Shown piece after piece: positions 1 to 40,453 of a DNA stretch of 40,453 bases. The notes beneath the pieces are model-generated. The model ran no database searches. It saw only the letters and a program-made list of their open reading frames with translations, and was not told the origin of the DNA. Source of the stretch: an uncultured Candidatus Saccharibacteria bacterium (lineage in GTDB: Bacteria; Patescibacteriota; Minisyncoccia; Phycocordibacterales; PALSA-1337); the NCBI GenBank assembly GCA_964459225.1, contig CAYWKB010000003.1, forward strand, positions 1-40,453, in the 5' to 3' direction. The position numbers and the translations under genes were made by a program. Positions within the stretch are counted from its first letter, which is position 1. Every line of letters begins with the position of its first letter.

Positions 1-131
1 GCTTGAGCACTTGAACCATTATCACTTGTTGGTAATGTATCAAGTACTGATTCTGCACATGCTGAAAAAGGACTTAAAATAAGGCCTAAAATCAGAATAT
101 TTCTTGAAATCTTTAATAAATTGTTTTTCAT
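1..131 (-). CDS. 5' fragment of a secreted/exported hypothetical protein (runs off the window)
   Basis: ATG at 131-129 reads MKNNLLKISRNILILGLILSPFSACAESVLDTLPTSDNGSSAQ, with a signal-peptide-like N-terminus; open to the window edge. Confidence 0.6.
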   Translation of the reverse strand, partial: MKNNLLKISRNILILGLILSPFSACAESVLDTLPTSDNGSSAQ

Positions 132-200
132 ATGTGTGTTGTTCTTACTTATTTGTAAGTTTTAATAGTATAACATATATCTCTTTTATAGTCAATATAT

Positions 201-241
201 AAAAGGAAAGAGCTACAGACTTGCGTCTATAGCTCCCTTTT
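201..241 (-). terminator. Rho-independent terminator of the 255-1115 gene
   Basis: Minus strand GAGCTATAGAC-GCAA-GTCTGTAGCTC (11-bp stem with one G-U, GNRA loop; 210-235) followed by TTTCCTTTT. Confidence 0.8.
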
Positions 242-254
242 GCTCAAGATTCCA

Positions 255-1115
255 CTATTGTGGAACTACTCTGAAAAATTCCGAAGACCCCCTAAATACA
301 GAGGTTGAGAATGTTCTGTCTGGTGAAATAACTACCGAGTCACCCCAACTCCAATGATGACCCTGTGATACTTGAACCACGTAAGATGTGTACGGCTCTG
401 TATTTTCCAAAGCCAATGTAATCTTCTGCTGCCCCATTGGACCTGTTACGGCAAGGATCTTTGTCCTCACCTTTGTCGGAGGTGGCAGAAGTCGACTGTC
501 AGTGTGGAGAGTGATGTGCGATATCTCATTCCCTAAAGATACTGACATCCTTATGCTGAATGGATTCTGGTCGACAATATCAAACAACCTATTGAAAGGA
601 AAGTCGACCATTGGTTTGAACGTAATCGGCCAGAAGAACATGACCAATCTCGTAACCCTTTGACCAGCATTACCGGAGACAATATGGTTACCGTTATAGT
701 AACCAATTGCCGATGTTGTGTAGCTATTAGTGTCTGAATTAAACTTTTTATCGAAATCCAGGATGCCGTCATATTTAGCATTCATGTTTTTTGCCATGAA
801 GCTCAATTCTGAGAGGGAGAAAGTCTCTTCTCCATCAATCATCCACGCATCCATGACAATGACAGGGATTTCACCGCCATTATCAATCCAGTCCCCAGTC
901 GGTACGATACCTTTGTAGGTATCGATACTTTTACGGGTCAGCACTTTGTTAACCAAAGTATCAGCCCAAAGCTGGTAACGGGGATCCCGGAAGGCGAAGC
1001 CCTTTACAGGCATAAGCCTTACCGAGATTTTCTGGTCTTTTGGCACTACCTGTGCCGAGAGATCAGGGACCATACCAAACAGGAACAGGAACAACATTAC
1101 TAATGATTTTTTCAT
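255..1115 (-). CDS. Secreted hypothetical protein (286 aa) with a C-terminal beta-rich domain ending ...EFFRVVPQ
   Basis: ORF track 255..1163; ATG at 1115 preferred because it gives the signal peptide MKKSLVMLFLFLFGMVPDLSA; visibly more GC-rich than its flanks; has its own promoter and terminator. Confidence 0.75.
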   Translation of the reverse strand: MKKSLVMLFLFLFGMVPDLSAQVVPKDQKISVRLMPVKGFAFRDPRYQLWADTLVNKVLTRKSIDTYKGIVPTGDWIDNGGEIPVIVMDAWMIDGEETFSLSELSFMAKNMNAKYDGILDFDKKFNSDTNSYTTSAIGYYNGNHIVSGNAGQRVTRLVMFFWPITFKPMVDFPFNRLFDIVDQNPFSIRMSVSLGNEISHITLHTDSRLLPPPTKVRTKILAVTGPMGQQKITLALENTEPYTSYVVQVSQGHHWSWGDSVVISPDRTFSTSVFRGSSEFFRVVPQ

Positions 1116-1210
1116 AGCTTTTCTAAGCGTTGAATTCCTCGTGTTTAGACACAAAACACCCACACACGTGAGTATTCACCAAACAGATTACAAAGAACTC
1201 GTTGAACAAT

Positions 1211-1239
1211 ACCCTATCATTTTTCATGACAAATGTCAA
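1211..1239 (-). promoter_or_regulatory. sigma70-type promoter for the 255-1115 gene
   Basis: TTGACA (1239-1234) - 17 nt - TAGGGT (1216-1211); the -10 is weak. Confidence 0.5.
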
Positions 1240-1270
1240 TAGTAGCATTATCATACTAATATATAGACGC

Positions 1271-1305
1271 AAAAAGAAAAACCCCATTTCTGAGGTCTTT
1301 CTTTT
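1271..1305 (-). terminator. Terminator downstream of rpoC
   Basis: Minus strand AAAGAAAGACCTCA-GAAA-TGGGGTTTTTCTTTTT. Confidence 0.75.
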
Positions 1306-1319
1306 CTGATTTTATTTAA

Positions 1320-4300
1320 TTAGTATCCTTCTTCTATATCGTCTGATTTTAATGTTGCTATCATCTGTTGCTTTGGACTACCTGCAAATCCTGAACCTGC
1401 TGGTATCAAGCGACCGATAATCACATTTTCCATTAGTCCTACTAGATCATCCTCACTTCCGCGTACTGCACTGTTTATAAGTACTCTTGTTGTATGCTGG
1501 AATGATGCTGCTGATAGGAAACTCTTACGTGATAGTGACACTTCAGTAATACCCATAACTACAGGTACTGCTTTTGCTCCATTTCCGCCACTTACCTTTG
1601 CTTTTGCATTTTCTTCTTGTAATTGTAAATCATCAACTATTGTTCCTTCAGATAAGATAGTATCTCCTGAATCCACAACCTTTCTTCTTGAGAACATTTG
1701 CTTCACGATAATTTCAATATGCTTTCTTGCTACTGTTTCACCCTGTAATTCGTAAATCTTACCGACTTCACTAATAACATAATCCTTTGCTTTTTCTGCA
1801 CCTCCGTATTCGAATACCTGATCAATGTCTGCTGATCCATCAGTTAATAGATCACCCTTTTTGACCTTATCTCCAACCTTTACTGTTGCTATACGCTTTG
1901 CTGTAAATGTGTATTCGACTTCTCCTGATTTCTTTCCTTTTGCTTTGTCTTCTATTTCTGCAATTACTTTTATTGTCTTTTCTTTTCCTAAATCTAATAC
2001 TTCTGAAACAACTCCATCAACTGATGCTACTACTGCTGGATTTTTTGGAGTTCTCTTTTCGAAGATTTCCTCAACTCTTGGTAGACCTTGTGTAATATCT
2101 CCTCCAACTGACGCTGTACCTCCGGCGTGGAATGTACGCATTGTAAGCTGTGTTCCTGGCTCACCGATCGCTTGTCCTGCAACTGTTCCAACTGCTTCAC
2201 CTAGTTCAACCAATCTGTTATTTCCTAGATCAACTCCATAACATTGTGCACATACTCCCATAACACTTTTACATGATAGTGGTGAACGTACCTTTACGGC
2301 TGTTATTCCGGCATCTTCTATACTCATTGCTTCTAGCTTTGTTAATAGATGATTTTTCTTAAACAATACCTTACCTGATGCATCTGTTACATCTTCAGCG
2401 ATAACTCTTCCTCTTATGTTTTTTGAAAGTGGAATACTGATACCTGATGCTGTTTGCTTTTTGATTATGATTGAATCCTTTGATCCACAATCATCTTCAT
2501 TTACCATAACATCTTGTGCAACTACGAATAGCTTACGTGTTAGATATCCTGCCTTTGCTGTGTTAAGTGCTGTATCTGTTAGACCCTTTCTTGAACCGTG
2601 TGTAGTAATAAAGTATTCAATAGGTGTTAGACCTTCCTTTGAACAAGAAAGAATTGGGAATTCGATTGTCTCTCCTGATGTTGAAGCGATAAGACCCTTC
2701 ATACCTGCCATCTGAGTAATCTGTGAATATGATCCGCGGGCACCTGACTTTACCATGTCATATACTGATCCCATTTTATCCAATGATCCTGGAATAAGCT
2801 TTTCAACATTATTTTTGGCATTGTGCCATATTTCCATATTTTTCCTCAATCTTTCTTCATCTGTTAGAAGTCCTTCACTAAATTGATTCATAACTTCTTC
2901 AGATTGTACTTTTGCTTTTGAGATAACATCCTTTTTACCTTCTGGAATTACAACATCATCAATACCCCATGTTGTACCTGAATGAGTTGCGTATTTGAAT
3001 CCGAATTTCTTTATACCGTCTAATATTCCTGGAATCTTATCTAGACCATGTGAAATTATCAAATCGTCGATTATTGATGATAGCTTCTTTCTTTCAATTT
3101 CCATATTTATGTATGGATAATCATCAGGAAGTGTTTGGTTAAATAATATACGTCCTACAGTTGTCTCAAATATTTTTCCATCAAATTCCTTAAACTTTGG
3201 ACTATCTGTTGGTAATACCTTTATTTTTGCTCTGTATGATACAACTCCAAAGTTATGGGCTGTAAGTGCTGCTTCTGGACTTTCAAATATTTTACCTTCA
3301 CCATTATCACCATCTACAACCTTAGTTATCCAGAAACATCCAAGCACAATATCAAGTAGCTTTGAAATAATTGTTGGATCACCATTTCCTGGCTTTAAGA
3401 TATTTTTATCTGATGCCATTATTTCTCTTGCTTCCATTTGAGCTTCTTCTCCAAGTGGAACGTGTACGGCCATCTGGTCACCGTCGAAGTCTGCGTTGAA
3501 GGCAGTACATACTAGTGGGTGAACTTGAATAGCATTTCCTTCAATCAATATTGGGCGGAATGCTTGTATACCAAGTCTATGTAGTGTTGGTGCGCGGTTA
3601 AGCAATACATATTTACCTTGTATAACTTCTTCTAGTATTTCCCAAACTTCCTTTGCTCCATCGTCTATTAGCTTTCCTGCTCCACGGATGTTGAATGCTA
3701 ATTCGCGTTTTAGTAGACCTGAAATTACGAATGGTTTAAATAGTTCAAGCGCCATATGCTTTGGCAATCCACATTGATCAAGTGATAGCTCTGGACCTAC
3801 GACGATAACTGAACGTCCTGAATAGTCTACACGCTTACCTAGAAGGTTTTGACGGAATAGTCCACGCTTGCTCTTAAGATTGTCTGAAAGAGACTTTAGA
3901 GCACGCTTTTGAGCCTGTACAGCGGCCGCTCCTGTAGCTGCACCATGTCTTATTGAATTATCAATAAGGGCATCTACTGCTTCTTGTAGAATTCTTTTTT
4001 CATTTCTTAAAATAACATCCGGCGCATCTATTTCCTTTAGTTTTAATAGACGATTATTTCTGTTTATTACTCTTCTGTATAAATCGTTTACATCTGATGT
4101 AGCATAACGACCTCCATCAAGTGCGACCATTGGGCGAAGTGCTGGTGGAATAACTGGAATACGAGTAAGGAACATCCACTCTGGTCTTGTACTAGACTTT
4201 ATCATTGATTTTATAAGAGATAATCTCTTTGAAATCTTATCTGAGTCTATTGAACTTGCTGCTTGTAGATCTGCCTCTAATTTTTCAGCTAATTTAACTA

Positions 4301-4997
4301 AATCAGTTTTCTTTAATATATCGTATATTGCTTCTGCTCCTATACTTGCTTCAAATAAAGCACCGTATTTCATTGAATATTTATGATACTGTACTTCATC
4401 CATTACAAATCCTGGAACTAGACTTTCGATTTCTCTTCTTGCTGTTATAACTAATTCTTTTAGAGCTTCTTTTGTCTTTTCATCTTGTGCTGCCTTTACC
4501 TTTGTTTTGAATTCTGAATCAAGCTCTTTTAGGAATGAGTCTTTTTCATTTTGATGAATATTTGTGACGATATATCCTGCAAAATATACTACTTTTTCTA
4601 GATCTGCAGTTGTCATACCAAGTACCAAACCAATACGAGATGGCATTGATCTTAGGAACCAAATATGCGATACAGGTGTTGCAAGCTCAATATGTCCCAT
4701 TCTCTCACGGCGAACTATTGAACGTGTAATTTCAACTCCACATTTTTCACAAGTAATTCCCTTATATCTTATTCCTCTGTACTTTCCACAATAACATTCA
4801 TAATCACGATCTGGACCGAAGATTTTTTCATCAAAAAGTCCACTCTTTTCTGAACGTTGTGTTCTATAGTTAATTGTTTCGGGCTTTGTAATTTCACCAA
4901 ATGACCATTCTAATATTCTTTCAGGAGAAGCAACGCCGAGCTTTACTGCATCAAAGTCTTGTGGATCTATATTTTTTCTATTTATATTTTTTTCCAT
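1320..4997 (-). CDS. rpoC: DNA-directed RNA polymerase beta' subunit (1225 aa)
   Basis: Catalytic NADFDGD motif, Zn-finger CYCGKY...CEKC, LLGKRVDYSGRSVI, GEPGTQLTMRTFH. Confidence 0.99.
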   Translation of the reverse strand: MEKNINRKNIDPQDFDAVKLGVASPERILEWSFGEITKPETINYRTQRSEKSGLFDEKIFGPDRDYECYCGKYRGIRYKGITCEKCGVEITRSIVRRERMGHIELATPVSHIWFLRSMPSRIGLVLGMTTADLEKVVYFAGYIVTNIHQNEKDSFLKELDSEFKTKVKAAQDEKTKEALKELVITARREIESLVPGFVMDEVQYHKYSMKYGALFEASIGAEAIYDILKKTDLVKLAEKLEADLQAASSIDSDKISKRLSLIKSMIKSSTRPEWMFLTRIPVIPPALRPMVALDGGRYATSDVNDLYRRVINRNNRLLKLKEIDAPDVILRNEKRILQEAVDALIDNSIRHGAATGAAAVQAQKRALKSLSDNLKSKRGLFRQNLLGKRVDYSGRSVIVVGPELSLDQCGLPKHMALELFKPFVISGLLKRELAFNIRGAGKLIDDGAKEVWEILEEVIQGKYVLLNRAPTLHRLGIQAFRPILIEGNAIQVHPLVCTAFNADFDGDQMAVHVPLGEEAQMEAREIMASDKNILKPGNGDPTIISKLLDIVLGCFWITKVVDGDNGEGKIFESPEAALTAHNFGVVSYRAKIKVLPTDSPKFKEFDGKIFETTVGRILFNQTLPDDYPYINMEIERKKLSSIIDDLIISHGLDKIPGILDGIKKFGFKYATHSGTTWGIDDVVIPEGKKDVISKAKVQSEEVMNQFSEGLLTDEERLRKNMEIWHNAKNNVEKLIPGSLDKMGSVYDMVKSGARGSYSQITQMAGMKGLIASTSGETIEFPILSCSKEGLTPIEYFITTHGSRKGLTDTALNTAKAGYLTRKLFVVAQDVMVNEDDCGSKDSIIIKKQTASGISIPLSKNIRGRVIAEDVTDASGKVLFKKNHLLTKLEAMSIEDAGITAVKVRSPLSCKSVMGVCAQCYGVDLGNNRLVELGEAVGTVAGQAIGEPGTQLTMRTFHAGGTASVGGDITQGLPRVEEIFEKRTPKNPAVVASVDGVVSEVLDLGKEKTIKVIAEIEDKAKGKKSGEVEYTFTAKRIATVKVGDKVKKGDLLTDGSADIDQVFEYGGAEKAKDYVISEVGKIYELQGETVARKHIEIIVKQMFSRRKVVDSGDTILSEGTIVDDLQLQEENAKAKVSGGNGAKAVPVVMGITEVSLSRKSFLSAASFQHTTRVLINSAVRGSEDDLVGLMENVIIGRLIPAGSGFAGSPKQQMIATLKSDDIEEGY

Positions 4998-5020
4998 ATT
5001 TTTTTTGTTATTTGATGAAA

Positions 5021-5563
5021 TTAATTGGTAATGGTGATGTAATCGTCACTTTGAGTTTCAACAAAATTATTGATGTCATTATTATTAATAAATATTTTGT
5101 AATTTCCTGTTTGAAAATTTGATGGTATTTCCCAAGTATATTTTCCCGTATTTGGAATTGCTGCAATTATATTATTGCATACATAACCATTAATATTTTT
5201 ACACCACATTATATTAATTTTTGATGATCCAAGATTTTTGCTTATCCAGGTAATATTTATTGTATTATCAACCTTGTATGTACCTTTTGAGTTTGGCGAA
5301 GTAATCTTAATAAAAGCTTGAGTAGAAGAAATTGGAAGATCAGCATTACAATGAGGATAATTAGTTGCACCATTAGAGCAGGTTTTTTTATCAGAGGTTA
5401 TTATTGAATCCTTCGCTGTACTTGTTACTATTGGTGATGTTGAACTTACATGTTGTTCTCCATGACAACAATCATAGACTCTAGTAAATGAATTGTAAGC
5501 AACACTTCCTCCAATCACTACTATCACTGCTATAATAATTCCCAAAATAATTTTTTTATTCAT
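5021..5563 (-). CDS. Membrane-anchored surface protein (180 aa): N-terminal TM helix, Ser/Thr-rich linker, Cys motif, C-terminal Ig-like (Ser-Thr-rich GPI-anchored/Kre9-like) domain
   Basis: Hydrophobic IILGIIIAVIVVIGG; CSNGATNYPHC; ITSPN...INITW...NTGKYTWEIP pattern. Confidence 0.7.
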   Translation of the reverse strand: MNKKIILGIIIAVIVVIGGSVAYNSFTRVYDCCHGEQHVSSTSPIVTSTAKDSIITSDKKTCSNGATNYPHCNADLPISSTQAFIKITSPNSKGTYKVDNTINITWISKNLGSSKINIMWCKNINGYVCNNIIAAIPNTGKYTWEIPSNFQTGNYKIFINNNDINNFVETQSDDYITITN

Positions 5564-5584
5564 ATATTTAGTTTAGTTAGATTA

Positions 5585-8500
5585 TTACTCAGTCTCTTCG
5601 ACATTGTGAGCTTTTTTGATAAGTTCGACATCAAGTGCTAGACCACGTAATGACTTTAGAAGCACATTAAATGATGCTGGAAGATTTGGTTGCTTTAACT
5701 TTTCTCCCTTAACAATAGAATCAAATGCTTGTGAACGACCTTGTATATCATCTGACTTGATAGTTAGAATTTCACGCAAAGTATGTGCAGCTCCATGACC
5801 CAAAAGTGCCCAGACTTCCATTTCTCCAAATCTCTGTCCTCCTCCTTGTGCCTTTCCTCCAAGAGGCTGTTGAGTAATAAGTGAGTAAGGTCCGATTGAA
5901 CGCATATGTATCTTATCTTCAACCATGTGATGAAGTTTCAGGATATACATATATCCAACTGCAATTGGTCTATCGAATTCTTCACCTGTTCTACCGTCCT
6001 TTAATTTCATTTTTCCACTTGCATCAAAACCTGCTTTTACAAGTTCTTCTTTTATTTCTATATCTGTTGCTCCTGTAAATGGTGGAACTATAGCTTGATA
6101 TCCAAGTGTATGTGCTGCAAGACCAAGGTGTAACTCTAATATCTGTCCTAGGTTCATACGTGAAGGCACTCCGAGTGGTGTCAAAATAACATCCACAGGT
6201 GTTCCATCAGCCATGTATGGCATATCTTCTTCTGGAAGTATTCTTGAAATAACTCCTTTGTTTCCGTGACGTCCTGCAAGCTTGTCTCCGACTGAAACAT
6301 TTCTAAGTTCAGCAACTTCAATGTAAATCTTTTTGATTATTCCTGATTCTAGCTTGTCTCCCTTTTCTCTTGAAAATACTTTAACAGAAATAACACGTCC
6401 GCGCTTTCCTCCTTCCATTCTCTTTGAAGTATCTTTTACATCTCTTGCCTTTTCACCGAAAATTGATCTTAATAGTCTTTCTTCTGGTGTAAGTTGTGTC
6501 TCACCCTTTGGTGAAATCTTACCAACCAAGATATCTCCTGGACGAACCTCAGCTCCAACGCGTACTATTCCGTCTTCTGCTAGATTTTTTAGTTTTGCTT
6601 CTGCAACATTTGGAATATCGCATGTTGTTACTTCTGGACCTAACTTTGTATCACGTACATTAACTACGAATTCTTCGATATTAATTGAACTGAATTTACT
6701 ATTTTTAACTACTCTTTCTGAAAGAATAATAGCGTCTTCATAGTTATTTCCTGACCATGACATAAATGCTACTAGCATGTTTTGTCCTAATGCTATTTCA
6801 CCATTATCTGATGTTGATGTATCTACTAGAACATCACCTTTTTTAACCTTATCTCCTAGATTTACTATTGGTCTTTGATGGAAAGCTGTGAATCCATTTG
6901 TTCTTGAAAAATGAACAAGATTGTATTCCTTTTTACCATTTTTCTTACCTGTAAATACAACTTTATTTGCATCTACATAAGTTATTTCACCGTCTTCTGG
7001 TGCCAATATTATTCTTCCTGTATCTACAACTGCCTTCTTTTCTATTCCTGTTGCAACAAGTGGTGCTTCTGGAATAAGACATGGAGTTGCCTGTCTTTGC
7101 ATGTTTGAACCCATGAGTGCACGGTTTGCATCGTCATGATTTAGGAAAGGAATAAGTGATGTACCTATTGAAAATGCTTGATTTGTTGAAACGTCTATAT
7201 AATCAACTTCACCTGCCTTTGCTAGTCCTGGCTTACCATTTATACGTACTTCAACTTCATCTGCTGTTATCTTTCCTGATTTATCATATGGAATTGCAGC
7301 ATGAGCGATACGGAAGTTTTCTTCCTCTAATGCATTCATATATTGAATTTCATCTGTGACCTTTCCATTTTTAACTTTTGCATATGGAGTTTCAATCATT
7401 CCGAAATCATTTATTCTTGCAAAAGTAGAAAGACGAAGCACAAGTCCAATGTTTGGTCCTTCTGGTGTATGTATTGGACATAGACGACCGTAGTGTGATG
7501 GGTGAACGTCACGAACTTCAAATCCTGCACGCTCTCTTGTAAGACCTCCTGGACCTAGAGCAGTGAGCAATCTTAGATTTTCAATTTCTGAAAGAACATT
7601 TTCCTGTCCCATGAACTGTGAAAGTTGATTTGTTGTGAAAAATTCCTTTATACGAGCTTGAAGTGGTCTTGGGAAAACGAAATTAACAGGCAAAGTAACG
7701 TCTGGCTCAACTGTAGACATTCTGTCCTGAATGTTTCTCTTCATTTGTGTCATACCTACACGTAGTTTTTGCTGTAGCAATTCACCCACATATCTTGCAC
7801 GACGTGATCCTAGATGATCTATATCATCTTCAACTGCATCTGGAGTATTGTTTAGACTTACTATATGAGTAACTATTGTGGCGATATCATCTGCTGATAT
7901 TGTTCTTCTTTCTAATTCCTTTTCATCCATTGATTTATTAAATCTCTTATTGAAACGGAATCTACCAACTTTATTGATATCATATCTATCAGGATGGAAT
8001 ATATTTCCAATAAATTCACGTGCATTATCTGCTGTAGCCAAGTCTCCATCTCTTAATCTCTTGTGTATTTCGATATATGCATCATCAACTGTCTTTGCAT
8101 GATCCTTTGCAAGTGTTAGCTCTACTGCCTTTTTTGCCAATTCATCACCTTTAAAGAATTCAAGTATTGAAGCATCAGTATTTGCTCCGAGTATTCTCAT
8201 TAGAGTTGTGATCGGGAATTTCCTCTTTCTATCTATACGTACATATACTGTTCCATCAGAATCTGACTCTATTTCCATCCAAACACCGCGAGCTGGGATG
8301 ATTTTTGCGCCAAAAAGATTTTTACCCTTTGTTTCATTAAGAGTGAAGAAAATACCGAATGATCTTGCAAGTTGTGCAACAATAACTCTTTCAATACCAT
8401 TTATAATGAAAGTTCCGTGATCTGTCATCAAAGGTAAATCAGCAAGGAACATTTCCTGCTCTTTTGTTGAATCTAAAAGCTTATTGCGAAGCTTTACCTT

Positions 8501-8761
8501 TACCTTTATTTGTCCCTCATATGATAGCTTATTTGTCTTTGCATAATGCTCATCATATTTTGGTCTTGTGAGTTCAAAACCAGAAAAAGAAAGTTCGAAT
8601 TTCTTTCCGGCATAGTCTTTTATAGGTGAAAATTCCTTTAAGACCTCTCCTATACCCTGCTCTATTAATGTATTAAATGATGTTATCTGTGACTCGACGA
8701 GATTTGGCATCTCTGTGAGTGGATCCTTGAAACGACTAAAATACTTTTTTGTTATATGCAT
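5585..8761 (-). CDS. rpoB: DNA-directed RNA polymerase beta subunit (1058 aa, compact)
   Basis: GDKLAGRHGNKG, RALMGSNMQRQA, GGQRFGEMEVWAL, HYGRLCPIHTPEG. Confidence 0.99.
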   Translation of the reverse strand: MHITKKYFSRFKDPLTEMPNLVESQITSFNTLIEQGIGEVLKEFSPIKDYAGKKFELSFSGFELTRPKYDEHYAKTNKLSYEGQIKVKVKLRNKLLDSTKEQEMFLADLPLMTDHGTFIINGIERVIVAQLARSFGIFFTLNETKGKNLFGAKIIPARGVWMEIESDSDGTVYVRIDRKRKFPITTLMRILGANTDASILEFFKGDELAKKAVELTLAKDHAKTVDDAYIEIHKRLRDGDLATADNAREFIGNIFHPDRYDINKVGRFRFNKRFNKSMDEKELERRTISADDIATIVTHIVSLNNTPDAVEDDIDHLGSRRARYVGELLQQKLRVGMTQMKRNIQDRMSTVEPDVTLPVNFVFPRPLQARIKEFFTTNQLSQFMGQENVLSEIENLRLLTALGPGGLTRERAGFEVRDVHPSHYGRLCPIHTPEGPNIGLVLRLSTFARINDFGMIETPYAKVKNGKVTDEIQYMNALEEENFRIAHAAIPYDKSGKITADEVEVRINGKPGLAKAGEVDYIDVSTNQAFSIGTSLIPFLNHDDANRALMGSNMQRQATPCLIPEAPLVATGIEKKAVVDTGRIILAPEDGEITYVDANKVVFTGKKNGKKEYNLVHFSRTNGFTAFHQRPIVNLGDKVKKGDVLVDTSTSDNGEIALGQNMLVAFMSWSGNNYEDAIILSERVVKNSKFSSINIEEFVVNVRDTKLGPEVTTCDIPNVAEAKLKNLAEDGIVRVGAEVRPGDILVGKISPKGETQLTPEERLLRSIFGEKARDVKDTSKRMEGGKRGRVISVKVFSREKGDKLESGIIKKIYIEVAELRNVSVGDKLAGRHGNKGVISRILPEEDMPYMADGTPVDVILTPLGVPSRMNLGQILELHLGLAAHTLGYQAIVPPFTGATDIEIKEELVKAGFDASGKMKLKDGRTGEEFDRPIAVGYMYILKLHHMVEDKIHMRSIGPYSLITQQPLGGKAQGGGQRFGEMEVWALLGHGAAHTLREILTIKSDDIQGRSQAFDSIVKGEKLKQPNLPASFNVLLKSLRGLALDVELIKKAHNVEETE

Positions 8762-8841
8762 GAAAAAAGTTGTGTTTAAGCGGATTAATAATTAAAATCA
8801 TCCTTCAATACGAGAATAACACAATCAGTGAAGTTACGGTG

Positions 8842-8870
8842 AGCTTAGCAGAAGTAATATAAAAAGTCAA
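8842..8870 (-). promoter_or_regulatory. sigma70-type promoter for rpoB
   Basis: TTGACT (8870-8865) - 17 nt - TAAGCT (8847-8842), with an extended TGn. Confidence 0.65.
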
Positions 8871-8948
8871 TGGGGAAAAGGTAGGAGTATGAGTTAAAGA
8901 GGAGAAATAGTAAAAAATTAGTAAAGAAGGTAGAAGAAAAGACAGAAG

Positions 8949-8980
8949 AAAAGGGCGATTGCTTCTGCAATCGCCCTTTT
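8949..8980. terminator. Bidirectional-type intrinsic terminator
   Basis: Perfect 14-bp inverted repeat AAAAGGGCGATTGC-TTCT-GCAATCGCCCTTTT. Confidence 0.8.
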
Positions 8981-9018
8981 TGTTGTACAAATTAGTGAGA
9001 GCCAAACTAAAATCTAAA

Positions 9019-9321
9019 TCAATACCCAAAACATGAATCAGACTTATGCCAGATTTGATGTGATACACCTTTACTTCTCCTCTTTGCCAAGGCAAAATCT
9101 CTTGCCATTTGAGGATTCGCTTCAAGCGTAGCCTTGTTAAGGCTCTTTGTTTCCATTTTTTTGCGCTTGTATTCCTCCATCTCAATCCATTGTTGTCCTG
9201 TATGAAGGTATTCTGTCAGGCAATCCTCTTGAACATTAGATTGCTGCCATCCGATTGTCCCTCTTTCAGGATTTATAACTTCGACACTTAGACTTTTGTC
9301 TCTGTAATATATTGTATTCAT
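9019..9321 (-). CDS. Hypothetical protein (100 aa)
   Basis: ATG-started ORF bounded by two terminator-like hairpins; no recognisable motif. Confidence 0.5.
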   Translation of the reverse strand: MNTIYYRDKSLSVEVINPERGTIGWQQSNVQEDCLTEYLHTGQQWIEMEEYKRKKMETKSLNKATLEANPQMARDFALAKRRSKGVSHQIWHKSDSCFGY

Positions 9322-9333
9322 TTGTTTATGTAC

Positions 9334-9368
9334 AAAACGAGCTCTGGATTCATTCCAGAGCTCGTTTT
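9334..9368. terminator. Perfect 15-bp inverted repeat, probable terminator downstream of livF
   Basis: AAAACGAGCTCTGGA-TTCAT-TCCAGAGCTCGTTTT. Confidence 0.7.
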
Positions 9369-9537
9369 TAAGATATATATTATTTTTATTTATTTACATA
9401 TATCACAAAAACCAGATCTGGAATCATTTGAAGTGACCAGAAACTTGGCAGTAATATTTGAATAAATGAAATTAATATTCATTAAGGGAAATTATATATG
9501 AAAAATGAGATTAAGCAAGTTTTAAGGTATTCACACT

Positions 9538-10257
9538 CTATTTACCAAGAAATACTTTCTCCAAAACTTTATTTTCCATTAACTCCTTTGGATTTCCTTC
9601 TGCATAGACCTTACCTTTATCTAGCACATATGCTCGCTTAGTAATTTCAAGTAGAGATTTCAGATTATGTTCAACAACTAATATAGCTGTTTTTCTACGT
9701 TCATTTATCTCTCGTATTTTTTCGAAAACTTCCTTTACAATTTTTGGTGCAAGACCAAGAGATGGTTCATCTAGTAAAAGCACTTTAGGATCTGGCATCA
9801 GTCCACGGGCTATAGCGAGCATTTGCTGTTGACCCCCAGAAAGACTACCAGACTTAGCTTTGAGTTTTGATTTTAGAATTGGAAACAATTCGAGTACATT
9901 CGCAATTCTTTCTTTTCTATCTGCACTACTTTTTATATTGAATCCGCCGATTTCAAGATTTTCAAGTACAGTTAAATGATGAAAAACTCTACGACCTTGC
10001 GGTACAAATGATACTCCACGTTCTACAACTTCATAAGATACTGGTTTAAATGATTGCCCTTGCCAGAAGATCTCTCCAGAATCAATAGTAGCTAGACCAA
10101 AAATCGTCTTCAATATAGTTGATTTACCTGCACCATTTGGACCCATAAGAGCAACAATTTCACCCTCATCTATAGAGACTGATGCACCATCTAATGCTTT
10201 TACACCAGAGTAGTGAACATGTATATTTTTCAAGTGTAATAATGTTTCAGTTTTCAT
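9538..10257 (-). CDS. livF: Branched-chain amino acid ABC transporter ATP-binding protein LivF
   Basis: Walker A GPNGAGKST, VPQGRRVF, LSGGQQQMLAIAR, LLLDEPSLGLAP. Confidence 0.93.
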   Translation of the reverse strand: MKTETLLHLKNIHVHYSGVKALDGASVSIDEGEIVALMGPNGAGKSTILKTIFGLATIDSGEIFWQGQSFKPVSYEVVERGVSFVPQGRRVFHHLTVLENLEIGGFNIKSSADRKERIANVLELFPILKSKLKAKSGSLSGGQQQMLAIARGLMPDPKVLLLDEPSLGLAPKIVKEVFEKIREINERRKTAILVVEHNLKSLLEITKRAYVLDKGKVYAEGNPKELMENKVLEKVFLGK

Positions 10258-10294
10258 AAATATTTATCATACACCTATGATATCATTTCTCTTT

Positions 10295-11356
10295 TTACTC
10301 TTCCAATTTAACAAATTTACCATCAATGTAATTATGAATTTCAGATATGGTTGGTCGAGTGCCGTTTTTATCGAAATATATGTCACCAGATACACCAGAA
10401 TATGAGAAGTTGTTATTTAAAAGATCAATCCATTTATTCTTGTTTTCTGATGAAAGCTTCTTGATTATTTGCACAACATCATATCCATAATCTGTTGCAA
10501 AACCAGAGTCGACTAAATAAGTTTTTTTATATTCATCATTGAATTCCAGAGTTCTTGTATTTGCCATAACAACTGAAATACATTTATTCAATGATTGCAT
10601 TCCAACTGCTTCGATATATTGATTCACCACAACAACAACATTCATATCACAAATTGGTTGTGGTTTATTATTATATTTTGATAATTCTTTTAAAAGTTTA
10701 ATACCCGATTCTAATGGTACAAAAATTGTAAAAGCATCAACTTCAGATGTAACAACTTTTTTAGCTTCAATTCGCATATCAGATGATGAAATAACTGGAA
10801 ATTCTTTGATAACAGTTGTGCTTGCAACACCTTCTAGAAACAATTTATGATTATTTACAAATAAAGTGTTATCTTTAGCATATACAACAGCTATTGTGTT
10901 ATATCGTTTAGATGCCTCCTCACCAAGTCTTGTAAATAATCCTGTCCCTTGTGGCATTATTTGAAATACATTATCTCTATCATGTGATAGTTCATCACCC
11001 AAAATGAACATTATATCTTTATTTTTATTAATTAATGGTTTTATAATTTCAATTGTTGGTGAACTTATACTCACAATAATATCTACACTATCCAAATCTA
11101 CTAGTTTTCGATATGCAGACAAACCTGTTTTTGCATCGTATTTATCATCTTCAAAAATAAATTGAATTTCGGTTGAACTGTTGTTACTTAATTTCATTGC
11201 ATTACGAATTCCTTCACCTATAGATGCATACTGCCCACTTAAAGGAAGTATTACACCAACCCGTATTGTGTCTGATTTTGATTTATCGTTAATTCTAATA
11301 GCGACAAACATTGCAACAAAAATAAATATAACTGTAAGTATTGTTTTTTTCTTCAT
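10295..11356 (-). CDS. LivK-like (type 1 periplasmic binding fold) substrate-binding protein, paralog 4
   Basis: N-terminal TM anchor, IRVGVILPLSG, FEDDKYD, GVSGDIYFDKNG; ATG at 11356 preferred over ORF-track start 11392. Confidence 0.85.
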   Translation of the reverse strand: MKKKTILTVIFIFVAMFVAIRINDKSKSDTIRVGVILPLSGQYASIGEGIRNAMKLSNNSSTEIQFIFEDDKYDAKTGLSAYRKLVDLDSVDIIVSISSPTIEIIKPLINKNKDIMFILGDELSHDRDNVFQIMPQGTGLFTRLGEEASKRYNTIAVVYAKDNTLFVNNHKLFLEGVASTTVIKEFPVISSSDMRIEAKKVVTSEVDAFTIFVPLESGIKLLKELSKYNNKPQPICDMNVVVVVNQYIEAVGMQSLNKCISVVMANTRTLEFNDEYKKTYLVDSGFATDYGYDVVQIIKKLSSENKNKWIDLLNNNFSYSGVSGDIYFDKNGTRPTISEIHNYIDGKFVKLEE

Positions 11357-11472
11357 AAAACTAACATTACACTCTATTTTTTTTAATTTCAATTTTCCTT
11401 AAATTTTAATAAATAAATACTATAAATATTTAATGGCAAGCCTTAATATAGCCATTTTCTAAAAATTAAAAC

Positions 11473-11501
11473 TTGACTAAAAAGTAGTCAGGTTCTATCA
11501 T
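11473..11501 (+). promoter_or_regulatory. Promoter of TrmB-1 with an overlapping palindromic operator candidate
   Basis: TTGACT (11473-78) - 17 nt - TATCAT (11496-501); inverted repeat TGACTA-N5-TAGTCA (11474-11490); ATG at 11511 implies a nearly leaderless mRNA. Confidence 0.65.
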
Positions 11502-11510
11502 ACAATTAAT

Positions 11511-12284
11511 ATGGATAATAAAAAAATACCGCAAGCTATCAGTACTATATTAGGTCTATCAAGGCAGGAGAATGCAATACTATCGGCAATTTCTGATATG
11601 GCTAAGCAAATTTCTACAATTGCAAGATTAACAAAGCTCCCCCGTACTTCATTACTCTATATACTCAAGAATCTAGAAAAAAGGAATTTGGTTAAACCGA
11701 TCAAAATCAATAAACATAAGTATTGGAAATCTAATACGATAAATGCATTTCGAATGCTTAGAAATGCAACACCCGAAATCATTGTTCACAACGGAATACC
11801 TGAAATTTTGAACATTTTCGAAAGACTTGCAAATCAACCATTCAATTCTCGTATAAGGGCAATTCAACCAGATAATTCCATAAAATATGCCCTAAGGAAA
11901 GTCCCTGTTAAATTTCTTTATTCAATTAATACAGCTATTAAGGATAATAAATATATTTTTGAAGGTATTGTACATGAAAAATCTGTTAGTACTATAATTT
12001 CTGAACTCGGAAGGAGTGATGCGAAAAAGATTTATAATAGTTTTATTGGACGTTTAGAAGATTATGTCAAAATTCCTAGTGACTTCGCTAATGTTGAGTC
12101 TGAGATATATATATTTGGCGCATCAGCATACATTATAAATTGGAATAGAGAAATTGGTTTAGAAATAAATAATAAAGATATTGTTGAACTTTTAATAGCA
12201 ATGTTCTCCTGTGTAAAAGAGCTTGGAACAAGATACAATCAGTACAAAGAAATGGAAGCTACTCTCCCAAATACGATTCAATAA
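11511..12284 (+). CDS. TrmB-family transcriptional regulator 1
   Basis: N-terminal wHTH (ILGLSRQE...IARLTKLPRTSLLYILKNLEKRNLV) plus C-terminal effector-type domain; divergent from LivK paralog 4; 3' end overlaps livG by 26 nt. Confidence 0.8.
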   Translation: MDNKKIPQAISTILGLSRQENAILSAISDMAKQISTIARLTKLPRTSLLYILKNLEKRNLVKPIKINKHKYWKSNTINAFRMLRNATPEIIVHNGIPEILNIFERLANQPFNSRIRAIQPDNSIKYALRKVPVKFLYSINTAIKDNKYIFEGIVHEKSVSTIISELGRSDAKKIYNSFIGRLEDYVKIPSDFANVESEIYIFGASAYIINWNREIGLEINNKDIVELLIAMFSCVKELGTRYNQYKEMEATLPNTIQ

Positions 12285-13011
12285 CATTCTTTCTTTGAAG
12301 AATTTCATCAGGCTTTCCTTCAGCAAGAATCTCCCCTGAATCGAGTACATATAAATAATCAGATAATTCTCTAATAAGATCCATGTTATGCTCTATAAGT
12401 ATAACTGCTTTACCTTTATCTCGTAATTCTTTCATAACTGATGCAACAATCTTGATCATTTCAGGAAACATTCCAGCGAAAGGCTCATCTAGAAAAATAA
12501 TATTTAAATCACCAACGCCACCATGAGTCATGGCAAGTACACGAGCTATTTCAAGAAGCTTACGCTGTCCGTATGAAAGATTTTTAGCTAGCTCATTTCG
12601 TTTCTCCCATAACCCAACTTTTTTCAAAACTTCTTCAGATTTTTCTAGATGAAAAGCTCCATGTTTTTCAAATAGTGATTTCCAAATACTTCTTTCTGTA
12701 AGTACTACGAGAATATTATCTATAACCGGCATCTGTTCGAACAATTTAACATCTTGAAATGTTCTTGTTATACCGAGCAGTGGTACTTCGTGTGCTCTCA
12801 CAAGTTGCAATCGTTCTACACCAGCTATTATAACTTCCCCAGAATCAATTGGAATCATTCCTGTAAGAATATTTATAAGTGTAGATTTACCTGAACCATT
12901 TGGACCAATAATACCGGTTATTTCACCGGCACTAAAATCAATTGATAACTTATTTACCGCATAGACGCCATCGAAGTGTTTAGATATTTGTTTTGTTTCA
13001 AGAATTGACAT
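12259..13011 (-). CDS. livG: Branched-chain amino acid ABC transporter ATP-binding protein LivG
   Basis: GPNGSGKST, GITRTFQ, LSYGQRKLLEIAR, LDEPFAG; ATG at 13011 preferred. Confidence 0.9.
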   Translation of the reverse strand: MSILETKQISKHFDGVYAVNKLSIDFSAGEITGIIGPNGSGKSTLINILTGMIPIDSGEVIIAGVERLQLVRAHEVPLLGITRTFQDVKLFEQMPVIDNILVVLTERSIWKSLFEKHGAFHLEKSEEVLKKVGLWEKRNELAKNLSYGQRKLLEIARVLAMTHGGVGDLNIIFLDEPFAGMFPEMIKIVASVMKELRDKGKAVILIEHNMDLIRELSDYLYVLDSGEILAEGKPDEILQRKNVIESYLGE

Positions 13012-13055
13012 ATGTATACATTTTTCCACATTTTTGGTATTTAGTAAACAAAACC

Positions 13056-13081
13056 GCGCAGTCAGCCGAAGCTAACTGCAC
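13056..13081 (-). terminator. Terminator between LivK paralog 3 and livG
   Basis: Minus strand GTGCAGTTAGC-TTCG-GCTGACTGCGC followed by GGTTTTG. Confidence 0.7.
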
Positions 13082-13136
13082 GTAGTGATGCTGAGTTCCT
13101 GTACTCAACCAAAATTTAGTACACCAATATAAATTC

Positions 13137-14231
13137 TTACTTACTGAAAGATCCCCTAGGTAGTTCTCCATTTATAATTTCTCCTATATGTACCTTAGGA
13201 GTCCTAAGTCCATTCTCATTAAAAATAATCTCTCCACTAGCTCCCTGCATCTTTATTTTCTGGATATTTTCTATCCATTTCTTATTATCAACATCATAAG
13301 CCTTCATTAAAATATTAAATGAATCATAACCTATTGACGCACCAATTCCAGGCTCACTTCCATATTTATTTTTATAAGAAGTAATGAAATCTTGTTTATC
13401 ATTATCACCAACTGTAACCATGGCAATTGAACCATTGAGCGGTTGAAAACTTCCAAGAACTGATTTTATCTCCTTTTCGCCAGTTTGTATGTCTTGGTCA
13501 AAAACAAATACTAGTGGAGATTTTGATTGTTGTTTAGCCTCTTTGACAATTATGGCTGCATGTTGAGGTATAGTAAACAAAACAATTGCATCAGGTCTTT
13601 CAGTTAATAATTTTAAGACATCAGTTCTTACATCCCTACTAGAAGAATCAACCTTAATTATCGTTGCTCCATCTCCATACCCCTCAATAAAAGCATTCGC
13701 AAAGTTTGTCCATGCTTCAATATTTTGTGCGGTTACTATGGCTACTTTTTTATATCCCTTATTCTTGACATATTCTCCTAGTTTAACTTGAGCCGGTACA
13801 CTACTTGGCCAAATCTGAAATATATTGTCTTTTTCAGGAGCTTTACTCTGCTCAAAACCTTGTATAAAAGGTTTATCAGTCTTATGTACTAGATCGTATA
13901 CAGCATCTACAGTAAAAGTTGTCATATTTATTAATGCATCTACATTATCAACAGATGAAAGCTTTTGATAGGCAGAAAGCCCTTTTTTAGCATCAAAGCC
14001 ATCATTCTCAGCTATCATTACAATTGATTGATCTGGATATAACGTCATCCATTGTTCTTTCGCTAGTTCAACACCTTTATTATAATTTTCACCCACAACC
14101 GCGTAGTCTCCTGTAGTTCCAGATATCAAACCGATTTTAACATCGAGGGATTCAGATTTATTCTGAAAAAAGTAGATCCCAAATACTATAACTAAGATAC
14201 TAATAATAATTGCTATTAATTTTTTATTCAT
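13137..14231 (-). CDS. LivK-like substrate-binding protein, paralog 3
   Basis: TM anchor, VKIGLISGTTG, ENDGFD, GASGEIIFNENG; alternative start at 14237. Confidence 0.85.
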   Translation of the reverse strand: MNKKLIAIIISILVIVFGIYFFQNKSESLDVKIGLISGTTGDYAVVGENYNKGVELAKEQWMTLYPDQSIVMIAENDGFDAKKGLSAYQKLSSVDNVDALINMTTFTVDAVYDLVHKTDKPFIQGFEQSKAPEKDNIFQIWPSSVPAQVKLGEYVKNKGYKKVAIVTAQNIEAWTNFANAFIEGYGDGATIIKVDSSSRDVRTDVLKLLTERPDAIVLFTIPQHAAIIVKEAKQQSKSPLVFVFDQDIQTGEKEIKSVLGSFQPLNGSIAMVTVGDNDKQDFITSYKNKYGSEPGIGASIGYDSFNILMKAYDVDNKKWIENIQKIKMQGASGEIIFNENGLRTPKVHIGEIINGELPRGSFSK

Positions 14232-14387
14232 ATGCACAAGTATAGTACAAGTTCACATTTATGTCATTCTTATTAGTAATTATAATTTATATATATAATA
14301 TTATATGAATATAGATAAGGATTATTTAGAATTCTACAAAATATCATCAGAATTGCTGATATTTTATAGTTATGATAGAAATAGTGT

Positions 14388-15122
14388 ATGGAAAAAATAA
14401 TTATCACACTGAATCAGTCTGGTTTTACAAACAAGGAAGCGACTGTTTATACAGCTCTTTTATCGTGTGGGACTGCATCTGCTTACACAATTGCCGAAAA
14501 AACAGGCCTAAAACCTTCTACAACTTATTTAATTTTACAAAATTTAATTCAAAAAAACTTTATATACTCCATACCTAGAGCAAAGAAAAAACTTTTTTCA
14601 GCTCGTGATCCTAAAGATATAGTATCGGAAATCGAAAAAAAAGCAGCGCAAGCAAAAAAAATATTACCAGCAATGCTTGCTTTAATTCCTGCAGAAACAT
14701 TGAAAATCAAAATCAAATATTATCAAGGCCTAAGTGGAATCGAAGAATCACTTAACTATAGTCAAAAACATAGTATACCAACTAGTGAGGTTGTCGGCTT
14801 CTATGCGAGTGCTGAAAATGTTCCAGAAGAATATATTGAAATGTCTAAAAAGTTTATGCATGATCTTAAAAAAAGAAATATTAAAGTAAGAGGAATAACA
14901 CCCGAGCATCGATCTATAGAAGAAATGAAAATGATTCATGAAATGCTTGGTCATTCACTAAGAACAATTCCATACAAAGATTACTCCGCTCAAACATCGA
15001 TTGAAGCAGAAGATAGTATTGTTAGAGTGATTTTGAATCATGAAGAAAAAGCAATCGTTATTGAGAATATTGAATTAGCAAAAATGGTTAAACAAATATT
15101 TGAGATGGTTTGGAAAAAATAA
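14388..15122 (+). CDS. TrmB-family transcriptional regulator 2
   Basis: GFTNKEATVYTALLSCG...IAEKTGLKPSTTYLILQNLIQKNFI wHTH; C-terminal ...QIFEMVW typical of this family. Confidence 0.88.
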   Translation: MEKIIITLNQSGFTNKEATVYTALLSCGTASAYTIAEKTGLKPSTTYLILQNLIQKNFIYSIPRAKKKLFSARDPKDIVSEIEKKAAQAKKILPAMLALIPAETLKIKIKYYQGLSGIEESLNYSQKHSIPTSEVVGFYASAENVPEEYIEMSKKFMHDLKKRNIKVRGITPEHRSIEEMKMIHEMLGHSLRTIPYKDYSAQTSIEAEDSIVRVILNHEEKAIVIENIELAKMVKQIFEMVWKK

Positions 15123-15125
15123 TTA

Positions 15126-16229
15126 TTATAGCCCATACTCTACCGCCACCCCATTCTTTATAACCTGAATCTCCACTGGCACATTCTCTACTGCATGATC
15201 TACAGTAAACTTTATTACTCCGTTTGGAGTTGTAAATTTATTCTTTGATATATATTCAGCTACTTTAGTCTGGTCTGTTGAATTCGCAATAGAATTTACT
15301 AGGACATACACAGCATCAAAATACTTGTCAGCAGATTTTGTTGGTTCAATACCATATTCATTTTTATATAATTTTATAAACTCTTCACTTGATACTTCCC
15401 AATTCAAAATAACAACACCTTCTAGAAGACTCTTATCGGCTTGTTCAGCAAATGAATCATTTATACCATTGTAACTTATTATTTTCGGATTAAATCCAAG
15501 TTGTCTTGATTGAACAAGGAAATTAATTGGGTCATTACCCACCATATCTAGAAATACAGCATCTACCTTTTGTGATTTCAACTTTGTAATAGTTGTTCTG
15601 AAATTATTGTAACCTATTTGTGCGTATTCTTCATTGATAATTCCTACTCGACCATTCTCTTTCATAACACCATCTAATGTCTTAGCGATTTCATTTCCAA
15701 AAGTAGATTTGAAGTGCACTACGGCGAGTTTATTTATATTTTCCTTTTTAATATAAATCTTGAGTTCACGTATCACTTTATTAAAGTCAGTTAGCATTAC
15801 AAAACTCTGATCGTTTAATTCAAAACCATCAGAGATACGGAAATTGGAACCAGAAATGAATGCTAGGTTATTACTTTGTGCAAGTGGAATTAGTGGTTGT
15901 GCAGTAAAGTCGAATACTCCCCCAATAACTCCCTGAACCTTATCCAGATTAACTAATTTATTATATGCAGAAACCGCATCCTTGCCCTCGGTATGATCAT
16001 CTTCTATGATAAGTTCTACTTTTCTACCATTTATACCTCCATTATTATTTATATTTTTTACTGCAAGCTCCATGCCATTTTTTGCATATTCTCCCCAAGG
16101 TGCAGCAAAACCAGTCAAAGAAACCACCGCTCCAATCTTAATGGATTCATTTGAATACTTATTACTATTGAATGAAACACCAACTACAATTAATATAATA
16201 ATTATGACTGCTATTGTTATTTTTTTCAT
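15126..16229 (-). CDS. LivK-like substrate-binding protein, paralog 2
   Basis: TM anchor, IKIGAVVSLTG, GGINGRKVELIIEDD; ATG at 16229 preferred over 16316. Confidence 0.88.
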   Translation of the reverse strand: MKKITIAVIIIILIVVGVSFNSNKYSNESIKIGAVVSLTGFAAPWGEYAKNGMELAVKNINNNGGINGRKVELIIEDDHTEGKDAVSAYNKLVNLDKVQGVIGGVFDFTAQPLIPLAQSNNLAFISGSNFRISDGFELNDQSFVMLTDFNKVIRELKIYIKKENINKLAVVHFKSTFGNEIAKTLDGVMKENGRVGIINEEYAQIGYNNFRTTITKLKSQKVDAVFLDMVGNDPINFLVQSRQLGFNPKIISYNGINDSFAEQADKSLLEGVVILNWEVSSEEFIKLYKNEYGIEPTKSADKYFDAVYVLVNSIANSTDQTKVAEYISKNKFTTPNGVIKFTVDHAVENVPVEIQVIKNGVAVEYGL

Positions 16230-16230
16230 A

Positions 16231-16259
16231 TTGACATAAGTATACATGATTGTTAGTAT
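16231..16259 (+). promoter_or_regulatory. Promoter of TrmB-3
   Basis: TTGACA (16231-36) - 17 nt - TAGTAT (16254-59), with an extended TGn. Confidence 0.65.
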
Positions 16260-16290
16260 ATGTACATAATTCGGCGAAAAGCGAATAATT

Positions 16291-17058
16291 ATGATAAATA
16301 ACGATTTTCTAAGCATATTAGGATTAAAGCCAGTACCTCAAAGAGTATTACTGGACATAGTTAAACATGGAACTTCCAAAGTTACTGATATATCATTGCG
16401 TCTGAATATGCCCAAATCTTCAATTTACGATGCCCTATCAATACTTGTAAGCAATAGTTTGATTAATGAATACAGCGACGATAGAGGAAAAACATTTGGA
16501 ATTTCAGACAAAGAACAATTAGCCAGAGTACATAATGATAAGGTTGAGGAATTAAAAAAAGCCCATTCCTCCCTACTCACTTTCATACATAGTAATGTAA
16601 AGGAAGAATCAGTAGCTAAACCTAAAATTAAATTTTACTCAGGAGTAATTGGTATAAAGCAAGCATTTCGTGATATTCCATGGAATAGTAAATATACTGA
16701 AACTTATATGTTATGGCCAACAAGAGAGATGATTGATATTGATGAAGCATTCTTTAAATGGCATGGATCACAAAGATTTAAGTATAATGTTTTTATATAT
16801 GCAATTGAAAAACATGACGATAGAAAACTACAGAACAAAAATCATGAATGGCTAAAAAATGACAAGATTAAAAATCTTGTAGATGTGAGATATCTTCCGA
16901 AGGGTGTGGACTGTAAAATGAGTTACTGGATATATGGAAATACATGCTTATTTGCAAGTGGTGGAAAAGAGAAAATTGCATTTACAATTCACAGTAAAGA
17001 GTTTTGTGAGATTATGAAGCTGATGTGGGAACAACTGTGGAAAGTATCAAAAAAATAG
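16291..17058 (+). CDS. TrmB-family transcriptional regulator 3
   Basis: wHTH (ILGLKPVPQRVLLDIVKHG...ISLRLNMPKSSIYDALSIL), KIKFYSG linker, C-terminal ...MWEQLW. Confidence 0.85.
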   Translation: MINNDFLSILGLKPVPQRVLLDIVKHGTSKVTDISLRLNMPKSSIYDALSILVSNSLINEYSDDRGKTFGISDKEQLARVHNDKVEELKKAHSSLLTFIHSNVKEESVAKPKIKFYSGVIGIKQAFRDIPWNSKYTETYMLWPTREMIDIDEAFFKWHGSQRFKYNVFIYAIEKHDDRKLQNKNHEWLKNDKIKNLVDVRYLPKGVDCKMSYWIYGNTCLFASGGKEKIAFTIHSKEFCEIMKLMWEQLWKVSKK

Positions 17059-17066
17059 TTAGGTAT

Positions 17067-17933
17067 CTACAGTCTATACTCCCCCACCAACCCCTGTGGT
17101 CTATAGAGCATGAGCAATATCAGTATTAGACCATAAGTCACCTGCCTCATCTGCGCCGCGATATCTGAGGGAAATCCGATAAATCGCAAAATTTCTGGTA
17201 GAAGGATTAAACAAATTGCACCAACTATCGCTCCTTTGTTATTTGCCAATCCACCTAGAATAATAATTGCAAGAATAAAAATAGATTCTGTCAGAGAGAA
17301 TGACGATGGGTCAATAAAACTGATATAACTTGCAAATAATGATCCCGCGACAGCAGCCATACTAGCACCAATTACAAAGATTGCCAGTTTGTACCAAATT
17401 GTTCTATAACCAAACACTGATATAGCTTGCTCATCTTCACGAATCGCTTTTAACACCCTGCCGAAAGATGAATTAGTGATGAGTCGACATATTAAATAGA
17501 TCAAAAATAAAAAAACAATTGAGAGTACTAGAAACCAGATATTTTCAGAAAAAGTAAAACCAAGAAGTGATGGTCTTGGTATGCCCGGTATACCTAAAGG
17601 TCCTCGAGTTAATGATTGCCAATTCAAAAATATACTATATATAATCACGTTGAAACCAAATGAGCCAAGAGCGTAGTAGTCATCTCTAAATTTTGAGAGA
17701 ACAAGTCCAATTACAAAACTACACACTGCCGTAATGATGATCCCAATTATCAAAGCCATAAAAAAATTAATCTCTGTAGATGTAAGGAGTATCGCAGTAG
17801 CATAAGCACCCATTCCATAAAAAGCTGCCTGAGTCACACTAAGAAGACCTGTATAGCCGACTATCAGATTTAAAGAAAGACCGAGTATTCCGTAGATAGA
17901 GATGAGTATAGCGATGTGAATAAAATATTCCAT
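17067..17933 (-). CDS. livM: Branched-chain amino acid ABC transporter permease LivM
   Basis: SLNLIVGYTGLLS...AFYGMGAY, LTRGPLGIPGIPRP, FGRVLKAIREDE. Confidence 0.92.
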   Translation of the reverse strand: MEYFIHIAILISIYGILGLSLNLIVGYTGLLSVTQAAFYGMGAYATAILLTSTEINFFMALIIGIIITAVCSFVIGLVLSKFRDDYYALGSFGFNVIIYSIFLNWQSLTRGPLGIPGIPRPSLLGFTFSENIWFLVLSIVFLFLIYLICRLITNSSFGRVLKAIREDEQAISVFGYRTIWYKLAIFVIGASMAAVAGSLFASYISFIDPSSFSLTESIFILAIIILGGLANNKGAIVGAICLILLPEILRFIGFPSDIAAQMRQVTYGLILILLMLYRPQGLVGEYRL

Positions 17934-17934
17934 A

Positions 17935-18801
17935 TTATTTTTTTAATATTCCTTGCGGTCTGAATAATAGAAATAAAATTAGTACAATAAAAGCTATAGT
18001 ATCCTTCCATTCACCAGAGATTTGCCATATCCCAAAGTTTTCGATAAAAGCAAGAAAAAATGCACCGATAACCCCACCATAAACATTTCCAATACCTCCA
18101 ATAATACAAGCAATCACTCCTTTCAAAAGCAGAGAGAGACCCATTGTCGGTTCTATACCAGTATCAAAACCGATCAATATCCCAGCGAGACCTCCGATAG
18201 CAGAGCCGATGAAAAATACCCAGCCAATAATTTTCTCCGTATTTATACCAACAATTTTTGAAACTTCTTCATCATCCCCTATCGCCTTAACAGCTTTGCC
18301 AAAGATCGTATACTTGAATACCAAACCAATTATTATCATTATGAGTAGTGTTGTAATGAGGGTGATGATTTGAGTCTGAGTGATCACACCGCCAAATATA
18401 TCAAATATGCGATCCGATCCAGAATTTCGAGCTAATGTCTGAAATTGGCTTGTAAACAGAATTGCAATAATCGCCTGCATAGCAGTAAGAACACCTAGAG
18501 CCGCGACAAGAAGAACCATTCCAGATGATTTACGCTCACGTAATGGTGAATACACTAATTTGTAGACTATAAATCCTATAATACCAGAGATAGCGAGGCC
18601 CAAAATAATAGATAGATACATGTCCTGTCCAAGCGTTTTATAGAAATAGAACACAGAATATCCACCAACAGCAGTCAATGCACCATATCCTAGATCAAAG
18701 AATTTGGTTGTGCCATAGATCAAATTAAAACCAACAGCGATCATGGAGTAAATTGCTCCAGCGATGATACTATTTAAAATTAATTGTGGAAGAATTTCCA
18801 T
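17935..18801 (-). CDS. livH: Branched-chain amino acid ABC transporter permease LivH
   Basis: QLILNSIIAGAIYSMIAVGFNLIYG, FGKAVKAIGDD, LLFRPQGI. Confidence 0.92.
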   Translation of the reverse strand: MEILPQLILNSIIAGAIYSMIAVGFNLIYGTTKFFDLGYGALTAVGGYSVFYFYKTLGQDMYLSIILGLAISGIIGFIVYKLVYSPLRERKSSGMVLLVAALGVLTAMQAIIAILFTSQFQTLARNSGSDRIFDIFGGVITQTQIITLITTLLIMIIIGLVFKYTIFGKAVKAIGDDEEVSKIVGINTEKIIGWVFFIGSAIGGLAGILIGFDTGIEPTMGLSLLLKGVIACIIGGIGNVYGGVIGAFFLAFIENFGIWQISGEWKDTIAFIVLILFLLFRPQGILKK

Positions 18802-18806
18802 TTAGA

Positions 18807-19919
18807 CTATTTTATTTCGATAGCTTGTCCATCTTTGATTCTTTTAACGACATAGCTAACATGGACTATGTCACCATTATTATCGAAACTTATTGGACCT
18901 GAAGCTCCATCAAAACTCAAATTATGTAGGAATTCTGACACTTCATCGGGGTCTGTTCCAACTGCTTTGAATGCTTTAAATAATGCATCTGCAGCGTCGT
19001 ATGCCTGTGGTGCACATATTGCAATTTCATCGTTTGGAATCTTAGCGCTTAGTTTACTCCTAAACTTATCGGTTGGGGATGCAGATGATCCAATATAAAT
19101 TATATCTGCATTTCTATTTACTCCCCTGACAAATTTTGGATCACTCCAAGCATCGGCACCAAGAATTTTAACTTTTATATTCAAATCCTGTAACTGTTGA
19201 GTTGCAACTAATGCTCCATCAGTGTACATAGGCATATATAAATAATCTGGACTTTCCGCCTTTACCTTTGATAACTGAGTCTTGTAGTCGCGAACTTCAG
19301 ATGCAGTACCCTCAGTCAAAACAACCCTTCCACCCAATTCGATAAACCTCTTATTGAAAACGTCCTTTATGCCAGTTCCCCAGTCGCTTATGTGATACAA
19401 GATCGCAACATTACGGGCATTGAGTGTATTATATGCATATTCTGCAGCATACTTACCTTGATACGCATCAGATGGATAATCTCGGAAAAAATATTTTCCA
19501 GACCCAGTTAGATTTGGAGCCGATGAACAATATGCAATTGTTGGCACTTTTGCGTCCATAGCTAACTTTACAAAAGCAGAAGTTTCCGATGAACATAGTC
19601 CACCGACAATGGCAGTCACCTTATCAATATTTATCATTTTCTGAGCGGCGCTTACGGCAGCCGCTGGGGTGCATTTAGTATCTTCATAAATTGCTTCTAC
19701 TTTTCTACCATTGATACCTCCGAATTGATTTATTTCCTCAACTGCAACCTCAACAGCGGCCTTACTTACGTTTCCAAGAGAAGCAACATCTCCAGTCAAA
19801 GGTCCGATGAATCCAATTTTTATGGGTCCAGTATCGTCTTTATCCCCACCTAAAGTAACAAGCAATGTAATCACAATCATCGCAACTAAAAATACTATAA
19901 TCTTCGCGTTTTTTGACAT
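18807..19919 (-). CDS. livK: Branched-chain amino acid ABC transporter substrate-binding protein (operon-proximal LivK)
   Basis: IKIGFIGPLTG, GGINGRKVEAIYED, GGLCSSET, SSAPNLT, FDGASGPISFDNNGD; 5 nt upstream of livH. Confidence 0.9.
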   Translation of the reverse strand: MSKNAKIIVFLVAMIVITLLVTLGGDKDDTGPIKIGFIGPLTGDVASLGNVSKAAVEVAVEEINQFGGINGRKVEAIYEDTKCTPAAAVSAAQKMINIDKVTAIVGGLCSSETSAFVKLAMDAKVPTIAYCSSAPNLTGSGKYFFRDYPSDAYQGKYAAEYAYNTLNARNVAILYHISDWGTGIKDVFNKRFIELGGRVVLTEGTASEVRDYKTQLSKVKAESPDYLYMPMYTDGALVATQQLQDLNIKVKILGADAWSDPKFVRGVNRNADIIYIGSSASPTDKFRSKLSAKIPNDEIAICAPQAYDAADALFKAFKAVGTDPDEVSEFLHNLSFDGASGPISFDNNGDIVHVSYVVKRIKDGQAIEIK

Positions 19920-20010
19920 GATCTTAAGTTATTTTGTAATATCTAAATATTATCACATTTGCACCCACATTATCAATTTACTCTATCACATAAAAACTAT
20001 TAAGATTTAA

Positions 20011-20037
20011 CAAAAATCGCCCCATGTGGAGCGAATT
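20011..20037 (-). terminator. Probable terminator of the 20118-20531 gene
   Basis: Minus strand AAATTCGCTCC-ACAT-GGGGCGATTTT. Confidence 0.6.
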
Positions 20038-20117
20038 TGTTTTTTTAGATAACTATTTATTTTCTATAGAATTTTCCATGACTCTATACTCCATAATCTT
20101 TTCATTAAATACAAAAA

Positions 20118-20531
20118 CTAGGTCGTTTTTAATTCTATTTCTATAACTCTATCTTTTAATTCTAATAAATCCTTTTTATCGGCTTTTGAATCCAAAGATG
20201 ATTTAATATAGAAAACATCTGTTTGTATTGTAATAAGTTTGGTATCCATTTCCACAACTCTGTTTTCGACCCTTTCTAGCCTTTCGTCTATTGCCTTAAC
20301 CTGATCGCATACACCTTTTATCTTTTCATTATATCCAGCTGTAAGATCGGTAACATGTCGTTCAAATCTCACAATCATTTTTTCTAATTTTAAATCTAAA
20401 TAATCCTTAGTCACATAAGAATCCAATTTCTTGTCTAAATAGTCTTTAGTCACAAAATCTTTTGTCTTTTCGGTTACAACAGACTCAATAGTGTTCTTTA
20501 AATATTCTTTTGTAATATTATTTTCTAACAT
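20118..20531 (-). CDS. Coiled-coil hypothetical protein (137 aa) with an internal VTKDYLD repeat
   Basis: FVTKDYLDKKLDSYVTKDYLDLKLE; heptad-rich C-terminal half. Confidence 0.75.
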   Translation of the reverse strand: MLENNITKEYLKNTIESVVTEKTKDFVTKDYLDKKLDSYVTKDYLDLKLEKMIVRFERHVTDLTAGYNEKIKGVCDQVKAIDERLERVENRVVEMDTKLITIQTDVFYIKSSLDSKADKKDLLELKDRVIEIELKTT

Positions 20532-20657
20532 TACTTATATAGTATTATTATTTAATTTTTATAACAATAGCTAAAATCATAAAAATTTTATCAGAATTTC
20601 ATTTTATGTGGATAACTTGTTTTGATTTATCAAAACAGAAATCCCCTTGTGGGATAA

Positions 20658-21014
20658 CTATTTATTTTCCGCAGTATTCTCCTTAACCCTATACTCTACA
20701 ATCTTTTTTATTGATTTGAGAGGTATCTCATTATCAATTGGAAATCTGATAGTTCCTTTTGAGAATTCATAATTTGAAATTTCTTTTTTAAACTTTTCTA
20801 CACCACTTGATGTTGGGTAAAATCCAATATGATTTTTCTGAGCAGCAAAATACACCAACACCTTACCCTGTCTATATGCAGGCATTCCATAGCTAATACA
20901 TTCAGTAGCATTGGGTGCTGATTCTTTAATTGCACTTCTTATACTATTTAAAATTATTTGAATTTCTTTAGGAAAAGAATTTATATAATCATCTACAGTT
21001 TTAAAAGTTTTCAT
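20658..21014 (-). CDS. DUF1801/YdhG-like protein
   Basis: TVDDYI, ISYGMPAY, HIGFYP, KGTIRFP. Confidence 0.88.
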   Translation of the reverse strand: MKTFKTVDDYINSFPKEIQIILNSIRSAIKESAPNATECISYGMPAYRQGKVLVYFAAQKNHIGFYPTSSGVEKFKKEISNYEFSKGTIRFPIDNEIPLKSIKKIVEYRVKENTAENK

Positions 21015-21038
21015 TTTCTTTTTCTTAATACCCTATAT

Positions 21039-21530
21039 TTATATTTTATTCATAAACTCATCTATCTCTTTAAACGAAGAAAGAATAATTGCTTTATGTT
21101 TATGTGGCTCAATAAATTCTGTATGTGTCATCTTTCCCTTTTTATACCCTAAACCGTATCTTTTATAGAATACATGCTTCATTAGAGCTAAGGTTCCACT
21201 TAAAGATTCATTATCTCTAAACAGCCCACGCTTAAATATTACAAACCATTGTTGCAATATATTTCTATAACGTAAATATATCACAGTATCAGATGATTCC
21301 ATCCCAGGATCAAGTAACCATGCTGTAGTGCCCTCCATTATCCATTTATCTTGTTGATATACTTCTTTAATTTTATTCAGAGCTTCTTGTCTATCTCTAA
21401 TTTTTGTAAATTTAACTTCATAGAAATAGTCATCAGTAGAATAGTGAGGAATATTTAGTCTTTGAGATAGTTTACTAGCAAATGTAGATTTACCTCTACC
21501 GGCATCACCGGTGATAATAATTTTTTGCAT
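21039..21530 (-). CDS. Adenylate kinase-like P-loop NTPase (topology modulation protein/FlaR-like)
   Basis: KIIITGDAGRGKSTFA, WIMEG; ATG at 21530 preferred. Confidence 0.8.
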   Translation of the reverse strand: MQKIIITGDAGRGKSTFASKLSQRLNIPHYSTDDYFYEVKFTKIRDRQEALNKIKEVYQQDKWIMEGTTAWLLDPGMESSDTVIYLRYRNILQQWFVIFKRGLFRDNESLSGTLALMKHVFYKRYGLGYKKGKMTHTEFIEPHKHKAIILSSFKEIDEFMNKI

Positions 21531-21625
21531 AATTGCATAATAGCATACGATTATTTTAAAGAAAAATAATTTACTCAATCTCCAACTCAAGTGCTGAATG
21601 ATCAGAAACCTCGTCATCTAACACT

Positions 21626-22210
21626 TTAAAGTTTTAATTTCATTCTTCTTAAAAGGATAATCAACGTAAATATAGCATTTGACAGGGTGATACTCAAAAG
21701 ATATGGAACAGTAATTAGTGAGTAATTTTCTATTGCAATCAAAGAAAGTATACCTGAAATAGTACTTATAAAATAAGTAGAAATAGTTTCTGAATAAGGC
21801 TCTTCATAACCCTTACGATAAGTTGGTAAAAATGCTAATAAATCTATTAGCGATATTAATACTACCGAATAAATTAGATCTTTAGAAAAAAGTAATGTGA
21901 GTATGGCAAAACAAGACCCAAATAAACATGCTATATCAAATCTGGTTATATTTTTTGTACCATAAGTAAAAGAAAGTATAAAAATAGTTATGCAAAATAT
22001 AGTACCAATTCCAATACCTAATGCACCATAACCACCTCCATCTGCAATAATTGTTACTGTACCGATTGTCTGTAAAATACTCCATATAAGCCATGAGTAG
22101 ATGTGGGGAGTTGTCTTTCTATTAATGATATCCCTAAGATAAGGTAAGTAACAAAAGGTAGACAGAATAACAACAATTAAAGCTGAGGAAATTTTAATTA
22201 TATCTATCAT
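21626..22210 (-). CDS. Multi-pass membrane protein (194 aa)
   Basis: About 7 hydrophobic segments; PYLRDI...PHIYSWLIW and PT...P..E repeated halves. Confidence 0.8.
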   Translation of the reverse strand: MIDIIKISSALIVVILSTFCYLPYLRDIINRKTTPHIYSWLIWSILQTIGTVTIIADGGGYGALGIGIGTIFCITIFILSFTYGTKNITRFDIACLFGSCFAILTLLFSKDLIYSVVLISLIDLLAFLPTYRKGYEEPYSETISTYFISTISGILSLIAIENYSLITVPYLLSITLSNAIFTLIILLRRMKLKL

Positions 22211-22223
22211 TAAATAAAAAATA

Positions 22224-22715
22224 TCACATCTTTTTACTCATATCAATAGCTCTCTTAGTAATATGATCTCCTATTTCTCCCCAATTAAAATATTTTTTAT
22301 TAAACTCTTTTGGATCAATTAGTTTTATTTCAGTAATATCATTATCATCAGGATCTTCTATAAAATCACCGTATGGTTCTACATCACATACAAATCTTAA
22401 ATGAGTTGAAATCACTCCAGATTCATTTATATCCTGATAACCGATATATTTCCATTGCAACACTTTCATATTTGTCTCTTCTTTGACCTCACGTATCATT
22501 GCATCTACACAATTTTCTCCATCTTCTACTTTTCCACCAGGTGGAGTCCAAATATCTTTTTTCTTTGAATATACTATAACTATTTTATCTTCCAGAAAAC
22601 ACCAGGCATGTACAGCATGAATCTTTTTATTTTTTATTTCATCATCATTATCAATATCTCTATATACAATATCTATATTTTTATTATTCCAGAAAATATT
22701 AGATTTTATTTCCAT
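22224..22715 (-). CDS. NUDIX hydrolase
   Basis: Nudix box GGKVEDGENCVDAMIREVKEET. Confidence 0.9.
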   Translation of the reverse strand: MEIKSNIFWNNKNIDIVYRDIDNDDEIKNKKIHAVHAWCFLEDKIVIVYSKKKDIWTPPGGKVEDGENCVDAMIREVKEETNMKVLQWKYIGYQDINESGVISTHLRFVCDVEPYGDFIEDPDDNDITEIKLIDPKEFNKKYFNWGEIGDHITKRAIDMSKKM

Positions 22716-22725
22716 ATGATTTCAT

Positions 22726-23346
22726 TTACTCAATCTCCACCATCACCTCATTTCTTGTCATCCATGGTGGTGTCCAAGGTGCATTATATCCTGCATATTT
22801 TGGTTCTCCTTTTATTTTCACATTATCATTTTTCAAAATATTCAATAACTTTTCCTTGTTTTTCATCACAGATGAATCACTTCTATACCAACCAAATCTA
22901 AGTACTGCCATTTTCATTTCATTAACTTTTACTATTTTTATTCTACTATCATTTGGTTTTGGAAGTGTTTCTAATGTATATGAGCTTGGCATTACAAATA
23001 CTACCGTATGTGATTCGCCATCTATAGTTGCAAGCACTGGTGTTGTCATCGCTATCTTTTCTGATTGTTGTTTGCTTTCAAGTACGGGAGTGGTCATTGC
23101 TATACTTTCCTTTTTCGTATTATTACCAAAAATAAAATTAGCAATTAAACGAAAACCTTCATTTAATGCATTGTCGTAACTACCATTCACCACAGTTTCT
23201 GCAACTATATGTTCAGCGTATTTTCTTATTTCATAATCATTTTTAACTTCCAATACTGTATACTTTGCTTTTTCAGCTTTTGAAGAAAAGTATCCGTATA
23301 TAGACCAGATTATTAATATTATTAAAATTATGTAAATTATTTTCAT
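22726..23346 (-). CDS. SOUL heme-binding family protein
   Basis: GFRLIANFIFGNN, duplicated IAMTTPV, YNAPWTPPWMTRNEV. Confidence 0.9.
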   Translation of the reverse strand: MKIIYIILIILIIWSIYGYFSSKAEKAKYTVLEVKNDYEIRKYAEHIVAETVVNGSYDNALNEGFRLIANFIFGNNTKKESIAMTTPVLESKQQSEKIAMTTPVLATIDGESHTVVFVMPSSYTLETLPKPNDSRIKIVKVNEMKMAVLRFGWYRSDSSVMKNKEKLLNILKNDNVKIKGEPKYAGYNAPWTPPWMTRNEVMVEIE

Positions 23347-23379
23347 GTATTAAATATAGCATGGAATTTAAAAGGGAAA

Positions 23380-23404
23380 GGGGCCATCCAGTTCGGATGA
23401 CCCC
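23380..23404 (-). terminator. Hairpin downstream of the DGR-target-like gene (terminator and/or DGR cis hairpin)
   Basis: Minus strand GGGGTCATCC-GAACT-GGATGGCCCC then TTTCCCTTTT; preceded by a (C/T)TTGA-repeat spacer (23415-23460). Confidence 0.7.
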
Positions 23405-23462
23405 AATTTTGGGAACTCAAGAATCAAATACTCAAAAGATTCAAGAATTCAAGGTGCAAGTA

Positions 23463-24392
23463 TCACTTGTTCTGCGGGGAGAAACCCGACGCAGAACCGT
23501 AGAAGTCGTTCGCATAGTCAACAACGCTCGTGTCGAACCTGAGCTCGTCGTCGCCGAAGTAGAAGATCGGAGACCCCGAGAAGACGCCAACGCCAACGGG
23601 CGAGAATTCATCTCCTGGAGTGTCGATGTAGAGGTCGTCGTAGTGTTCAAGACGATTGGGATGCGTGAGAAGCATGGAACCGACAGCGAAAGTGCCGAGA
23701 CCAGCTTCACCTGCAGTATCCCCAATAATGACACGAGCACGACGGACGGAACGTCCACGATGGCGAATGCCGAACTGGGCAGGCACGAGGAGGATATCGG
23801 CGTCGCCTTGCGCTTCCGCAAGGTTCTTCCAGAAGTCCTCGCTCTTTGCCGACTGGCGGAGGTGCTTCTCATCAATCGCGCCGTCGCGATAATTGTAGAA
23901 GCGACCCTTGCGGGTTTCCGATAGGGTGTTGAGGATTTTCTGCACCGCCGAGCTGTAGATCGAACCGAAAATCTTCGGATTCTTCTTCCAGTTCGGAATG
24001 GCAAACCATCCTTCGGCGTTCTCGGGGAGCTTGGCTTCGCCTTTTTCGATCTGTGTGAGCAGTTCTTGATTGGCGTAGCCGAGACCCGAGAACAATTCGC
24101 GCAGACGATTGGTCTGTTCAACAATCCCCAAGGGCTTGTAGCCCGAAAGGTAACCGTAGCTCGATTCGACTTCTTCATCACTATATTCATGGCGATGGCG
24201 GTGCTCCTCAATAAACTCTGCGAGGAGATCACCTGCGCCCGCAGCTTCATTTACGCGTTGGGCTTCGTCCTCAGAGAGGCCGGCCTTGTTATAGGCGGCT
24301 TCGAGAATGGACATGAACTGCAATCCTTTCGGATCGCGGACGGTGACTTTGGCTGAACTAACAACTGCAACTGACGGCTCCAATGTTTTCAT
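23463..24392 (-). CDS. Probable DGR target protein with a C-terminal CLec-like variable region
   Basis: GC-rich gene; C-terminus GDEFSP...FYFGDDELRFDTSVVDYANDFYGSASGFSPQ resembles CPR DGR targets; ATG at 24392 follows an AAGGA RBS (alternative start 24401). Confidence 0.75.
   Translation of the reverse strand: MKTLEPSVAVVSSAKVTVRDPKGLQFMSILEAAYNKAGLSEDEAQRVNEAAGAGDLLAEFIEEHRHRHEYSDEEVESSYGYLSGYKPLGIVEQTNRLRELFSGLGYANQELLTQIEKGEAKLPENAEGWFAIPNWKKNPKIFGSIYSSAVQKILNTLSETRKGRFYNYRDGAIDEKHLRQSAKSEDFWKNLAEAQGDADILLVPAQFGIRHRGRSVRRARVIIGDTAGEAGLGTFAVGSMLLTHPNRLEHYDDLYIDTPGDEFSPVGVGVFSGSPIFYFGDDELRFDTSVVDYANDFYGSASGFSPQNK
23472..23615 (-). repeat. Putative variable region (VR); boundaries approximate
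   Basis: 3'-terminal ~47 codons dominated by NNC/NNT codons (GTT GGC GTT GGC GTC TTC...), as expected of mutated AAC/AAT sites; no cognate TR in the window. Confidence 0.55.
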
Positions 24393-24472
24393 CGGCTCCA
24401 TCCTTTCTTTTGTTATGCCAGATGCGCTCCAGCAGGTTGCGAGAGTGATATTTCGTTTTCAACTCTATATGG

Positions 24473-24501
24473 ATTATAACATAATATATAGTAAAATGCA
24501 A
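24473..24501 (-). promoter_or_regulatory. Strong sigma70 promoter of the DGR-target-like gene
   Basis: TTGCAT (24501-24496) - 17 nt - TATAAT (24478-24473), with an extended TGn. Confidence 0.8.
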
Positions 24502-24547
24502 GGATTAATAGATAATCATTCAACTAATTGAACCACCCTTCTTTTGT

Positions 24548-24751
24548 CTAAACTTTCTTATTGAAAAAATCAACTATGCTACCTAGTATGTATCCGAGTA
24601 TTGCTCCAATAATTGGTAATAAAATTACCAATCCAGATCCAGGTCCAGCACTGTTTCCATTATTTAAATCATACAAGGCCCAAATTAAAATAATTGTACC
24701 TAAAATAAAAAGCCAGAAAGCATAAAAATTTCGTTTTTCCCAATTTCTCAT
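24548..24751 (-). CDS. Small two-TM membrane protein (67 aa)
   Basis: Two hydrophobic segments joined by a Gly-rich loop. Confidence 0.65.
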   Translation of the reverse strand: MRNWEKRNFYAFWLFILGTIILIWALYDLNNGNSAGPGSGLVILLPIIGAILGYILGSIVDFFNKKV

Positions 24752-24885
24752 GTGATTGTAATATTATATATTATTCTACGAGTTTAGCACAAAAAACTAA
24801 TTTTCTGCGAACCTTAGACTATATTAGAACTTCGTAAATAAGTATTTCTAACCTCAATTGTTTTAGGATTGTGAAGACGTGTTAG

Positions 24886-25689
24886 CTAGTTATAAGCCCC
24901 TCCTAATTTTTTCTCAAGCAATAATACTTCGCTAGGTATATTGCCATCTATAAGTTTATTTTCATATAAGTCTTTGATATAGGTGACACAAATACCAATG
25001 GCATCAGTTACGCATGTTTTACCAGCATCACCCTCATTGAAGATGTAATCACCATTCTCATTAGCATGAACTATTGTGCTAATGCTTTCTATATTCAGAT
25101 GTGCAATTGGCGAAAGGTATCTGTATATTATCGTATACATACGCTCGAAGTGACCCTTTTCAATACTTTTGTTTTCCTGATCACACTTCATGGCTTTTGC
25201 TTCCATATCTAACGCTCTATCTCTTTCAGTGATACTATTTCCTCTTAAAATACCTTGCCTTTGAGTTGTGACGTCATTCTTCATATCTTCCAAGTACTTT
25301 TTGCTCAAAAGAGCGCTGGAGTCTTGAGATTCCAAATTGGGATATTTACTTATCAACTCGTTAAGTTTATTTATAACAGTGAGCCTACTATCAGCACTTT
25401 CTTTCGCTGAAAGTGCTAGTTTTTTATTCGTATCGCCCAATTGATGATAAACAATGTTGATATGACCCTCTACTAAGCTTCTCAAAATCACACTCGCTGC
25501 GTGAAATTTATTTTCTTTATAAAGGATGATTATTGATTCGGTAAAGGAAAACAGCAAATAATGCATAAAATAGAGATAGTACTGGAGGTAGTTATAACTA
25601 CCAGTATTTCTATGTAGGAGAGGTTTAGTCAGCTCTACTAAAGCTGAAAAATCAGTAATAATTGTTTCTATTTCTTGTTCAGATTTCAT
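24886..25689 (-). CDS. DUF5677-like helical (HEPN-related) protein
   Basis: ILRSLVE and YTIIYRYLSPIAHLN patterns recognised by eye. Confidence 0.6.
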   Translation of the reverse strand: MKSEQEIETIITDFSALVELTKPLLHRNTGSYNYLQYYLYFMHYLLFSFTESIIILYKENKFHAASVILRSLVEGHINIVYHQLGDTNKKLALSAKESADSRLTVINKLNELISKYPNLESQDSSALLSKKYLEDMKNDVTTQRQGILRGNSITERDRALDMEAKAMKCDQENKSIEKGHFERMYTIIYRYLSPIAHLNIESISTIVHANENGDYIFNEGDAGKTCVTDAIGICVTYIKDLYENKLIDGNIPSEVLLLEKKLGGAYN

Positions 25690-25771
25690 AATATTTGATG
25701 ATTGACTTTTACAGAATCCATATGCTAAGATATAAGTATTCAGACGAAAAGGGGTCCAAACGGCTAACTAC

Positions 25772-26320
25772 CTAAGGCACCCTTTTCTTTTTGTCTAAAT
25801 TTTCTTCCTTTATAATTTTACTTTTTATATCCGTGTCATCTAAATATGCGAAGTATTGATTTGTGAGTTCTTTGTACAGGGATGATCTGTACTGCCTGTC
25901 GGGGAAAAGTATTTTTTCAAATCTATTTTCTTCAATTAGGAAATCTACAAGCAACTTATAGTCACCGTCGCCTGAGACAATGATGATCTTACCAAACTCC
26001 TCCTTTTTATATAGCTTTTTCATAATATTGAAAATGATGTCCGAGTCTACATTACCTTTCTTCTTTCCCACCATAGCCGGGTTATGCAAGCGAAAGAGGA
26101 GGATGAATCCAGCCTTTTGAATTTCTTCATAGAGGTCATTGTTCTCAGGCTGCACGTAACCTAGATGGTAGTATGCCTTATCGACATTATATTTTTTCTG
26201 TAAATAAACGTAAAGACGGGTAAGGTCAATCAGCCAAGGGTTCTTTTCCTTTTTGGCAGTGTTCATATATAGATTTTGACCGTCTATGAAAGCAATATTT
26301 TTATCTTTTGTATTATCCAT
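25772..26320 (-). CDS. NYN-domain (PIN-like/LabA-DUF88) ribonuclease
   Basis: AFIDGQNL, KKGNVDSDII, IVSGDGDY acidic catalytic set. Confidence 0.9.
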   Translation of the reverse strand: MDNTKDKNIAFIDGQNLYMNTAKKEKNPWLIDLTRLYVYLQKKYNVDKAYYHLGYVQPENNDLYEEIQKAGFILLFRLHNPAMVGKKKGNVDSDIIFNIMKKLYKKEEFGKIIIVSGDGDYKLLVDFLIEENRFEKILFPDRQYRSSLYKELTNQYFAYLDDTDIKSKIIKEENLDKKKRVP

Positions 26321-26329
26321 GTTATTTTT

Positions 26330-26399
26330 ACCTCTGTCTCTGGCAGAGTCGGGCTGACTACTAACCCCTTTCGGGGAGGGCCGAAGCCTTAGTGACTCT
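26330..26399 (-). ncRNA. Candidate structured 5' leader RNA of the NYN gene
   Basis: ACTAA-GGC(TTCG)GCC-CT-CCCC(GAAA)GGGG-TTAGT three-way junction, then AGTC/GACT hairpin; TATACT -10 at 26405-26400. Confidence 0.55.
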
Positions 26400-26484
26400 A
26401 GTATACCAGAATAGTTTATGTAAACAAAAAACTCACAGCTACTCTGCTGCCAGTTTTTCTAATGAGAATGTTTGATATTGCGTT

Positions 26485-27468
26485 CTACAAATACCCCTTC
26501 GTTTTTTCCAAATATGCCTGTACATTTTTTATTCCATTCTCCTTTCCAACCTTACTCCAACGTCCAAATTTCCAATGACTTTGTAAAATAATTACTGCTT
26601 GAAGCGCAGAGCGGTCTATAAAGAGATCGTTTCCAGCATATCCTCTAATGAGATGCTCACTTGCTTCTTCGTTCATTTCTCGTCCGAGTGCGGTAACAAT
26701 TGCACGAGCTAAGTCCATATAGGGATGATCAAGAAGTGGGACAGGGTCGAAAACTGTAAGAGGATCTGTGGCAAAGATATTTTGATAAGCAAAATCATTA
26801 TGACAATAAGAACTTTCTGTAGATATACCGACGTACTCATTTATTTTCTGAATAGCCAGAGAAAGATTACCGTGTTTACTATCATCGAGAAGACTAACGT
26901 CATTTACATATTCTACTTTTTCATTAATTAGATATTCTAACCATTCACTAAATTTAGAATAATTTCCTTTTCCATTTTCCATAACACCAAAACCTTCAGC
27001 CTTTACGTTATGCATCATTCGTAAGACACTTCCCATTTTTACAAAAATCTCTTCTCTGATCATTGCCCCTTTTTTATAAACCTCTGGAAGAGGTTTTGCA
27101 TCTATAAATTCCATGAGTAAATAATGACTTCCATCTATTTTACCTTCTTCAATAACATGAGGAACTTTGACTCCTACTTTTTCCCATGCTCGCAAAAATG
27201 CTCCTTCACTTTCATAAAGTTTCTCTGGGCTTAAAGGAATTTTTAAAACTCTTTTTATTCCTTCCGCCTCAATAATACAAGTAAAAGAACTTGACCCAGC
27301 TGCCGGAAAAGTAACTAAAACATCTTTATCCTTAAAAAGAGAATGTTGTTTCAAAAAAACCTCAACATGAGGAATAAGAGCCAATCTCCGTTCATTGGTT
27401 TTTGTTTCTATTTCATAGGTAGAAAATAAAGGCTTATTTATAAATGTAATTTTATTAGAAGGTTCCAT
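26485..27468 (-). CDS. Aminoglycoside phosphotransferase/fructosamine kinase-like protein
   Basis: VLKIP, GVKVPHV, CHNDFAYQNI, VFDP; ATG at 27468 preferred. Confidence 0.8.
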   Translation of the reverse strand: MEPSNKITFINKPLFSTYEIETKTNERRLALIPHVEVFLKQHSLFKDKDVLVTFPAAGSSSFTCIIEAEGIKRVLKIPLSPEKLYESEGAFLRAWEKVGVKVPHVIEEGKIDGSHYLLMEFIDAKPLPEVYKKGAMIREEIFVKMGSVLRMMHNVKAEGFGVMENGKGNYSKFSEWLEYLINEKVEYVNDVSLLDDSKHGNLSLAIQKINEYVGISTESSYCHNDFAYQNIFATDPLTVFDPVPLLDHPYMDLARAIVTALGREMNEEASEHLIRGYAGNDLFIDRSALQAVIILQSHWKFGRWSKVGKENGIKNVQAYLEKTKGYL

Positions 27469-27564
27469 GGAAATAATTGTAGCATAAAAGTTAAAGCGCA
27501 TCATTGCTGATGCGCTTTGTTTGGTAGTTTGTGGTTACTTAACTATATAGATTGTATTGAAAAA

Positions 27565-28128
27565 CTACCAATTCTTGTGAGCTTTTACGAAGAGCGCGAT
27601 TGCATCGCTATCGTCGGGATGCCGTTCAGCACCGAGTCTTTTGAGACCATCTTCACTCTGCATGGCCTTTTCAATAGGAATCATCGCATCAACGAGCTTA
27701 ATCAGCGTATTGCGTCCACTAGGAGTTGTCATATCCAAGTGATAAACACGCTGTGATCCAATGAGCATGTAAAACATACCTTTCCACTGGTACACGTCGT
27801 CCTTGGCAATTGTCTGATTACGGCTACGGAAGTCATCGATATTCTTCTCAATAAGTGCGAGTAGGTCTTTGAAACCCCGCATAAGTACCATATAGAAATA
27901 ATATTCGAATGAAAATCTGTTGCCACCATCGATGTAAACTCGATCAGCTCGGTTGAAGAGCTCGCGCCAGTCTTCGAAGCTCAGAGGTTCTTTGAGATCG
28001 AGACGACGTTTACCCTCGTTACAAAGCCAGACGAGATCCGCAGCAAATTGACTGAAATGCAAGTATGTCTTTTCCGGCGTCAGCTCTCCCGGGCGCGTTC
28101 CTCGAGCACTGATTTGTTTTTCTTCCAT
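27565..28128 (-). CDS. Hypothetical protein (187 aa), GC-richer than the backbone
   Basis: ATG preceded by GGAGAA; no motif recognised. Confidence 0.7.
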   Translation of the reverse strand: MEEKQISARGTRPGELTPEKTYLHFSQFAADLVWLCNEGKRRLDLKEPLSFEDWRELFNRADRVYIDGGNRFSFEYYFYMVLMRGFKDLLALIEKNIDDFRSRNQTIAKDDVYQWKGMFYMLIGSQRVYHLDMTTPSGRNTLIKLVDAMIPIEKAMQSEDGLKRLGAERHPDDSDAIALFVKAHKNW

Positions 28129-28276
28129 AATTATTCTCCATGGTTGGTTGTTTACTCAATGTGCTTAACTCTATGAACCTTCGACTTCTGTCGTTGGCTC
28201 AATGAAGTGGAGGAAGTGTTTTAAGTTTCCTCCATTTTGGACGATGTTTATAGGTAATCGTCTCACTACCTTTTTA

Positions 28277-28756
28277 TTACAAACTCTTAATCATACGGAA
28301 GGTTGCTTTGAGTCCGGGAGTTTCCAGAACAGTGCCGATACCACGCTCATAGCGTTCGTACGAGAAAGGTTTCCCTTCATACTGAGCTTCAGAACGATTA
28401 ATCATGCCTTTTTGAAATTCCACAAGAGCATGGGCGAAGTTCTTGGGAGTTTTACGTCCCGCCTTCTCGATTGTACCATCGAATGGTCCCTCCAGCCTGA
28501 CGGTAGAGAAACTAAGACAGACCAGTTGAGAATTCTTCTGACGCAAACGATGGACGAAACCTGCAACTCCCTCCTGGCAGCCGTAAAAGCTACCGGTGAT
28601 GAACAACTGCCGTTCATCAGTCACAATGACATCTTCGACTCCATGAATGTCGCGGAAGATTTTGTAATCTTTCCCACCGACAAGTTGCATAACAGCGAGG
28701 ACTTCCTCGCAAGACTGACGAGCGTGATAATCCGTTTGAAGAATGATGATTTTCAT
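28277..28756 (-). CDS. Hypothetical protein with an atypical (pseudo-)receiver-like fold (159 aa)
   Basis: MKIIILQTD...LFITGS...LVCLSFST...FDGTIEK follows the CheY beta/alpha pattern but lacks the phospho-acceptor Asp. Confidence 0.55.
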   Translation of the reverse strand: MKIIILQTDYHARQSCEEVLAVMQLVGGKDYKIFRDIHGVEDVIVTDERQLFITGSFYGCQEGVAGFVHRLRQKNSQLVCLSFSTVRLEGPFDGTIEKAGRKTPKNFAHALVEFQKGMINRSEAQYEGKPFSYERYERGIGTVLETPGLKATFRMIKSL

Positions 28757-28851
28757 CTTTTTCTATTTTCTCTTTTCTCTTTTGAAGTACTTGTCGGATG
28801 TTTTCAGAGCCCGACATTTGACTCTCAGAACTTAATTTATTCTCTTTTCTA

Positions 28852-28880
28852 AATCTAGCGTATCAGAACACAAAAGTCAA
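28852..28880 (-). promoter_or_regulatory. sigma70 promoter for the 28756 gene
   Basis: TTGACT (28880-75) - 17 nt - TAGATT (28857-52). Confidence 0.6.
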
Positions 28881-28944
28881 GGTGTGTCTATGGTTACCTT
28901 AATAAGAAAAGTCCGCTAGTTTTCACTGCAAATTCACAATAACA

Positions 28945-29505
28945 CTAAGCTAAATGATTGAGGTCATTCCAAAACATTATTCGCCACTTTTTCTTTTCTG
29001 AATTAAACATAAATTTCGATACACCAGTATTATCCATAACCAGAACATCATCAAAACTTTTAATAAGATTCTCATCTATTAAATTATTAAGAATAAAATA
29101 TGCCGCTAAAGATTTTAATAAAATAGCATGACTTATTATTACTATATGCCTTGATTCATTATTCTCTAAAAAACTTTTAATCTCAGTAAGGCGATTTTTT
29201 AATGATTCAAAATCTTCAATATACTTATATACACCATTATGTGAAAAAGTTCCTTGGCGCTCTTTCAGAAAATCTTTAGACTCAGATTTTATACCAGTAA
29301 CCTTTTCAATCTCCCCTGCTGTTATTTGTGCTCTGAGAATTCCAGAATGATAAATCTTATCTACTGTAATATGTTTAAATCTTTCTGCAACCAATACTGC
29401 CTGTTTTAAACCATTATCAGACAATACATCTTCGGGACCATTAAATTGTGAATTAACATTTGAGAGACATTCTCCATGTCTAATAAAATAGATATATTTT
29501 CTCAT
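28945..29505 (-). CDS. Histidine phosphatase (phosphoglycerate mutase) family protein
   Basis: IYFIRHGE, SGILRAQITA, IISHA. Confidence 0.9.
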   Translation of the reverse strand: MRKYIYFIRHGECLSNVNSQFNGPEDVLSDNGLKQAVLVAERFKHITVDKIYHSGILRAQITAGEIEKVTGIKSESKDFLKERQGTFSHNGVYKYIEDFESLKNRLTEIKSFLENNESRHIVIISHAILLKSLAAYFILNNLIDENLIKSFDDVLVMDNTGVSKFMFNSEKKKWRIMFWNDLNHLA

Positions 29506-29562
29506 TCATTGATACTAACATTAAAATTTAAAATGGGCACACCATGTGGTGTTCCTATTTTT

Positions 29563-29603
29563 CATTGCTGTCAGACTTGGAATCACCCTCGCCTCTCGTC
29601 GTG
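29563..29603 (-). repeat. att-like copy of the tRNA-Gln 3' end fused to a GC-rich element end (distal junction)
   Basis: CATTGCTGTCAGACTTGGAATC matches the tRNA-Gln 3' end/flank (32570-32591) at 20/22; 29569-29603 matches 32411-32445 at 33/35. Confidence 0.75.
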
Positions 29604-29626
29604 ATATTTTACTTATTAGTTAAATA

Positions 29627-30085
29627 TTATCGTATTTTCTGTAAAGCAAGCCTGGCATAAAATTTTGTATTATCATTTATCGGAGAAATACTTTCTATCT
29701 CATTTAAATTACACCACTTCCATTCATCAGTAGGTTTTTCTGGTATAACAGCGTCGGTGCTAGACTTTGCAAAAAAGACAAAGCATATATGCTCATGTGT
29801 CGGACTCATTCTTAGTCTACTAATGCTTACAGGCAACTTTATTTCTCTATAATCCTCACCCAAACTAGGAATATACTCACCAGAATTAGCGATTATTTCA
29901 ATATCCAAACCAACCTCTTCCTTAACCTCTCTTATAGCCGCTTCAACTGGATCCTCGTCCAACTCTACATGTCCGCCAACAGACAGCCATATATTATATT
30001 TATCATGCTTCCTGAGTAAGACTTTATCTTTATAGACAACAAAGGTTTCAGAAACAAAATCAATTTTTTCATGGATATGTGGCAT
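29627..30085 (-). CDS. NUDIX hydrolase
   Basis: GGHVELDEDPVEAAIREVKEEVG. Confidence 0.92.
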   Translation of the reverse strand: MPHIHEKIDFVSETFVVYKDKVLLRKHDKYNIWLSVGGHVELDEDPVEAAIREVKEEVGLDIEIIANSGEYIPSLGEDYREIKLPVSISRLRMSPTHEHICFVFFAKSSTDAVIPEKPTDEWKWCNLNEIESISPINDNTKFYARLALQKIR

Positions 30086-30323
30086 AGATTGATTATATAG
30101 TATTAATTGTATTATAGATATAATTATTTATTTATCCAAAATGTTTTCTAAAATTTCCTTCCTTGTATTAGCCCTTTCTAGGTTTGGGCTATTAACTTAT
30201 CTTTATTAGGTATTGTATCTACATGTATCAAATACTGAATGAAGGACTTATGTTTAAGAAAAGGGATTTGCTGACATGTTTGAAGAGTAAAATTGACTGG
30301 AAAAAAGATAAATTTAAATTGAT

Positions 30324-30935
30324 TTATCTTTTGAGTTTATCAATTAGGGATTGACTTTCTCCTGCTTGTTTTTTACGGTTTGCCAAAGTTGTTTTGATTA
30401 TGTTGATTATTGAACCATTGTATCCAGACACATCTTTAGAAACCCATTCAAGATTCTGTTTGATGTCTCTAACATCCTTTTCCATTAGAGCATTGATCTT
30501 ATCTGCATCCTTCTCCACTGTTTGATACGTAAGTACTAATTCATTATTTCTAACATCAGCATCAGGTGTTCCTGAAAGTGAATAGGTTGAAGGTTGGCAT
30601 TTAAATAATTCTGACTCACCGTCAAACGGAACCCTGACTGTAAGATGAAGACCTGTTACAGTATATTCTCGATCATCTATGAATCCAGATCTACGCCCAC
30701 CAACTGTCACAGGGCCTTCTGAGGCATCGACTTTTATATCTAACTCTTTTAAGATAGGAGGTTTAATTGAATGCCGATTCGCAAATTCGTCTGCAGCTTT
30801 TGAGTCTTCAATATTCTGCAATTCGCTAAAGTTTAAGCCATTTATTTCTTCCAGTAATCTTTCTGCGCGAGTACGCAAATAGGCACCTAGGTCTGTACCC
30901 CTGAAAAGCGAATTTGAATATCCTCGTCTAAACAT
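30324..30935 (-). CDS. Hypothetical protein (203 aa)
   Basis: Long ATG-started ORF; VPFDGESELFKCQPST motif; no catalytic motif seen. Confidence 0.75.
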   Translation of the reverse strand: MFRRGYSNSLFRGTDLGAYLRTRAERLLEEINGLNFSELQNIEDSKAADEFANRHSIKPPILKELDIKVDASEGPVTVGGRRSGFIDDREYTVTGLHLTVRVPFDGESELFKCQPSTYSLSGTPDADVRNNELVLTYQTVEKDADKINALMEKDVRDIKQNLEWVSKDVSGYNGSIINIIKTTLANRKKQAGESQSLIDKLKR

Positions 30936-30959
30936 GGATCAATTATATCAAAAACCCTC

Positions 30960-31802
30960 TCAAGATGCAGGTGATTCTTTCGAAGCCTCTATTCTTACTG
31001 GTAGATCAGTCATGGCGTAATGTACAAATTGTTTGCCTAATTCGGTCAATTCATACAAATCTTCATCATCAAATGCTGAAGTAAGCGGTTTCGGCCCAGA
31101 TCCCTTTTGACGTCTTTGTGGCGTCTTTGGAACAGGTTTGCCGTAATAATCAAATTCGACATGTTGGCGGATAACACTTCCGGTACTTAAATCTCTAAAA
31201 AGAAGTCTGAAAAGATCCGCATCGGCAGAACTTTCAGCCACTTCTTGCTTACCTAACTCAACCCACACTCCTCCTCGAGAAATACCTTCGCGGTAATGTT
31301 TATATATAATCGTAATCACCTTAAAATGGAGCTCTGAATAGACTCTTAGCCAATCGATGAACAACCGCACAACATCGTCACTGGATAGTTCACTTGCAGC
31401 AGCATTCGAAAGAATATTTCTAATATATTGTCTTTTCTCTTCACTCTCGGCACCAGACCATTCACGAAAGGTTTTCTTCAGTAAAGATTGGAATTCCTTG
31501 CTCTCGATTCGAGCGGCTATTTTTTCATCATGTAAGTCGAGACGTGCCATTATCTCAAAAATGGTTTGTTCTTTCTCTTTGATTTCATCTTCAAGCATCT
31601 TAATCCATGCCTTAAAGAATTTGTTTACTTTATCTTGTTCATTTTCAGACCAAGCGCTCGCCACAGCTGACAAAAAACTTCCGACAACAGGAGCGACTGT
31701 ACTGACAACGCCGCCAACCATTTGCATACTACCCCTTACAACTTTGGGTAGTTCACCTTCTCTTGGAAATTCATCGTCTTTACTTGTCATATTATTTGTC
31801 AT
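30960..31802 (-). CDS. Hypothetical protein (280 aa), weakly Abi-alpha/DUF4393-like
   Basis: Helical N-terminus, SEEKRQYIRNILSNAA, C-terminal YELTELGKQFV (wHTH-like); family call is tentative. Confidence 0.65.
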   Translation of the reverse strand: MTNNMTSKDDEFPREGELPKVVRGSMQMVGGVVSTVAPVVGSFLSAVASAWSENEQDKVNKFFKAWIKMLEDEIKEKEQTIFEIMARLDLHDEKIAARIESKEFQSLLKKTFREWSGAESEEKRQYIRNILSNAAASELSSDDVVRLFIDWLRVYSELHFKVITIIYKHYREGISRGGVWVELGKQEVAESSADADLFRLLFRDLSTGSVIRQHVEFDYYGKPVPKTPQRRQKGSGPKPLTSAFDDEDLYELTELGKQFVHYAMTDLPVRIEASKESPAS

Positions 31803-31875
31803 GTTACTTAATAGTATAGCTTATGTACTGTGCTGACCAATATCTCCAAACTTGTAATCGCCCTATTTTTATTTA

Positions 31876-32361
31876 TTAAATATTATTACTTGGACCATCA
31901 AGTTTTGATTCTTTGGAAAGAATAAACCTAATCTTTTTTTCAGATTCGGGACCCATGAGCTTTCCAAACTTAATAAGAATTGCATCATTTCCAGCCTGTG
32001 AAAATGACAAAAGAATAATTCTTAGAAATAATTTAATTTTAGAAAGAAAACTATTTGAACTCTTTAGATATTCCTTTGATATAAACCCATTTTTAAGATG
32101 GTTAATAATTGAGTTTCTTAAAAATTTTCCATATAACTCAATTATCAAGACTTTGTCCACCTCTTCTCTATTATACAGACTCAAAAACCATGGTTTCATA
32201 TATTCATAATATACATGAATATCTTTTTCACTTTGTCTGTATAATTTAGTCGTACTGTTAATTAAGGTTTCGTATGCATACTCAGCATCAACAACAGCTT
32301 CAAATGTTTTAATTTCTGGCAACACAATTGTATCTTCTTTTACTATTCTAGGAAAATTCAT
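31876..32361 (-). CDS. Hypothetical protein (161 aa)
   Basis: AT-rich ATG-started ORF; no motif. Confidence 0.65.
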   Translation of the reverse strand: MNFPRIVKEDTIVLPEIKTFEAVVDAEYAYETLINSTTKLYRQSEKDIHVYYEYMKPWFLSLYNREEVDKVLIIELYGKFLRNSIINHLKNGFISKEYLKSSNSFLSKIKLFLRIILLSFSQAGNDAILIKFGKLMGPESEKKIRFILSKESKLDGPSNNI

Positions 32362-32410
32362 ATTAACTAAATATATCTTATTGATTATGAAAAATCTACA
32401 CCCAACTGCT

Positions 32411-32445
32411 TGTCATACTTGGAATCGCCCTCGCCTCTCGTCGTG
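32411..32445 (-). repeat. Second att-like tRNA-Gln 3'-end copy with the same GC-rich element end (proximal junction)
   Basis: TGTCATACTTGGAATCGCCCTCGCCTCTCGTCGTG, 33/35 identical to 29569-29603. Confidence 0.75.
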
Positions 32446-32574
32446 CCGTCGCACTCCTCGGGCTGGGCACCGGCTCGCGGTTCGTCCTACTGGACTTACA
32501 ACGCTCCGCCGTTCTCATCCAACTCCGAACAGTATGCTCATTTCGAATGACAAAGTCATTCTCAATGATCATTG

Positions 32575-32645
32575 CTGCCGGACTTGGAATCGAACCAAAA
32601 TTAGAAGCTTCAAAGGCTCCTGTCCTACCATTAGACGATCCGGCA
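32575..32645 (-). tRNA. tRNA-Gln(UUG)
   Basis: TGCCGGA acceptor stem, GGAGC-CTTTGAA-GCTTC anticodon arm, TTCGATT T-loop; CCA not encoded. Confidence 0.95.
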
Positions 32646-32715
32646 AAATAGAACAGACTTATATTAACCCGTAAATCCCTAATACACAAGACAGTTAATC
32701 ATAATCTAATACAAA

Positions 32716-32759
32716 AGAAAATCGCATACATAATACCCCTAAAATGAATGCGATTTTCT
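32716..32759. terminator. Inverted repeat downstream of pyrG
   Basis: AGAAAATCGCAT...ATGCGATTTTCT, 12-bp arms with a 20-nt loop. Confidence 0.5.
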
Positions 32760-32854
32760 GGCTATATTTCGACCTTTGTTATTTCAGTATATTTTATAGT
32801 GATGAAATCCGTATAAAATCTTAATAAAATCAAAATGAAATTTTTATTTAGATT

Positions 32855-34555
32855 TTATCTGTTTTTGCTGTCTTTTTCCCCTCTTTGCTTTGATGCTTTA
32901 ACAAAAGCAGTAAATAGTGGATGTGGTCTAAGTGGTCTTGCTAGGAATTCTGGATGAAATTGTGTTCCTAAGAAAAATGGATGCACTGTCTTTGGTAGCT
33001 CTGCTATTTCCATAAGTTTTCCATCTGGTGATGTACTTGAAAATACTAATCCTGCATTTACCAATCTTTCAATGTATTCATGATTTACTTCATATCTATG
33101 TCTATGTCTTTCTTCTATTATTTCACTACCATATGAATCATATGCTATTGTTCCTTTTTTAACTATTGATTTATAGAGTCCCAATCTCATACTTCCTCCA
33201 TAGTCTTTGTTTTCCAATTTCTTTTTTTGATCTGGCATTATATCGATAATTATATAGGATGCTTTTGAATCTATTTCGGCGGTGTTTGCCCCTTTTAATT
33301 TCAAAACATTTCTAGCATATTCTATAGTCATAAGTTGCATACCGTAACACAATCCGAAATATGGTATTTTATTTTCTCTTGCATATTTGATTACATTTAA
33401 CTTTCCCTCTATTCCCTTTTCGCCAAATCCTCCTGGAACTATTATTCCATCAAACATATCCAAAATACTGTAATCTGGATTTGCTATTTCAAAATCATTT
33501 GCATTTATTGTATGTATTTTTGGTTTTACTTTTTCTGAATATGCTGAATATTTTATTGCTTCTAGAACAGAAACATATGCATCAGTAAGTACAAAGTCCC
33601 CAGTACTGAAGTATTTACCAACAATTGCTATATTTACTTCCTTTTCAGTTGTCTTTACTGCATTTGCAAACTTTGACCAAGCTGCAAGTCCTGTTCCCTT
33701 TCTTTCTTTTAATTTCAAAGATTTGATAAGTAATTCACCGAGTTTATCTTTTTCAAAATTTATTGGAACATCATATACACTATCAATATCTGGTGCTGAA
33801 ATTACATTTTCAAGTGGAATATTACATGCTATCCCTATTTTTTCTTTTCTTTTTTTATCTATTGGAACTTCTGAGCGACCGATAATAAAATCAGTGTGAA
33901 CTCCATAACTTGCTAGTTGATGAACTGCGTTTTGTGTTGGTCTACTTTTCATCTCCCCAATCTTTGAAGGAATTGGTAAATAACTTACCATAATAAATAT
34001 TACATCATCTGGATGTTTAATCTTTAAAACTCTTGCTGCTTCGATGAACATAATATTTTGATAATCTCCTACTGTTCCGCCGATTTCAATTATTGAAATT
34101 TCAGACTCATTTAATTGTGCTGCCTTTTCAAATCTATGAACTATTTCATCTCTTATATGAGGAACTGCTTCTACACATTTACCGGCAAAACCAAGATTTC
34201 TTTCTTTATCTATTACATGTTTATAAACCATACCTGATGTTATATAGTCATCATGCATAAGATCACGATTTAGAAATCTTTCATAATTTCCCATATCCTG
34301 ATCAGTTTCTAGTCCAGAATTTAAAACAAAAACCTCACCATGCTCAGTTGGATTCATTGTACCCGCATCAACATTTAGATACGGATCTACTTTTGCTAGA
34401 TTTACTATAAATCCTTTTGATTGAAGCAGTGTACCAATAGATGAAGCTGCAATACCCTTACCCACCCCTGACATCACACCACCGACGACAAAAATATATT
34501 TATGACTTTGCTTTCCCTTTCTTACTTTCTTTTCACCTACTTTCTTGTCTTTCAT
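32855..34555 (-). CDS. pyrG: CTP synthase
   Basis: GGVMSGVGKG, KVDPYLNVDAGTMNPTEHGEVFV, GLCYGMQ, RHRHRYEVN, TQFHPEF. Confidence 0.99.
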   Translation of the reverse strand: MKDKKVGEKKVRKGKQSHKYIFVVGGVMSGVGKGIAASSIGTLLQSKGFIVNLAKVDPYLNVDAGTMNPTEHGEVFVLNSGLETDQDMGNYERFLNRDLMHDDYITSGMVYKHVIDKERNLGFAGKCVEAVPHIRDEIVHRFEKAAQLNESEISIIEIGGTVGDYQNIMFIEAARVLKIKHPDDVIFIMVSYLPIPSKIGEMKSRPTQNAVHQLASYGVHTDFIIGRSEVPIDKKRKEKIGIACNIPLENVISAPDIDSVYDVPINFEKDKLGELLIKSLKLKERKGTGLAAWSKFANAVKTTEKEVNIAIVGKYFSTGDFVLTDAYVSVLEAIKYSAYSEKVKPKIHTINANDFEIANPDYSILDMFDGIIVPGGFGEKGIEGKLNVIKYARENKIPYFGLCYGMQLMTIEYARNVLKLKGANTAEIDSKASYIIIDIMPDQKKKLENKDYGGSMRLGLYKSIVKKGTIAYDSYGSEIIEERHRHRYEVNHEYIERLVNAGLVFSSTSPDGKLMEIAELPKTVHPFFLGTQFHPEFLARPLRPHPLFTAFVKASKQRGEKDSKNR

Positions 34556-34581
34556 TTCGGAATAAATTAATTTTAATGATT

Positions 34582-35538
34582 CTATTGTATCAAATATCTT
34601 TTAACTGCCAAGTAACTAGATATTGCTCCCAAAATTATTCCTGAACCCATGATTATGGCAAAGATTTGTCCAAAATAACTCATAAAATAACTTGAAAATA
34701 CATTTATAATTAATGAAAAGTCCTGCACCCCAGAAACCCCAACAAATTTAGTTATCACTGAGTCGCTATAAAATGCAAATAATCTGAGTATTATAAGTGT
34801 TAATACCGCTGAAAATACTCCGTACATAATTCCTGAAACTACAAACGGACCTCGTATATATAGATGTGATGCTCCCACAAGCTTCATCACTGATATTTCA
34901 TCTTTTGCTGTGAATATAATTAATCTAATGGTATTAAATGTAACTATTATCGCCACTATAACAAGTATAATTATTGTGACTGTACCTGCTTTTTCGATTG
35001 CTGGTATTATGCGTCCGAGTCTATCTATGATTAATTTATTTTGATTATAATTAACTTTATCTACTATACTTACACCTGATTTTGATAAAGCATTTTTGCT
35101 ATCTAAAAATCTAGCTATGCCTGCGTATTGTGATGGTTCTTTTGCTTTAATATTTAAAATAGCACGAAAGGGATTTGTACCTATTTCATCCAAGCCTTGC
35201 ATCATCAAAGTATTATCCTTCCATTTATCTTTAAAATCTGACAGGGCTTGATCTCTTGAAATATATTCAACCTTTGAAACTTCTGGTAAACTCTCGATTG
35301 TTTTTTTTAAATTTAAAATATCTGTCTCCTCAGAATCAATTACAAAATAAACATTAATATCCACTTTATTTTTAACTTCTTTAATCAAAGTCCTTCCAAA
35401 AGCAGAACTAAATATAAGTCCTCCAAATACAACAAGCGAAAGTGTTAAAACTACAATAGCAGAAAATGACAGGAAGCCATTTCTCCAAAAATTTATAAAG
35501 CCTGATCTTACTATTCTTTTAAAACTTGTTAATATCAT
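34582..35538 (-). CDS. ftsX: Cell division permease FtsX
   Basis: FWRNGFLS, FNTIRLIIF, EISVMKLVGA...IRGPF; adjacent to ftsE. Confidence 0.93.
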   Translation of the reverse strand: MILTSFKRIVRSGFINFWRNGFLSFSAIVVLTLSLVVFGGLIFSSAFGRTLIKEVKNKVDINVYFVIDSEETDILNLKKTIESLPEVSKVEYISRDQALSDFKDKWKDNTLMMQGLDEIGTNPFRAILNIKAKEPSQYAGIARFLDSKNALSKSGVSIVDKVNYNQNKLIIDRLGRIIPAIEKAGTVTIIILVIVAIIVTFNTIRLIIFTAKDEISVMKLVGASHLYIRGPFVVSGIMYGVFSAVLTLIILRLFAFYSDSVITKFVGVSGVQDFSLIINVFSSYFMSYFGQIFAIIMGSGIILGAISSYLAVKRYLIQ

Positions 35539-35544
35539 AATATT

Positions 35545-36234
35545 TTATAGTACAAATTTACCATTTTTATCATCACGAATAATTTTGCCTTTTTCCATTG
35601 TTATTACCCTGCCACCTATTTCCTCTACCACTCCTTTATTATGAGTTGTGAGTAGTACAGTTGTGCCTAGTTTATGAATCTTTTGTAATATCTTAATTAT
35701 TTCAAATGTATTTATTGGATCAAGATTACCAGTTGGCTCATCTGCAATAATAATATCTGGTTGTGTAACTATAGCCCTCGCTATTGCCACGCGTTGTTTT
35801 TCGCCTCCTGATAATTCATGAGGGAAACTCCATATCTTTTTGCCCAAATCAACTAATTCCAAAACATGAGGAACATCTGATGAAATCTCACTATCTGTCC
35901 TACCTGCAGCCTCCATTGCAAATGCGATATTTTCGTATGCGGTCTTATTTGGTATCAATCTATAATCTTGAAAAACCATACCTATTCGTCTTCGGAGTTT
36001 ATTCATTTGATTTTTCTTGAGTTTATGAATATTTGCACTTTCAAAAAAGACAGCACCCTCAGTTGGTTTGTCTTCTGCTATTAGCATTTTCATTAGTGTT
36101 GTCTTACCTGCACCTGAATGACCAACAATGGTTATGAATTCATTTGGTTCAACACCAAAACTGACTTCGTCTAATGCAATACTTTCGTCTGGATATATTT
36201 TGCTTACCTTATCGAAATAAATCATACTAGGCAT
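35545..36234 (-). CDS. ftsE: Cell division ATP-binding protein FtsE
   Basis: [43 protein letters not shown]. Confidence 0.95.
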
Positions 36235-36238
36235 TATA

Positions 36239-37123
36239 TCATAATGTTCTTTCTGCCTCTAGAAATTCGTCCAAATCTCCCTCTAAGACTTTTTCAACTT
36301 GCGATGTTTCTACATTTGTCCTATGATCTTTGACCATTTTGTATGGATGAAGTACATACGATCGTATTTGATTTCCCCATTCTATTGATGTTGTCTTGCT
36401 TATATACATTCCTTTTTCTTTTGCTTTTCTTTCATCTTCCATTTGTTTAAAAAGTTTGCCTTTCAAAATATCTAATGCTTTTTCTTTATTTTGTGCTTGT
36501 GATCTTTCGGATGTGACATGTACTGATAGACCGGTTGGCTTATGTACTATTCTAACGGCAGTCTCTCTCTTATTTACATTTTGTCCTCCTGGACCTCCTG
36601 ATTTTGCTATTGAAATTTCAATATCTTTTTCAGGAATTTCAAAATCAGCGCTATTTACTTTTTCAAATTTTGGAATTATTTCAACCATAGAAAAAGAAGT
36701 ATGACGCAATTGCTTTGCATTAAATGGTGAAATCCTCACAAGTCTATGAACACCGCTTTCATTTTTCAATGTGCCGTAAACATTTTTACCTGAAATCTCA
36801 ACTGTAATATTTCTATATCCTCCATGATCATTTGTATGTTCATGCAAAATTTCCATACCCCATCCTTTGTTTTCTGACAATTTTCTATACATTCTAAATA
36901 GTATCGCTGAAAAGTCTTCAGCATCATCTCCTCCTGCACCAGAAAAAATAGTCATAATAGCATCTCCTTTATCAAATTTACCTATACCTTCGAGTGCATC
37001 CTTTTGCTCCTGCAATTCCTTTATCATTGATTGAGCTTTTTCTGAATTATTCCAAAAATCAGGCATTTGCATTGCCATTTCAATTTCAGAAATTCTTTCT
37101 ATTATTTTCTGCTTTGCTTCCAT
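36239..37123 (-). CDS. prfB: Peptide chain release factor 2 (short, 294 aa; no programmed frameshift)
   Basis: SPF specificity motif (RISPFNA), [22 protein letters not shown]. Confidence 0.95.
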
Positions 37124-37135
37124 ATATTAAGAATA

Positions 37136-37384
37136 CTATATTGCACCCTCTTTGCGAAGTATTTTTATTTTATTATTATTTCCCCTATTATATCCACCAG
37201 TCTTACCATCACTTCTTACAACTCTATGACATGGAATTTTGCTATTGTAATTTTTATTTAAAATATTTCCTACAGCCCTATATGCTTTAGGATTACCAGC
37301 AAGTATTGCCACCTGCTTATATGTCATGGTGTGACCTTTTTTTATTGACTTTGTTATTTCAAATACTTTTTCTTTAAAATTCAT
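37136..37384 (-). CDS. MGMT (O6-alkylguanine-DNA alkyltransferase) family protein, single domain
   Basis: YRAVGN and active-site IPCHRVV; ATG at 37384 (the ORF-track start overlaps the tRNA). Confidence 0.9.
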   Translation of the reverse strand: MNFKEKVFEITKSIKKGHTMTYKQVAILAGNPKAYRAVGNILNKNYNSKIPCHRVVRSDGKTGGYNRGNNNKIKILRKEGAI

Positions 37385-37399
37385 TTTATTTATTTTAAG

Positions 37400-37470
37400 A
37401 GCCAAAGATGAGAATCGGACTCATGTTCTCGCTTTACGAAAGCGATGTTCTGCCACTGAACTACTTTGGC
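37400..37470 (-). tRNA. tRNA-Thr(CGU)
   Basis: GCCAAAG/CTTTGGC acceptor stem, TCGCT-TTCGTAA-AGCGA anticodon arm; T-loop reads TCCGATT. Confidence 0.9.
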
Positions 37471-37471
37471 A

Positions 37472-38143
37472 TTAATTCCCTTTCAAAATATCTGCATGAA
37501 AAAACCATGCTCCTAAAACAGCTAAAAGTGTACCGAAAACTCCGACAATAGCTACAATGGTGAATTTGCCAGATATTAGCAAATCACCAAACAATATATA
37601 GAGTACTACAAGAAATGCATGTACTGAAATATGTACAACTATAAAAAACCAAAAGTTGATTTTTGTTAATCCTGCGGCATATGCAAATATATCCATAAAT
37701 CCAGCAAAAAATATCCTTGCTCTAATAAATTTCTTTCTATCACTCAACTGTTCAACAACTTTTTCAAGCATTGGTATTTGACCATTTCCTGTGAAATAGT
37801 GAAGTACTGATCTACCGAACTTTCTACTAATCCAAAATGCTATTGAGGAACCGATAGCATCTCCCAGTAAACTAAAAAATAATCCTTTCCAAAATCCGAA
37901 TAAAGCCCCAGCTATAGGATAGATAATTGTTCCACCCAAAGGTGCAACTACAATTGTTGTTGCTTTTAGAATAATTAAAATCACTGGTGCAAATACACCC
38001 GCAGTTTCTACTTTTTCTCTAAGACTATTCAAGCCTAAAGTAACGGTCAAATAATATGCTATTCCTATAGTAATAATTATGATTAATATATTCCTAATAG
38101 TATCTCTTAATGATGGGGGCTTTATTCCTTCGGTATTATCCAT
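37472..38143 (-). CDS. TVP38/TMEM64 (VTT/SNARE-associated, YdjX-like) membrane protein
   Basis: APLGG...AGALFGFWKG...GSSIAFWISRKFGR, AYAAGLTKI. Confidence 0.88.
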   Translation of the reverse strand: MDNTEGIKPPSLRDTIRNILIIIITIGIAYYLTVTLGLNSLREKVETAGVFAPVILIILKATTIVVAPLGGTIIYPIAGALFGFWKGLFFSLLGDAIGSSIAFWISRKFGRSVLHYFTGNGQIPMLEKVVEQLSDRKKFIRARIFFAGFMDIFAYAAGLTKINFWFFIVVHISVHAFLVVLYILFGDLLISGKFTIVAIVGVFGTLLAVLGAWFFHADILKGN

Positions 38144-38203
38144 AAATTATTTATTGTCTAAAAGTATAACAAAATTATAAATTGAAGTCATATAAATCAA
38201 CTG

Positions 38204-38489
38204 AGCCGTTGTCCGGGATTGAACCGGAGACCTCGTCATTCACATATACCTTTACTTCGTTATATTATACACAACTTATAAAAGGGTTAGACTGTATCTT
38301 GCGCATATCTTTTGATTTAGCGTCCCTTGTCAGTCGTTCGGGCGACAATATTAATATTACTTATCGCCACGGTCTTACCCATTTGTATTGCATGGACTTT
38401 AACCGTAATTCGGGTTTCATCATTTCGTTTCCAAAATGAAGGGCTATCGGATAACCAATGACGTGCTCTACCAACTGAGCTACAACGGC
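38204..38489 (-). tRNA. tRNA-Thr(GGU), split by an intron (exon 1 38489-38454, exon 2 38240-38204)
   Basis: Joined exons give GCCGTTG...CGTCA-TTGGTAA-TGACG...TCCGG-TTCAATC-CCGGA-CAACGGC-T, a perfect cloverleaf. Confidence 0.93.
38241..38453 (-). ncRNA. Group I self-splicing intron (213 nt) between tRNA positions 36 and 37
   Basis: P1 GGU|UAU-CCG-AUAGCC with a U-G pair at the 5' splice site; terminal G; P2 with GAAA loop; P4 UACGGU/ACCGUG; P7 elements CGAACGACUG and AAGAUACAGUCU; no ORF inside. Confidence 0.88.
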
Positions 38490-38619
38490 TTTCTACTTTT
38501 CCATACTAACACATTTATAGGGATGTGTTTACTGTATTTTGAGTTCTAGTTTAAATTATGACCATAAAAGAGATGTACTTAAGCACAAAACATGAAAATT
38601 ATACTGATACTCTACAATA

Positions 38620-39609
38620 TCATGAATCAGTAATTTTCTTTTTTAACTTCCAGCCGTTGCCATGACTTAAAAGACCAAGATACGACTCGACAACTTCCGG
38701 CTTTTCTTGAGAATCTTTGATTTTCTTGAACATACGATTTTTTGTCGTTGTCCGTATCACTCGATGATATGGAAAATGAACCCAGCCAAGGAAATCTACA
38801 CCCGACGAAGATGTCTTAATAAACACTTTGTCTGGATGAAGAGATAATTTTAATTGCTCACTGAGAAAGCCCTGAACCTTAGGTAAGATTTCCATCAACG
38901 AATCTTTATTGTGTTGCATAATGACGAAGTCATCGGCATACCGAATATAATATTTAGCTTTGAGCTTGTGCTTTACAAACTGGTCAAATTCATTCATGTA
39001 AATATTTACCAAGAGTTGCGAGGTCAGGTTACCTAAAGGCAAACCCTTACCTGGACCAGTACTTTGAAAACTCTCAACAATGCGTTCAACAAGCCAGATC
39101 GTTTCCATATCATTAATATGTCGCTTGAATATTTCAATAAGCTTTTCATGATCAATAGATGCAAAAAACTTTCTAACATCACATTTCAGGACCCAGCATG
39201 CCCTGCTATTACTTTTTGACACTTTCATAACGAAATCATTGAATCGATTTAACGCACGATGTGTTCCTTTAAATTGTCGACAGGAGTAGGAATCATAAAT
39301 AAACTTTTTATCAAAATAGGGATATAAAATCCTGTAAATAGCATGGTGCAATAATCTATCTCGGACCGTAGCCTTGTGAATACTTCTCGGTTTCGGATCA
39401 CTTATCGAAAAAGCTTCGTATGCACCATGTCTATACATTTTTGTTCGCAGTTCCTCATGCAATTTGAAGATACTATGAGAGAGATTCAGAGAAAATTCAG
39501 CAACGTCCTTTTTAGATTTCTTGCCACATATAAATTCGGTCCACGCATCGCATAGATTTTTGATGGATATGATATTCTTATACTCATGACCCATACTAAT
39601 AAGGATCAT
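38620..39609 (-). CDS. DGR-type reverse transcriptase
   Basis: VRDRLLHHA, KCDVRKFFASIDH, GLPLGNLTSQ, YIRYADDF, GVDFLG; uninterrupted; in-frame starts at GTG 39636, ATG 39609 and ATG 39594. Confidence 0.95.
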   Translation of the reverse strand: MILISMGHEYKNIISIKNLCDAWTEFICGKKSKKDVAEFSLNLSHSIFKLHEELRTKMYRHGAYEAFSISDPKPRSIHKATVRDRLLHHAIYRILYPYFDKKFIYDSYSCRQFKGTHRALNRFNDFVMKVSKSNSRACWVLKCDVRKFFASIDHEKLIEIFKRHINDMETIWLVERIVESFQSTGPGKGLPLGNLTSQLLVNIYMNEFDQFVKHKLKAKYYIRYADDFVIMQHNKDSLMEILPKVQGFLSEQLKLSLHPDKVFIKTSSSGVDFLGWVHFPYHRVIRTTTKNRMFKKIKDSQEKPEVVESYLGLLSHGNGWKLKKKITDS

Positions 39610-39980
39610 ATTACCCCCCCCCCCGAGAATTACCACAGGTAATTCTCAAATCGAAAGAGACATATCGTTTTTGGCTCTCTATCTATCGTGATTTTCCGAA
39701 AGTCGAGCGGTATGGAATTGGAAACAAAATTGAACAGGCTTTTCTTGATGTACTTGAATACACATTCTGTCTTTCTTATCTCCCGCCTGAACACAAAATA
39801 CCGATATTGAACAAAGCCATCACAAAACTTGATATTGTGAAGTTCTTTGTGCAACTCGCATGGGAAAGTAAAATTATTCCAACTGATACATACTCGGACT
39901 TAATCGGAAGACTTGAGGAAATAGGGCGACAACTTGGTGGTTGGAAGAAGGGTTTGCAAGCAAAAACTCCCCGACCTTAA
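39586..39980 (+). CDS. avd: Avd-like DGR accessory protein (four-helix bundle), absent from the ORF track; the only plausible ATG is out of frame across a C11 tract
   Basis: Frame 39603-39980 reads ...PPPRELPQVILKSKETYRFWLSIYRDFPKVERYGIGNKIEQAFLDVLE...LDIVKFFVQLAWE...LEEIGRQLGGWKK...*; FPKxERYxIG and EIGRQLGGW are Avd/bAvd-like; ATG 39586 would join this frame with C12 or C9. Confidence 0.85.
39614..39624 (+). repeat. C11 homopolymer (G11 on the TR/RT strand)
   Basis: tta-ccccccccccc-gag read directly. Confidence 0.9.
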
Positions 39981-39989
39981 GCCGAGGAG
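39967..39989 (-). other. Hairpin immediately 3' of the TR, overlapping the avd stop codon
   Basis: Minus strand CTCCTCGGC-TTAAG-GTCGGGGAG (two G-U pairs, so it folds better on the TR strand) followed by TTTTT. Confidence 0.7.
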
Positions 39990-39999
39990 AAAACCAACA

Positions 40000-40122
40000 G
40001 TTTCGAGAGAACACCTGGTTGCCATCATCCCACCTGTTCGGGTTATCGACGGAGTTCGCATTGACGTTCCAGCCGTCGTCGTTCCAGTTCACGTTGACCG
40101 CGCGAAGCACCCCAGCGTTATC
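40000..40122 (-). repeat. DGR template repeat (TR) core; boundaries approximate
   Basis: 41 codons DNAGVLRAVNVNWNDDGWNVNANSVDNPNRWDDGNQVFSRN, 11 of them Asn (10 AAC, 1 AAT); GC-rich; next to avd and RT. Confidence 0.88.
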
Positions 40123-40343
40123 GTATACAAGATCATCTATATCACCGCCAGCCAAACCATGACCAGCTGAATTTTATCCGGGACATCAAAGTCCACTAAT
40201 CTCATATACCAATTCTTGTTATTTTTTTGAAGAGACTTTCCCCACTCTCACACAAGGCATACCCAGTGTGACTCTCGAGAAAAATATCCTAAGACCATGA
40301 CGTGAAAGCCGTAACCGTCACGTAACACATGATTTCGGAAATA

Positions 40344-40352
40344 AGTATAACA
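40344..40352 (-). promoter_or_regulatory. Extended -10 promoter candidate for the TR RNA
   Basis: TGTTATACT just downstream of the 40375-40410 terminator; no clear -35. Confidence 0.5.
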
Positions 40353-40368
40353 AGAGAAATTTAAATAT

Positions 40369-40410
40369 AAAAAATTGACCCCCAATCCGCCGAAGCAGAC
40401 TGAGGGTCAA
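40369..40410 (-). terminator. Strong intrinsic terminator of a gene ending at or beyond the right edge
   Basis: TTGACCCTCAGTCTGC-TTCG-GCGGATTGGGGGTCAA (16-bp stem, 3 G-U pairs, cUUCGg loop) followed by T6. Confidence 0.85.
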
Positions 40411-40453
40411 AGAATCCAAGGAACAAAGGATCAGGCTTGCGCCGGAGCCGAAG

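Follow-up and report, generated by a model that had tools for sequence, protein, structure and literature searches.

Three divergent pairs of TrmB-family regulator and binding-protein genes in a LIV-type ABC importer locus of a CPR bacterium

How is a single ABC importer regulated when its genes are interleaved with those of several binding proteins, three of which face a regulator gene of the TrmB family? The question is raised by one region of the window (the whole stretch of DNA that was analysed, 40,453 nucleotides), which appears to be the sole locus for a HAAT/LIV-type ABC importer in a CPR (Paceibacteria) bacterium with a tiny genome, sampled in a bioreactor metagenome; the sequencing runs that contain the window sequence are DNA runs only. 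The preliminary description read the locus as one permease/ATPase set served by modular cassettes, each pairing a TrmB with a paralogue of LivK. Its view of the TrmB–SBP unit as recurrent is borne out by the present analysis, and the paralogues are intact, whereas a fixed core and a strict pairing are not supported. Its suggestion of four specificities that might tune scavenging to host-derived ligands is conjectural.

ORF calls and Pfam matches return the gene order and strands as first described. On the minus strand, livK (18807-19919), which encodes a Peripla_BP_6 protein with a LIV binding protein as best match, heads the series livK-livH-livM, followed by the permease genes livH (17935-18801; BPD_transp_2, 148 bits) and livM (17067-17933; BPD_transp_2, 165 bits; NF008450 LivM). 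Three divergent type-I binding proteins are encoded further along this strand: SBP2 (15126-16229; Peripla_BP_6, 157 bits), which forms its own transcription unit, SBP3 (13137-14231; 89.5 bits), which has an N-terminal membrane helix, and SBP4 (10295-11356; 74.8 bits). The ATPase genes are livG (12259-13029, minus strand, likely start ATG 13011; ABC_tran and BCA_ABC_TP_C, LivG/UrtD-like) and livF (9538-10257, minus strand; ABC_tran, 124 bits, LivF/UrtE-like). The plus strand carries the TrmBL2-like regulators TrmB3 (16291-17058), TrmB2 (14388-15122) and TrmB1 (11511-12284), and the ORF coordinates place each of them head-to-head with an SBP gene, as had been claimed. With the likelier ATG starts, the longest SBP2 and SBP4 ORFs beginning too early, the spacers measure ~61 nt (TrmB3–SBP2), ~156 nt (TrmB2–SBP3) and ~154 nt (TrmB1–SBP4). 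At their other ends, the TrmB3, TrmB2 and TrmB1 genes converge tail-to-tail with livM, SBP2 and livG, with gaps of 8, 3 and -26 nt. The 26-nt overlap of the livG and TrmB1 3' ends recurs, at 16-26 nt and with the same placement of TrmB1, in related loci (L045, L057, L061, L070, L071 and L074).

The gene set of a HAAT transporter (LIV-type, TC 3.A.1.4) is complete, with LivH and LivM (BPD_transp_2), LivG with its BCA_ABC_TP_C tail, and LivF; within the 40-kb window, the permease pair and the LivG/LivF pair each occur just once. Since none of the four proteins reaches its NCBIfam equivalog cut-off, they are regarded as family members and not as named orthologues. The ATPases do not constitute a separate, constant core: livG lies behind SBP3, with a strong hairpin between them, and livF begins 37 nt after the SBP4 stop, which puts both genes inside cassette transcription units. 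The hairpin (13055-13082, minus strand; 12-bp, GC-rich stem, UUCG loop, T-rich tail; dG -23.2 kcal/mol, z -3.95) is a putative terminator or attenuator.

Among the binding proteins, LivK alone keeps the amino-acid-contact set of LivJ and is a canonical LIV-type, membrane-anchored binding protein. It scores 149 bits with NF011933, and its PDB matches are 4gnr, 3td9 and LivJ 1z15 (E 1e-32 to 3e-28). In LivJ, the ligand is contacted by S79, T102, Y150, Y202 and E226; compared with 1z15, LivK retains L77-C78-S79 and Y202 and has the changes T102->S, Y150->W and E226->D. The paralogues stand at 21-31% identity (SBP2 and LivK 25%, SBP4 and SBP3 31%), and they keep the fold, have lost the Y202 equivalent and have an altered S79 loop, in an alignment that is approximate at 21-26% identity. 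MAFFT sets GGLCSSET of LivK opposite GGVFDFTA, -NMTTFTV and -SISSPTI of the paralogues, in agreement with the substitutions described earlier. The AF2 model of SBP3 (pLDDT 89) is an intact two-lobe fold predicted with confidence. Among the proteins that it matches best in structure are RPA0668, 4ey3 and 4eyg (hydroxybenzoate/vanillate) together with LIV, keto-acid and urea binders, all at an identity of just 14-22%, so that no ligand can be transferred to it. SBP2, SBP3 and SBP4 would bind different ligands, which structure matching cannot assign. The paralogues are not pseudogenes, as shown by their intact ORFs, a dN/dS of ~0.08 and the confident SBP3 model, and the cassette genes are under purifying selection (dN/dS 0.08-0.17; SBP2 0.079; SBP3 0.085 against L064; TrmB3 ~0.08).

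Do these receptors serve the importer at all? The extra SBPs might instead be surface receptors, used for example in sensing or in attachment to a host cell, that do not feed LivHMGF and are each served by a TrmB as dedicated regulator. The SBPs carry an N-terminal helix that looks uncleaved, some of the LivJ ligand residues are missing from the paralogues, and two orphan TrmB–SBP pairs in other genomes (L001 and L010), which retain both the pairing and the palindrome discussed below, lie more than 10 kb from any transporter gene, all of which fits such a role. However, binding proteins are usually membrane-anchored in bacteria that lack an outer membrane, and orphan SBPs with a distant translocator, such as LivJ, are well known. 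Moreover, livG and livF directly follow SBP3 and SBP4 in the window, and most loci have their SBP genes scattered among those for the permeases and ATPases, so we consider surface receptors distinctly unlikely and prefer a role of all four proteins in uptake.

By profile-profile comparison, TrmB1, TrmB2 and TrmB3 are homologous from end to end, and all three have a TrmBL2-like build. The PF01978 winged helix is found above the curated cut-off of 25.6 bits in TrmB2 (50.3 bits) and TrmB3 (33.1 bits) and below it in TrmB1 (23.4 bits); given this sub-threshold score, TrmB1 is placed in the family by the profile comparison, in which its full-length HHalign to the TrmB2-family profile gives a probability of 94.7% (97.4% for TrmB3). 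The AF2 model of TrmB2 (pLDDT 91) consists of a winged helix, a long helix and a PLD-like C-terminal domain, and Foldseek ranks TrmBL2 (5bpd, 5bqt and 5box, E 1e-13) first, with TrmB (3qph) at E 3e-9; a different relative orientation of the domains keeps the TM-scores to these structures at just 0.34-0.40. A profile search of the PDB also returns 3qph (E 3e-8) and 5bqt for the regulator. The lengths of 244-257 aa match that of TrmBL2, a protein without ~70 C-terminal residues (PMC4158304). None of the regulators has a match (E<=0.01) to PF11495, the C-terminal effector-binding domain that includes the sugar-binding subdomain in TrmB and TrmBL1; as they are without the known ligand-binding subdomain of TrmB, ligand sensing by them is putative.

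The TrmB–SBP unit is recurrent, as the preliminary description had supposed. Head-to-head pairs (33 in total) are found at 20 non-redundant loci of Patescibacteria, including Taylorbacteria, Paceibacteria, Magasanikiibacteriota and Gracilibacteria. In the reciprocal search from SBP2, the gene is paired in 18 of 21 assessable CPR loci and in 0 of ~27 non-CPR loci. Regulator and receptor similarities are correlated (Mantel r 0.81, a value reached by 0 of 2000 permutations), and the regulator class maps to the SBP class in 11/11, 8/8 and 4/5 cases. Every TrmB3 orthologue (58-78% identity) has an SBP2 orthologue as its partner, and the SBP2 orthologues (44-76% identity) co-diverge with TrmB3. In the window, TrmB2 and SBP3 are swapped partners: the closest homologues of SBP3 (67-81% identity) are without an adjacent TrmB, and the SBPs next to TrmB2 orthologues elsewhere form a subgroup other than that of SBP3. 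A strict logic of ligand-matched regulator and receptor is therefore untenable for this pair.

The unit is also mobile in its context, and cassettes elsewhere decay or stand alone. One locus (L056) retains a TrmB3-like gene and its motif with the SBP absent, another (L062) has a 67-residue remnant of TrmB3 and no other TrmB, and in four (L003, L046, L048 and L063) a cassette is placed between livH and livM; the number of SBPs per locus ranges from 4 to >10. Such variation in position, number and integrity would be expected if a hypervariable locus that duplicates and recombines fast had produced the arrangement as a by-product, with cassettes in flux or decay and no coherent regulatory design. 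We judge this to be very improbable, as the low dN/dS of SBP2, SBP3 and TrmB3 (~0.08), the co-divergence of TrmB3 and SBP2, and candidate operators that are conserved over regulators merely 50-60% identical all argue against it. The unit would rather be heritable yet plastic, with relatives that acquire, relocate, re-partner or lose it.

These candidate operators are class-specific palindromes in the shared intergenic regions, where they are the only conserved blocks within otherwise diverged spacers and keep fixed positions. In 705 kb of loci, the class motifs lie almost exclusively at the regulator promoter of their own class. The class-3 palindrome ATTCGGCGAAAAGCGAAT (ATTCG-N8-CGAAT; 16269-16286) is found in 13 loci, where it always sits close in front of a TrmB3-class gene, and the rest of the 705 kb has no copy; the one in the window, taken alone, is not above chance. 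The class-2 palindrome ATCATCAgaatTGCTGAT (14343-14360) overlaps TTGCTG, the putative -35 element for TrmB2, and is the sole conserved block of the TrmB2–SBP3-type intergenic region. Relative to the ATG it occupies a constant -47 to -28, both in the window and in L001, L003, L010, L011/L047 and L040. The class-1 palindrome TGACTAaaaagTAGTCA (11474-11490) overlaps a promoter-like site of TrmB1 (TTGACT-17-TATCAT, 11473-11501) and is present once in the window, with 0.10 expected; in L045 and L057 the site reads TGACCA-N5-TGGTCA, with both arms changed. L061 has two class-1 copies, one at the TrmB gene and another, which is perfect, ~98 nt ahead of an SBP gene that has no TrmB partner; for this second copy the estimated chance expectation in the locus is ~0.001.

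The geometry of the sites differs among the cassettes. The 61-nt spacer of TrmB3–SBP2 holds overlapping, divergent promoter-like sites within 16231-16266, TTGACA-17-TAGTAT for TrmB3 (plus strand) and TGTACA-16-TATACT for SBP2 (minus strand), whose hexamers are conserved in L003 and L011; the palindrome borders the putative SBP2 -35 and falls directly after the putative TrmB3 start site, within the TrmB3 leader. The palindromes of the TrmB1 and TrmB2 cassettes stand at the regulator promoters, ~85-120 nt from the SBP start, and no second conserved site was detected near the SBP promoters. Their position there directly suggests autoregulation alone. Autoregulation has good support overall; control of the adjacent receptor gene has geometric support in TrmB3–SBP2 only. 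Two further promoter-like sites on the minus strand are consensus matches only, ATGACA-17-TATACT (14239-14267) for SBP3, which ends 7 nt before ATG 14231, so that the transcript is possibly leaderless, and TTGATA-16-GATAAT with TG (19949-19976) for livK; promoter-like matches in general are not enriched (67 vs 55.5 expected from shuffles).

Are the receptor genes then the targets of the regulators? The TrmBs might be autoregulated with their real targets elsewhere, or coat DNA broadly like TrmBL2, and adjacency to SBPs would be inherited synteny. In keeping with this, TrmBL2 is the nearest fold, the palindromes stand at the regulators' own promoters, L056 has regulator and motif in the absence of an SBP, the partner is swapped in the window, and family members at 35-47% identity have neighbours of unrelated function, for example TIM/PGK, ORF6N and RNase Y. 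Yet the head-to-head arrangement has been kept (33 pairs and 18/21 reciprocal loci) despite extensive rearrangement of the surroundings, orphan pairs stay together, the class-3 site is immediately next to the SBP2 -35, the second class-1 site of L061 precedes another SBP gene, and the motifs are unique in the window and not dispersed. We therefore hold targets elsewhere to be unlikely. The reading that we favour, with some confidence, is one LIV translocator with four receptors and three local, autorepressing TrmBs that also set the output of the divergent SBP genes. The LivH, LivM, LivG and LivF translocator would probably be common to four membrane-anchored receptors. Each TrmB, a local transcription factor, would most likely bind its own palindrome as a dimer, repress itself and also set the output of the divergent receptor promoter; palindrome binding, autorepression and control of the SBP genes are all inferred from sequence. 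As livG is located behind SBP3 and livF behind SBP4, the TrmB switches would probably gate the supply of ATPases as well.

The arrangement is a variation on known themes, with the TrmB cluster of the Thermococcales and the sharing of LivHMGF by LivJ and LivK as nearest precedents; no description of a TrmB–SBP unit was found in the literature searched, which agrees with the earlier view of it as a candidate for an undescribed system. In Escherichia coli, LivJ/LivK share LivHMGF, as do HisJ/ArgT with HisQMP, several binding proteins thus using one translocator, as proposed here. There, too, at least one of the genes for binding proteins is transcribed as a unit of its own, and the LivK of the window keeps ligand-contact residues of LivJ. 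The E. coli liv units both answer to the global regulator Lrp, whereas adjacent, dedicated regulators are found here, with four receptors, three of which have their own regulator gene, and with ATPase genes split between receptor units. Cluster-B (Peripla_BP_6) families, for example the aromatic-acid binders of Rhodopseudomonas palustris matched by SBP3, indicate that the fold accepts many ligand classes, but no dedicated partner of the TrmB type is described for them.

TrmB of Thermococcus litoralis and Pyrococcus furiosus is encoded inside the trehalose/maltose ABC cluster and represses malE via the palindrome TACT-N3-AGTA (PMC4158304). That cluster (malE-malF-malG-treT-trmB-malK) resembles the present locus in having a PF01978 regulator gene between membrane and ATPase genes; its palindrome in the malE promoter is comparable to the class palindromes here, and the Tyr of the recognition helix is present in all three regulators of the window. 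The cluster differs in its archaeal host, in a regulator of 338 aa with a sugar-binding subdomain, compared with 244-257 aa and no PF11495 match, and in being a CUT1 system with MalE, unlike the HAAT/LIV system with type-I Peripla_BP_6 receptors of a bacterial CPR host. The head-to-head orientation, and three regulator classes with three different palindromes in one locus, are further differences. TrmBL2 (PF0496/TK0471, Thermococcales), the best structural match (Foldseek E 1e-13), has ~260 aa and shares the wHTH, the long helix, the PLD-like domain and the absence of the sugar-binding subdomain, at a sequence identity of just ~16%. It is an abundant, chromatin-like global repressor on coding and intergenic DNA (PMC4158304), in contrast to the class palindromes found once per locus and the fixed gene partner seen here.

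The recurrent unit offers testable switches in uncultured bacteria. If the same switches control the ATPase genes, the activity of the whole importer would be tied to their signals. More tentatively, and with considerable doubt, CPR bacteria, and perhaps DPANN archaea, may have in the TrmBL2-like proteins a major family of transcription factors that act locally and respond to nutrients; regulator, operator and receptor would form exchangeable triplets, and the PLD-like domain would sense the imported compound or a metabolite. If it did, its ligand site would be distinct from that of archaeal TrmB, and if the modules are exchangeable, a minimal genome with one LIV-type translocator could re-tune its scavenging.

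Eleven long ORFs between 9538 and 19919 agree with the gene order and orientation first proposed for this region, in which LivK and its divergent paralogues SBP2, SBP3 and SBP4 lie on the minus strand, and the TrmB-like regulators TrmB3, TrmB2 and TrmB1 lie on the plus strand, head-to-head with SBP2, SBP3 and SBP4, respectively (each such pair is called a cassette here). LivK and the three paralogues match Pfam Peripla_BP_6, LivH and LivM match BPD_transp_2, LivF matches ABC_tran, and LivG matches ABC_tran with a BCA_ABC_TP_C tail. The N-terminal 60–70 residues of the three plus-strand proteins correspond to the TrmB winged helix, PF01978, with scores of 50.3 (TrmB2), 33.1 (TrmB3) and 23.4 bits (TrmB1) against a Pfam cut-off of 25.6. 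In NCBIfam, the transporter parts are closest to LIV and urea systems, and none of them reaches an equivalog cut-off.

The TrmB–SBP unit, which the preliminary description had thought to be a recurring module, does recur in other genomes. In a survey of GTDB species genomes with TrmB2, TrmB3 and TrmB1 as queries, and with ORFs classed by HMMs built from the window's proteins, 33 head-to-head TrmB–SBP pairs were found at 20 non-redundant loci, which come from MAGs labelled Taylorbacteria, Paceibacterota, Magasanikiibacteriota, Gracilibacteria and others. The genomic contexts of TrmB2 orthologues at 55–62% identity all place them head-to-head with a Peripla_BP_6 gene, and relatives at 35–41% identity adjoin unrelated genes. 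Within 10 kb of two of the TrmB2–SBP pairs, at the homologous loci L001 and L010, there is no transporter gene. A reciprocal search from SBP2 recovered a divergent TrmB in 18 of 21 assessable CPR loci and in none of about 27 proteobacterial or actinobacterial loci, where the homologue belongs to a plain SBP–ATPase–ATPase–permease–permease operon. Regulator similarity follows receptor similarity (Mantel r 0.81; 0 of 2000 permutations as high), and clustering gives a nearly one-to-one relation of regulator and receptor classes: the TrmB3 class is paired with the SBP2 class in 11/11 cases, the TrmB2 class with a single SBP class in 8/8, and the TrmB1 class with the SBP4 class in 4/5. At least two further pair classes are not present in the window.

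Each regulator class (1, 2 and 3, for the TrmB1, TrmB2 and TrmB3 types) is accompanied by a palindrome of its own. For class 2, the sole conserved block among six spacers is ATCATCAgaatTG(A/C)TGAT, a palindrome with 7-bp arms and a 4-bp spacer that sits at a constant −47 to −28 relative to the ATG of TrmB2, where it overlaps a promoter-like arrangement of the type TTG(A/C)TG-17-TAGAAA. In class 3, the entire 61-nt spacer is conserved; it contains two overlapping divergent promoter-like sites and the GC-rich element ATTCGGCGAAAAGCGAAT (ATTCG-N8-CGAAT), which abuts the putative SBP2 −35; the predicted TrmB3 start site is a few bases upstream of it. In class 1, the −35 region lies within TGACTA-N5-TAGTCA, which reads TGACCA-N5-TGGTCA at two other loci (L045 and L057), a matched change of both arms. 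The window contains one copy of each motif, and the class-3 pattern, not significant in the window alone, takes its weight from cross-genome conservation. When the motifs were searched across all fetched loci (705 kb), those of classes 3, 2 and 1 were found in 13, 8 and 4 loci, each directly upstream of its own regulator class. The sole exception is a second perfect class-1 palindrome, TGACTAAATTTTAGTCA, at 3648–3664 of L061, about 98 nt ahead of an SBP gene (2474–3550) with no regulator next to it.

A k-mer comparison of six orthologous spacers yielded no second conserved operator near the SBP3 and SBP4 promoters, only the main palindrome and AT-rich half-site-like words at about −105, and mismatch searches of the window returned no operator-like sites in promoter regions. 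In a promoter scan, the number of consensus sites was not above the shuffled expectation, so a single promoter call is no more than suggestive and gains weight if relatives share the hexamers. For SBP3 (14231–14267, minus strand) and SBP2 (16229–16266, minus strand), the best promoter-like hexamers leave 7 and 9 nt, respectively, ahead of the ATG, so that, if they are real, these mRNAs would be leaderless or nearly so.

The three regulators are barely similar in pairwise comparison, and profile–profile comparison finds them homologous over their full length (94.7% and 97.4% probability). An AlphaFold model of TrmB2, built from 32 homologues, has a mean pLDDT of 91 and consists of a winged helix, a 24-residue helix and an alpha/beta domain. 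In Foldseek searches of the PDB, its best matches are TrmBL2 (5bpd, 5bqt and 5box, E ~1e-13) and Pyrococcus furiosus TrmB (3qph, E 3e-9), its C-terminal domain matches phospholipase-D-fold proteins, and the sequence profile likewise reaches 3qph and 5bqt. The TrmB effector domain, PF11495, has no Pfam match in any of the three. TrmBL2, a protein of 264 amino acids, is devoid of the ~70 C-terminal residues that bear the sugar-binding site of TrmB (PMC4158304). The window's regulators (244–257 amino acids) have the same architecture, and the known ligand site of TrmB is missing from them. The family is large: 8213 cluster representatives match the TrmB2 profile at E<=1e-10. The homologues of TrmB2 occur on Patescibacteria-type metagenome contigs only. 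On some Patescibacteria contigs, other members of the TrmBL2-like family form clusters in which there is no binding-protein gene (five genes in 12.7 kb in L029, three in L006). Still others adjoin TIM/PGK or ORF6N antirepressor-like genes, and the family's roles are therefore wider. Two TrmB-like genes also lie beside an SBP with 30% identity to SBP2 at 1724–5077 of L087 (PCYA01000014.1), from a MAG labelled Woesearchaeota, which could reflect CPR/DPANN transfer or a binning error.

Each TrmBL2-like protein most likely binds its own palindrome as a dimer. Autorepression is suggested for classes 1 and 2, because the palindrome covers the regulator's own −35; in class 3, the site could block the TrmB3 transcript itself and also act on the adjoining SBP2 promoter. 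Control of SBP3 and SBP4 by the adjoining TrmB is an inference that draws on their conserved divergent arrangement and on the second site of L061, not on sites at their promoters. The PLD-like domain is the only candidate sensor.

The longest ORFs of SBP2 and SBP4 begin too early, and better starts at 16229 (MKKITIA) and 11356 (MKKKTIL) provide both proteins with an N-terminal membrane helix like that of LivK and SBP3. With these starts, the head-to-head spacers of TrmB3, TrmB2 and TrmB1 (16230–16290, 14232–14387 and 11357–11510) measure about 61, 156 and 154 nt. At their other ends, these TrmB genes face a convergent gene upstream, and the distances between the two stops are 8, 3 and −26 nt. 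Orientation points to four units: livK-livH-livM, SBP2, SBP3(-livG) and SBP4-livF. A 12-bp hairpin with seven GC pairs, a UUCG loop and a T-rich tail (13055–13082; dG −23.2 kcal/mol, z −3.95) lies between SBP3 and livG; because at most ~43 nt then remain before livG, expression of livG probably depends on read-through or else on a weak livG promoter. Read-through past hairpins is common downstream of binding-protein genes. The livF start lies 37 nt past SBP4. The preliminary description had read the locus as one permease/ATPase set with modular regulator/receptor cassettes, but with livG behind SBP3 and livF closely behind SBP4, both ATPase genes are embedded in cassette units and there is no separate core. 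The 3′ ends of TrmB1 and livG overlap convergently by 26 nt (12259–12284), and class-1 regulators overlap livG by 16–26 nt in L045, L057, L061, L070, L071 and L074 as well, a possible site of transcriptional interference. No riboswitch, T-box or other known RNA was detected in the intergenic regions at Rfam gathering thresholds, and the only Rfam matches in the window are two tRNAs.

The paralogues, regulators as well as receptors, are old, and the receptors share 21–31% identity. LivK matches solved LIV-binding proteins with E-values of 1e-32 to 3e-28. In an alignment with LivJ (1z15), L77-C78-S79 and Y202 are retained in LivK, and T102, Y150 and E226 are replaced conservatively by S, W and D; the roles of these residues are those seen in LivJ structures. 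The GGLCSSET segment of LivK aligns with GGVFDFTA, NMTTFTV and SISSPTI in the paralogues, as had been pointed out, and in SBP2, SBP3 and SBP4 the S79 loop is altered and the Y202 equivalent lost, in an alignment that is approximate at such identity. The SBP3 model (pLDDT 89) has two lobes and an N-terminal membrane helix. Its ligand cannot be named from structure, because amino-acid, aromatic-acid, keto-acid and urea binders score about equally among its Foldseek neighbours. Pseudogenisation of the paralogues, a possibility raised at the outset, is ruled out by intact ORFs, conserved orthologues, the confident SBP3 model and dN/dS values against the closest orthologues of ~0.08 for SBP2, SBP3 and TrmB3 and 0.17 for TrmB1, which are rough because dS is saturated.

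Co-duplication of regulator and receptor, for which a test had been suggested earlier, describes one cassette and fails for another. TrmB3 and SBP2 co-diverge (58–78% versus 44–76% identity). For TrmB2 and SBP3, strict co-duplication is ruled out, as the nearest homologues of the window's SBP3 (81, 69 and 67% identity, in L064, L062 and L063) have no adjoining TrmB. At other loci, the SBP partners of TrmB2 orthologues are 57–69% identical to one another but only 38–41% identical to the window's SBP3, and the receptor beside TrmB2 has therefore been exchanged in the window's lineage, with the regulator, the palindrome and the downstream livG retained. In L062, a TrmB3 orthologue is reduced to its C-terminal 67 residues (6636–6836, 70% identity), in a position that matches the window and convergent with livM; elsewhere in this liv locus there is no TrmB and no operator motif, so the cassette looks decayed. 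In L003, L046, L048 and L063, a cassette lies between livH and livM, and the number of binding proteins per locus ranges from 4 to more than 10. The liv locus of Paceibacteria is thus a hotspot where receptors diversify and where cassettes are gained, lost, moved and given new partners. Phage-tail-like genes (Collar domains, Amidase_2) are located at 1558–3978 of L064, the locus of the closest relative of the window's SBP3, a few kb from its TrmB–SBP–livH–livM–SBP3 genes.

Other features of the window lie outside the liv locus. Although rpoB and rpoC are normally neighbours, here a 180-aa ORF with a Kre9/KNH-like Ig-like domain (5021–5563, minus strand; PF10342, E 1e-7) separates rpoB (5585–8761) from rpoC (1320–4997). 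A 338-aa reverse transcriptase near the window end (38620–39636, minus strand; RVT_1, E 2e-27) could belong to a retron, a diversity-generating retroelement or a group II intron. The segments 23001–24000 and 28001–29000 have a G+C content of 0.45 and 0.43 versus ~0.33 elsewhere; their ORFs overlap on both strands and have no Pfam match, nor do the segments have an Rfam match. A search for transcript evidence found the window's sequence in DNA runs alone, from a bioreactor metagenome.

Several receptors on one translocator are classical, as in LivJ/LivK. The nearest precedent for the regulators is TrmB, which is encoded inside the trehalose/maltose ABC cluster and represses malE via TACT-N3-AGTA (PMC4158304). 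New are the bacterial (CPR) setting, the association with type-I LIV-family receptors, multiple regulator classes with distinct putative operators at one locus, and the modular turnover of TrmB/SBP pairs; a TrmBL2-type architecture acting as a site-specific local regulator would be new as well. In the literature searched, no paper was found that joins TrmB with Patescibacteria/CPR or with bacterial LIV-type binding proteins.

To our knowledge, gene regulation is almost undescribed in CPR/Patescibacteria, bacteria that are unable to make most amino acids and depend on uptake. The locus supplies defined regulator–operator pairs with predicted targets, three of them in the window, and the clade has at least five classes, and they can be assayed in vitro or heterologously, with no need to cultivate the organism. 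Receptor diversification may be a sign of the compounds that these cells obtain from hosts or from their environment. Should the PLD-like domain prove to be a sensor, the TrmB family would gain a ligand-sensing mode beyond those now known. A TrmB/SBP system of this kind is unsurprising in principle, and it yields concrete regulatory parts to test in organisms in which regulation is essentially unstudied.

Follow-up and report, generated by a model that had tools for sequence, protein, structure and literature searches.

Among the DGR variable proteins whose structures have been solved, Mtd of Bordetella phage BPP-1 and TvpA of Treponema denticola, both with a C-type-lectin fold, provide the first point of comparison for the gene studied here. 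In BPP-1, the IMH and an inverted repeat distinguish the acceptor from the donor (PMC5758913). The DGRs of the Patescibacteria (CPR) have been described as 'DGR clade 2' (Roux et al. 2021, PMC8144416), and elsewhere as a 'CPR set' with the unclassified VR classes UVR1-6 (Wu et al. 2018, PMC5758913). In cyanobacteria, variable-protein paralogues that are dispersed and retain mere remnants of TR homology have been read as the result of removal of the diversifier after selection of a variant (PMC7517822), and all3226 of Nostoc PCC 7120, a variable-protein homologue situated away from any RT, has been read as variant fixation (Vallota-Eastman et al. 2020, PMC7517822).

The gene presented here is found in a stretch of 40,453 nt, the whole of which was analysed and is referred to below as the window. 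It is probably an orphan, i.e. a copy, left without a TR, of a gene for a Patescibacteria DGR variable protein, with a VR that has become frozen. An orphaned DGR variable-protein paralogue is of a kind that is already known, and the gene adds a member to it. The gene resembles the Mtd and TvpA systems in that its VR corresponds to the last ~130 nt, and in that its homologues are paired with a TR from which they differ at adenines alone; with BPP-1 it shares a GC-rich VR end and a downstream inverted repeat (PMC5758913). In contrast, there is no sequence or Pfam similarity to Mtd or TvpA, and the fold match covers 44-48 residues at E > 1. Unlike in BPP-1, the hairpin of the window gene lies ~60 nt past the VR, behind a TTGA-repeat spacer, and is followed by a terminator-like T-run. 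The family also differs from BPP-1 and TvpA in that its TRs have a hairpin after them as well, and the copy in the window is without a TR.

With the DGRs of the Patescibacteria the family has in common the host lineage, the cassette, a usually single adjacent target, and targets without recognisable domains (UVR1-6 being compared by description), whereas the copy in the window lies outside any cassette. It shares with Nostoc all3226 the position away from the RT, but belongs to another protein family and phylum, and its genome keeps an apparently active DGR of another TR type. The results at the level of the family, i.e. its identity, its acceptor-side module and its anomalous composition, are possibly worth more than the orphan itself.

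The gene and its flanking elements

A preliminary description of this region had reported a stand-alone GC-rich gene with a consensus promoter, followed by a TTGA-repeat spacer and a GC hairpin. The following elements could be identified on the minus strand (coordinates are those of the window):

23370..23404, minus strand: GC hairpin GGGGTCATCC-GAACT-GGATGGCCCC, then TTTCCCTTTT (from the sequence and the family flanks)
23405..23462, minus strand: spacer of 58 nt with five TTGA (YTTGA/CTTGR repeats with a period of ~8 nt; from the family-wide repeats)
23463..24401, minus strand: CDS of 312 aa, member of the Patescibacteria DGR variable-protein family (from the ORF, homology, composition and AF2 model)
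23472..23603, minus strand: VR-equivalent segment, residues 267-310, SPVGVGVFSGSPIFYFGDDELRFDTSVVDYANDFYGSASGFSPQ (from homologous TR/VR pairs and adenine-specific substitutions relative to the family TR)
24402..24466, minus strand: putative 5' UTR with a small conserved stem-loop and the Shine-Dalgarno sequence AAAGAAAGG (from a family scan and MFE prediction)
24473..24501, minus strand: promoter-like site with -35 TTGCAT (24501-24496), a 17-nt spacer and extended -10 TGTTATAAT (24481-24473), as read from the sequence

The CDS is the single minus-strand ORF within 23380-24501 and forms a sharp compositional island, as its GC content per 100 nt is 0.50-0.59, compared to 0.25-0.36 outside. Over its full length the ORF has a GC content of 0.55 and a GC3 of 0.63, while the whole window is at ~0.34 and the gene flanks are at 0.35 (~30% in the AT-rich flanks). 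The gene looks functional, since the ORF, which ends in ...SPIFYFGDDELRFDTSVVDYANDFYGSASGFSPQNK, is intact, all 27 family-invariant residues are kept, and the AF2 model of the product has a high confidence (pLDDT 88.5). A second ATG, at 24392, may be the true start of the gene. The spacer and the hairpin were found as had been described, and are common to most family members.

The promoter could be substantiated in part. The -10 hexamer TATAAT at 24478-24473 is preceded by TG and constitutes a perfect match to an extended -10, but the -35 hexamer TTGCAT is weak, with only 3/6 consensus matches, for which reason the gene's own promoter is absent from the list produced by a consensus promoter scan. 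The homology with the nearest relative of the gene (locus L085, see below) starts at 24466, just 3' of the promoter-like site, as would be expected for a start of transcription at about this position.

The stem-loop in the 5' UTR (24434-24416, TGCTGG-AGCGCAT-CTGGCA) coincides with the predicted MFE stem. In a crude scan, of which a few matches are weak or spurious, a stem around an (A/G)GCGAAT-like loop was found upstream of 39 out of 84 family genes; the stem sequences themselves vary among loci (e.g. L039, L046, L038 and L072). Rfam gave no match on the locus at E <= 1, the 5'-UTR stem-loop included. On the whole window, Rfam identified two tRNAs and nothing else. The genes neighbouring the CDS are of an accessory type (SOUL, DUF5677 and NYN).

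A family of DGR variable proteins

No significant match to the gene product was found in Pfam, NCBIfam, PADLOC or PHROGs, and no match was found in the PDB, either by sequence or by profile. More than 1,600 homologues of ~300 aa could be identified, mostly in Patescibacteria, with 53-83% identity over 98-100% of the length; the named homologues carry the label hypothetical protein, Patescibacteria. An exhaustive profile search of a library clustered at 50% yielded 1,920 clusters; those listed were close relatives alone, with no bridge to an annotated family. Among 52 family members, no match to Pfam CLec or FGE domains was found; weak matches to SASA in 12 of these members (best E = 6e-4) were judged untrustworthy.

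The first homologous locus inspected (L001) has the gene directly adjoining genes for bAvd (PF22296) and RT. A set of 80 species-representative loci was fetched and searched with the family protein and with the window RT. In 35 of these 80 loci a ~131-nt TR could be identified at ~400 nt from the gene end, as a short stretch that matches residues ~267-310 for a second time, and 30 of the 35 have an avd-RT pair after the TR, with the RT ~420 nt further on. The cassette in the family loci has the order target, TR, short hairpin, opposite-strand avd, and RT. When the TR/VR pairs were aligned without gaps over ~131 nt with an adenine-tolerant score, nearly all mismatches were located at TR adenines (18/18 in L030, 20/20 in L047, 29/29 in L059 and 23/23 in L028). 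A direct adenine-tolerant scan revealed three additional TRs that had been missed by tblastn. At the nucleotide level there is striking conservation among the 35 TRs, with a core that reads TTCAACTTCAACGACGAC...GACAATGC.AACGACAACTA, and the C-terminus of the proteins is moderately conserved among the homologues.

Because TR/VR pairs with adenine-only differences are present beside avd-RT, the family consists of bona fide DGR variable proteins. The gene in the window belongs to this family of ~300-aa proteins by full-length homology and by the TR/VR pairs of its relatives. As a consequence, ~1,900 clusters (50% level) of Patescibacteria proteins, all labelled hypothetical, can now be named as DGR variable proteins.

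Predicted structure of the gene product

The AF2 model of the gene product, built with 52 homologues (mean pLDDT 88.5, pTM 0.82), has a helical N-terminal part, an alpha/beta middle part, and C-terminal strands at residues 276-283, 286-293 and 301-307 that carry the VR. The AAC, AAG and AAT codons of the family TR correspond to residues 281, 283, 286, 288, 292, 296, 298 and 300. In the model these variable residues would alternate along a beta-hairpin, as expected if they are to occupy one exposed face.

The best Foldseek matches in the PDB were TvpA (2y3c), the FGE-type proteins 2q17 and 6muj, and PvdO (5hha), albeit at non-significant scores (E = 1.4-4.4, probability ~0.1, 44-52 columns); neither the PDB nor BFVD gave a match at E <= 0.001. 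The model holds a hint that the VR-bearing element may be C-type-lectin-like. A signal peptide or membrane segment is not obvious in the sequence. We infer that the product is a binding protein with a specificity surface that was set by a DGR and is now fixed, and that ligands would be bound through the VR surface.

Adenine-specific substitutions in the VR

The segment 23472-23603 is exactly that covered by the TR/VR pairs of the homologues, and it aligns in register with the family TRs. The VR-like 3' end of the preliminary description is thereby corroborated, as a TR for this very segment is present in 35 related loci. The substitutions in the segment were compared with the archetype of the family TR, using only those columns that show a conservation of 90% or more among the TRs. 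Mismatches were found in 12 out of 24 adenine columns, but in just 1 out of 43 columns with another base (Fisher p = 4.7e-6). AAC codons of the family TR have changed to TAC, GGC, AGC and TTC, AAG codons to GAG, AGG and CAG, and AAT to TAT, and the third base is retained in every altered TR-adenine codon. Since ordinary divergence should alter third codon bases too, the pattern can be read as the product of adenine-specific mutagenesis. Both this scar and the DGR-target nature of its homologues bear out the earlier designation of the gene as DGR-target-like.

A TR from which the VR could have been written was not found in the 40-kb window, the best adenine-tolerant score being 12, compared to 64-119 for true TRs. 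The gene is present in four bioreactor metagenome runs, of which SRR14271367, SRR14271372 and SRR14271373 contain the RT too; all runs retrieved were of DNA. In all four assemblies the gene is on one contig of 11,972 nt with 0 differences, at a depth of 10-107x, and the assembly of its VR is unbroken and free of variant contigs, unlike that of the VRs of the resident DGR; this applies to variation as judged from assembler contigs, in which rare VR variants are dropped, and to a genome that is unclosed. None of the four assemblies contains a TR-like contig on the VR at 80% likeness or more, and a copy of the VR differing at A positions alone, which the preliminary description had envisaged, was found neither there nor in the window. 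Two scans of JGI metagenome contigs with the adenine-free 3' core of the VR gave no match.

The resident DGR

A DGR of another TR type resides at the end of the window, with the following elements:

38620..39636, minus strand: reverse transcriptase of the resident DGR (RVT_1, E = 1.9e-27)
39621..39980, plus strand: avd-like frame between TR and RT, ending in ...EEIGRQLGGWKKGLQAKTPRP (from its arrangement, which is as for bAvd in L001 and for the antisense CDS after the family TRs)
40004..40114, minus strand: core of the resident TR, of another sequence type (...VNVNWNDDGWNVNANSVDNPNRWDDGNQVF; from adenine-only variant contigs in the source metagenomes)
40379..40453, minus strand: last 20 nt of the target, TGA stop at 40433-40431, CTTKG-repeat spacer to 40407, and hairpin at 40406-40379 (from the sequence and a minor contig junction)

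The resident RT and the RTs beside the family TRs share 39-56% identity; the gene of the resident RT has a GC3 of 0.37. The adjacent target of the resident DGR has its own spacer and hairpin after the stop (40433-40379), akin to the module of the family. Its VR ends ~12 nt past the end of the window, and within the window no VR for the resident TR was found.

The resident DGR provides a positive control for the detection of VRs in the assemblies. Two full-depth contigs of 136 nt cover 40004-40114 with 19 and 21 differences, all of them at T on the plus strand, i.e. at adenines of the TR strand, and the VR copies recovered for the resident TR have 81-83% identity. The resident DGR has at least two full-depth VRs. 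A minor contig at 7x consists of a VR variant, then 53 nt, then 40411-40356, and differs at TR-strand adenines alone; the assemblies break at ~40428. From this variant and the break in the assemblies, the resident DGR seems to be active.

The resident TR was considered as a decayed partner of the VR of the gene, and rejected as such. In the codon register of the preliminary description, the two sequences mismatch at 13 out of 25 adenine columns (52%) and at 37 out of 68 other columns (54%), which confirms the many non-A differences noted at that time. A free local alignment of the gene VR with the resident TR has a score of 10, compared to 8.6 +/- 1.2 for shuffles, and an alignment at the protein level is no better than shuffles. 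As the alignment scores are at the level of shuffles, the VR at 23472-23603 and the resident TR are unrelated. The genome therefore contains a DGR-type RT with Avd, though with a TR unrelated to this VR, and a cognate TR could be identified in neither the window nor the four assemblies, with the control being positive.

Proposed origin and present state of the probable orphan copy

We propose the following course of events. In members of the family, the last ~131 nt (the VR) would be periodically overwritten by DGR-RT cDNA from a nearby TR, with errors at template adenines alone, leading to randomisation of ~8-13 residues; as modelled by AF2 for the window protein, these residues are on the C-terminal beta-hairpin and the next strand. 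The VR of the window copy would have been written by a DGR in this way at some past time. The matching TR would since have gone, and the resident DGR, 14 kb off, is of another TR type and has its own targets. As the matching TR is absent and the resident TR has no usable homology, the VR would now be frozen. The orphan may have arisen either because the transcription unit was dispersed or transferred alone, or because the cassette was lost. At present the gene retains its own promoter-like site, 5'-UTR stem-loop and 3' module, and is most likely expressed as a binding protein of fixed specificity. Of the possibilities raised in the preliminary description, a frozen target left after loss or swap of its TR is the best supported, with no cognate TR, a single invariant contig, and a positive control.

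Of the non-redundant loci, 43 extend for 3 kb or more to either side of the gene; a TR is present in 27 of these and absent from 16. About one third of the well-flanked copies are without a TR, as judged from flanks of 3-10 kb. In L001, the 3' end of the gene continues as the TR-type flank CCGAAGTCTCTCC, to which avd is joined directly; no spacer, hairpin or TR is left, and the RT is split. Such a layout is what a deletion by VR x TR recombination would leave. The window copy has its VR-type flank intact. Its nearest relative, L085, has 83% identity at the amino acid level and 81% at the nucleotide level, and the homology is confined to 24466-23400, i.e. from the presumed start of transcription to the end of the spacer, with unrelated flanks. 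Because the homology covers this stretch alone, it suggests that the transcription unit was dispersed or imported by itself, although a cassette may have been lost instead. Two ways in which diversification stops, by cassette dispersal or loss (window) and by VR x TR deletion (L001), can thus be compared.

A frozen VR is also the end state if the gene alone was imported recently from a DGR-bearing Patescibacterium and has never been diversified in its present host, a scenario that we consider quite possible, albeit not the probable one. The GC content of 0.55 and GC3 of 0.63, compared to 0.35 for the flanks and a GC3 of 0.37 for the RT gene, are in line with such an import, as are the restriction of the L085 homology (81% nt) to 24466-23400 between unrelated flanks and the accessory-type neighbours (SOUL, DUF5677 and NYN). 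However, the high GC is shared by all of the family, whatever the host; every member is GC-rich relative to its host, so composition cannot date a transfer and was set aside as a sign of a recent one. Moreover, neither mobility genes nor flanking repeats were seen around the gene.

Continued diversification of the gene as an active remote target is very unlikely. It would require a second, family-type TR elsewhere in the genome or on a co-resident element, served in trans by the resident Avd-RT, much as the preliminary description had suggested. The complete spacer and hairpin that go with active VRs are retained, the resident RT has 39-56% identity with the RTs serving the family and a similar organisation, and other DGRs are known to have non-adjacent or remote targets (PMC5758913). 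Nevertheless, four assemblies with depths up to 107x, in which the control does find the resident VRs, yielded no TR-like contig, and the VR is unbroken and without variant contigs in the four samples, again different from the resident VRs; a second TR family is therefore unsupported. At the other extreme, the gene could be an ordinary conserved gene, unrelated to DGRs, in which the resemblance to a VR is due to chance. Such a gene might well be without a Pfam or CLec domain and without a significant structural match, and have a moderately conserved C-terminus among its homologues, but it would not explain the TR/VR pairs with adenine-only differences on the exact segment in 35 homologous loci, nor the adenine-only pattern of the window VR relative to the TR archetype (p = 4.7e-6), and we regard this explanation as refuted. 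The orphan copy with a frozen VR that we favour would imply that one cell has both a frozen and a live hypervariable surface, which offers a natural contrast.

The 3' module and the composition of the family

The hairpin of the window gene has a stem of 10-11 bp (23404-23380) with a T-rich run after it, and the conserved 3' module of spacer, hairpin and T-run extends from 23462 to 23370. In the family, at least four YTYGR repeats are present within 80 nt of the stop in 63 out of 84 genes, and a hairpin of at least 7 bp in 80 out of 84 flanks (median stem 12 bp, median start 64 nt past the stop), with a T-run after the hairpin in 73 flanks. The spacer is absent after the TR in 34 of the 35 loci, the exception being L014. 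Since TRs precede a different sequence (with L014 as the exception), the module distinguishes the acceptor (VR) from the donor (TR), and it may be an acceptor signal for cDNA homing. The hairpin with its T-run looks like an intrinsic terminator in its anatomy. Spacer, hairpin and 5'-UTR stem-loop are candidates for a role in target recognition or regulation, and DGR homing is poorly understood beyond phage BPP-1.

The high GC content of the window gene is found family-wide, with a mean GC3 of 0.72 compared to 0.42 for the adjacent RT, and the GC3 of the family tracks host GC weakly (r = 0.40). Avoidance of adenine on the coding strand was rejected as the cause of the high GC, as A is depleted in the 3' 400 nt alone and the excess is mainly in C3 and G3. 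A more speculative view, which we think improbable, is that the module represents a clade-specific acceptor signal, and that TR-less copies are standby acceptors to be re-armed once a compatible TR arrives. If true, the GC3 excess of the family would reflect target transcription units that circulate among hosts independently of the RT. As a minor observation, the hairpin stem in the family is often a perfect DnaA-box 9-mer.

Resident DGR

The diversity-generating retroelement (DGR) resident in the window, which is of another template repeat (TR) type than the family under study, was compared with contigs of the source metagenomes. When these contigs were aligned with its TR, at least two variable regions (VRs) were found at full depth; the stretch concerned covers window positions 40004-40453 and continues beyond the window end. 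The two full-depth copies differ from the TR at 19 and 21 positions, respectively, every one of them a TR-strand adenine. A third VR variant is present at 7x depth in the source metagenomes, and its presence suggests that the resident DGR is active. The contig breakpoint at this DGR lies at about 40428, and the VR of the adjacent resident target ends about 12 nt past the window end. The features concerned are:

39621-39980, + strand, avd-like frame, open for about 118 codons
40433-40431, stop codon of the target gene adjacent to the resident DGR

In the avd-like frame, ATG, GTG and TTG codons are all absent before position 39807. Judging from the sequence, either an unusual start codon would be used, or the 5' part of the frame would be untranslated.

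Composition of target and RT genes

A high GC content marks the target gene in every host, both in the window (23463-24401, compared with the RT gene at 38620-39636) and in all fetched loci. Mean GC3 is 0.72 for the target versus 0.42 for the RT gene of the same locus, and the target has the higher value in each of the 38 pairs, the excess being chiefly due to C3 and G3. Host GC correlates only weakly with the GC3 of the target (r = 0.40) but strongly with that of the RT gene (r = 0.78).

Elements flanking the family genes

A small stem-loop with an (A/G)GCGAAT-like loop occurs in 5' untranslated regions of the family (24416-24434 in the window), about 25 nt upstream of the Shine-Dalgarno sequence. 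It was detected in 39 of 84 family genes by a crude scan, in which a few matches look weak or spurious. The stem sequences vary by locus (e.g. GTTAG/CTAAC, GCGAG/CTCGC and GTCAG/CTGAC), and no match was found in Rfam. This stem-loop may represent a regulatory element.

In the 3' flanks of family genes (fetched loci L005-L085), the hairpin behind the TTGA spacer frequently has GGGKTATCCACA as its stem. A perfect copy of the DnaA-box 9-mer TTATCCACA was found in 16 of 84 such flanks, against about 0.4 expected. These represent 16 of 42 exact DnaA boxes in all 1.26 Mb of fetched sequence, and none of the remaining 26 is located within such a hairpin. In the window copy (23380-23462) the DnaA-like box is degenerate (TCATCCGAA).

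Variation of the cassettes among family loci

Eight of 39 RT genes adjoining family members (loci L001, L005, L010, L037, L040, L042, L048 and L061) contain a (GA)6-17 tract, in all cases at the same position, immediately upstream of the G[IL]P[IL]GNLTSQ motif. Seven of these eight RT genes change reading frame exactly at the tract, which could act as a slipped-strand switch turning the DGR on and off. No such tract is present in the window RT (38620-39636).

The homologue P0006 (L001:8760-9320; also L002-L004 and L006) has a 3' end with a TR-type flank (CCGAAGTCTCTCC...) abutting avd; spacer, hairpin and TR are absent, and the RT is split. From its layout, this arrangement looks like a deletion by VR x TR recombination, through which the target would have become frozen.

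Four well-flanked loci (L014, L036, L055 and L071) have kept a TR with no RT detected, and in L036 TR/VR mismatches at non-adenine positions are already building up. Two family genes lie side by side in four other loci: in L042 and L058 the copies are in tandem with an RT behind them, and a TR was also detected in L058; L064 has two copies without DGR parts; and in L015 the pair is convergent, with an RT fragment in between.

Follow-up and report, generated by a model that had tools for sequence, protein, structure and literature searches.

The question raised by this locus is whether the 213-nt segment interrupting the anticodon loop of a tRNA-Thr(GGU) gene is a functional group I intron, where its boundaries lie, and how it relates to the introns already known from bacterial tRNAs. 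The interrupted gene is on the minus strand of the window, which here means the whole 40,453-nt stretch of DNA analyzed, and runs from 38489 to 38204 (286 nt). It consists of three parts:

38454–38489, minus strand: 5′ exon (GCCGUUGUAGCUCAGUUGGUAGAGCACGUCAUUGGU, 36 nt), tRNA positions 1–36, ending ...UUGGU, with the anticodon G34 G35 U36
38241–38453, minus strand: group I intron, 213 nt without an ORF, scoring 163 bits with the family covariance model R1 (see below)
38204–38240, minus strand: 3′ exon (AAUGACGAGGUCUCCGGUUCAAUCCCGGACAACGGCU, 37 nt), starting AAUGACG, from A37 to the discriminator U73

CCA is not encoded, and the bases after the 3′ exon are CAG. When the 213-nt insert is deleted, ARAGORN recognizes tRNA-Thr(GGU) with all four stems perfect, as the preliminary description of this DNA had claimed. 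A deletion of this length in the anticodon loop can be placed in eight registers, and only the cut after position 36 yields both a U at position −1 and a G as the final intron base. The insertion point after U36 and the terminal G (ωG, at 38241) are thus both confirmed; a G is also the last base in all 77 homologous inserts described below. The sequence of the 5′ exon is identical in several Paceibacteria/Parcubacteria loci. The expectation that standard annotation would overlook this tRNA was also borne out, because the gene is reported neither by ARAGORN with default settings nor by the Rfam tRNA model at its gathering score, which call only tRNA-Gln(UUG) and tRNA-Thr(CGU) in the window. According to the tRNAscan-SE 2.0 paper, that program is not designed for detecting tRNA genes that contain a group I intron.

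The secondary structure was predicted by energy minimization alone for 216 nt (three exon bases plus the intron). The minimum free energy (MFE) fold, with nothing imposed, has an energy of −50.9 kcal/mol (z = −2.6 versus shuffled sequences) and gives P1, P2 with a GAAA loop, P4–P5, P6, P7, P8, and P9. It therefore recovers every pairing reported earlier from the letters (P2, P4, P6, P7, and P9), together with P1 and its U·G at the splice site, in which GGU|UAU pairs with AUAGCC and whose U·G occurs in 74/74 homologues. The P3 pseudoknot, P9.0, and ωG were added to the MFE fold by inspection. The elements are as follows:

38442–38456, minus strand: P1 hairpin, exon GGU and intron UAU against the internal guide AUAGCC, with the U36·G wobble at the 5′ splice site
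38418–38441, minus strand: P2 (MFE fold), 10 bp with one U·U mismatch; L2 is a GAAA tetraloop (38428–38431)
38412–38414, minus strand: P3 5′ strand CCC, in a pseudoknot with GGG at 38324–38326
38369–38406, minus strand: P4 (ACGGU/ACCGU), J4/5 (UAAAG, A-rich), P5 hairpin (UCCAU...AUGGG), and J5/4 (UAAG), from the MFE fold
38341–38368, minus strand: P6 hairpin (GGCGAU...GUCGCC), abutting P4 directly, from the MFE fold
38331–38340, minus strand: J6/7 (CGA) and P7 5′ strand A(C)GACUG with the bulged C, invariant in 74 sequences
38324–38330, minus strand: J7/3 (ACAA) and P3 3′ strand GGG, from the family alignment
38301–38323, minus strand: P8 hairpin (MFE fold); its internal loop CUAAA...UAUG is similar to the 11-nt receptor of GAAA tetraloops
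38289–38300, minus strand: J8/7 (AAGAUA) and P7 3′ strand CAGUCU (AAGAUACAGUCU), close to AAGAUAUAGUCC of catalogued bacterial tRNA group I introns
38286–38287, minus strand: P9.0 5′ strand AC, pairing with GU at 38242–38243 just before ωG
38249–38285, minus strand: P9 (CCUUU...AAAGG; MFE fold), irregular in its distal part; four of five pairs covary
38241–38243, minus strand: P9.0 3′ strand GU and ωG (38241); the terminal G is present in 77/77 and 163/164 sequences

The core order P3-P4-P5-P6-P7-P3′-P8-P7′ is present, with the P3/P7 pseudoknot and a bulged P7 nucleotide. The P7 G-C pair with the bulged C is, we presume from established group I knowledge, the guanosine-binding site.

Relatives were collected by two scans, one blind to the intron and the other blind to the host gene. 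The exon-only scan covered one genome per GTDB species and required a Thr-type D arm, followed by TTGGT and then a non-A base. It returned 89 loci, nearly all labelled Patescibacteria/CPR, the labels including Saccharibacteria, Paceibacteria/Parcubacteria, and Kaiser-, Nomura-, Taylor-, Vogel-, and Moranbacteria. At 77 of the 89 loci, removal of 176–266 nt after U36 leaves a tRNA-Thr(GGU) whose anticodon, T, and acceptor stems are free of mismatches, and each of these inserts ends in G. Their homology with the window intron is plain. Long invariant blocks (GAAUCCCGAAUWACGGUUAA, AAGACCGUGGCG, CGAACGACUGACAAGGG, and AAGAUACAGUCUA) lie between variable hairpins. The core-motif scan used CGAACGACTGACAAGGG, a gap, and ATACAGTCTA, after which the boundaries were placed with R1. 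In JGI metagenomes, it found at least 120 contigs, and at least 111 of the matches are in tRNA-Thr(GGU) at 36/37. Among the matches listed, the family in cellular DNA is essentially specific to this site and amounts to at least 185 unique introns of 169–266 nt (median 194 nt); the shortest members (169–172 nt) still have P1–P9 and P9.0. The nearest relatives of the window intron among the matches listed are ~84% identical and occur in Parcubacteria/Taylorbacteria MAGs and in metagenome contigs without labels. These relatives, together with the identical exons, suggest that the window comes from a CPR genome. Very small introns at this one site make up a large CPR-associated family, to which the window intron belongs. 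The term minimal, as applied in the preliminary description, suits the architecture, which has neither peripheral domains nor an ORF, but not the length, as 213 nt exceeds both the family median of 194 nt and the minimum of 169 nt. A literature search on the smallest group I intron found nothing, and no size record is claimed here.

Several other loci came up in these scans. A Halioglobus (Gammaproteobacteria) MAG carries a 104-nt insert at the same tRNA position (L007, 146–330; exon-only scan), and two loci from the same scan (L054 and L086) are uninterrupted tRNA-Thr(GGU) genes with C, not A, at position 37. On one contig (L139, 6801–7293, minus strand), a tRNA-Thr(GGU) with a family intron is located ~90 nt away from a tRNA-Tyr(GUA) with a different, classical-looking group I intron. 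Another intron was found in L176 (798–986), within a gene with CUGUC as its anticodon loop and an ambiguous ARAGORN call. In L024, the 16S rRNA match spans 2,943 nt (2191–5133) versus 1,533 positions in the model, which indicates large insertions in the gene; a separate canonical-looking group I core (5963–6163; R1, 32 bits) was found in the spacer downstream of the 16S gene, with no tRNA recognized around it.

Covariation was evaluated over 50 pairs, including the P3 pseudoknot, in 74 distinct sequences aligned with MAFFT without any fitting to the structure. Paired cells amounted to 93.8%, versus 79.4% with shuffled partners and 32–44% with partners slid by 1–3 columns. Changes on both sides were found for 29 pairs (606 cells), and none of 500 shuffles reached the observed values. 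The covarying elements are P2, P5, P6, P8, P9, P9.0, and the inner part of P1. In P1, the G-C, G-C, and U·G pairs are invariant (74/74), and the inner pairs covary (GU/UA/GC and GC/AU). Nine of the 10 pairs of P2 change on both sides, and nearly all members have a GNRA loop as L2. All four counted pairs of P5 covary, P4 being invariant, and the closing pair of P6 is G-C in 65 sequences and A-U in nine, with covarying inner pairs. The four outer pairs of P8 are 99% paired, with up to six pair types, and the P8 closing pair of the window copy is an A·C mismatch. P9 of the short family members forms a 6-bp hairpin capped by GCAA or GUAA, whereas P9 of the window intron has no clean GNRA loop. P3 consists of three C-G pairs throughout the family, invariant apart from two U·G; a longer P3 formed by the bases flanking CCC and GGG was sought in the family alignment, and no covariation was found there. 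Since P3, P4, and P7 are essentially invariant, covariation is neutral on these helices, and they are supported instead by conservation and by similarity to catalogued introns.

Two tertiary elements could be followed in a larger set of 164 unique sequences. Both pairs of P9.0 are formed in 160 of them, in four Watson–Crick combinations (mainly GC/GC in 59, GU/AC in 37, AU/AU in 33, and AC/GU in 18). The P8 loop resembling the 11-nt receptor (CUAAR...YAWG) is accompanied by a GAAA L2 in 45 of its 48 occurrences, whereas GUAA and GCAA L2 loops go with CC:GG helices in P8 (52 cases) and never with the receptor motif. The window intron has the combination of L2 GAAA with P8 CUAAA...UAUG. This co-occurrence fits the known preferences between GNRA loops and their receptors. 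The structure is far beyond chance and is conserved with covariation in the homologues.

A poor covariance model score had been named in the preliminary description as a result that would speak against the intron, and taken literally, that is what Rfam returns. The Rfam 15 model Intron_gpI (RF00028) gave no match in the window, either at the gathering score or at E ≤ 10, on segments of 901 and 236 nt, and no match at the gathering score in 16 family loci. However, the Intron_gpI seeds include no bacterial introns (Williams 2020, bioRxiv 10.1101/2020.01.27.920355). R1, a covariance model built from the intron family alone, finds only one copy in the 40-kb window (163 bits), and it aligns helix for helix with the Tyr.4Ug-type intron in the tRNA-Tyr(GUA) of L139 (31 bits, E 6e-11, positions 1–198). 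It also matches canonical-looking introns in L024, L021, and L176. Because the seeds lack bacterial introns and R1 detects a catalogued tRNA intron, the Rfam miss is taken as insensitivity of that model and not as counter-evidence; the covariation in the family and the R1 match to the catalogued intron outweigh it.

The classical hosts of group I introns among bacterial tRNAs are Leu(UAA), fMet, Ile(CAU), and Arg(CCU), of which the last two are cut at 36/37. The preliminary description had placed Thr(GGU) outside this set while allowing that CPR tRNA introns might already be catalogued, and both statements agree with what was found. Lui et al. 2021 (PMC8172020) mentioned that some tRNAs in circularized CPR genomes contain group I introns. 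Williams 2020 expanded the list of bacterial tRNA introns to 21 settings, and the seeds given there include Rba53.Thr.5Ug, that is, Thr(GGU) cut after loop position 5 with U−1 and ωG and the exon letters ggU. The window intron has the features by which the Thr.5Ug class is defined, namely tRNA-Thr, loop position 5, U−1, and ωG. Novelty is accordingly limited, as the host and site class and CPR tRNA introns are both already on record.

The comparison with the Thr.5Ug seed revealed both similarities and differences. The two have in common tRNA-Thr(GGU), the cut after U36, U−1/ωG, and a P2 with a GAAA loop. The seed has a GC-rich classical GUAGAGACCAGAC...AAGGGAUGGUCC and a P6 of the GCC-AAG form, whereas the window family shows CGAACGACUGACAAGGG...AAGAUACAGUCU together with a P6 that is a simple hairpin and a P3 of 3 bp. 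Judged from these sequences, the window family looks like a second sequence lineage at the Thr.5Ug site. Tyr.4Ug (seed Mba143.Tyr.4Ug) is similar to the window intron in the ACGGU/ACCGU P4, the GG start of P6, AAGAUAYAGUC, and P2 with GAAA; it differs in its host tRNA-Tyr(GUA), in the cut at loop position 4 instead of 5, in a longer P3 (UUCCGG/CCGGAA), and in a P7 5′ strand of the GUAGAGACUA type.

The Azoarcus intron has a GNRA L2 loop with a receptor in P8, as in the window family. The introns of Azoarcus tRNA-Ile(CAU) and Agrobacterium tRNA-Arg(CCU), both of subgroup IC3, are further like the window intron in being inserted at 36/37, ORF-less, and ~200 nt long, with P2–P9 and P9.0 (PMC13168695). 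The window intron differs from these two in the sequences of P7, J6/7, and J8/7, in a P3 of 3 bp versus ~6 bp, in its CPR hosts, and in having no Rfam score. In a comparison by eye, the IC3 core signature (GUAGAGACUAGAC...AAGGGAUAGUCC, the GCC-AAG P6, and the ~6-bp P3) was not found in it; the L2/P8 clamp and the overall size resemble IC3, whereas the details of P7, J6/7, P6, and P3 do not match the IC3 seeds.

The core-motif scan of IMG/VR yielded copies outside tRNAs on six contigs. In the phage contig L095 (6180–8080; the same as L213 and similar to L215, 7461–8932), three family copies lie between the portal and major-tail genes. Each follows a U and ends in a G preceded by a P9.0 match, and removal of 6280–6469, 6746–6935, and 7569–7752 fuses the pieces into one ORF of 442 aa, which weakly matches a PHROG major head protein (E 1e-5). 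L214 (1874–2063) has a family copy at a fourth site of the homologous gene. As group I introns in phage structural genes, these copies clearly belong to the same family (R1, 104–137 bits); they differ from the window intron in having protein-coding exons, slightly longer 3′ tails, and different guide sequences. The restored 442-aa ORF gives indirect support to the idea that family members are introns that would be removed precisely from RNA, and the phage copies show that the intron lineage is able to colonize new sites. Family copies (88–124 bits) were also seen in IMG/VR at L210 (4404–4599), L211 (3096–3282), and L212 (2509–2709), in non-tRNA contexts that look protein-coding.

The interrupted gene lies between a reverse-transcriptase ORF (38620–39636) and the gene of a VTT-domain membrane protein. 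Its orientation is shared by tRNA-Thr(CGU) and by the genes of an MGMT-like DNA-binding protein, RF2, FtsE, FtsX, and CTP synthase. The tRNA-Thr(CGU) gene (37399–37470), 733 nt downstream on the same strand, has G1-C72, C2-G71, and U73 in common with it and does not encode CCA either. Of the 91 Thr codons in the seven neighboring genes, 36 are ACU or ACC, which calls for a GGU decoder, and we infer that the interrupted gene is the sole Thr(GGU) gene of the genome.

In the source bioreactor metagenome, the depth of the intron equals that of its flanks (~110×), and the intron is therefore a fixed component of the genome. The DNA runs examined showed no intron-less allele, and a contig search with the neighboring VTT-domain gene gave contigs from the same study only, with no variant allele. 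Near-identical copies are present in freshwater metagenomes. Depth spikes of up to 1135× over the exons correspond to tRNA exons common across the community. One joint in run X5 ('skips 230') was considered as a spliced or intron-less form and rejected, since its 17 other letters form a CGU anticodon arm; judging from these letters, it is a tRNA-Thr(CGU) of another organism with D and T arms in common. Among the public RNA runs searched, none holds the locus, and four runs share 2 of 24 sampled words, presumably exon words.

Beside the tRNA gene, the reverse transcriptase ORF (38620–39636, minus strand) matches RVT_1 with an E value of 1.9e-27. Two further features were found: a bAvd-like fragment on the plus strand (39807–39980), whose 32.5 bits fall short of the Pfam cutoff of 40, and an ORF rich in Asn (39874–40155, minus strand), which could be a template or variable region. 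The region 38620–40155 is likely a diversity-generating retroelement; no direct repeat of a template and a variable region was found in 30000–40453, the window ending at 40453.

Here, we propose that the insert, located between U36 and A37 of a tRNA that is probably the ACC/ACU decoder of its CPR host, is a functional group I intron, and that it follows the standard splicing pathway, presumably by its own catalysis and independently of protein; we put the probability of this reading at roughly 0.88. The primary transcript would fold into P1–P9, in which the guide AUAGCC pairs with exon GGU and intron UAU and holds U36 in the U·G wobble. Exogenous guanosine bound in the P7 pocket, formed by the bulged C and the G-C pair, would attack after U36. 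In the second step, P9.0 would bring ωG (38241) into the same P7 pocket, and the freed 3′-OH of U36 would attack after ωG, joining U36 to A37 and producing mature tRNA-Thr(GGU). The GAAA loop of L2 probably docks into the receptor-like P8 loop and clamps the two domains, and in the short members docking of L9 with P5 may also stabilize the fold. As the intron encodes no protein, homing by an endonuclease of its own is not expected. Two histories are compatible with the confinement to one site across many CPR lineages: old vertical inheritance followed by losses, or spread through reverse splicing.

Of the alternatives, dependence on a host protein (a chaperone or maturase-like factor) or on unusual ionic conditions for splicing is the most serious, although we consider it improbable. 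The P3 of only three pairs is unusually short, peripheral elements are few, and the window copy has A·C as the P8 closing pair and an irregular P9 without a clear GNRA L9, unlike the short members; any helper would have to act in trans because no protein is encoded by the intron. However, two classical tertiary clamps, the L2/P8 receptor and P9.0, look intact, and a phage capsid gene also carries introns of the same family. In vitro self-splicing is known from other bacterial tRNA introns that are ~200 nt long and lack an ORF. That the insert is instead a decaying, nonsplicing insertion in a tRNA pseudogene is very unlikely. The missing Rfam match, and the finding that none of the public RNA runs searched holds the locus, would be compatible with decay, but the exons are flawless here and in all 77 plus at least 111 homologous loci, and across at least 185 unique introns the core is invariant, with compensatory changes accompanying the drift of the helices, the signature of purifying selection on the fold. 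Lastly, a tRNA-His(GUG) with an insert after position 33, called by ARAGORN in intron mode (-i) with the same 213-nt length in a register shifted by 3 nt, can be practically dismissed together with a protein-spliced intron of the bulge-helix-bulge type, since the last intron base would then be T, P1 and P9.0 would both be broken, and the U−1/ωG rules violated, since the tRNA is preceded by A and not by G at position −1, since U73, G1-C72, and C2-G71 exactly match the neighboring tRNA-Thr(CGU), and since the insert carries a full group I core and not a bulge-helix-bulge motif. Protein-spliced tRNA introns of archaea and eukaryotes have the bulge-helix-bulge motif, are usually located at 37/38, and are short; the insert differs from them in its 36/37 site, its 213 nt, and its full ribozyme core.

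A functional group I intron at this site does not overturn current understanding, as the host tRNA and the site are already present in the preprint catalogue. What the analysis adds is the family-level evidence, the blind spot of annotation and Rfam, the small size range, and the relatives in phage capsid genes. A broader proposal would be that the introns form a distinct, so far undescribed compact ribozyme lineage (169–266 nt, 3-bp P3, invisible to Rfam) common to the tRNA-Thr(GGU) genes of Patescibacteria and phage capsid genes. We regard this as tentative and rather doubtful. If it is true, there would be intron traffic between CPR cells and their phages, the introns would provide a sequence marker tying uncultured phages to CPR hosts, and they would be among the smallest natural self-splicing RNAs.

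Because the gene is missed, genomes seem to be without a tRNA for the codons ACC and ACU, and both completeness checks of CPR genomes and inferences on their codon capacity are distorted; this concerns at least 77 species-level genomes and over 110 metagenome contigs. The family, whose members can be as short as 169 nt, also supplies many naturally covarying sequences for a group I ribozyme of very small size. The copies in the phage major-head gene hint at exchange between phages and CPR hosts. In these much-reduced genomes, an essential decoder appears to be dependent on RNA self-splicing.

Follow-up and report, generated by a model that had tools for sequence, protein, structure and literature searches.

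Gene content and organization of the cassette

[quoted passage not shown] The features of the cassette are listed below in window coordinates, each with the evidence on which it was placed.

38620–39609, minus strand: DGR reverse transcriptase gene (Pfam RVT_1, E 1.9e-27; LGNLTSQ and YADD motifs in the translation)
39586–39613, plus strand: ATG 39586, the start codon of avd, with a short N-terminal leader (MTHTNKDHIT) encoded opposite the RT 5' end (sequence; relatives)
39608–39613, minus strand: TAATAT, a -10-like hexamer just after the G-run, candidate RT promoter element (TAnnnT placement across junctions)
39614–39624, no strand assigned: hypervariable homopolymer C11 (G11 on the RT strand) at the avd/RT junction (length comparison across strains)
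39615–39980, plus strand: avd body, PPPRELPQVILK...KTPRP and then the stop codon (Pfam bAvd; NCBIfam profile)
39625–39647, no strand assigned: perfect 10-bp hairpin GAGAATTACC-ACA-GGTAATTCTC abutting the run (alignment A1)
39962–39989, minus strand: 10-bp hairpin CTCCTCGGCT-TAA-GGTCGGGGAG with a UUUUU tail, adjoining the TR on its 3' side (sequence; covariation)
40000–40116, minus strand: TR, 117 nt (alignment A2; variable repeats of the related loci L003 and L005)
40123–40322, minus strand: structured leader RNA, ~200 nt (covariation across loci)
40344–40371, minus strand: promoter-like site for the TR RNA, TTTATA, 16 nt, TG-TATACT (promoter scan; conservation)
40365–40410, minus strand: terminator-like hairpin and T-run downstream of the target gene and its variable repeat (aligns downstream of the L003 target gene)
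40411–40453, minus strand: 3' end of the target gene, the window ending 26 nt 3' of the variable repeat (matches DNA downstream of the L003 and L005 variable repeats; contig X10)

The RT gene (38620–39609, minus strand) and avd (plus strand, stop at 39980) lie head to head, and the TR (40116–40000, minus strand) is located beyond the avd stop. Coordinates and profile matches thus confirm the initial annotation, in which a plus-strand avd was placed between a minus-strand TR and RT. The overlap of avd with the RT 5' region, also claimed there, was borne out and amounts to 24 nt between avd ATG 39586 and RT ATG 39609, as was the termination of avd inside the hairpin 3' of the TR, since the stop codon TAA (39978–39980) occupies the loop of the stem-loop at 39989–39967 (minus strand).

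The open reading frame of the RT spans 38620–39636 on the minus strand, with translation starting at ATG 39609 or, more likely, at ATG 39594; GTG 39636 was discarded as a start, being located within a hairpin and upstream of the G-run. The best NCBIfam match of the RT is a group II RT model with a score below its cutoff. The [ILV]GxxxSQ motif is typical of DGR RTs. The window's own RT was absent from the protein collection searched, where the best match was 93% identical, and its relatives, with 58–94% identity, are all located in DGR cassettes.

The plus-strand frame at 39603–39980, put forward as avd from its letters, was recognized by the Pfam bAvd profile PF22296 with 47.3 bits (gathering score 40) and by NCBIfam DivGenRetAVD NF033474 with 60.5 bits, which is below the cutoff of 80 and covers positions 3–104 of the 104 in the profile. 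The Avd fold begins directly after the C-run, with the NCBIfam profile alignment starting from V13; a PDB search with the single Avd sequence gave no match. The assignment of this frame to Avd therefore stands, but the frame does not have a start codon of its own, as no ATG, GTG or TTG occurs from the stop at 39600 to TTG 39807, and an intact avd frame with a start codon was not found in this allele. Translation from ATG 39586 yields MTHTNKDHITPPPENYHR and then stops at TAA 39640, as the C11 run at 39614–39624 shifts the frame away from that of the avd body; with C9 or C12 this ATG would be in frame, and the equivalent ATG is in frame in the n=9 relatives L036, L084, L086 and L098. No conserved start codon downstream of the run was found across the aligned relatives. 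The TTG/GTG of the 'LPVL' motif was rejected as the avd start because it is not conserved (same-codon fraction 0.26–0.34) and is missing in the window's subclade.

With TR and RT on one strand and avd between them on the other, the cassette has the architecture B3, TR-(avd)-RT with an oppositely oriented avd, to which 90% of CPR DGRs belong (Wu et al., 2018, NAR, PMC5758913). The same divergent orientation of avd and RT was observed in all ~150 Patescibacteria relatives with sufficient upstream DNA, representing 133 distinct junctions, in which the TR lies just past the avd 3' end and the variable repeat (VR) 400–500 nt further upstream, with mismatches nearly all at TR adenines. As every scorable relative shares this layout and B3 is a published type, the novelty initially attributed to the avd orientation is reduced: the gene order is the published Patescibacteria norm and not new, and the cassette is an ordinary CPR B3-class DGR.

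Template repeat, variable repeat and target gene

L003 and L005, with RTs 93–94% identical to that of the window, also have nearly the same TR. Relative to the TR, the VR of L003 carries 15 changes and that of L005 carries 18, every one of them at a TR adenine. Both hallmarks of a DGR are thus present, namely an RT of the appropriate type by Pfam RVT_1 and an adenine-specific TR/VR pair, the latter shown in the relatives L003 and L005. No VR was detected within the window, either by an adenine-blind scan or by a repeat search; in contig X10, from a near-identical strain, a VR copy of 111 nt with 18 mismatches starts 26 nt past position 40453. An exact 50-mer search of the genome contigs for an extension of the window gave no match, and the Logan contigs encoding the neighbouring protein stop near 38480 and do not extend it.

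Structured RNA elements flanking the template repeat

The leader 5' of the TR consists of two hairpins (40322–40301 and 40284–40236), an A-rich single strand (40232–40210) and a 12-bp closing helix (40209–40198/40134–40123), which encloses the segments 40194–40181 and 40167–40147. Compensatory changes were detected in 43 of its 47 pairs. Leader cells are paired in 93.2% of cases, versus 67% in shuffles and 39–51% in slid controls, and the covariation score is 0.787, versus 0.29 in shuffles and 0.12–0.21 in slid controls. Part of the leader resembles RT-9, a putative structured RNA from the neighbourhood of RT genes (Weinberg et al., 2017, PMC5737381): the Rfam model (RF03080) matches at 40214–40325 with 31.9 bits, and L003 with 33.5 bits, both below the gathering threshold of 46.1. 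This model aligns over its full length with the first hairpin of the leader (loop GGUUACGGCUU) and with the A-rich stretch; the second hairpin is an insertion relative to it. At gathering thresholds, Rfam returned no DGR-related matches in 11 related loci. Upstream of the leader, a TG-n-TATAAT element is kept in the consensus of 62 leaders. The promoter scan as a whole gave 8 matches against a shuffled expectation of 5.5, which is no excess, and from it only the site conserved across loci was entered into the model.

On the other side of the TR, the stem-loop at 39989–39967 (minus strand) is followed by TTTTT, with avd converging from the opposite strand. Of 72 loci, 62 have the corresponding element (CUC..GAG plus UUUUGUUUUG), with covariation in the inner stem. 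In form it is a G+C-rich hairpin directly before a U-run, as expected of an intrinsic terminator. Judged from its sequence, it may be terminator-like and/or an Avd-binding stem-loop, the latter having been proposed for many DGRs (bioRxiv 10.1101/2023.10.23.563531); read-through of the TR RNA into the avd antisense strand is possible. The conserved covarying RNA elements of the cassette are, in sum, the leader on the 5' side of the TR and, on its 3' side, the hairpin with its U-run.

The initial annotation had instead regarded the antisense strand of avd as the equivalent of the Bordetella spacer, so that the same DNA would encode Avd and fold as the priming RNA, with sense and antisense transcription possibly regulating mutagenesis. 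In the Bordetella phage, an essential segment of 140 nt follows the TR on its 3' side and contains the priming site (PMC7826257). In the window, the ~35 nt immediately 3' to the TR overlap the 3'-terminal part of avd and show nucleotide-level conservation. Contigs from RNA runs span the TR, avd and the RT 5' end unbroken, but they are strandless and may include DNA. Past the hairpin and U-run, however, synonymous-codon identity in avd departs from the baseline only at the PPP codons and residues 119–122, and RNAalifold applied to the antisense strand of 25 diverse sequences gave an energy of 0, with no consensus structure emerging. Moreover, in 62 of the 72 loci the TR is separated from avd by the terminator-like hairpin and U-run, and the large covarying structure lies 5' of the TR instead. 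The avd interior is free of overlapping RNA constraint. The idea that the DNA is both coding and structural thus survives for the avd 3' end, which overlaps the conserved hairpin, and fails for the rest of the gene; we regard an antisense-avd spacer as improbable.

In the arrangement favoured here, with a structured leader, the TR RNA would be a separate transcript, usually ending at the hairpin and U-run, and the leader would do the work of the Bordetella 'Sp', i.e., RT/Avd binding, bridging of the TR ends and priming. Its A-rich strand would pair with the segment that links TR and hairpin. Cognate leader/post-TR duplexes have a mean of -6.6 kcal/mol versus -4.9 for non-cognate ones, and the cognate partner ranks in the top 0–7% for the majority of sequence-divergent variants; some loci, this window among them (-4.2 kcal/mol), show weak pairing, and RNAalifold predicted no long-range pairs between the TR flanks. 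The direct duplex test of this pairing is suggestive.

A length-variable repeat at the avd/RT junction

The C11 tract is the sole G/C run of at least 7 nt in the 40-kb window, and 63 of the 66 G/C runs of at least 8 nt in 793 kb of related loci fall at the avd/RT junction. A repeat occurs in 129 of the 133 junctions, being a C-run in 114, a dinucleotide in 13, and a tetranucleotide and a heptanucleotide in one each. It is conserved by position and not by sequence, with (AG)n and (CA)n, read along the avd strand, among the replacement repeats, and its unit lengths are 1, 2, 4 or 7 nt, none of them a multiple of 3. The hairpin abutting the run (39625–39647) is conserved in the closest subclade, and related hairpins are found in L039, L042, L056 and L065.

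The length of the run varies among closely related strains. Among DNA contigs with identical or near-identical flanks it is 8, 9, 10, 11 or 12; in contigs from RNA runs of near-identical strains it ranges from 8 to 15, and one strain displays lengths of 8, 10, 12 and 15 across four RNA runs. Assemblies X4, X5 and X15 break at the run, and X4, a sister sample of the same study, holds both C11 and C12, the C12 contig having one extra C and avd in frame. This polymorphism is drawn from contigs and not from reads, and homopolymer lengths in assemblies may be off by about one base; L003 is a hybrid long-read assembly. A repeat unit that shifts the frame, a fixed position and length polymorphism among near-identical strains are shared with contingency loci, of which reversible, high-rate on/off switching of expression is a further attribute.

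The avd frame is open from the upstream ATG in 31 of the 129 repeat-bearing alleles (24%), the allele of the window being out of frame, versus 4 of 4 repeat-free junctions (P about 0.003 at the 24% rate). Taken by itself, the window could be read as a decaying, inactive DGR, with avd broken by a frameshift and no functional target left, the VR being missing: this allele has no in-frame start, the window has no VR, and over half of the candidate DGRs were discarded as defective by Wu et al. (PMC5758913). Such decay is very improbable in our view, as the VR sits just beyond the window end, the same 'break' recurs at the same repeat in ~76% of 129 cassettes that are otherwise intact (RT, Avd body, TR, leader and hairpin conserved), and X4, as noted above, includes the in-frame contig with one more C.

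The first two Pro codons of avd have codon identities of 0.99 and 0.96, which argues for selection on the nucleotide run and not on proline. Poly-proline as the selected feature was rejected, the Pro codons being nearly always CCC and other frame-shifting repeats substituting for them in some loci. A Shine-Dalgarno site for RT is unlikely as the sole role of the run because its spacing to the RT start varies from 4 to >50 nt; the start codon is mostly 13–20 nt past the run. Directly after the run, at offset 0, TAnnnT occurs in 27 of 60 junctions, versus 0–7 at other offsets. RT would have its own promoter, with the -10 element abutting the G-run.

In this reconstruction, the avd reading frame opens at an ATG opposite the RT 5' region, crosses the hypermutable repeat and continues into the Avd fold. 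Slippage at the repeat would switch Avd on and off, and would probably also retune the spacer of the RT promoter, so that mutagenesis itself would be phase-variable. Avd is needed for cDNA synthesis in the Bordetella phage (PMC7826257). The junction repeat is a candidate phase-variation switch that probably turns avd on and off, and the length-variable repeat is apparently the new feature of the cassette.

Several points run counter to a switch. The in-frame fraction of 24% is close to the 33% expected were the upstream ATG irrelevant; this ATG is partly forced by a conserved RT His codon on the other strand; and slippage of RNA polymerase or the ribosome on the run could give Avd from any allele, in which case the run length in DNA would be no switch.

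The run may alternatively serve some other purpose, such as a spacer or upstream element of the RT promoter, ribosome binding, or a motif in RNA or protein. Its length variation would then be neutral or an assembly artefact, and Avd would be made via RNA polymerase or ribosome slippage or an unusual start. In favour of this reading, the repeat is purine-rich on the RT strand (G-run or GA repeats) in almost all junctions and directly precedes the -10-like hexamer, the in-frame fraction is not far from chance, and the four lengths in RNA-run contigs of one strain could reflect transcriptional slippage. Run length differs among DNA contigs too, however, and at the same site the run is replaced by (AG)n, (CA)n, tetra- and heptanucleotides, all of them frame-shifting units. 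The uniformly in-frame state of the repeat-free junctions likewise speaks against a non-switching run, as does its fixed position at the Avd N-terminus despite the variable distance to the RT start. On this evidence we consider a role other than switching rather unlikely.

Comparison with known systems

CPR DGRs were reportedly first surveyed by Paul and colleagues in 2017. The present cassette shares with B3 CPR DGRs the target gene with its VR, the TR, the reverse-strand avd, the RT, the adenine-specific TR/VR differences and the Patescibacteria hosts, and does not differ from them in the layout itself. The junction repeat, the structured 5' leader and the post-TR hairpin with U-run were not found described in the DGR literature covered, to which Paul et al. 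2017 did not belong.

The Bordetella DGR BPP-1 (avd-TR-Sp-brt; bRT-Avd plus DGR RNA) is similar in having an RT, a pentamer-type Avd homolog, a TR/VR pair, a hairpin directly 3' of the TR and pairing of the TR-flanking sequences. In BPP-1, however, avd lies upstream on the same strand, whereas here it converges with the TR RNA; RT here is apparently driven by a promoter of its own; and the large structured RNA here is on the 5' side of the TR, in contrast to BPP-1, whose structured spacer of 140 nt, the Rfam RT-10 motif, is on the 3' side. No BPP-1-type spacer, with its Avd-binding, priming and RT-binding elements, was found 3' of the TR in the window, where only the hairpin and U-run are conserved. 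BPP-1 avd is not known to carry a simple repeat.

In Haemophilus influenzae, a (TA)n repeat lies between the divergent hifA and hifB promoters, and the position between divergent genes is alike here. The polyG/C contingency loci of Campylobacter jejuni and Neisseria also resemble the junction in having the run in the 5' end of a frame, length polymorphism and a mix of presumed on and off alleles; the run measures 7–14 here, with a mode of 9–10, compared with a mode of 9 in C. jejuni (PMC3401435). Unlike in those loci, the gene concerned is an accessory factor of a mutagenic retroelement and not a surface or restriction gene, and the hosts are Patescibacteria.

Proposed model and its significance

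Transcript ends, promoters and within-population switching are all deduced here from sequence and from assembled, unstranded contigs. We find the complete explanation moderately probable: a B3 DGR with a structured leader 5' of the TR, a separate TR RNA and a slippage repeat that switches Avd. Its broader form is more tentative, somewhat short of an even chance: that DGR hypermutation in Patescibacteria is phase-variable via the repeat, through both the avd frame and the RT promoter spacer, as a heritable and random form of bet-hedging, and that the DGR RNA is 'permuted', with its protein-binding and priming scaffold 5' of the template.

The opposite-strand avd, as the published CPR norm, is of little interest alone. 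The leader means that a very large class of DGRs has a conserved structured RNA upstream of the template. Models and search tools based on Bordetella examine 40 nt before the TR and 100 nt after it, and would therefore miss this leader. The elements delimit an RNA of about 370 nt usable in reconstitution. For automated annotation, the consequence is that avd is miscalled or truncated in about three quarters of these cassettes. If the switch is real, the length of the run in metagenomes could directly show whether a DGR is active or inactive, and the repeat at the avd start would be the first intrinsic on/off control reported for DGR mutagenesis.

Organization of the cassette

The initial annotation placed the template repeat (TR) and reverse transcriptase (RT) of a diversity-generating retroelement (DGR) on the minus strand, with the helper gene avd on the plus strand between them and ending within a hairpin 3' of the TR. 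This description is correct, since RT, Avd, TR and the hairpin-loop stop codon were all located in the window, with coordinates, Pfam RVT_1 and bAvd matches and TR alignment in agreement:

38620 (end of ORF), minus strand: RT ORF of 329-338 aa, matching Pfam RVT_1 (E 1.9e-27)
39603-39980, plus strand: avd frame
39989-39967, minus strand: 10-bp hairpin followed by TTTTT, with the avd stop codon (39978-39980) in its loop
40116-40000, minus strand: TR, a G+C-rich stretch past the avd stop

The avd frame scored 47.3 bits against Pfam bAvd, above the gathering score of 40, and matched the NCBIfam Avd model over its full length at 60.5 bits, below the cutoff of 80. L003 and L005, two relatives with RTs 93-94% identical to that of the window, have TRs nearly identical to this one; their variable repeats (VR) differ from the TR at 15 and 18 positions, respectively, every one at a TR adenine. 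No VR was found within the 40-kb window; its final bases match the L003 sequence just 3' of the VR, and the contig of a near-identical strain carries a copy of 40004-40114 (18 mismatches in 111 nt) that begins 26 nt beyond 40453. In the source runs, 40371-40453 has doubled depth, and its part 40371-40428 recurs with 5 mismatches at one end of a second, long contig. The DGR target gene thus seems to have its 3' end and terminator present twice in the genome, which could point to a second target gene. In three metatranscriptome runs, contigs have 38802 joined to 39554, with 751 nt of the RT frame missing; as the shorter side of the joint measures just 29 nt, they may reflect either a variant with a deleted RT or a chimeric assembly.

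Among 80 loci encoding RT relatives (58-94% identity), all from Patescibacteria (CPR) MAGs, every locus whose upstream DNA extends far enough has an Avd homolog on the opposite strand directly 5' of the RT. The TR is found just past the 3' end of avd, and a further 400-500 nt upstream on the RT strand is the VR. A second set, centred on a distant member, has the same layout in 75 of 75 loci. Wu et al. (2018) named this architecture B3, 'TR-(avd)-RT'; the antisense layout of avd is thus already known and standard for the host group, the case in which the initial annotation itself saw less novelty.

RNA structure around the template repeat

The avd DNA had also been proposed to serve both as coding sequence and as structural RNA. 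When 71 avd genes were aligned by codon, synonymous-codon identity stayed at the baseline of 0.2-0.6 apart from two places: the opening proline codons (0.99, 0.96, 0.72) and residues 119-122 (0.83, 0.73, 1.00, 0.59), opposite a U-run and hairpin base. RNAalifold found no consensus fold on the avd antisense strand of 25 diverse sequences, and its sole result with 11 closer ones was a long-range pairing of -3.6 kcal/mol. At the TR/avd boundary, the RT strand carries a G+C-rich hairpin immediately followed by the U-run in 62 of 72 loci (CUC...GAG, then UUUUGUUUUG), with 4-6 pair types per position of the inner stem. This element resembles an intrinsic terminator, and it also agrees with the 9-bp 'Avd-binding stem-loop just downstream of TR' predicted by Handa et al. 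for many DGRs, including those of CPR (bioRxiv 10.1101/2023.10.23.563531). Under either reading, ~35 nt of avd, and no more, is shared with a conserved RNA element. The proposed dual role is confined to these last ~35 nt and the first ~10 nt of the gene.

The predicted structural RNA of the B3 class lies instead 5' of the TR, as a leader with covarying pairs. The VR-to-TR interval (233-435 nt, 62 loci) is strongly conserved, opening with a T-run, the target gene terminator, then TG-n-TATAAT. In the window, this site and the RNAalifold consensus elements are as follows:

40371-40344, minus strand: TTTATA, 16 nt, TG-TATACT, version of the conserved TG-n-TATAAT site
40322-40301, minus strand: leader hairpin 1
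40284-40236, minus strand: leader hairpin 2
40232-40210, minus strand: A-rich single strand
40209-40198/40134-40123, minus strand: 12-bp helix with two small hairpins inside, ending 7 nt 5' of the TR

The consensus of 58 leaders has 47 pairs, 43 of them with compensatory double changes. An independent count gave 93.2% of cells paired vs 67.4% in shuffled alignments (0 of 500 shuffles reached the observed value) and 39-51% with partners shifted by 1-3 columns; covariation scored 0.787, against 0.29 for shuffles and 0.12-0.21 for shifted controls. Hairpin 1 and the A-rich strand matched Rfam RT-9 at full length with 31.9 bits, below the threshold of 46.1. The RT-9 motif, described as 'found nearby to RT genes', has been assigned no role, and RT-10 is the Bordetella spacer (PMC5737381). 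In the related DGR locus L016, a LOOT RNA lies just 3' of the RT gene (7090-7207, 81 bits, above threshold) and a sub-threshold type III hammerhead upstream (376-430, 39.9 bits).

The A-rich leader strand shows complementarity to the strand that links TR and boundary hairpin, e.g. AAAUGAAGA with UCUUCAUUU, and the two co-vary in variant loci (ACGAAGA/UCUUCGU, AGAGACAGU/ACUGUUUCU, AUAAAGU/ACUUUAU and AUAAACA/UGUUUAU). Mean duplex energy was -6.6 kcal/mol for cognate vs -4.9 kcal/mol for non-cognate strands, and the subclade of the window itself shows weak pairing; the case for such pairing is suggestive only. In the Bordetella phage system, TR-flanking sequences pair together and the 3' spacer is the source of the primer and of protein-binding sites (PMC7826257; bioRxiv 10.1101/2023.10.23.563531). 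There the structured spacer lies 3' of the TR, whereas in B3 elements the structured RNA lies 5' of it. The B3 leader may have assumed the spacer's roles, which would free the DNA 3' of the TR to encode avd.

Other features of the window

On the minus strand, 38195-38490 forms a tRNA-like cloverleaf with acceptor, D, anticodon and T stems, its anticodon loop split by a ~215-nt insertion; it is probably a tRNA-Thr(GGU) with an intron. ARAGORN made no call there and no intron family matched; Rfam tRNA matched part of the element only (19.7 bits), and the fold z-score was -3.35. The release factor 2 gene (36239-37123, minus strand; SPF motif) was called as 294 aa from its ATG; in many bacteria this gene has an upstream, frameshift-dependent N-terminal exon.

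The avd reading frame and the junction repeat

From the stop at 39600 up to TTG 39807, the avd frame contains no ATG, GTG or TTG; starting at TTG 39807 would cost half of the fold. The Avd profile match starts at P11-V13, immediately after a C11 run (39614-39624; G11 on the RT strand). The sole nearby ATG (39586), antisense to RT codons 6-8, reads MTHTNKDHITPPPENYHR and then a stop with C11, and would read directly into avd with C9 or C12. This is the only G/C run of at least 7 in the 40-kb window, and 63 of the 66 runs of at least 8 in 793 kb of related loci lie at the avd/RT junction. A perfect 10-bp hairpin (39625-39647), kept in the closest subclade, adjoins the run; on the RT strand the hairpin comes first and the G-run second, an order resembling stem-loop-assisted transcriptional slippage sites and terminators.

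From the fixed position, interchangeable frame-shifting repeats, length polymorphism and mixture of in-frame and out-of-frame alleles at this junction, we infer the signature of a simple-repeat contingency locus.

Table. Repeats at 133 distinct avd/RT junctions, with the avd frame scored against the upstream ATG.
C-run of 7-14 (mode 9-10): 114 junctions, 25 in frame
Dinucleotide (CT, CA or AG on the avd strand): 13 junctions, 4 in frame
Tetranucleotide (GCCA): 1 junction, 1 in frame
Heptanucleotide: 1 junction, 1 in frame
No long repeat: 4 junctions, 4 in frame

Every repeat-bearing junction (129 of 133) has a frame-shifting unit. The upstream ATG is in frame in 31 of these 129 alleles (24%) vs all four repeat-less ones (P ~0.003 at the 24% rate), among them L138, whose prolines use mixed codons (ACC CCA CCA). 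Against a switch, 24% is near the one third expected by chance, and the upstream ATG is partly dictated by a conserved RT codon on the opposite strand.

Run lengths, compared where flanks were identical or near-identical and taken from assembled contigs, in which homopolymers may be ~1 base off, were 8, 9, 10, 10, 11 and 11 in the six closest genome loci, 8 (2), 9 (4), 10 (4) and 11 (5) in 15 metagenome contigs, among which those with n=9, and no others, have avd in frame, and 9, 9, 10, 10 and 11 in further DNA assemblies. Three source runs gave C11 and a fourth both C11 and C12, its assembly breaking at the run; assemblies of two more samples break there, one at ~30x depth. Four metatranscriptome assemblies sharing one SNP profile had lengths of 8, 10, 12 and 15.

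The run keeps a constant position with respect to the Avd N-terminus, and its distance to the RT start varies from 4 to >50 nt. On the RT strand, TAnnnT abuts the run (offset 0) in 27 of 60 junctions vs 0-7 elsewhere, and the RT start codon mostly lies 13-20 nt past it, which suggests an RT promoter for a leaderless or short-leader mRNA with the run within the promoter spacer. The contig of a related locus, L063, carries a second, distant RT (29% identity; listed coordinates 3404, 5253 and 5988-7034) with an Avd-like ORF 5' of it on the same strand, the ATG lying 18 nt past a hairpin ending in G10; a signal-peptide ORF has another G10 directly 5' of a TATAAT and its ATG. These genomes may more widely use long G-runs beside start sites for regulation.

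The modal length of the junction C-run is that of Campylobacter jejuni polyG tracts (PMC3401435). Because the Bordetella phage system needs Avd to synthesize cDNA (PMC7826257), out-of-frame avd should, by analogy, silence mutagenesis, and a change in run length would simultaneously shift RT promoter spacing; against such a switch, RNA polymerase or ribosome slippage on the run could give Avd from any allele. A literature search, with Paul et al. (2017), the main CPR DGR paper, outside its scope, found no link between DGRs and homopolymers, simple repeats or phase variation. The junction repeat is the most interesting feature here, and it is open to direct test.

Follow-up and report, generated by a model that had tools for sequence, protein, structure and literature searches.

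Introduction

How is an avd gene expressed when its start codon and its body stand in different reading frames, with a run of eleven cytosines between the two? The question is raised by the diversity-generating retroelement (DGR) of an uncultured Candidatus Saccharibacteria bacterium, carried on a stretch of 40,453 nt (GCA_964459225.1 CAYWKB010000003.1:1-40453), the whole of which will be referred to as the window. An earlier description of this DNA, the sequence-only reading, had pointed to the run and proposed that changes in its length could switch or throttle Avd and with it hypermutation, or else that the run was a homopolymer error of sequencing or assembly, or that Avd starts at a non-canonical codon past the run. 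The subject is of general concern because mutating a target protein without control comes at a cost and, to our knowledge, the natural control of DGR activity is largely unknown.

Layout of the locus

The features of the locus are collected in Table 1. The template repeat (TR) and the reverse transcriptase (RT) lie on one strand, and avd is therefore inverted between them. A close relative, the locus L005, is organized in a comparable way, with a target gene carrying a C-terminal variable repeat (VR), the TR, and the RT following one another on one strand, and avd placed between the TR and the RT on the opposite strand, about 1 kb from the VR. When the TR and the VR of L005 are aligned, all the differences fall at TR adenines, and differences restricted to TR adenines are the hallmark of DGR mutagenesis. 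The TR of the window aligns to that of L005; a VR was searched for within the window and none was found, as the window ends before its own VR, with the target gene located beyond position 40453.

Table 1. Features of the DGR locus in the window, numbered from its first nucleotide; the strand marked + is the avd sense.
Feature	Position	Strand	Remarks
DGR reverse transcriptase (RT)	38620..39594	-	from ATG 39594; PF00078 match, 1.9e-27
avd 5' segment as encoded	39586..39642	+	ATG, variable N-terminal codons, tract, premature TAA 39640-39642 (18 codons)
Overlapping divergent start codons ATGACCCAT (9 nt)	39586..39594	both	avd ATG 39586-39588 (+), RT ATG 39594-39592 (-)
C11 homopolymer (G11 in the RT sense), hypervariable tract	39614..39624	+ (avd sense)	99 related loci with a homologous run of 6-15 C
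Avd body, four-helix bundle (predicted)	39624..39980	+	-1 frame with respect to ATG 39586; starts with the codon CGA (Arg of RELPQ)
Hairpin GAGAATTAC-CACAG-GTAATTCTC	39625..39647		directly 3' of the tract in the avd sense; RNA fold and covariation
Terminator-like GC hairpin and T run	39967..39989	-	directly after the TR; consensus scan only
Template repeat (TR), AAC-rich	40000..40125 (about)	- (RT strand)	alignment with the TR and VR of L005
Structured RNA resembling Rfam RT-9	40214..40325	-	upstream of the TR; 31.9 bits, below the gathering score of 46.1; E 0.0096

The structured RNA resembling RT-9 was found again at the equivalent relative place in L005 and L022, and the overlap of the two divergent start codons recurs in relatives, either as the pattern ATGNNNCAT or as CATATG. 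The terminator-like hairpin overlaps the stop codon of avd. None of the fetched loci is identical to the window: the best match reaches approximately 95% DNA identity over the cassette, and its homology to the window stops at the 3' end of the RT.

The tract and the reading frames in the window

The run, found in the context ...ATGACCCATACTAATAAGGATCATATTA-C11-GAGAATTACCACAGGTAATTCTC..., starts 28 nt after the avd ATG and is the sole run of at least six C or G in the 40-kb window; eight consecutive C's at the observed count were obtained in none of 100 shuffles. Reading from ATG 39586 gives MTHTNKDHITPPPENYHR and ends at the TAA at 39640-39642, while the frame of the Avd body is closed upstream by the TAA at 39600-39602 and stays open to the stop at 39978-39980. 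The positions that the sequence-only reading had assigned to the C11, the ATG, and the two TAA codons were all confirmed, and so was its observation that the body has no canonical start ahead of the conserved region, the frame being devoid of ATG, GTG, and TTG before the TTG at 39807, deep inside the protein. The same reading had foreseen a continuous protein of about 131 aa if the tract were C12 or C9, and arithmetic on the coordinates agrees, with 131 aa for C12 and 130 aa for C9.

The Avd protein and its N-terminal extension

Judged from its sequence, the Avd of the window is a divergent member of the family NF033474 (DivGenRetAVD), to which the body is matched at 2e-16 and 60 bits, below the cut-off of 80 bits, whereas the profile search against PF22296 (bAvd) gave 47.3 bits (3.4e-12), above the cut-off of 40 bits. 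Its neighbours, a DGR RT and a TR, are in agreement with membership of the Avd family, as is the adenine-specific VR seen in L005. AlphaFold2 modelling of the protein in its repaired form (pLDDT 88) yields helices at residues 18-34, 39-63, 68-94, and 100-127 and leaves residues 1-17 unstructured, apart from the four-helix bundle, so that the N-terminal extension is seen as a leader external to the Avd fold. The NCBIfam profile of Avd likewise starts near Pro-Gln-Val, past the tract, and leaves the extension outside the family profile.

Even so placed, the extension is shared widely. Many homologues of 129-131 aa retrieved by the database search span the whole repaired protein, the N-termini of the in-frame homologues follow the pattern M[TI]H..K..IT-P(1-3)-RELPQVILK, and in-frame alleles of many lineages encode the same type of short extension. 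These full-length homologues with a shared N-terminus mark the frame that runs on across the tract as the ancestral one. For the window, the N-terminal peptide expected from an in-frame avd is MTHTNKDHITPP(P)R. A requirement for poly-proline in the protein was considered and rejected: tract-less loci have zero to two prolines at this place, the region is unstructured in the model, and CCC is the rarest proline codon in the long ORFs of the window (7.7%).

The tract in related loci

The comparison covered 119 loci, namely the best 80 of 257 relatives in GTDB species genomes together with 39 from JGI metagenomes, with Avd identities of 53-99% and, in a small number of cases, 42-48%. All the tract data were taken from consensus assemblies, and the loci share ancestry, a non-independence that clustering at 97% identity lessens but does not remove. 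A run of at least six C's occupies the avd site in 99 of these 119 CPR loci and is kept even at 42-48% Avd identity (L113-L118), with its position conserved while the adjacent leader sequence varies. With the window counted, the lengths are distributed as three C6, three C7, 14 C8, 23 C9, 32 C10 (the mode), 20 C11, four C12, and one C15. The 588,573 nt of fetched loci contain 104 G/C runs of at least eight, and a second run of this kind occurs only in L015 and L054, both extras being away from the avd site. Three of the seven loci that lack a C run have another repeat at the avd site, which is (CT)9 in L062 and a short (CA)n in both L026 and L038, and this replacement of the C run points to selection for a mutable repeat and not for a C/G run as such.

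The length of the tract is highly polymorphic, since it differs in 13 of the 22 pairs of loci whose flanks are at least 98% identical. The pair L094 and L106, aligned over 3147 nt with no mismatches, differs by one C, and the pair L083 and L087, aligned over 3266 nt with two mismatches, by two C's; in the pairs L091/L094 (3147 nt) and L102/L104 (3375 nt), each with four mismatches, one C is the only indel. Tract length shifts faster than substitutions accumulate. The lineage of the window itself displays a range of states, for C11 is found in the window and in five other separately deposited contigs of approximately 95% DNA identity (L003, L004, L081, L082, and L093), C10 in L002 and L006, C9, in frame, in L001, and C8 in L005. 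Some of the five other C11 contigs may derive from common lake data.

Frame states

The frame was called for the 89 loci with an unambiguous upstream ATG, the window included. The body is in frame in 19 of them, shifted by +1 (one C too many) in 35, and shifted by -1 (one C too few) in the remaining 35, which is the state of the window, where one C more is needed. The sequence-only reading had suggested examining tract length modulo 3 across CPR DGR homologues, and this examination bears it out, as all three frames are present. When the counts are weighted by the 74 clusters obtained at 97% identity, they become 15.7 in frame, 32.0 at +1, and 26.4 at -1, so that the in-frame share is 21% against the one third expected by chance (binomial p ~0.04); this deficit could indicate that the frame of the DNA may not matter, if expression is rescued at the level of the RNA or of the ribosome. 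The loci lacking the tract behave differently from those having it, with seven of seven in frame from the upstream ATG versus 19 of 89 with the run (Fisher p = 5.5e-5).

The out-of-frame genes are otherwise in good order. Every one of the 70 has an intact body ORF and is restorable by the gain or loss of one or two C's, and C8 alleles are also among those out of frame. The window and L005 (C8), both out of frame, have intact Avd and RT, and this integrity, together with the adenine-only differences between TR and VR in L005, indicates that out-of-frame lineages are not decaying pseudogenes. In 46 of the 70, the body frame offers no ATG, GTG, or TTG before the conserved Tyr, and for the Val past the tract the codons GTA, GTC, and GTT prevail, with GTG an occasional choice.

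The hairpin after the tract

The hairpin that follows the tract has 9-10 bp and holds the premature stop TAA within its 3' arm. Its RNA fold reaches -12.7 kcal/mol (z -8.1) on the + strand and -13.7 kcal/mol (z -3.0) on the - strand. Across 50 distinct sequences, both sides have changed in six of the nine pairs, and the double-change cells amount to 32, as compared with 9.6 in shuffles, none of 500 of which reaches 32; in controls with the arms slid, pairing falls to 25-53%. The arms found in other clades include GAGAAGCAC/GTGCTTCTC, GAGGATTAC/GTAATCCTC, and GAGGATTGC/GCAATCCTC, along with GTGAATTAC/GTAATTCAC and GGAGCAC/GTGCTCC. These paired changes alter amino acids, which implies that the structure is selected at the level of the nucleic acid.

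Regarding the strand on which the hairpin acts, the cells with G-U pairs fit the + strand in 20 cases and the - strand in 12, or in six and two cases, respectively, when only well-paired sequences are considered, numbers too small to favour either strand. The hairpin is weaker in the most distant clades, and it is kept in tract-less loci, with eight of nine pairs in L060 and seven of nine in L070. Its role could be that of a ribosome pause favouring slippage, of an element of the RT leader, or of a promoter of slippage during replication.

The reverse transcriptase and the tract

In relatives, the reading frame of the RT excludes the tract, to judge from the sequences: in every relative examined, 13-50 nt separate the G run from the first RT Met downstream of it, and a stop codon lies between the tract and this Met in 10 of 29 loci. 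The in-frame ATGs of the window, at 39609 and 39594, are downstream of the tract in the RT direction, as had been noted earlier, and the spacing in relatives accords with this. An alternative ORF of 338 aa, beginning at GTG 39636 and reading the run as GGGG, was rejected because stops precede the RT Met in those 10 of 29 loci, and the tract differs by non-multiples of three between loci with identical flanks whose RT is intact; this ORF through the tract is probably not used. The G run was also considered as a Shine-Dalgarno sequence for the RT and discarded, its spacing to the conserved RT Met being 13-50 nt. A consensus scan for a sigma-70-like promoter spanning the tract found none, and manual reading gave weak -35 matches.

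A probable switch in the avd gene

We consider it probable that the C run, lodged in the 5' coding end of avd in a large clade of DGRs of CPR bacteria (Patescibacteria), is a slipped-strand contingency locus, which switches the translation of Avd and therefore the activity of the retroelement, and which may be leaky owing to slippage of the RNA polymerase or of the ribosome. The observations on which this view is founded are those typical of such loci, that is, a mutable repeat within an ORF, a length that is polymorphic between identical flanks, and changes of length that move the gene into and out of frame. Translation of Avd would start at the ATG overlapping the divergent RT start, and the ribosome would read the short unstructured leader, cross the C run as one to three prolines, and enter the four-helix body. 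Slipped-strand mispairing in replication, the presumed cause of the variation, would add or remove C's and thereby shift the body from one frame to another, full-length Avd being the expected product of a single one of the three. In the window, C11 puts the body in the -1 frame and translation would stop at the TAA at 39640, inside the hairpin, corresponding to the OFF state, with C12 or C9 as the ON states. OFF alleles might leak through slippage of the RNA polymerase, or of tRNA-Pro, on the run. That out-of-frame alleles yield no Avd protein, and that retrohoming suffers as a result, is what we infer from this scheme.

The bRT of the Bordetella phage is inactive as a reverse transcriptase when Avd is missing (PMC6182149), and by extrapolation from this system the RT of CPR bacteria would have the same requirement. 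If a DGR RT needs Avd, the state of the tract should decide whether a lineage can diversify its target protein. A lower-than-average activity in metagenomes has been reported for clade 2 of the DGRs, which is restricted to CPR (PMC8144416), and this fits a switch that is mostly off. Taken as a whole, the comparative data support the earlier suggestion that a length-variable tract switches or throttles Avd, of which an effect on hypermutation would be the presumed consequence. The wider statement, that a mutable repeat (poly-C, or occasionally (CT)n or (CA)n) together with the hairpin makes the DGR phase-variable in hundreds of CPR species, is one for which we regard the chances as evenly balanced.

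Alternatives to a switch

Ribosomal frameshift signals combine a slippery run with a stimulatory structure directly after it, and the C run with its covarying hairpin is arranged in this way, which counts against a switch. Recoding would then take the place of switching: Avd would be produced from all the DNA states by stutter of the polymerase or by a +1 or -1 slip of tRNA-Pro on CCC, with the hairpin pausing the ribosome and the length of the tract setting the level of Avd. This possibility appears doubtful to us as a replacement for the switch, although it is compatible with it in the form of leakiness. It would account for the majority of consensus states being out of frame, for the slight under-representation of the in-frame state, and for the traces of past adenine mutagenesis in the out-of-frame L005 (C8), and there are well-established cases in which tRNA-Pro slips by +1 at CCC-C. 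Leakiness of OFF states by frameshift suppression has moreover been described for a phase-variable Mycoplasma gene (bioRxiv 10.64898/2026.04.01.715767). Recoding is at odds, however, with the equal frequency of the +1 and -1 states, 35 of each, and with the existence of in-frame alleles. Known programmed frameshifts have one fixed direction across homologues, and a classical programmed ribosomal frameshift finds no support here, since the shift that would be needed varies from locus to locus (35 at +1, 35 at -1, 19 in frame). Most runs of C6-C8 likewise leave the body out of frame, although slippage on runs so short is expected to be inefficient, and the hairpin is present without the tract in L060 and L070 and is therefore untied to recoding. 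As for slippage of the polymerase, the efficient cases in bacteria that we know of are documented for A/T and not for C/G runs, and programmed transcriptional slippage finds no support in a run made of C/G instead of at least nine A/T, nor in a frame arrangement that is not conserved.

The other two alternatives place the run outside the translated gene or deny its length. A start past the tract would, according to the model, still give a complete fold, because the extension is unstructured and outside the Avd family profile, which begins near Pro-Gln-Val; this is a further point against the switch. Translation would then begin at a non-canonical codon past the run, for instance ATT 39642, which shares one base with TAA 39640, and the run would act within a control region common to RT and avd, through promoter spacing or as part of a 5' UTR, on transcription or on translation of the RT. 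As the G run is 13-50 nt upstream of the RT start in all loci examined, expression of the RT could be the target, and on manual reading the TAATAT that follows the run in the RT sense resembles a -10 element. We nevertheless find this quite unlikely, given that all seven tract-less loci keep the upstream ATG in frame, that so many lineages have in-frame alleles with an extension of one and the same type, that 46 of the 70 out-of-frame loci have no canonical start at that place and no start codon is present there consistently, that ATT 39642 lies inside the hairpin with no Shine-Dalgarno-like sequence, and that no promoter across the tract emerged from the consensus scan. A homopolymer error, with C12 or C9 and an intact avd in the true window, is very unlikely indeed, contrary to the weight that the sequence-only reading gave to it as a real alternative. 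In its favour, sequencing is more difficult in long C/G runs, one contig (L089) ends exactly at the tract, two scaffolds (L043 and L045) have N runs there, and near-identical contigs also disagree over the length of one A8/A9 run. Errors would, however, have had to produce the same C11 in the five other deposited contigs; the out-of-frame state is common at C8, a length reliably called by short-read platforms; the ~79% of the 89 loci that are out of frame come from many studies and are far above the error rates of consensus sequences; and near-identical pairs, compared over 3-4 kb, have no indel other than the tract. On balance, the slipped-strand contingency locus is the reading that we retain.

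Comparison with known systems

G/C tracts, both intragenic and intergenic, are what phase variation relies on in Campylobacter (PMC8355987). The avd tract resembles the loci of Campylobacter jejuni, Helicobacter pylori, and Neisseria in being a G/C run of 8-12 within the 5' coding part of a gene of an AT-rich genome, with a length that is polymorphic in near-identical strains, shifts of frame by one base, and a modal length of 9-10. A conserved site, a run of 8-12, polymorphism, the occurrence of all three frames, intact genes, and tract-less loci that are in frame together make up the pattern of a contingency locus. The differences concern the gene, the range, and the surroundings: avd encodes an accessory subunit of a hypermutation system and not a surface structure or a restriction-modification enzyme, its tract extends across broad CPR lineages down to about 45% Avd identity, beyond the limits of a species or genus, and a covarying hairpin abuts it.

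With the DGR of BPP-1 (avd-TR-brt), the locus of the window has in common the Avd family, the predicted four-helix bundle, the adjoining DGR RT and AAC-rich TR, and, as seen in its relatives, a VR with adenine-specific differences. It departs from BPP-1 in that avd is inverted between TR and RT, its start codon overlaps that of the RT, and its N-terminal extension contains the tract; we know of no such repeat in the avd of BPP-1.

Frameshifts that are overcome during expression offer a second point of reference. In Buchnera and Blochmannia, frameshifts at poly(A) tracts are rescued by transcriptional slippage, and slippage is programmed in dnaX and in IS elements. Like avd, these cases combine a homopolymer with an ORF that appears essential, is out of frame, and belongs to a gene otherwise intact. 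They involve A/T runs and one fixed out-of-frame arrangement, whereas the run in avd consists of C/G and close relatives are spread over all three frames. A further case is the phase-variable mod gene of Mycoplasma bovis, whose OFF frames retained a low, frame-dependent expression owing to frameshift suppression (bioRxiv 10.64898/2026.04.01.715767). It shares with avd a minimal-genome bacterium and an intragenic repeat, and differs in its repeat, an (AG)n that belongs to a restriction-modification gene and was assayed in E. coli.

In the literature searched, from which the survey of CPR DGRs by Paul et al. (2017) was left out, DGR and Avd were not linked to homopolymers, simple-sequence repeats, or frameshifts, and phase variation was not reported in CPR bacteria. 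Both components are thus known, and what would be new is a repeat switch built into a DGR and conserved across the radiation.

Implications for CPR bacteria and their DGRs

One consequence concerns annotation, as gene callers are unable to read across the frameshift and are likely to have wrongly entered about three quarters of such avd genes as truncated or absent. Among protein entries, to which this observation is confined, those of 101-120 aa starting with MKETY, M/VILK, or L/MPQV fit such mis-annotation. CPR organisms are mostly uncultured, and tract length modulo 3 has the advantage of being readable from metagenomic reads, where it can be compared with the diversity of the VR.

If the switch is real, it would be the first contingency locus documented, within the literature searched, in the large uncultured CPR radiation, and it would explain the lower apparent metagenomic activity of the CPR-specific DGR clade. 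The control that it provides would be simple, heritable, and reversible, and would operate without a regulator protein, as befits the minimal genomes of CPR bacteria. Evolvability would then have two tiers, with a stochastic and heritable switch picking the lineages in which a targeted hypermutator runs.

Organization of the DGR Cassette

In the window, avd is inverted between the RT gene and the TR, and its ATG overlaps that of the RT gene in ATGACCCAT. Related CPR loci show this layout too, with avd inverted between TR and RT and the start codons overlapping. Because of this arrangement, the promoter of each gene must reside inside the other gene.

Matches to the Rfam family RT-9 were detected in the window and in two related loci, L005 and L022, with scores of 32-35 bits, below the gathering score of 46.1. 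In these three loci the element occupies a common position, on the DGR strand with the target gene on one side and the TR on the other, and it may serve the TR RNA as a structured leader. Upstream of it in the window there is a second terminator-like hairpin, followed by a promoter-like site. Taken together, the two terminator-like hairpins and the promoter-like site suggest that the TR RNA is transcribed separately, as a short RNA, in which case the RT would depend on a promoter of its own within the antisense avd.

Features of the DGR cassette and its surroundings
Locus	Feature	Position	Strand	Remarks
Window	Release factor 2 gene	36239-37123	-	SPF motif; 294 aa only
Window	tRNA-Thr	37399-37470	-	Left of similarity boundary
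Window	RT	38620-39594	-	
Window	avd	39586-39980	+	
Window	Terminator-like hairpin and T run	39967-39989	-	Directly after TR; overlaps avd stop
Window	TR	about 40000-40125	-	
Window	RT-9-like element	40214-40325	-	Sub-threshold Rfam match
Window	Promoter-like site	40344-40371	-	
Window	Second terminator-like hairpin	40375-40410	-	
L005	RT-9-like element	3597-3708	-	Sub-threshold Rfam match
L022	RT-9-like element	3600-3712	-	Sub-threshold Rfam match
L062	(CT)9	about 2970-3000		In frame
L026, L038	Short (CA)n	about 2985-3005		Both in frame
L105	C10, then 37-nt deletion	about 1170-1215		Deletion in frame

Variation at the Tract Site

At the site where other related loci carry a C run, L062 has a CT repeat, while L026 and L038 have a short CA repeat. 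In L105 the deletion that follows the C run takes out the hairpin directly 3' of the run together with the start of helix 1 (RELPQVILKSKET), and this allele is possibly defective. Two avd 5' regions (L052 and L064), located on different contigs of the same MAG, DeMMO2_29, are 94.5% identical over 452 nt and differ in their tracts, one being C10 and in frame, whereas the other is C8 and out of frame; these could be either paralogous cassettes or co-binned strain variants.

Regarding the assemblies, the metagenome contig of L089 starts exactly at the tract, and in the scaffolds of L043 and L045 N runs fall on the tract or next to it, as expected if assemblers face mixed lengths or poor coverage at this point. 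An A8/A9 run differs by one base between L084 and the otherwise nearly identical contigs L083 and L087, so that some homopolymer length differences, real or erroneous, also occur outside the avd tract.

Genomic Context

The start of the release factor 2 gene of the window corresponds roughly to the position at which E. coli RF2 continues beyond its programmed +1 frameshift. A gap of 13 nt separates this start from the end of the gene upstream, which has a PCHRV motif resembling that of Ogt, and the gap leaves no space for the usual short first ORF.

When the window is compared with its closest relatives, similarity of ~95% starts at the RT 3' end and none is found further left, from 38631 leftwards. 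The genomic context of the DGR cassette thus differs between close lineages, and this suggests that the cassette is mobile.
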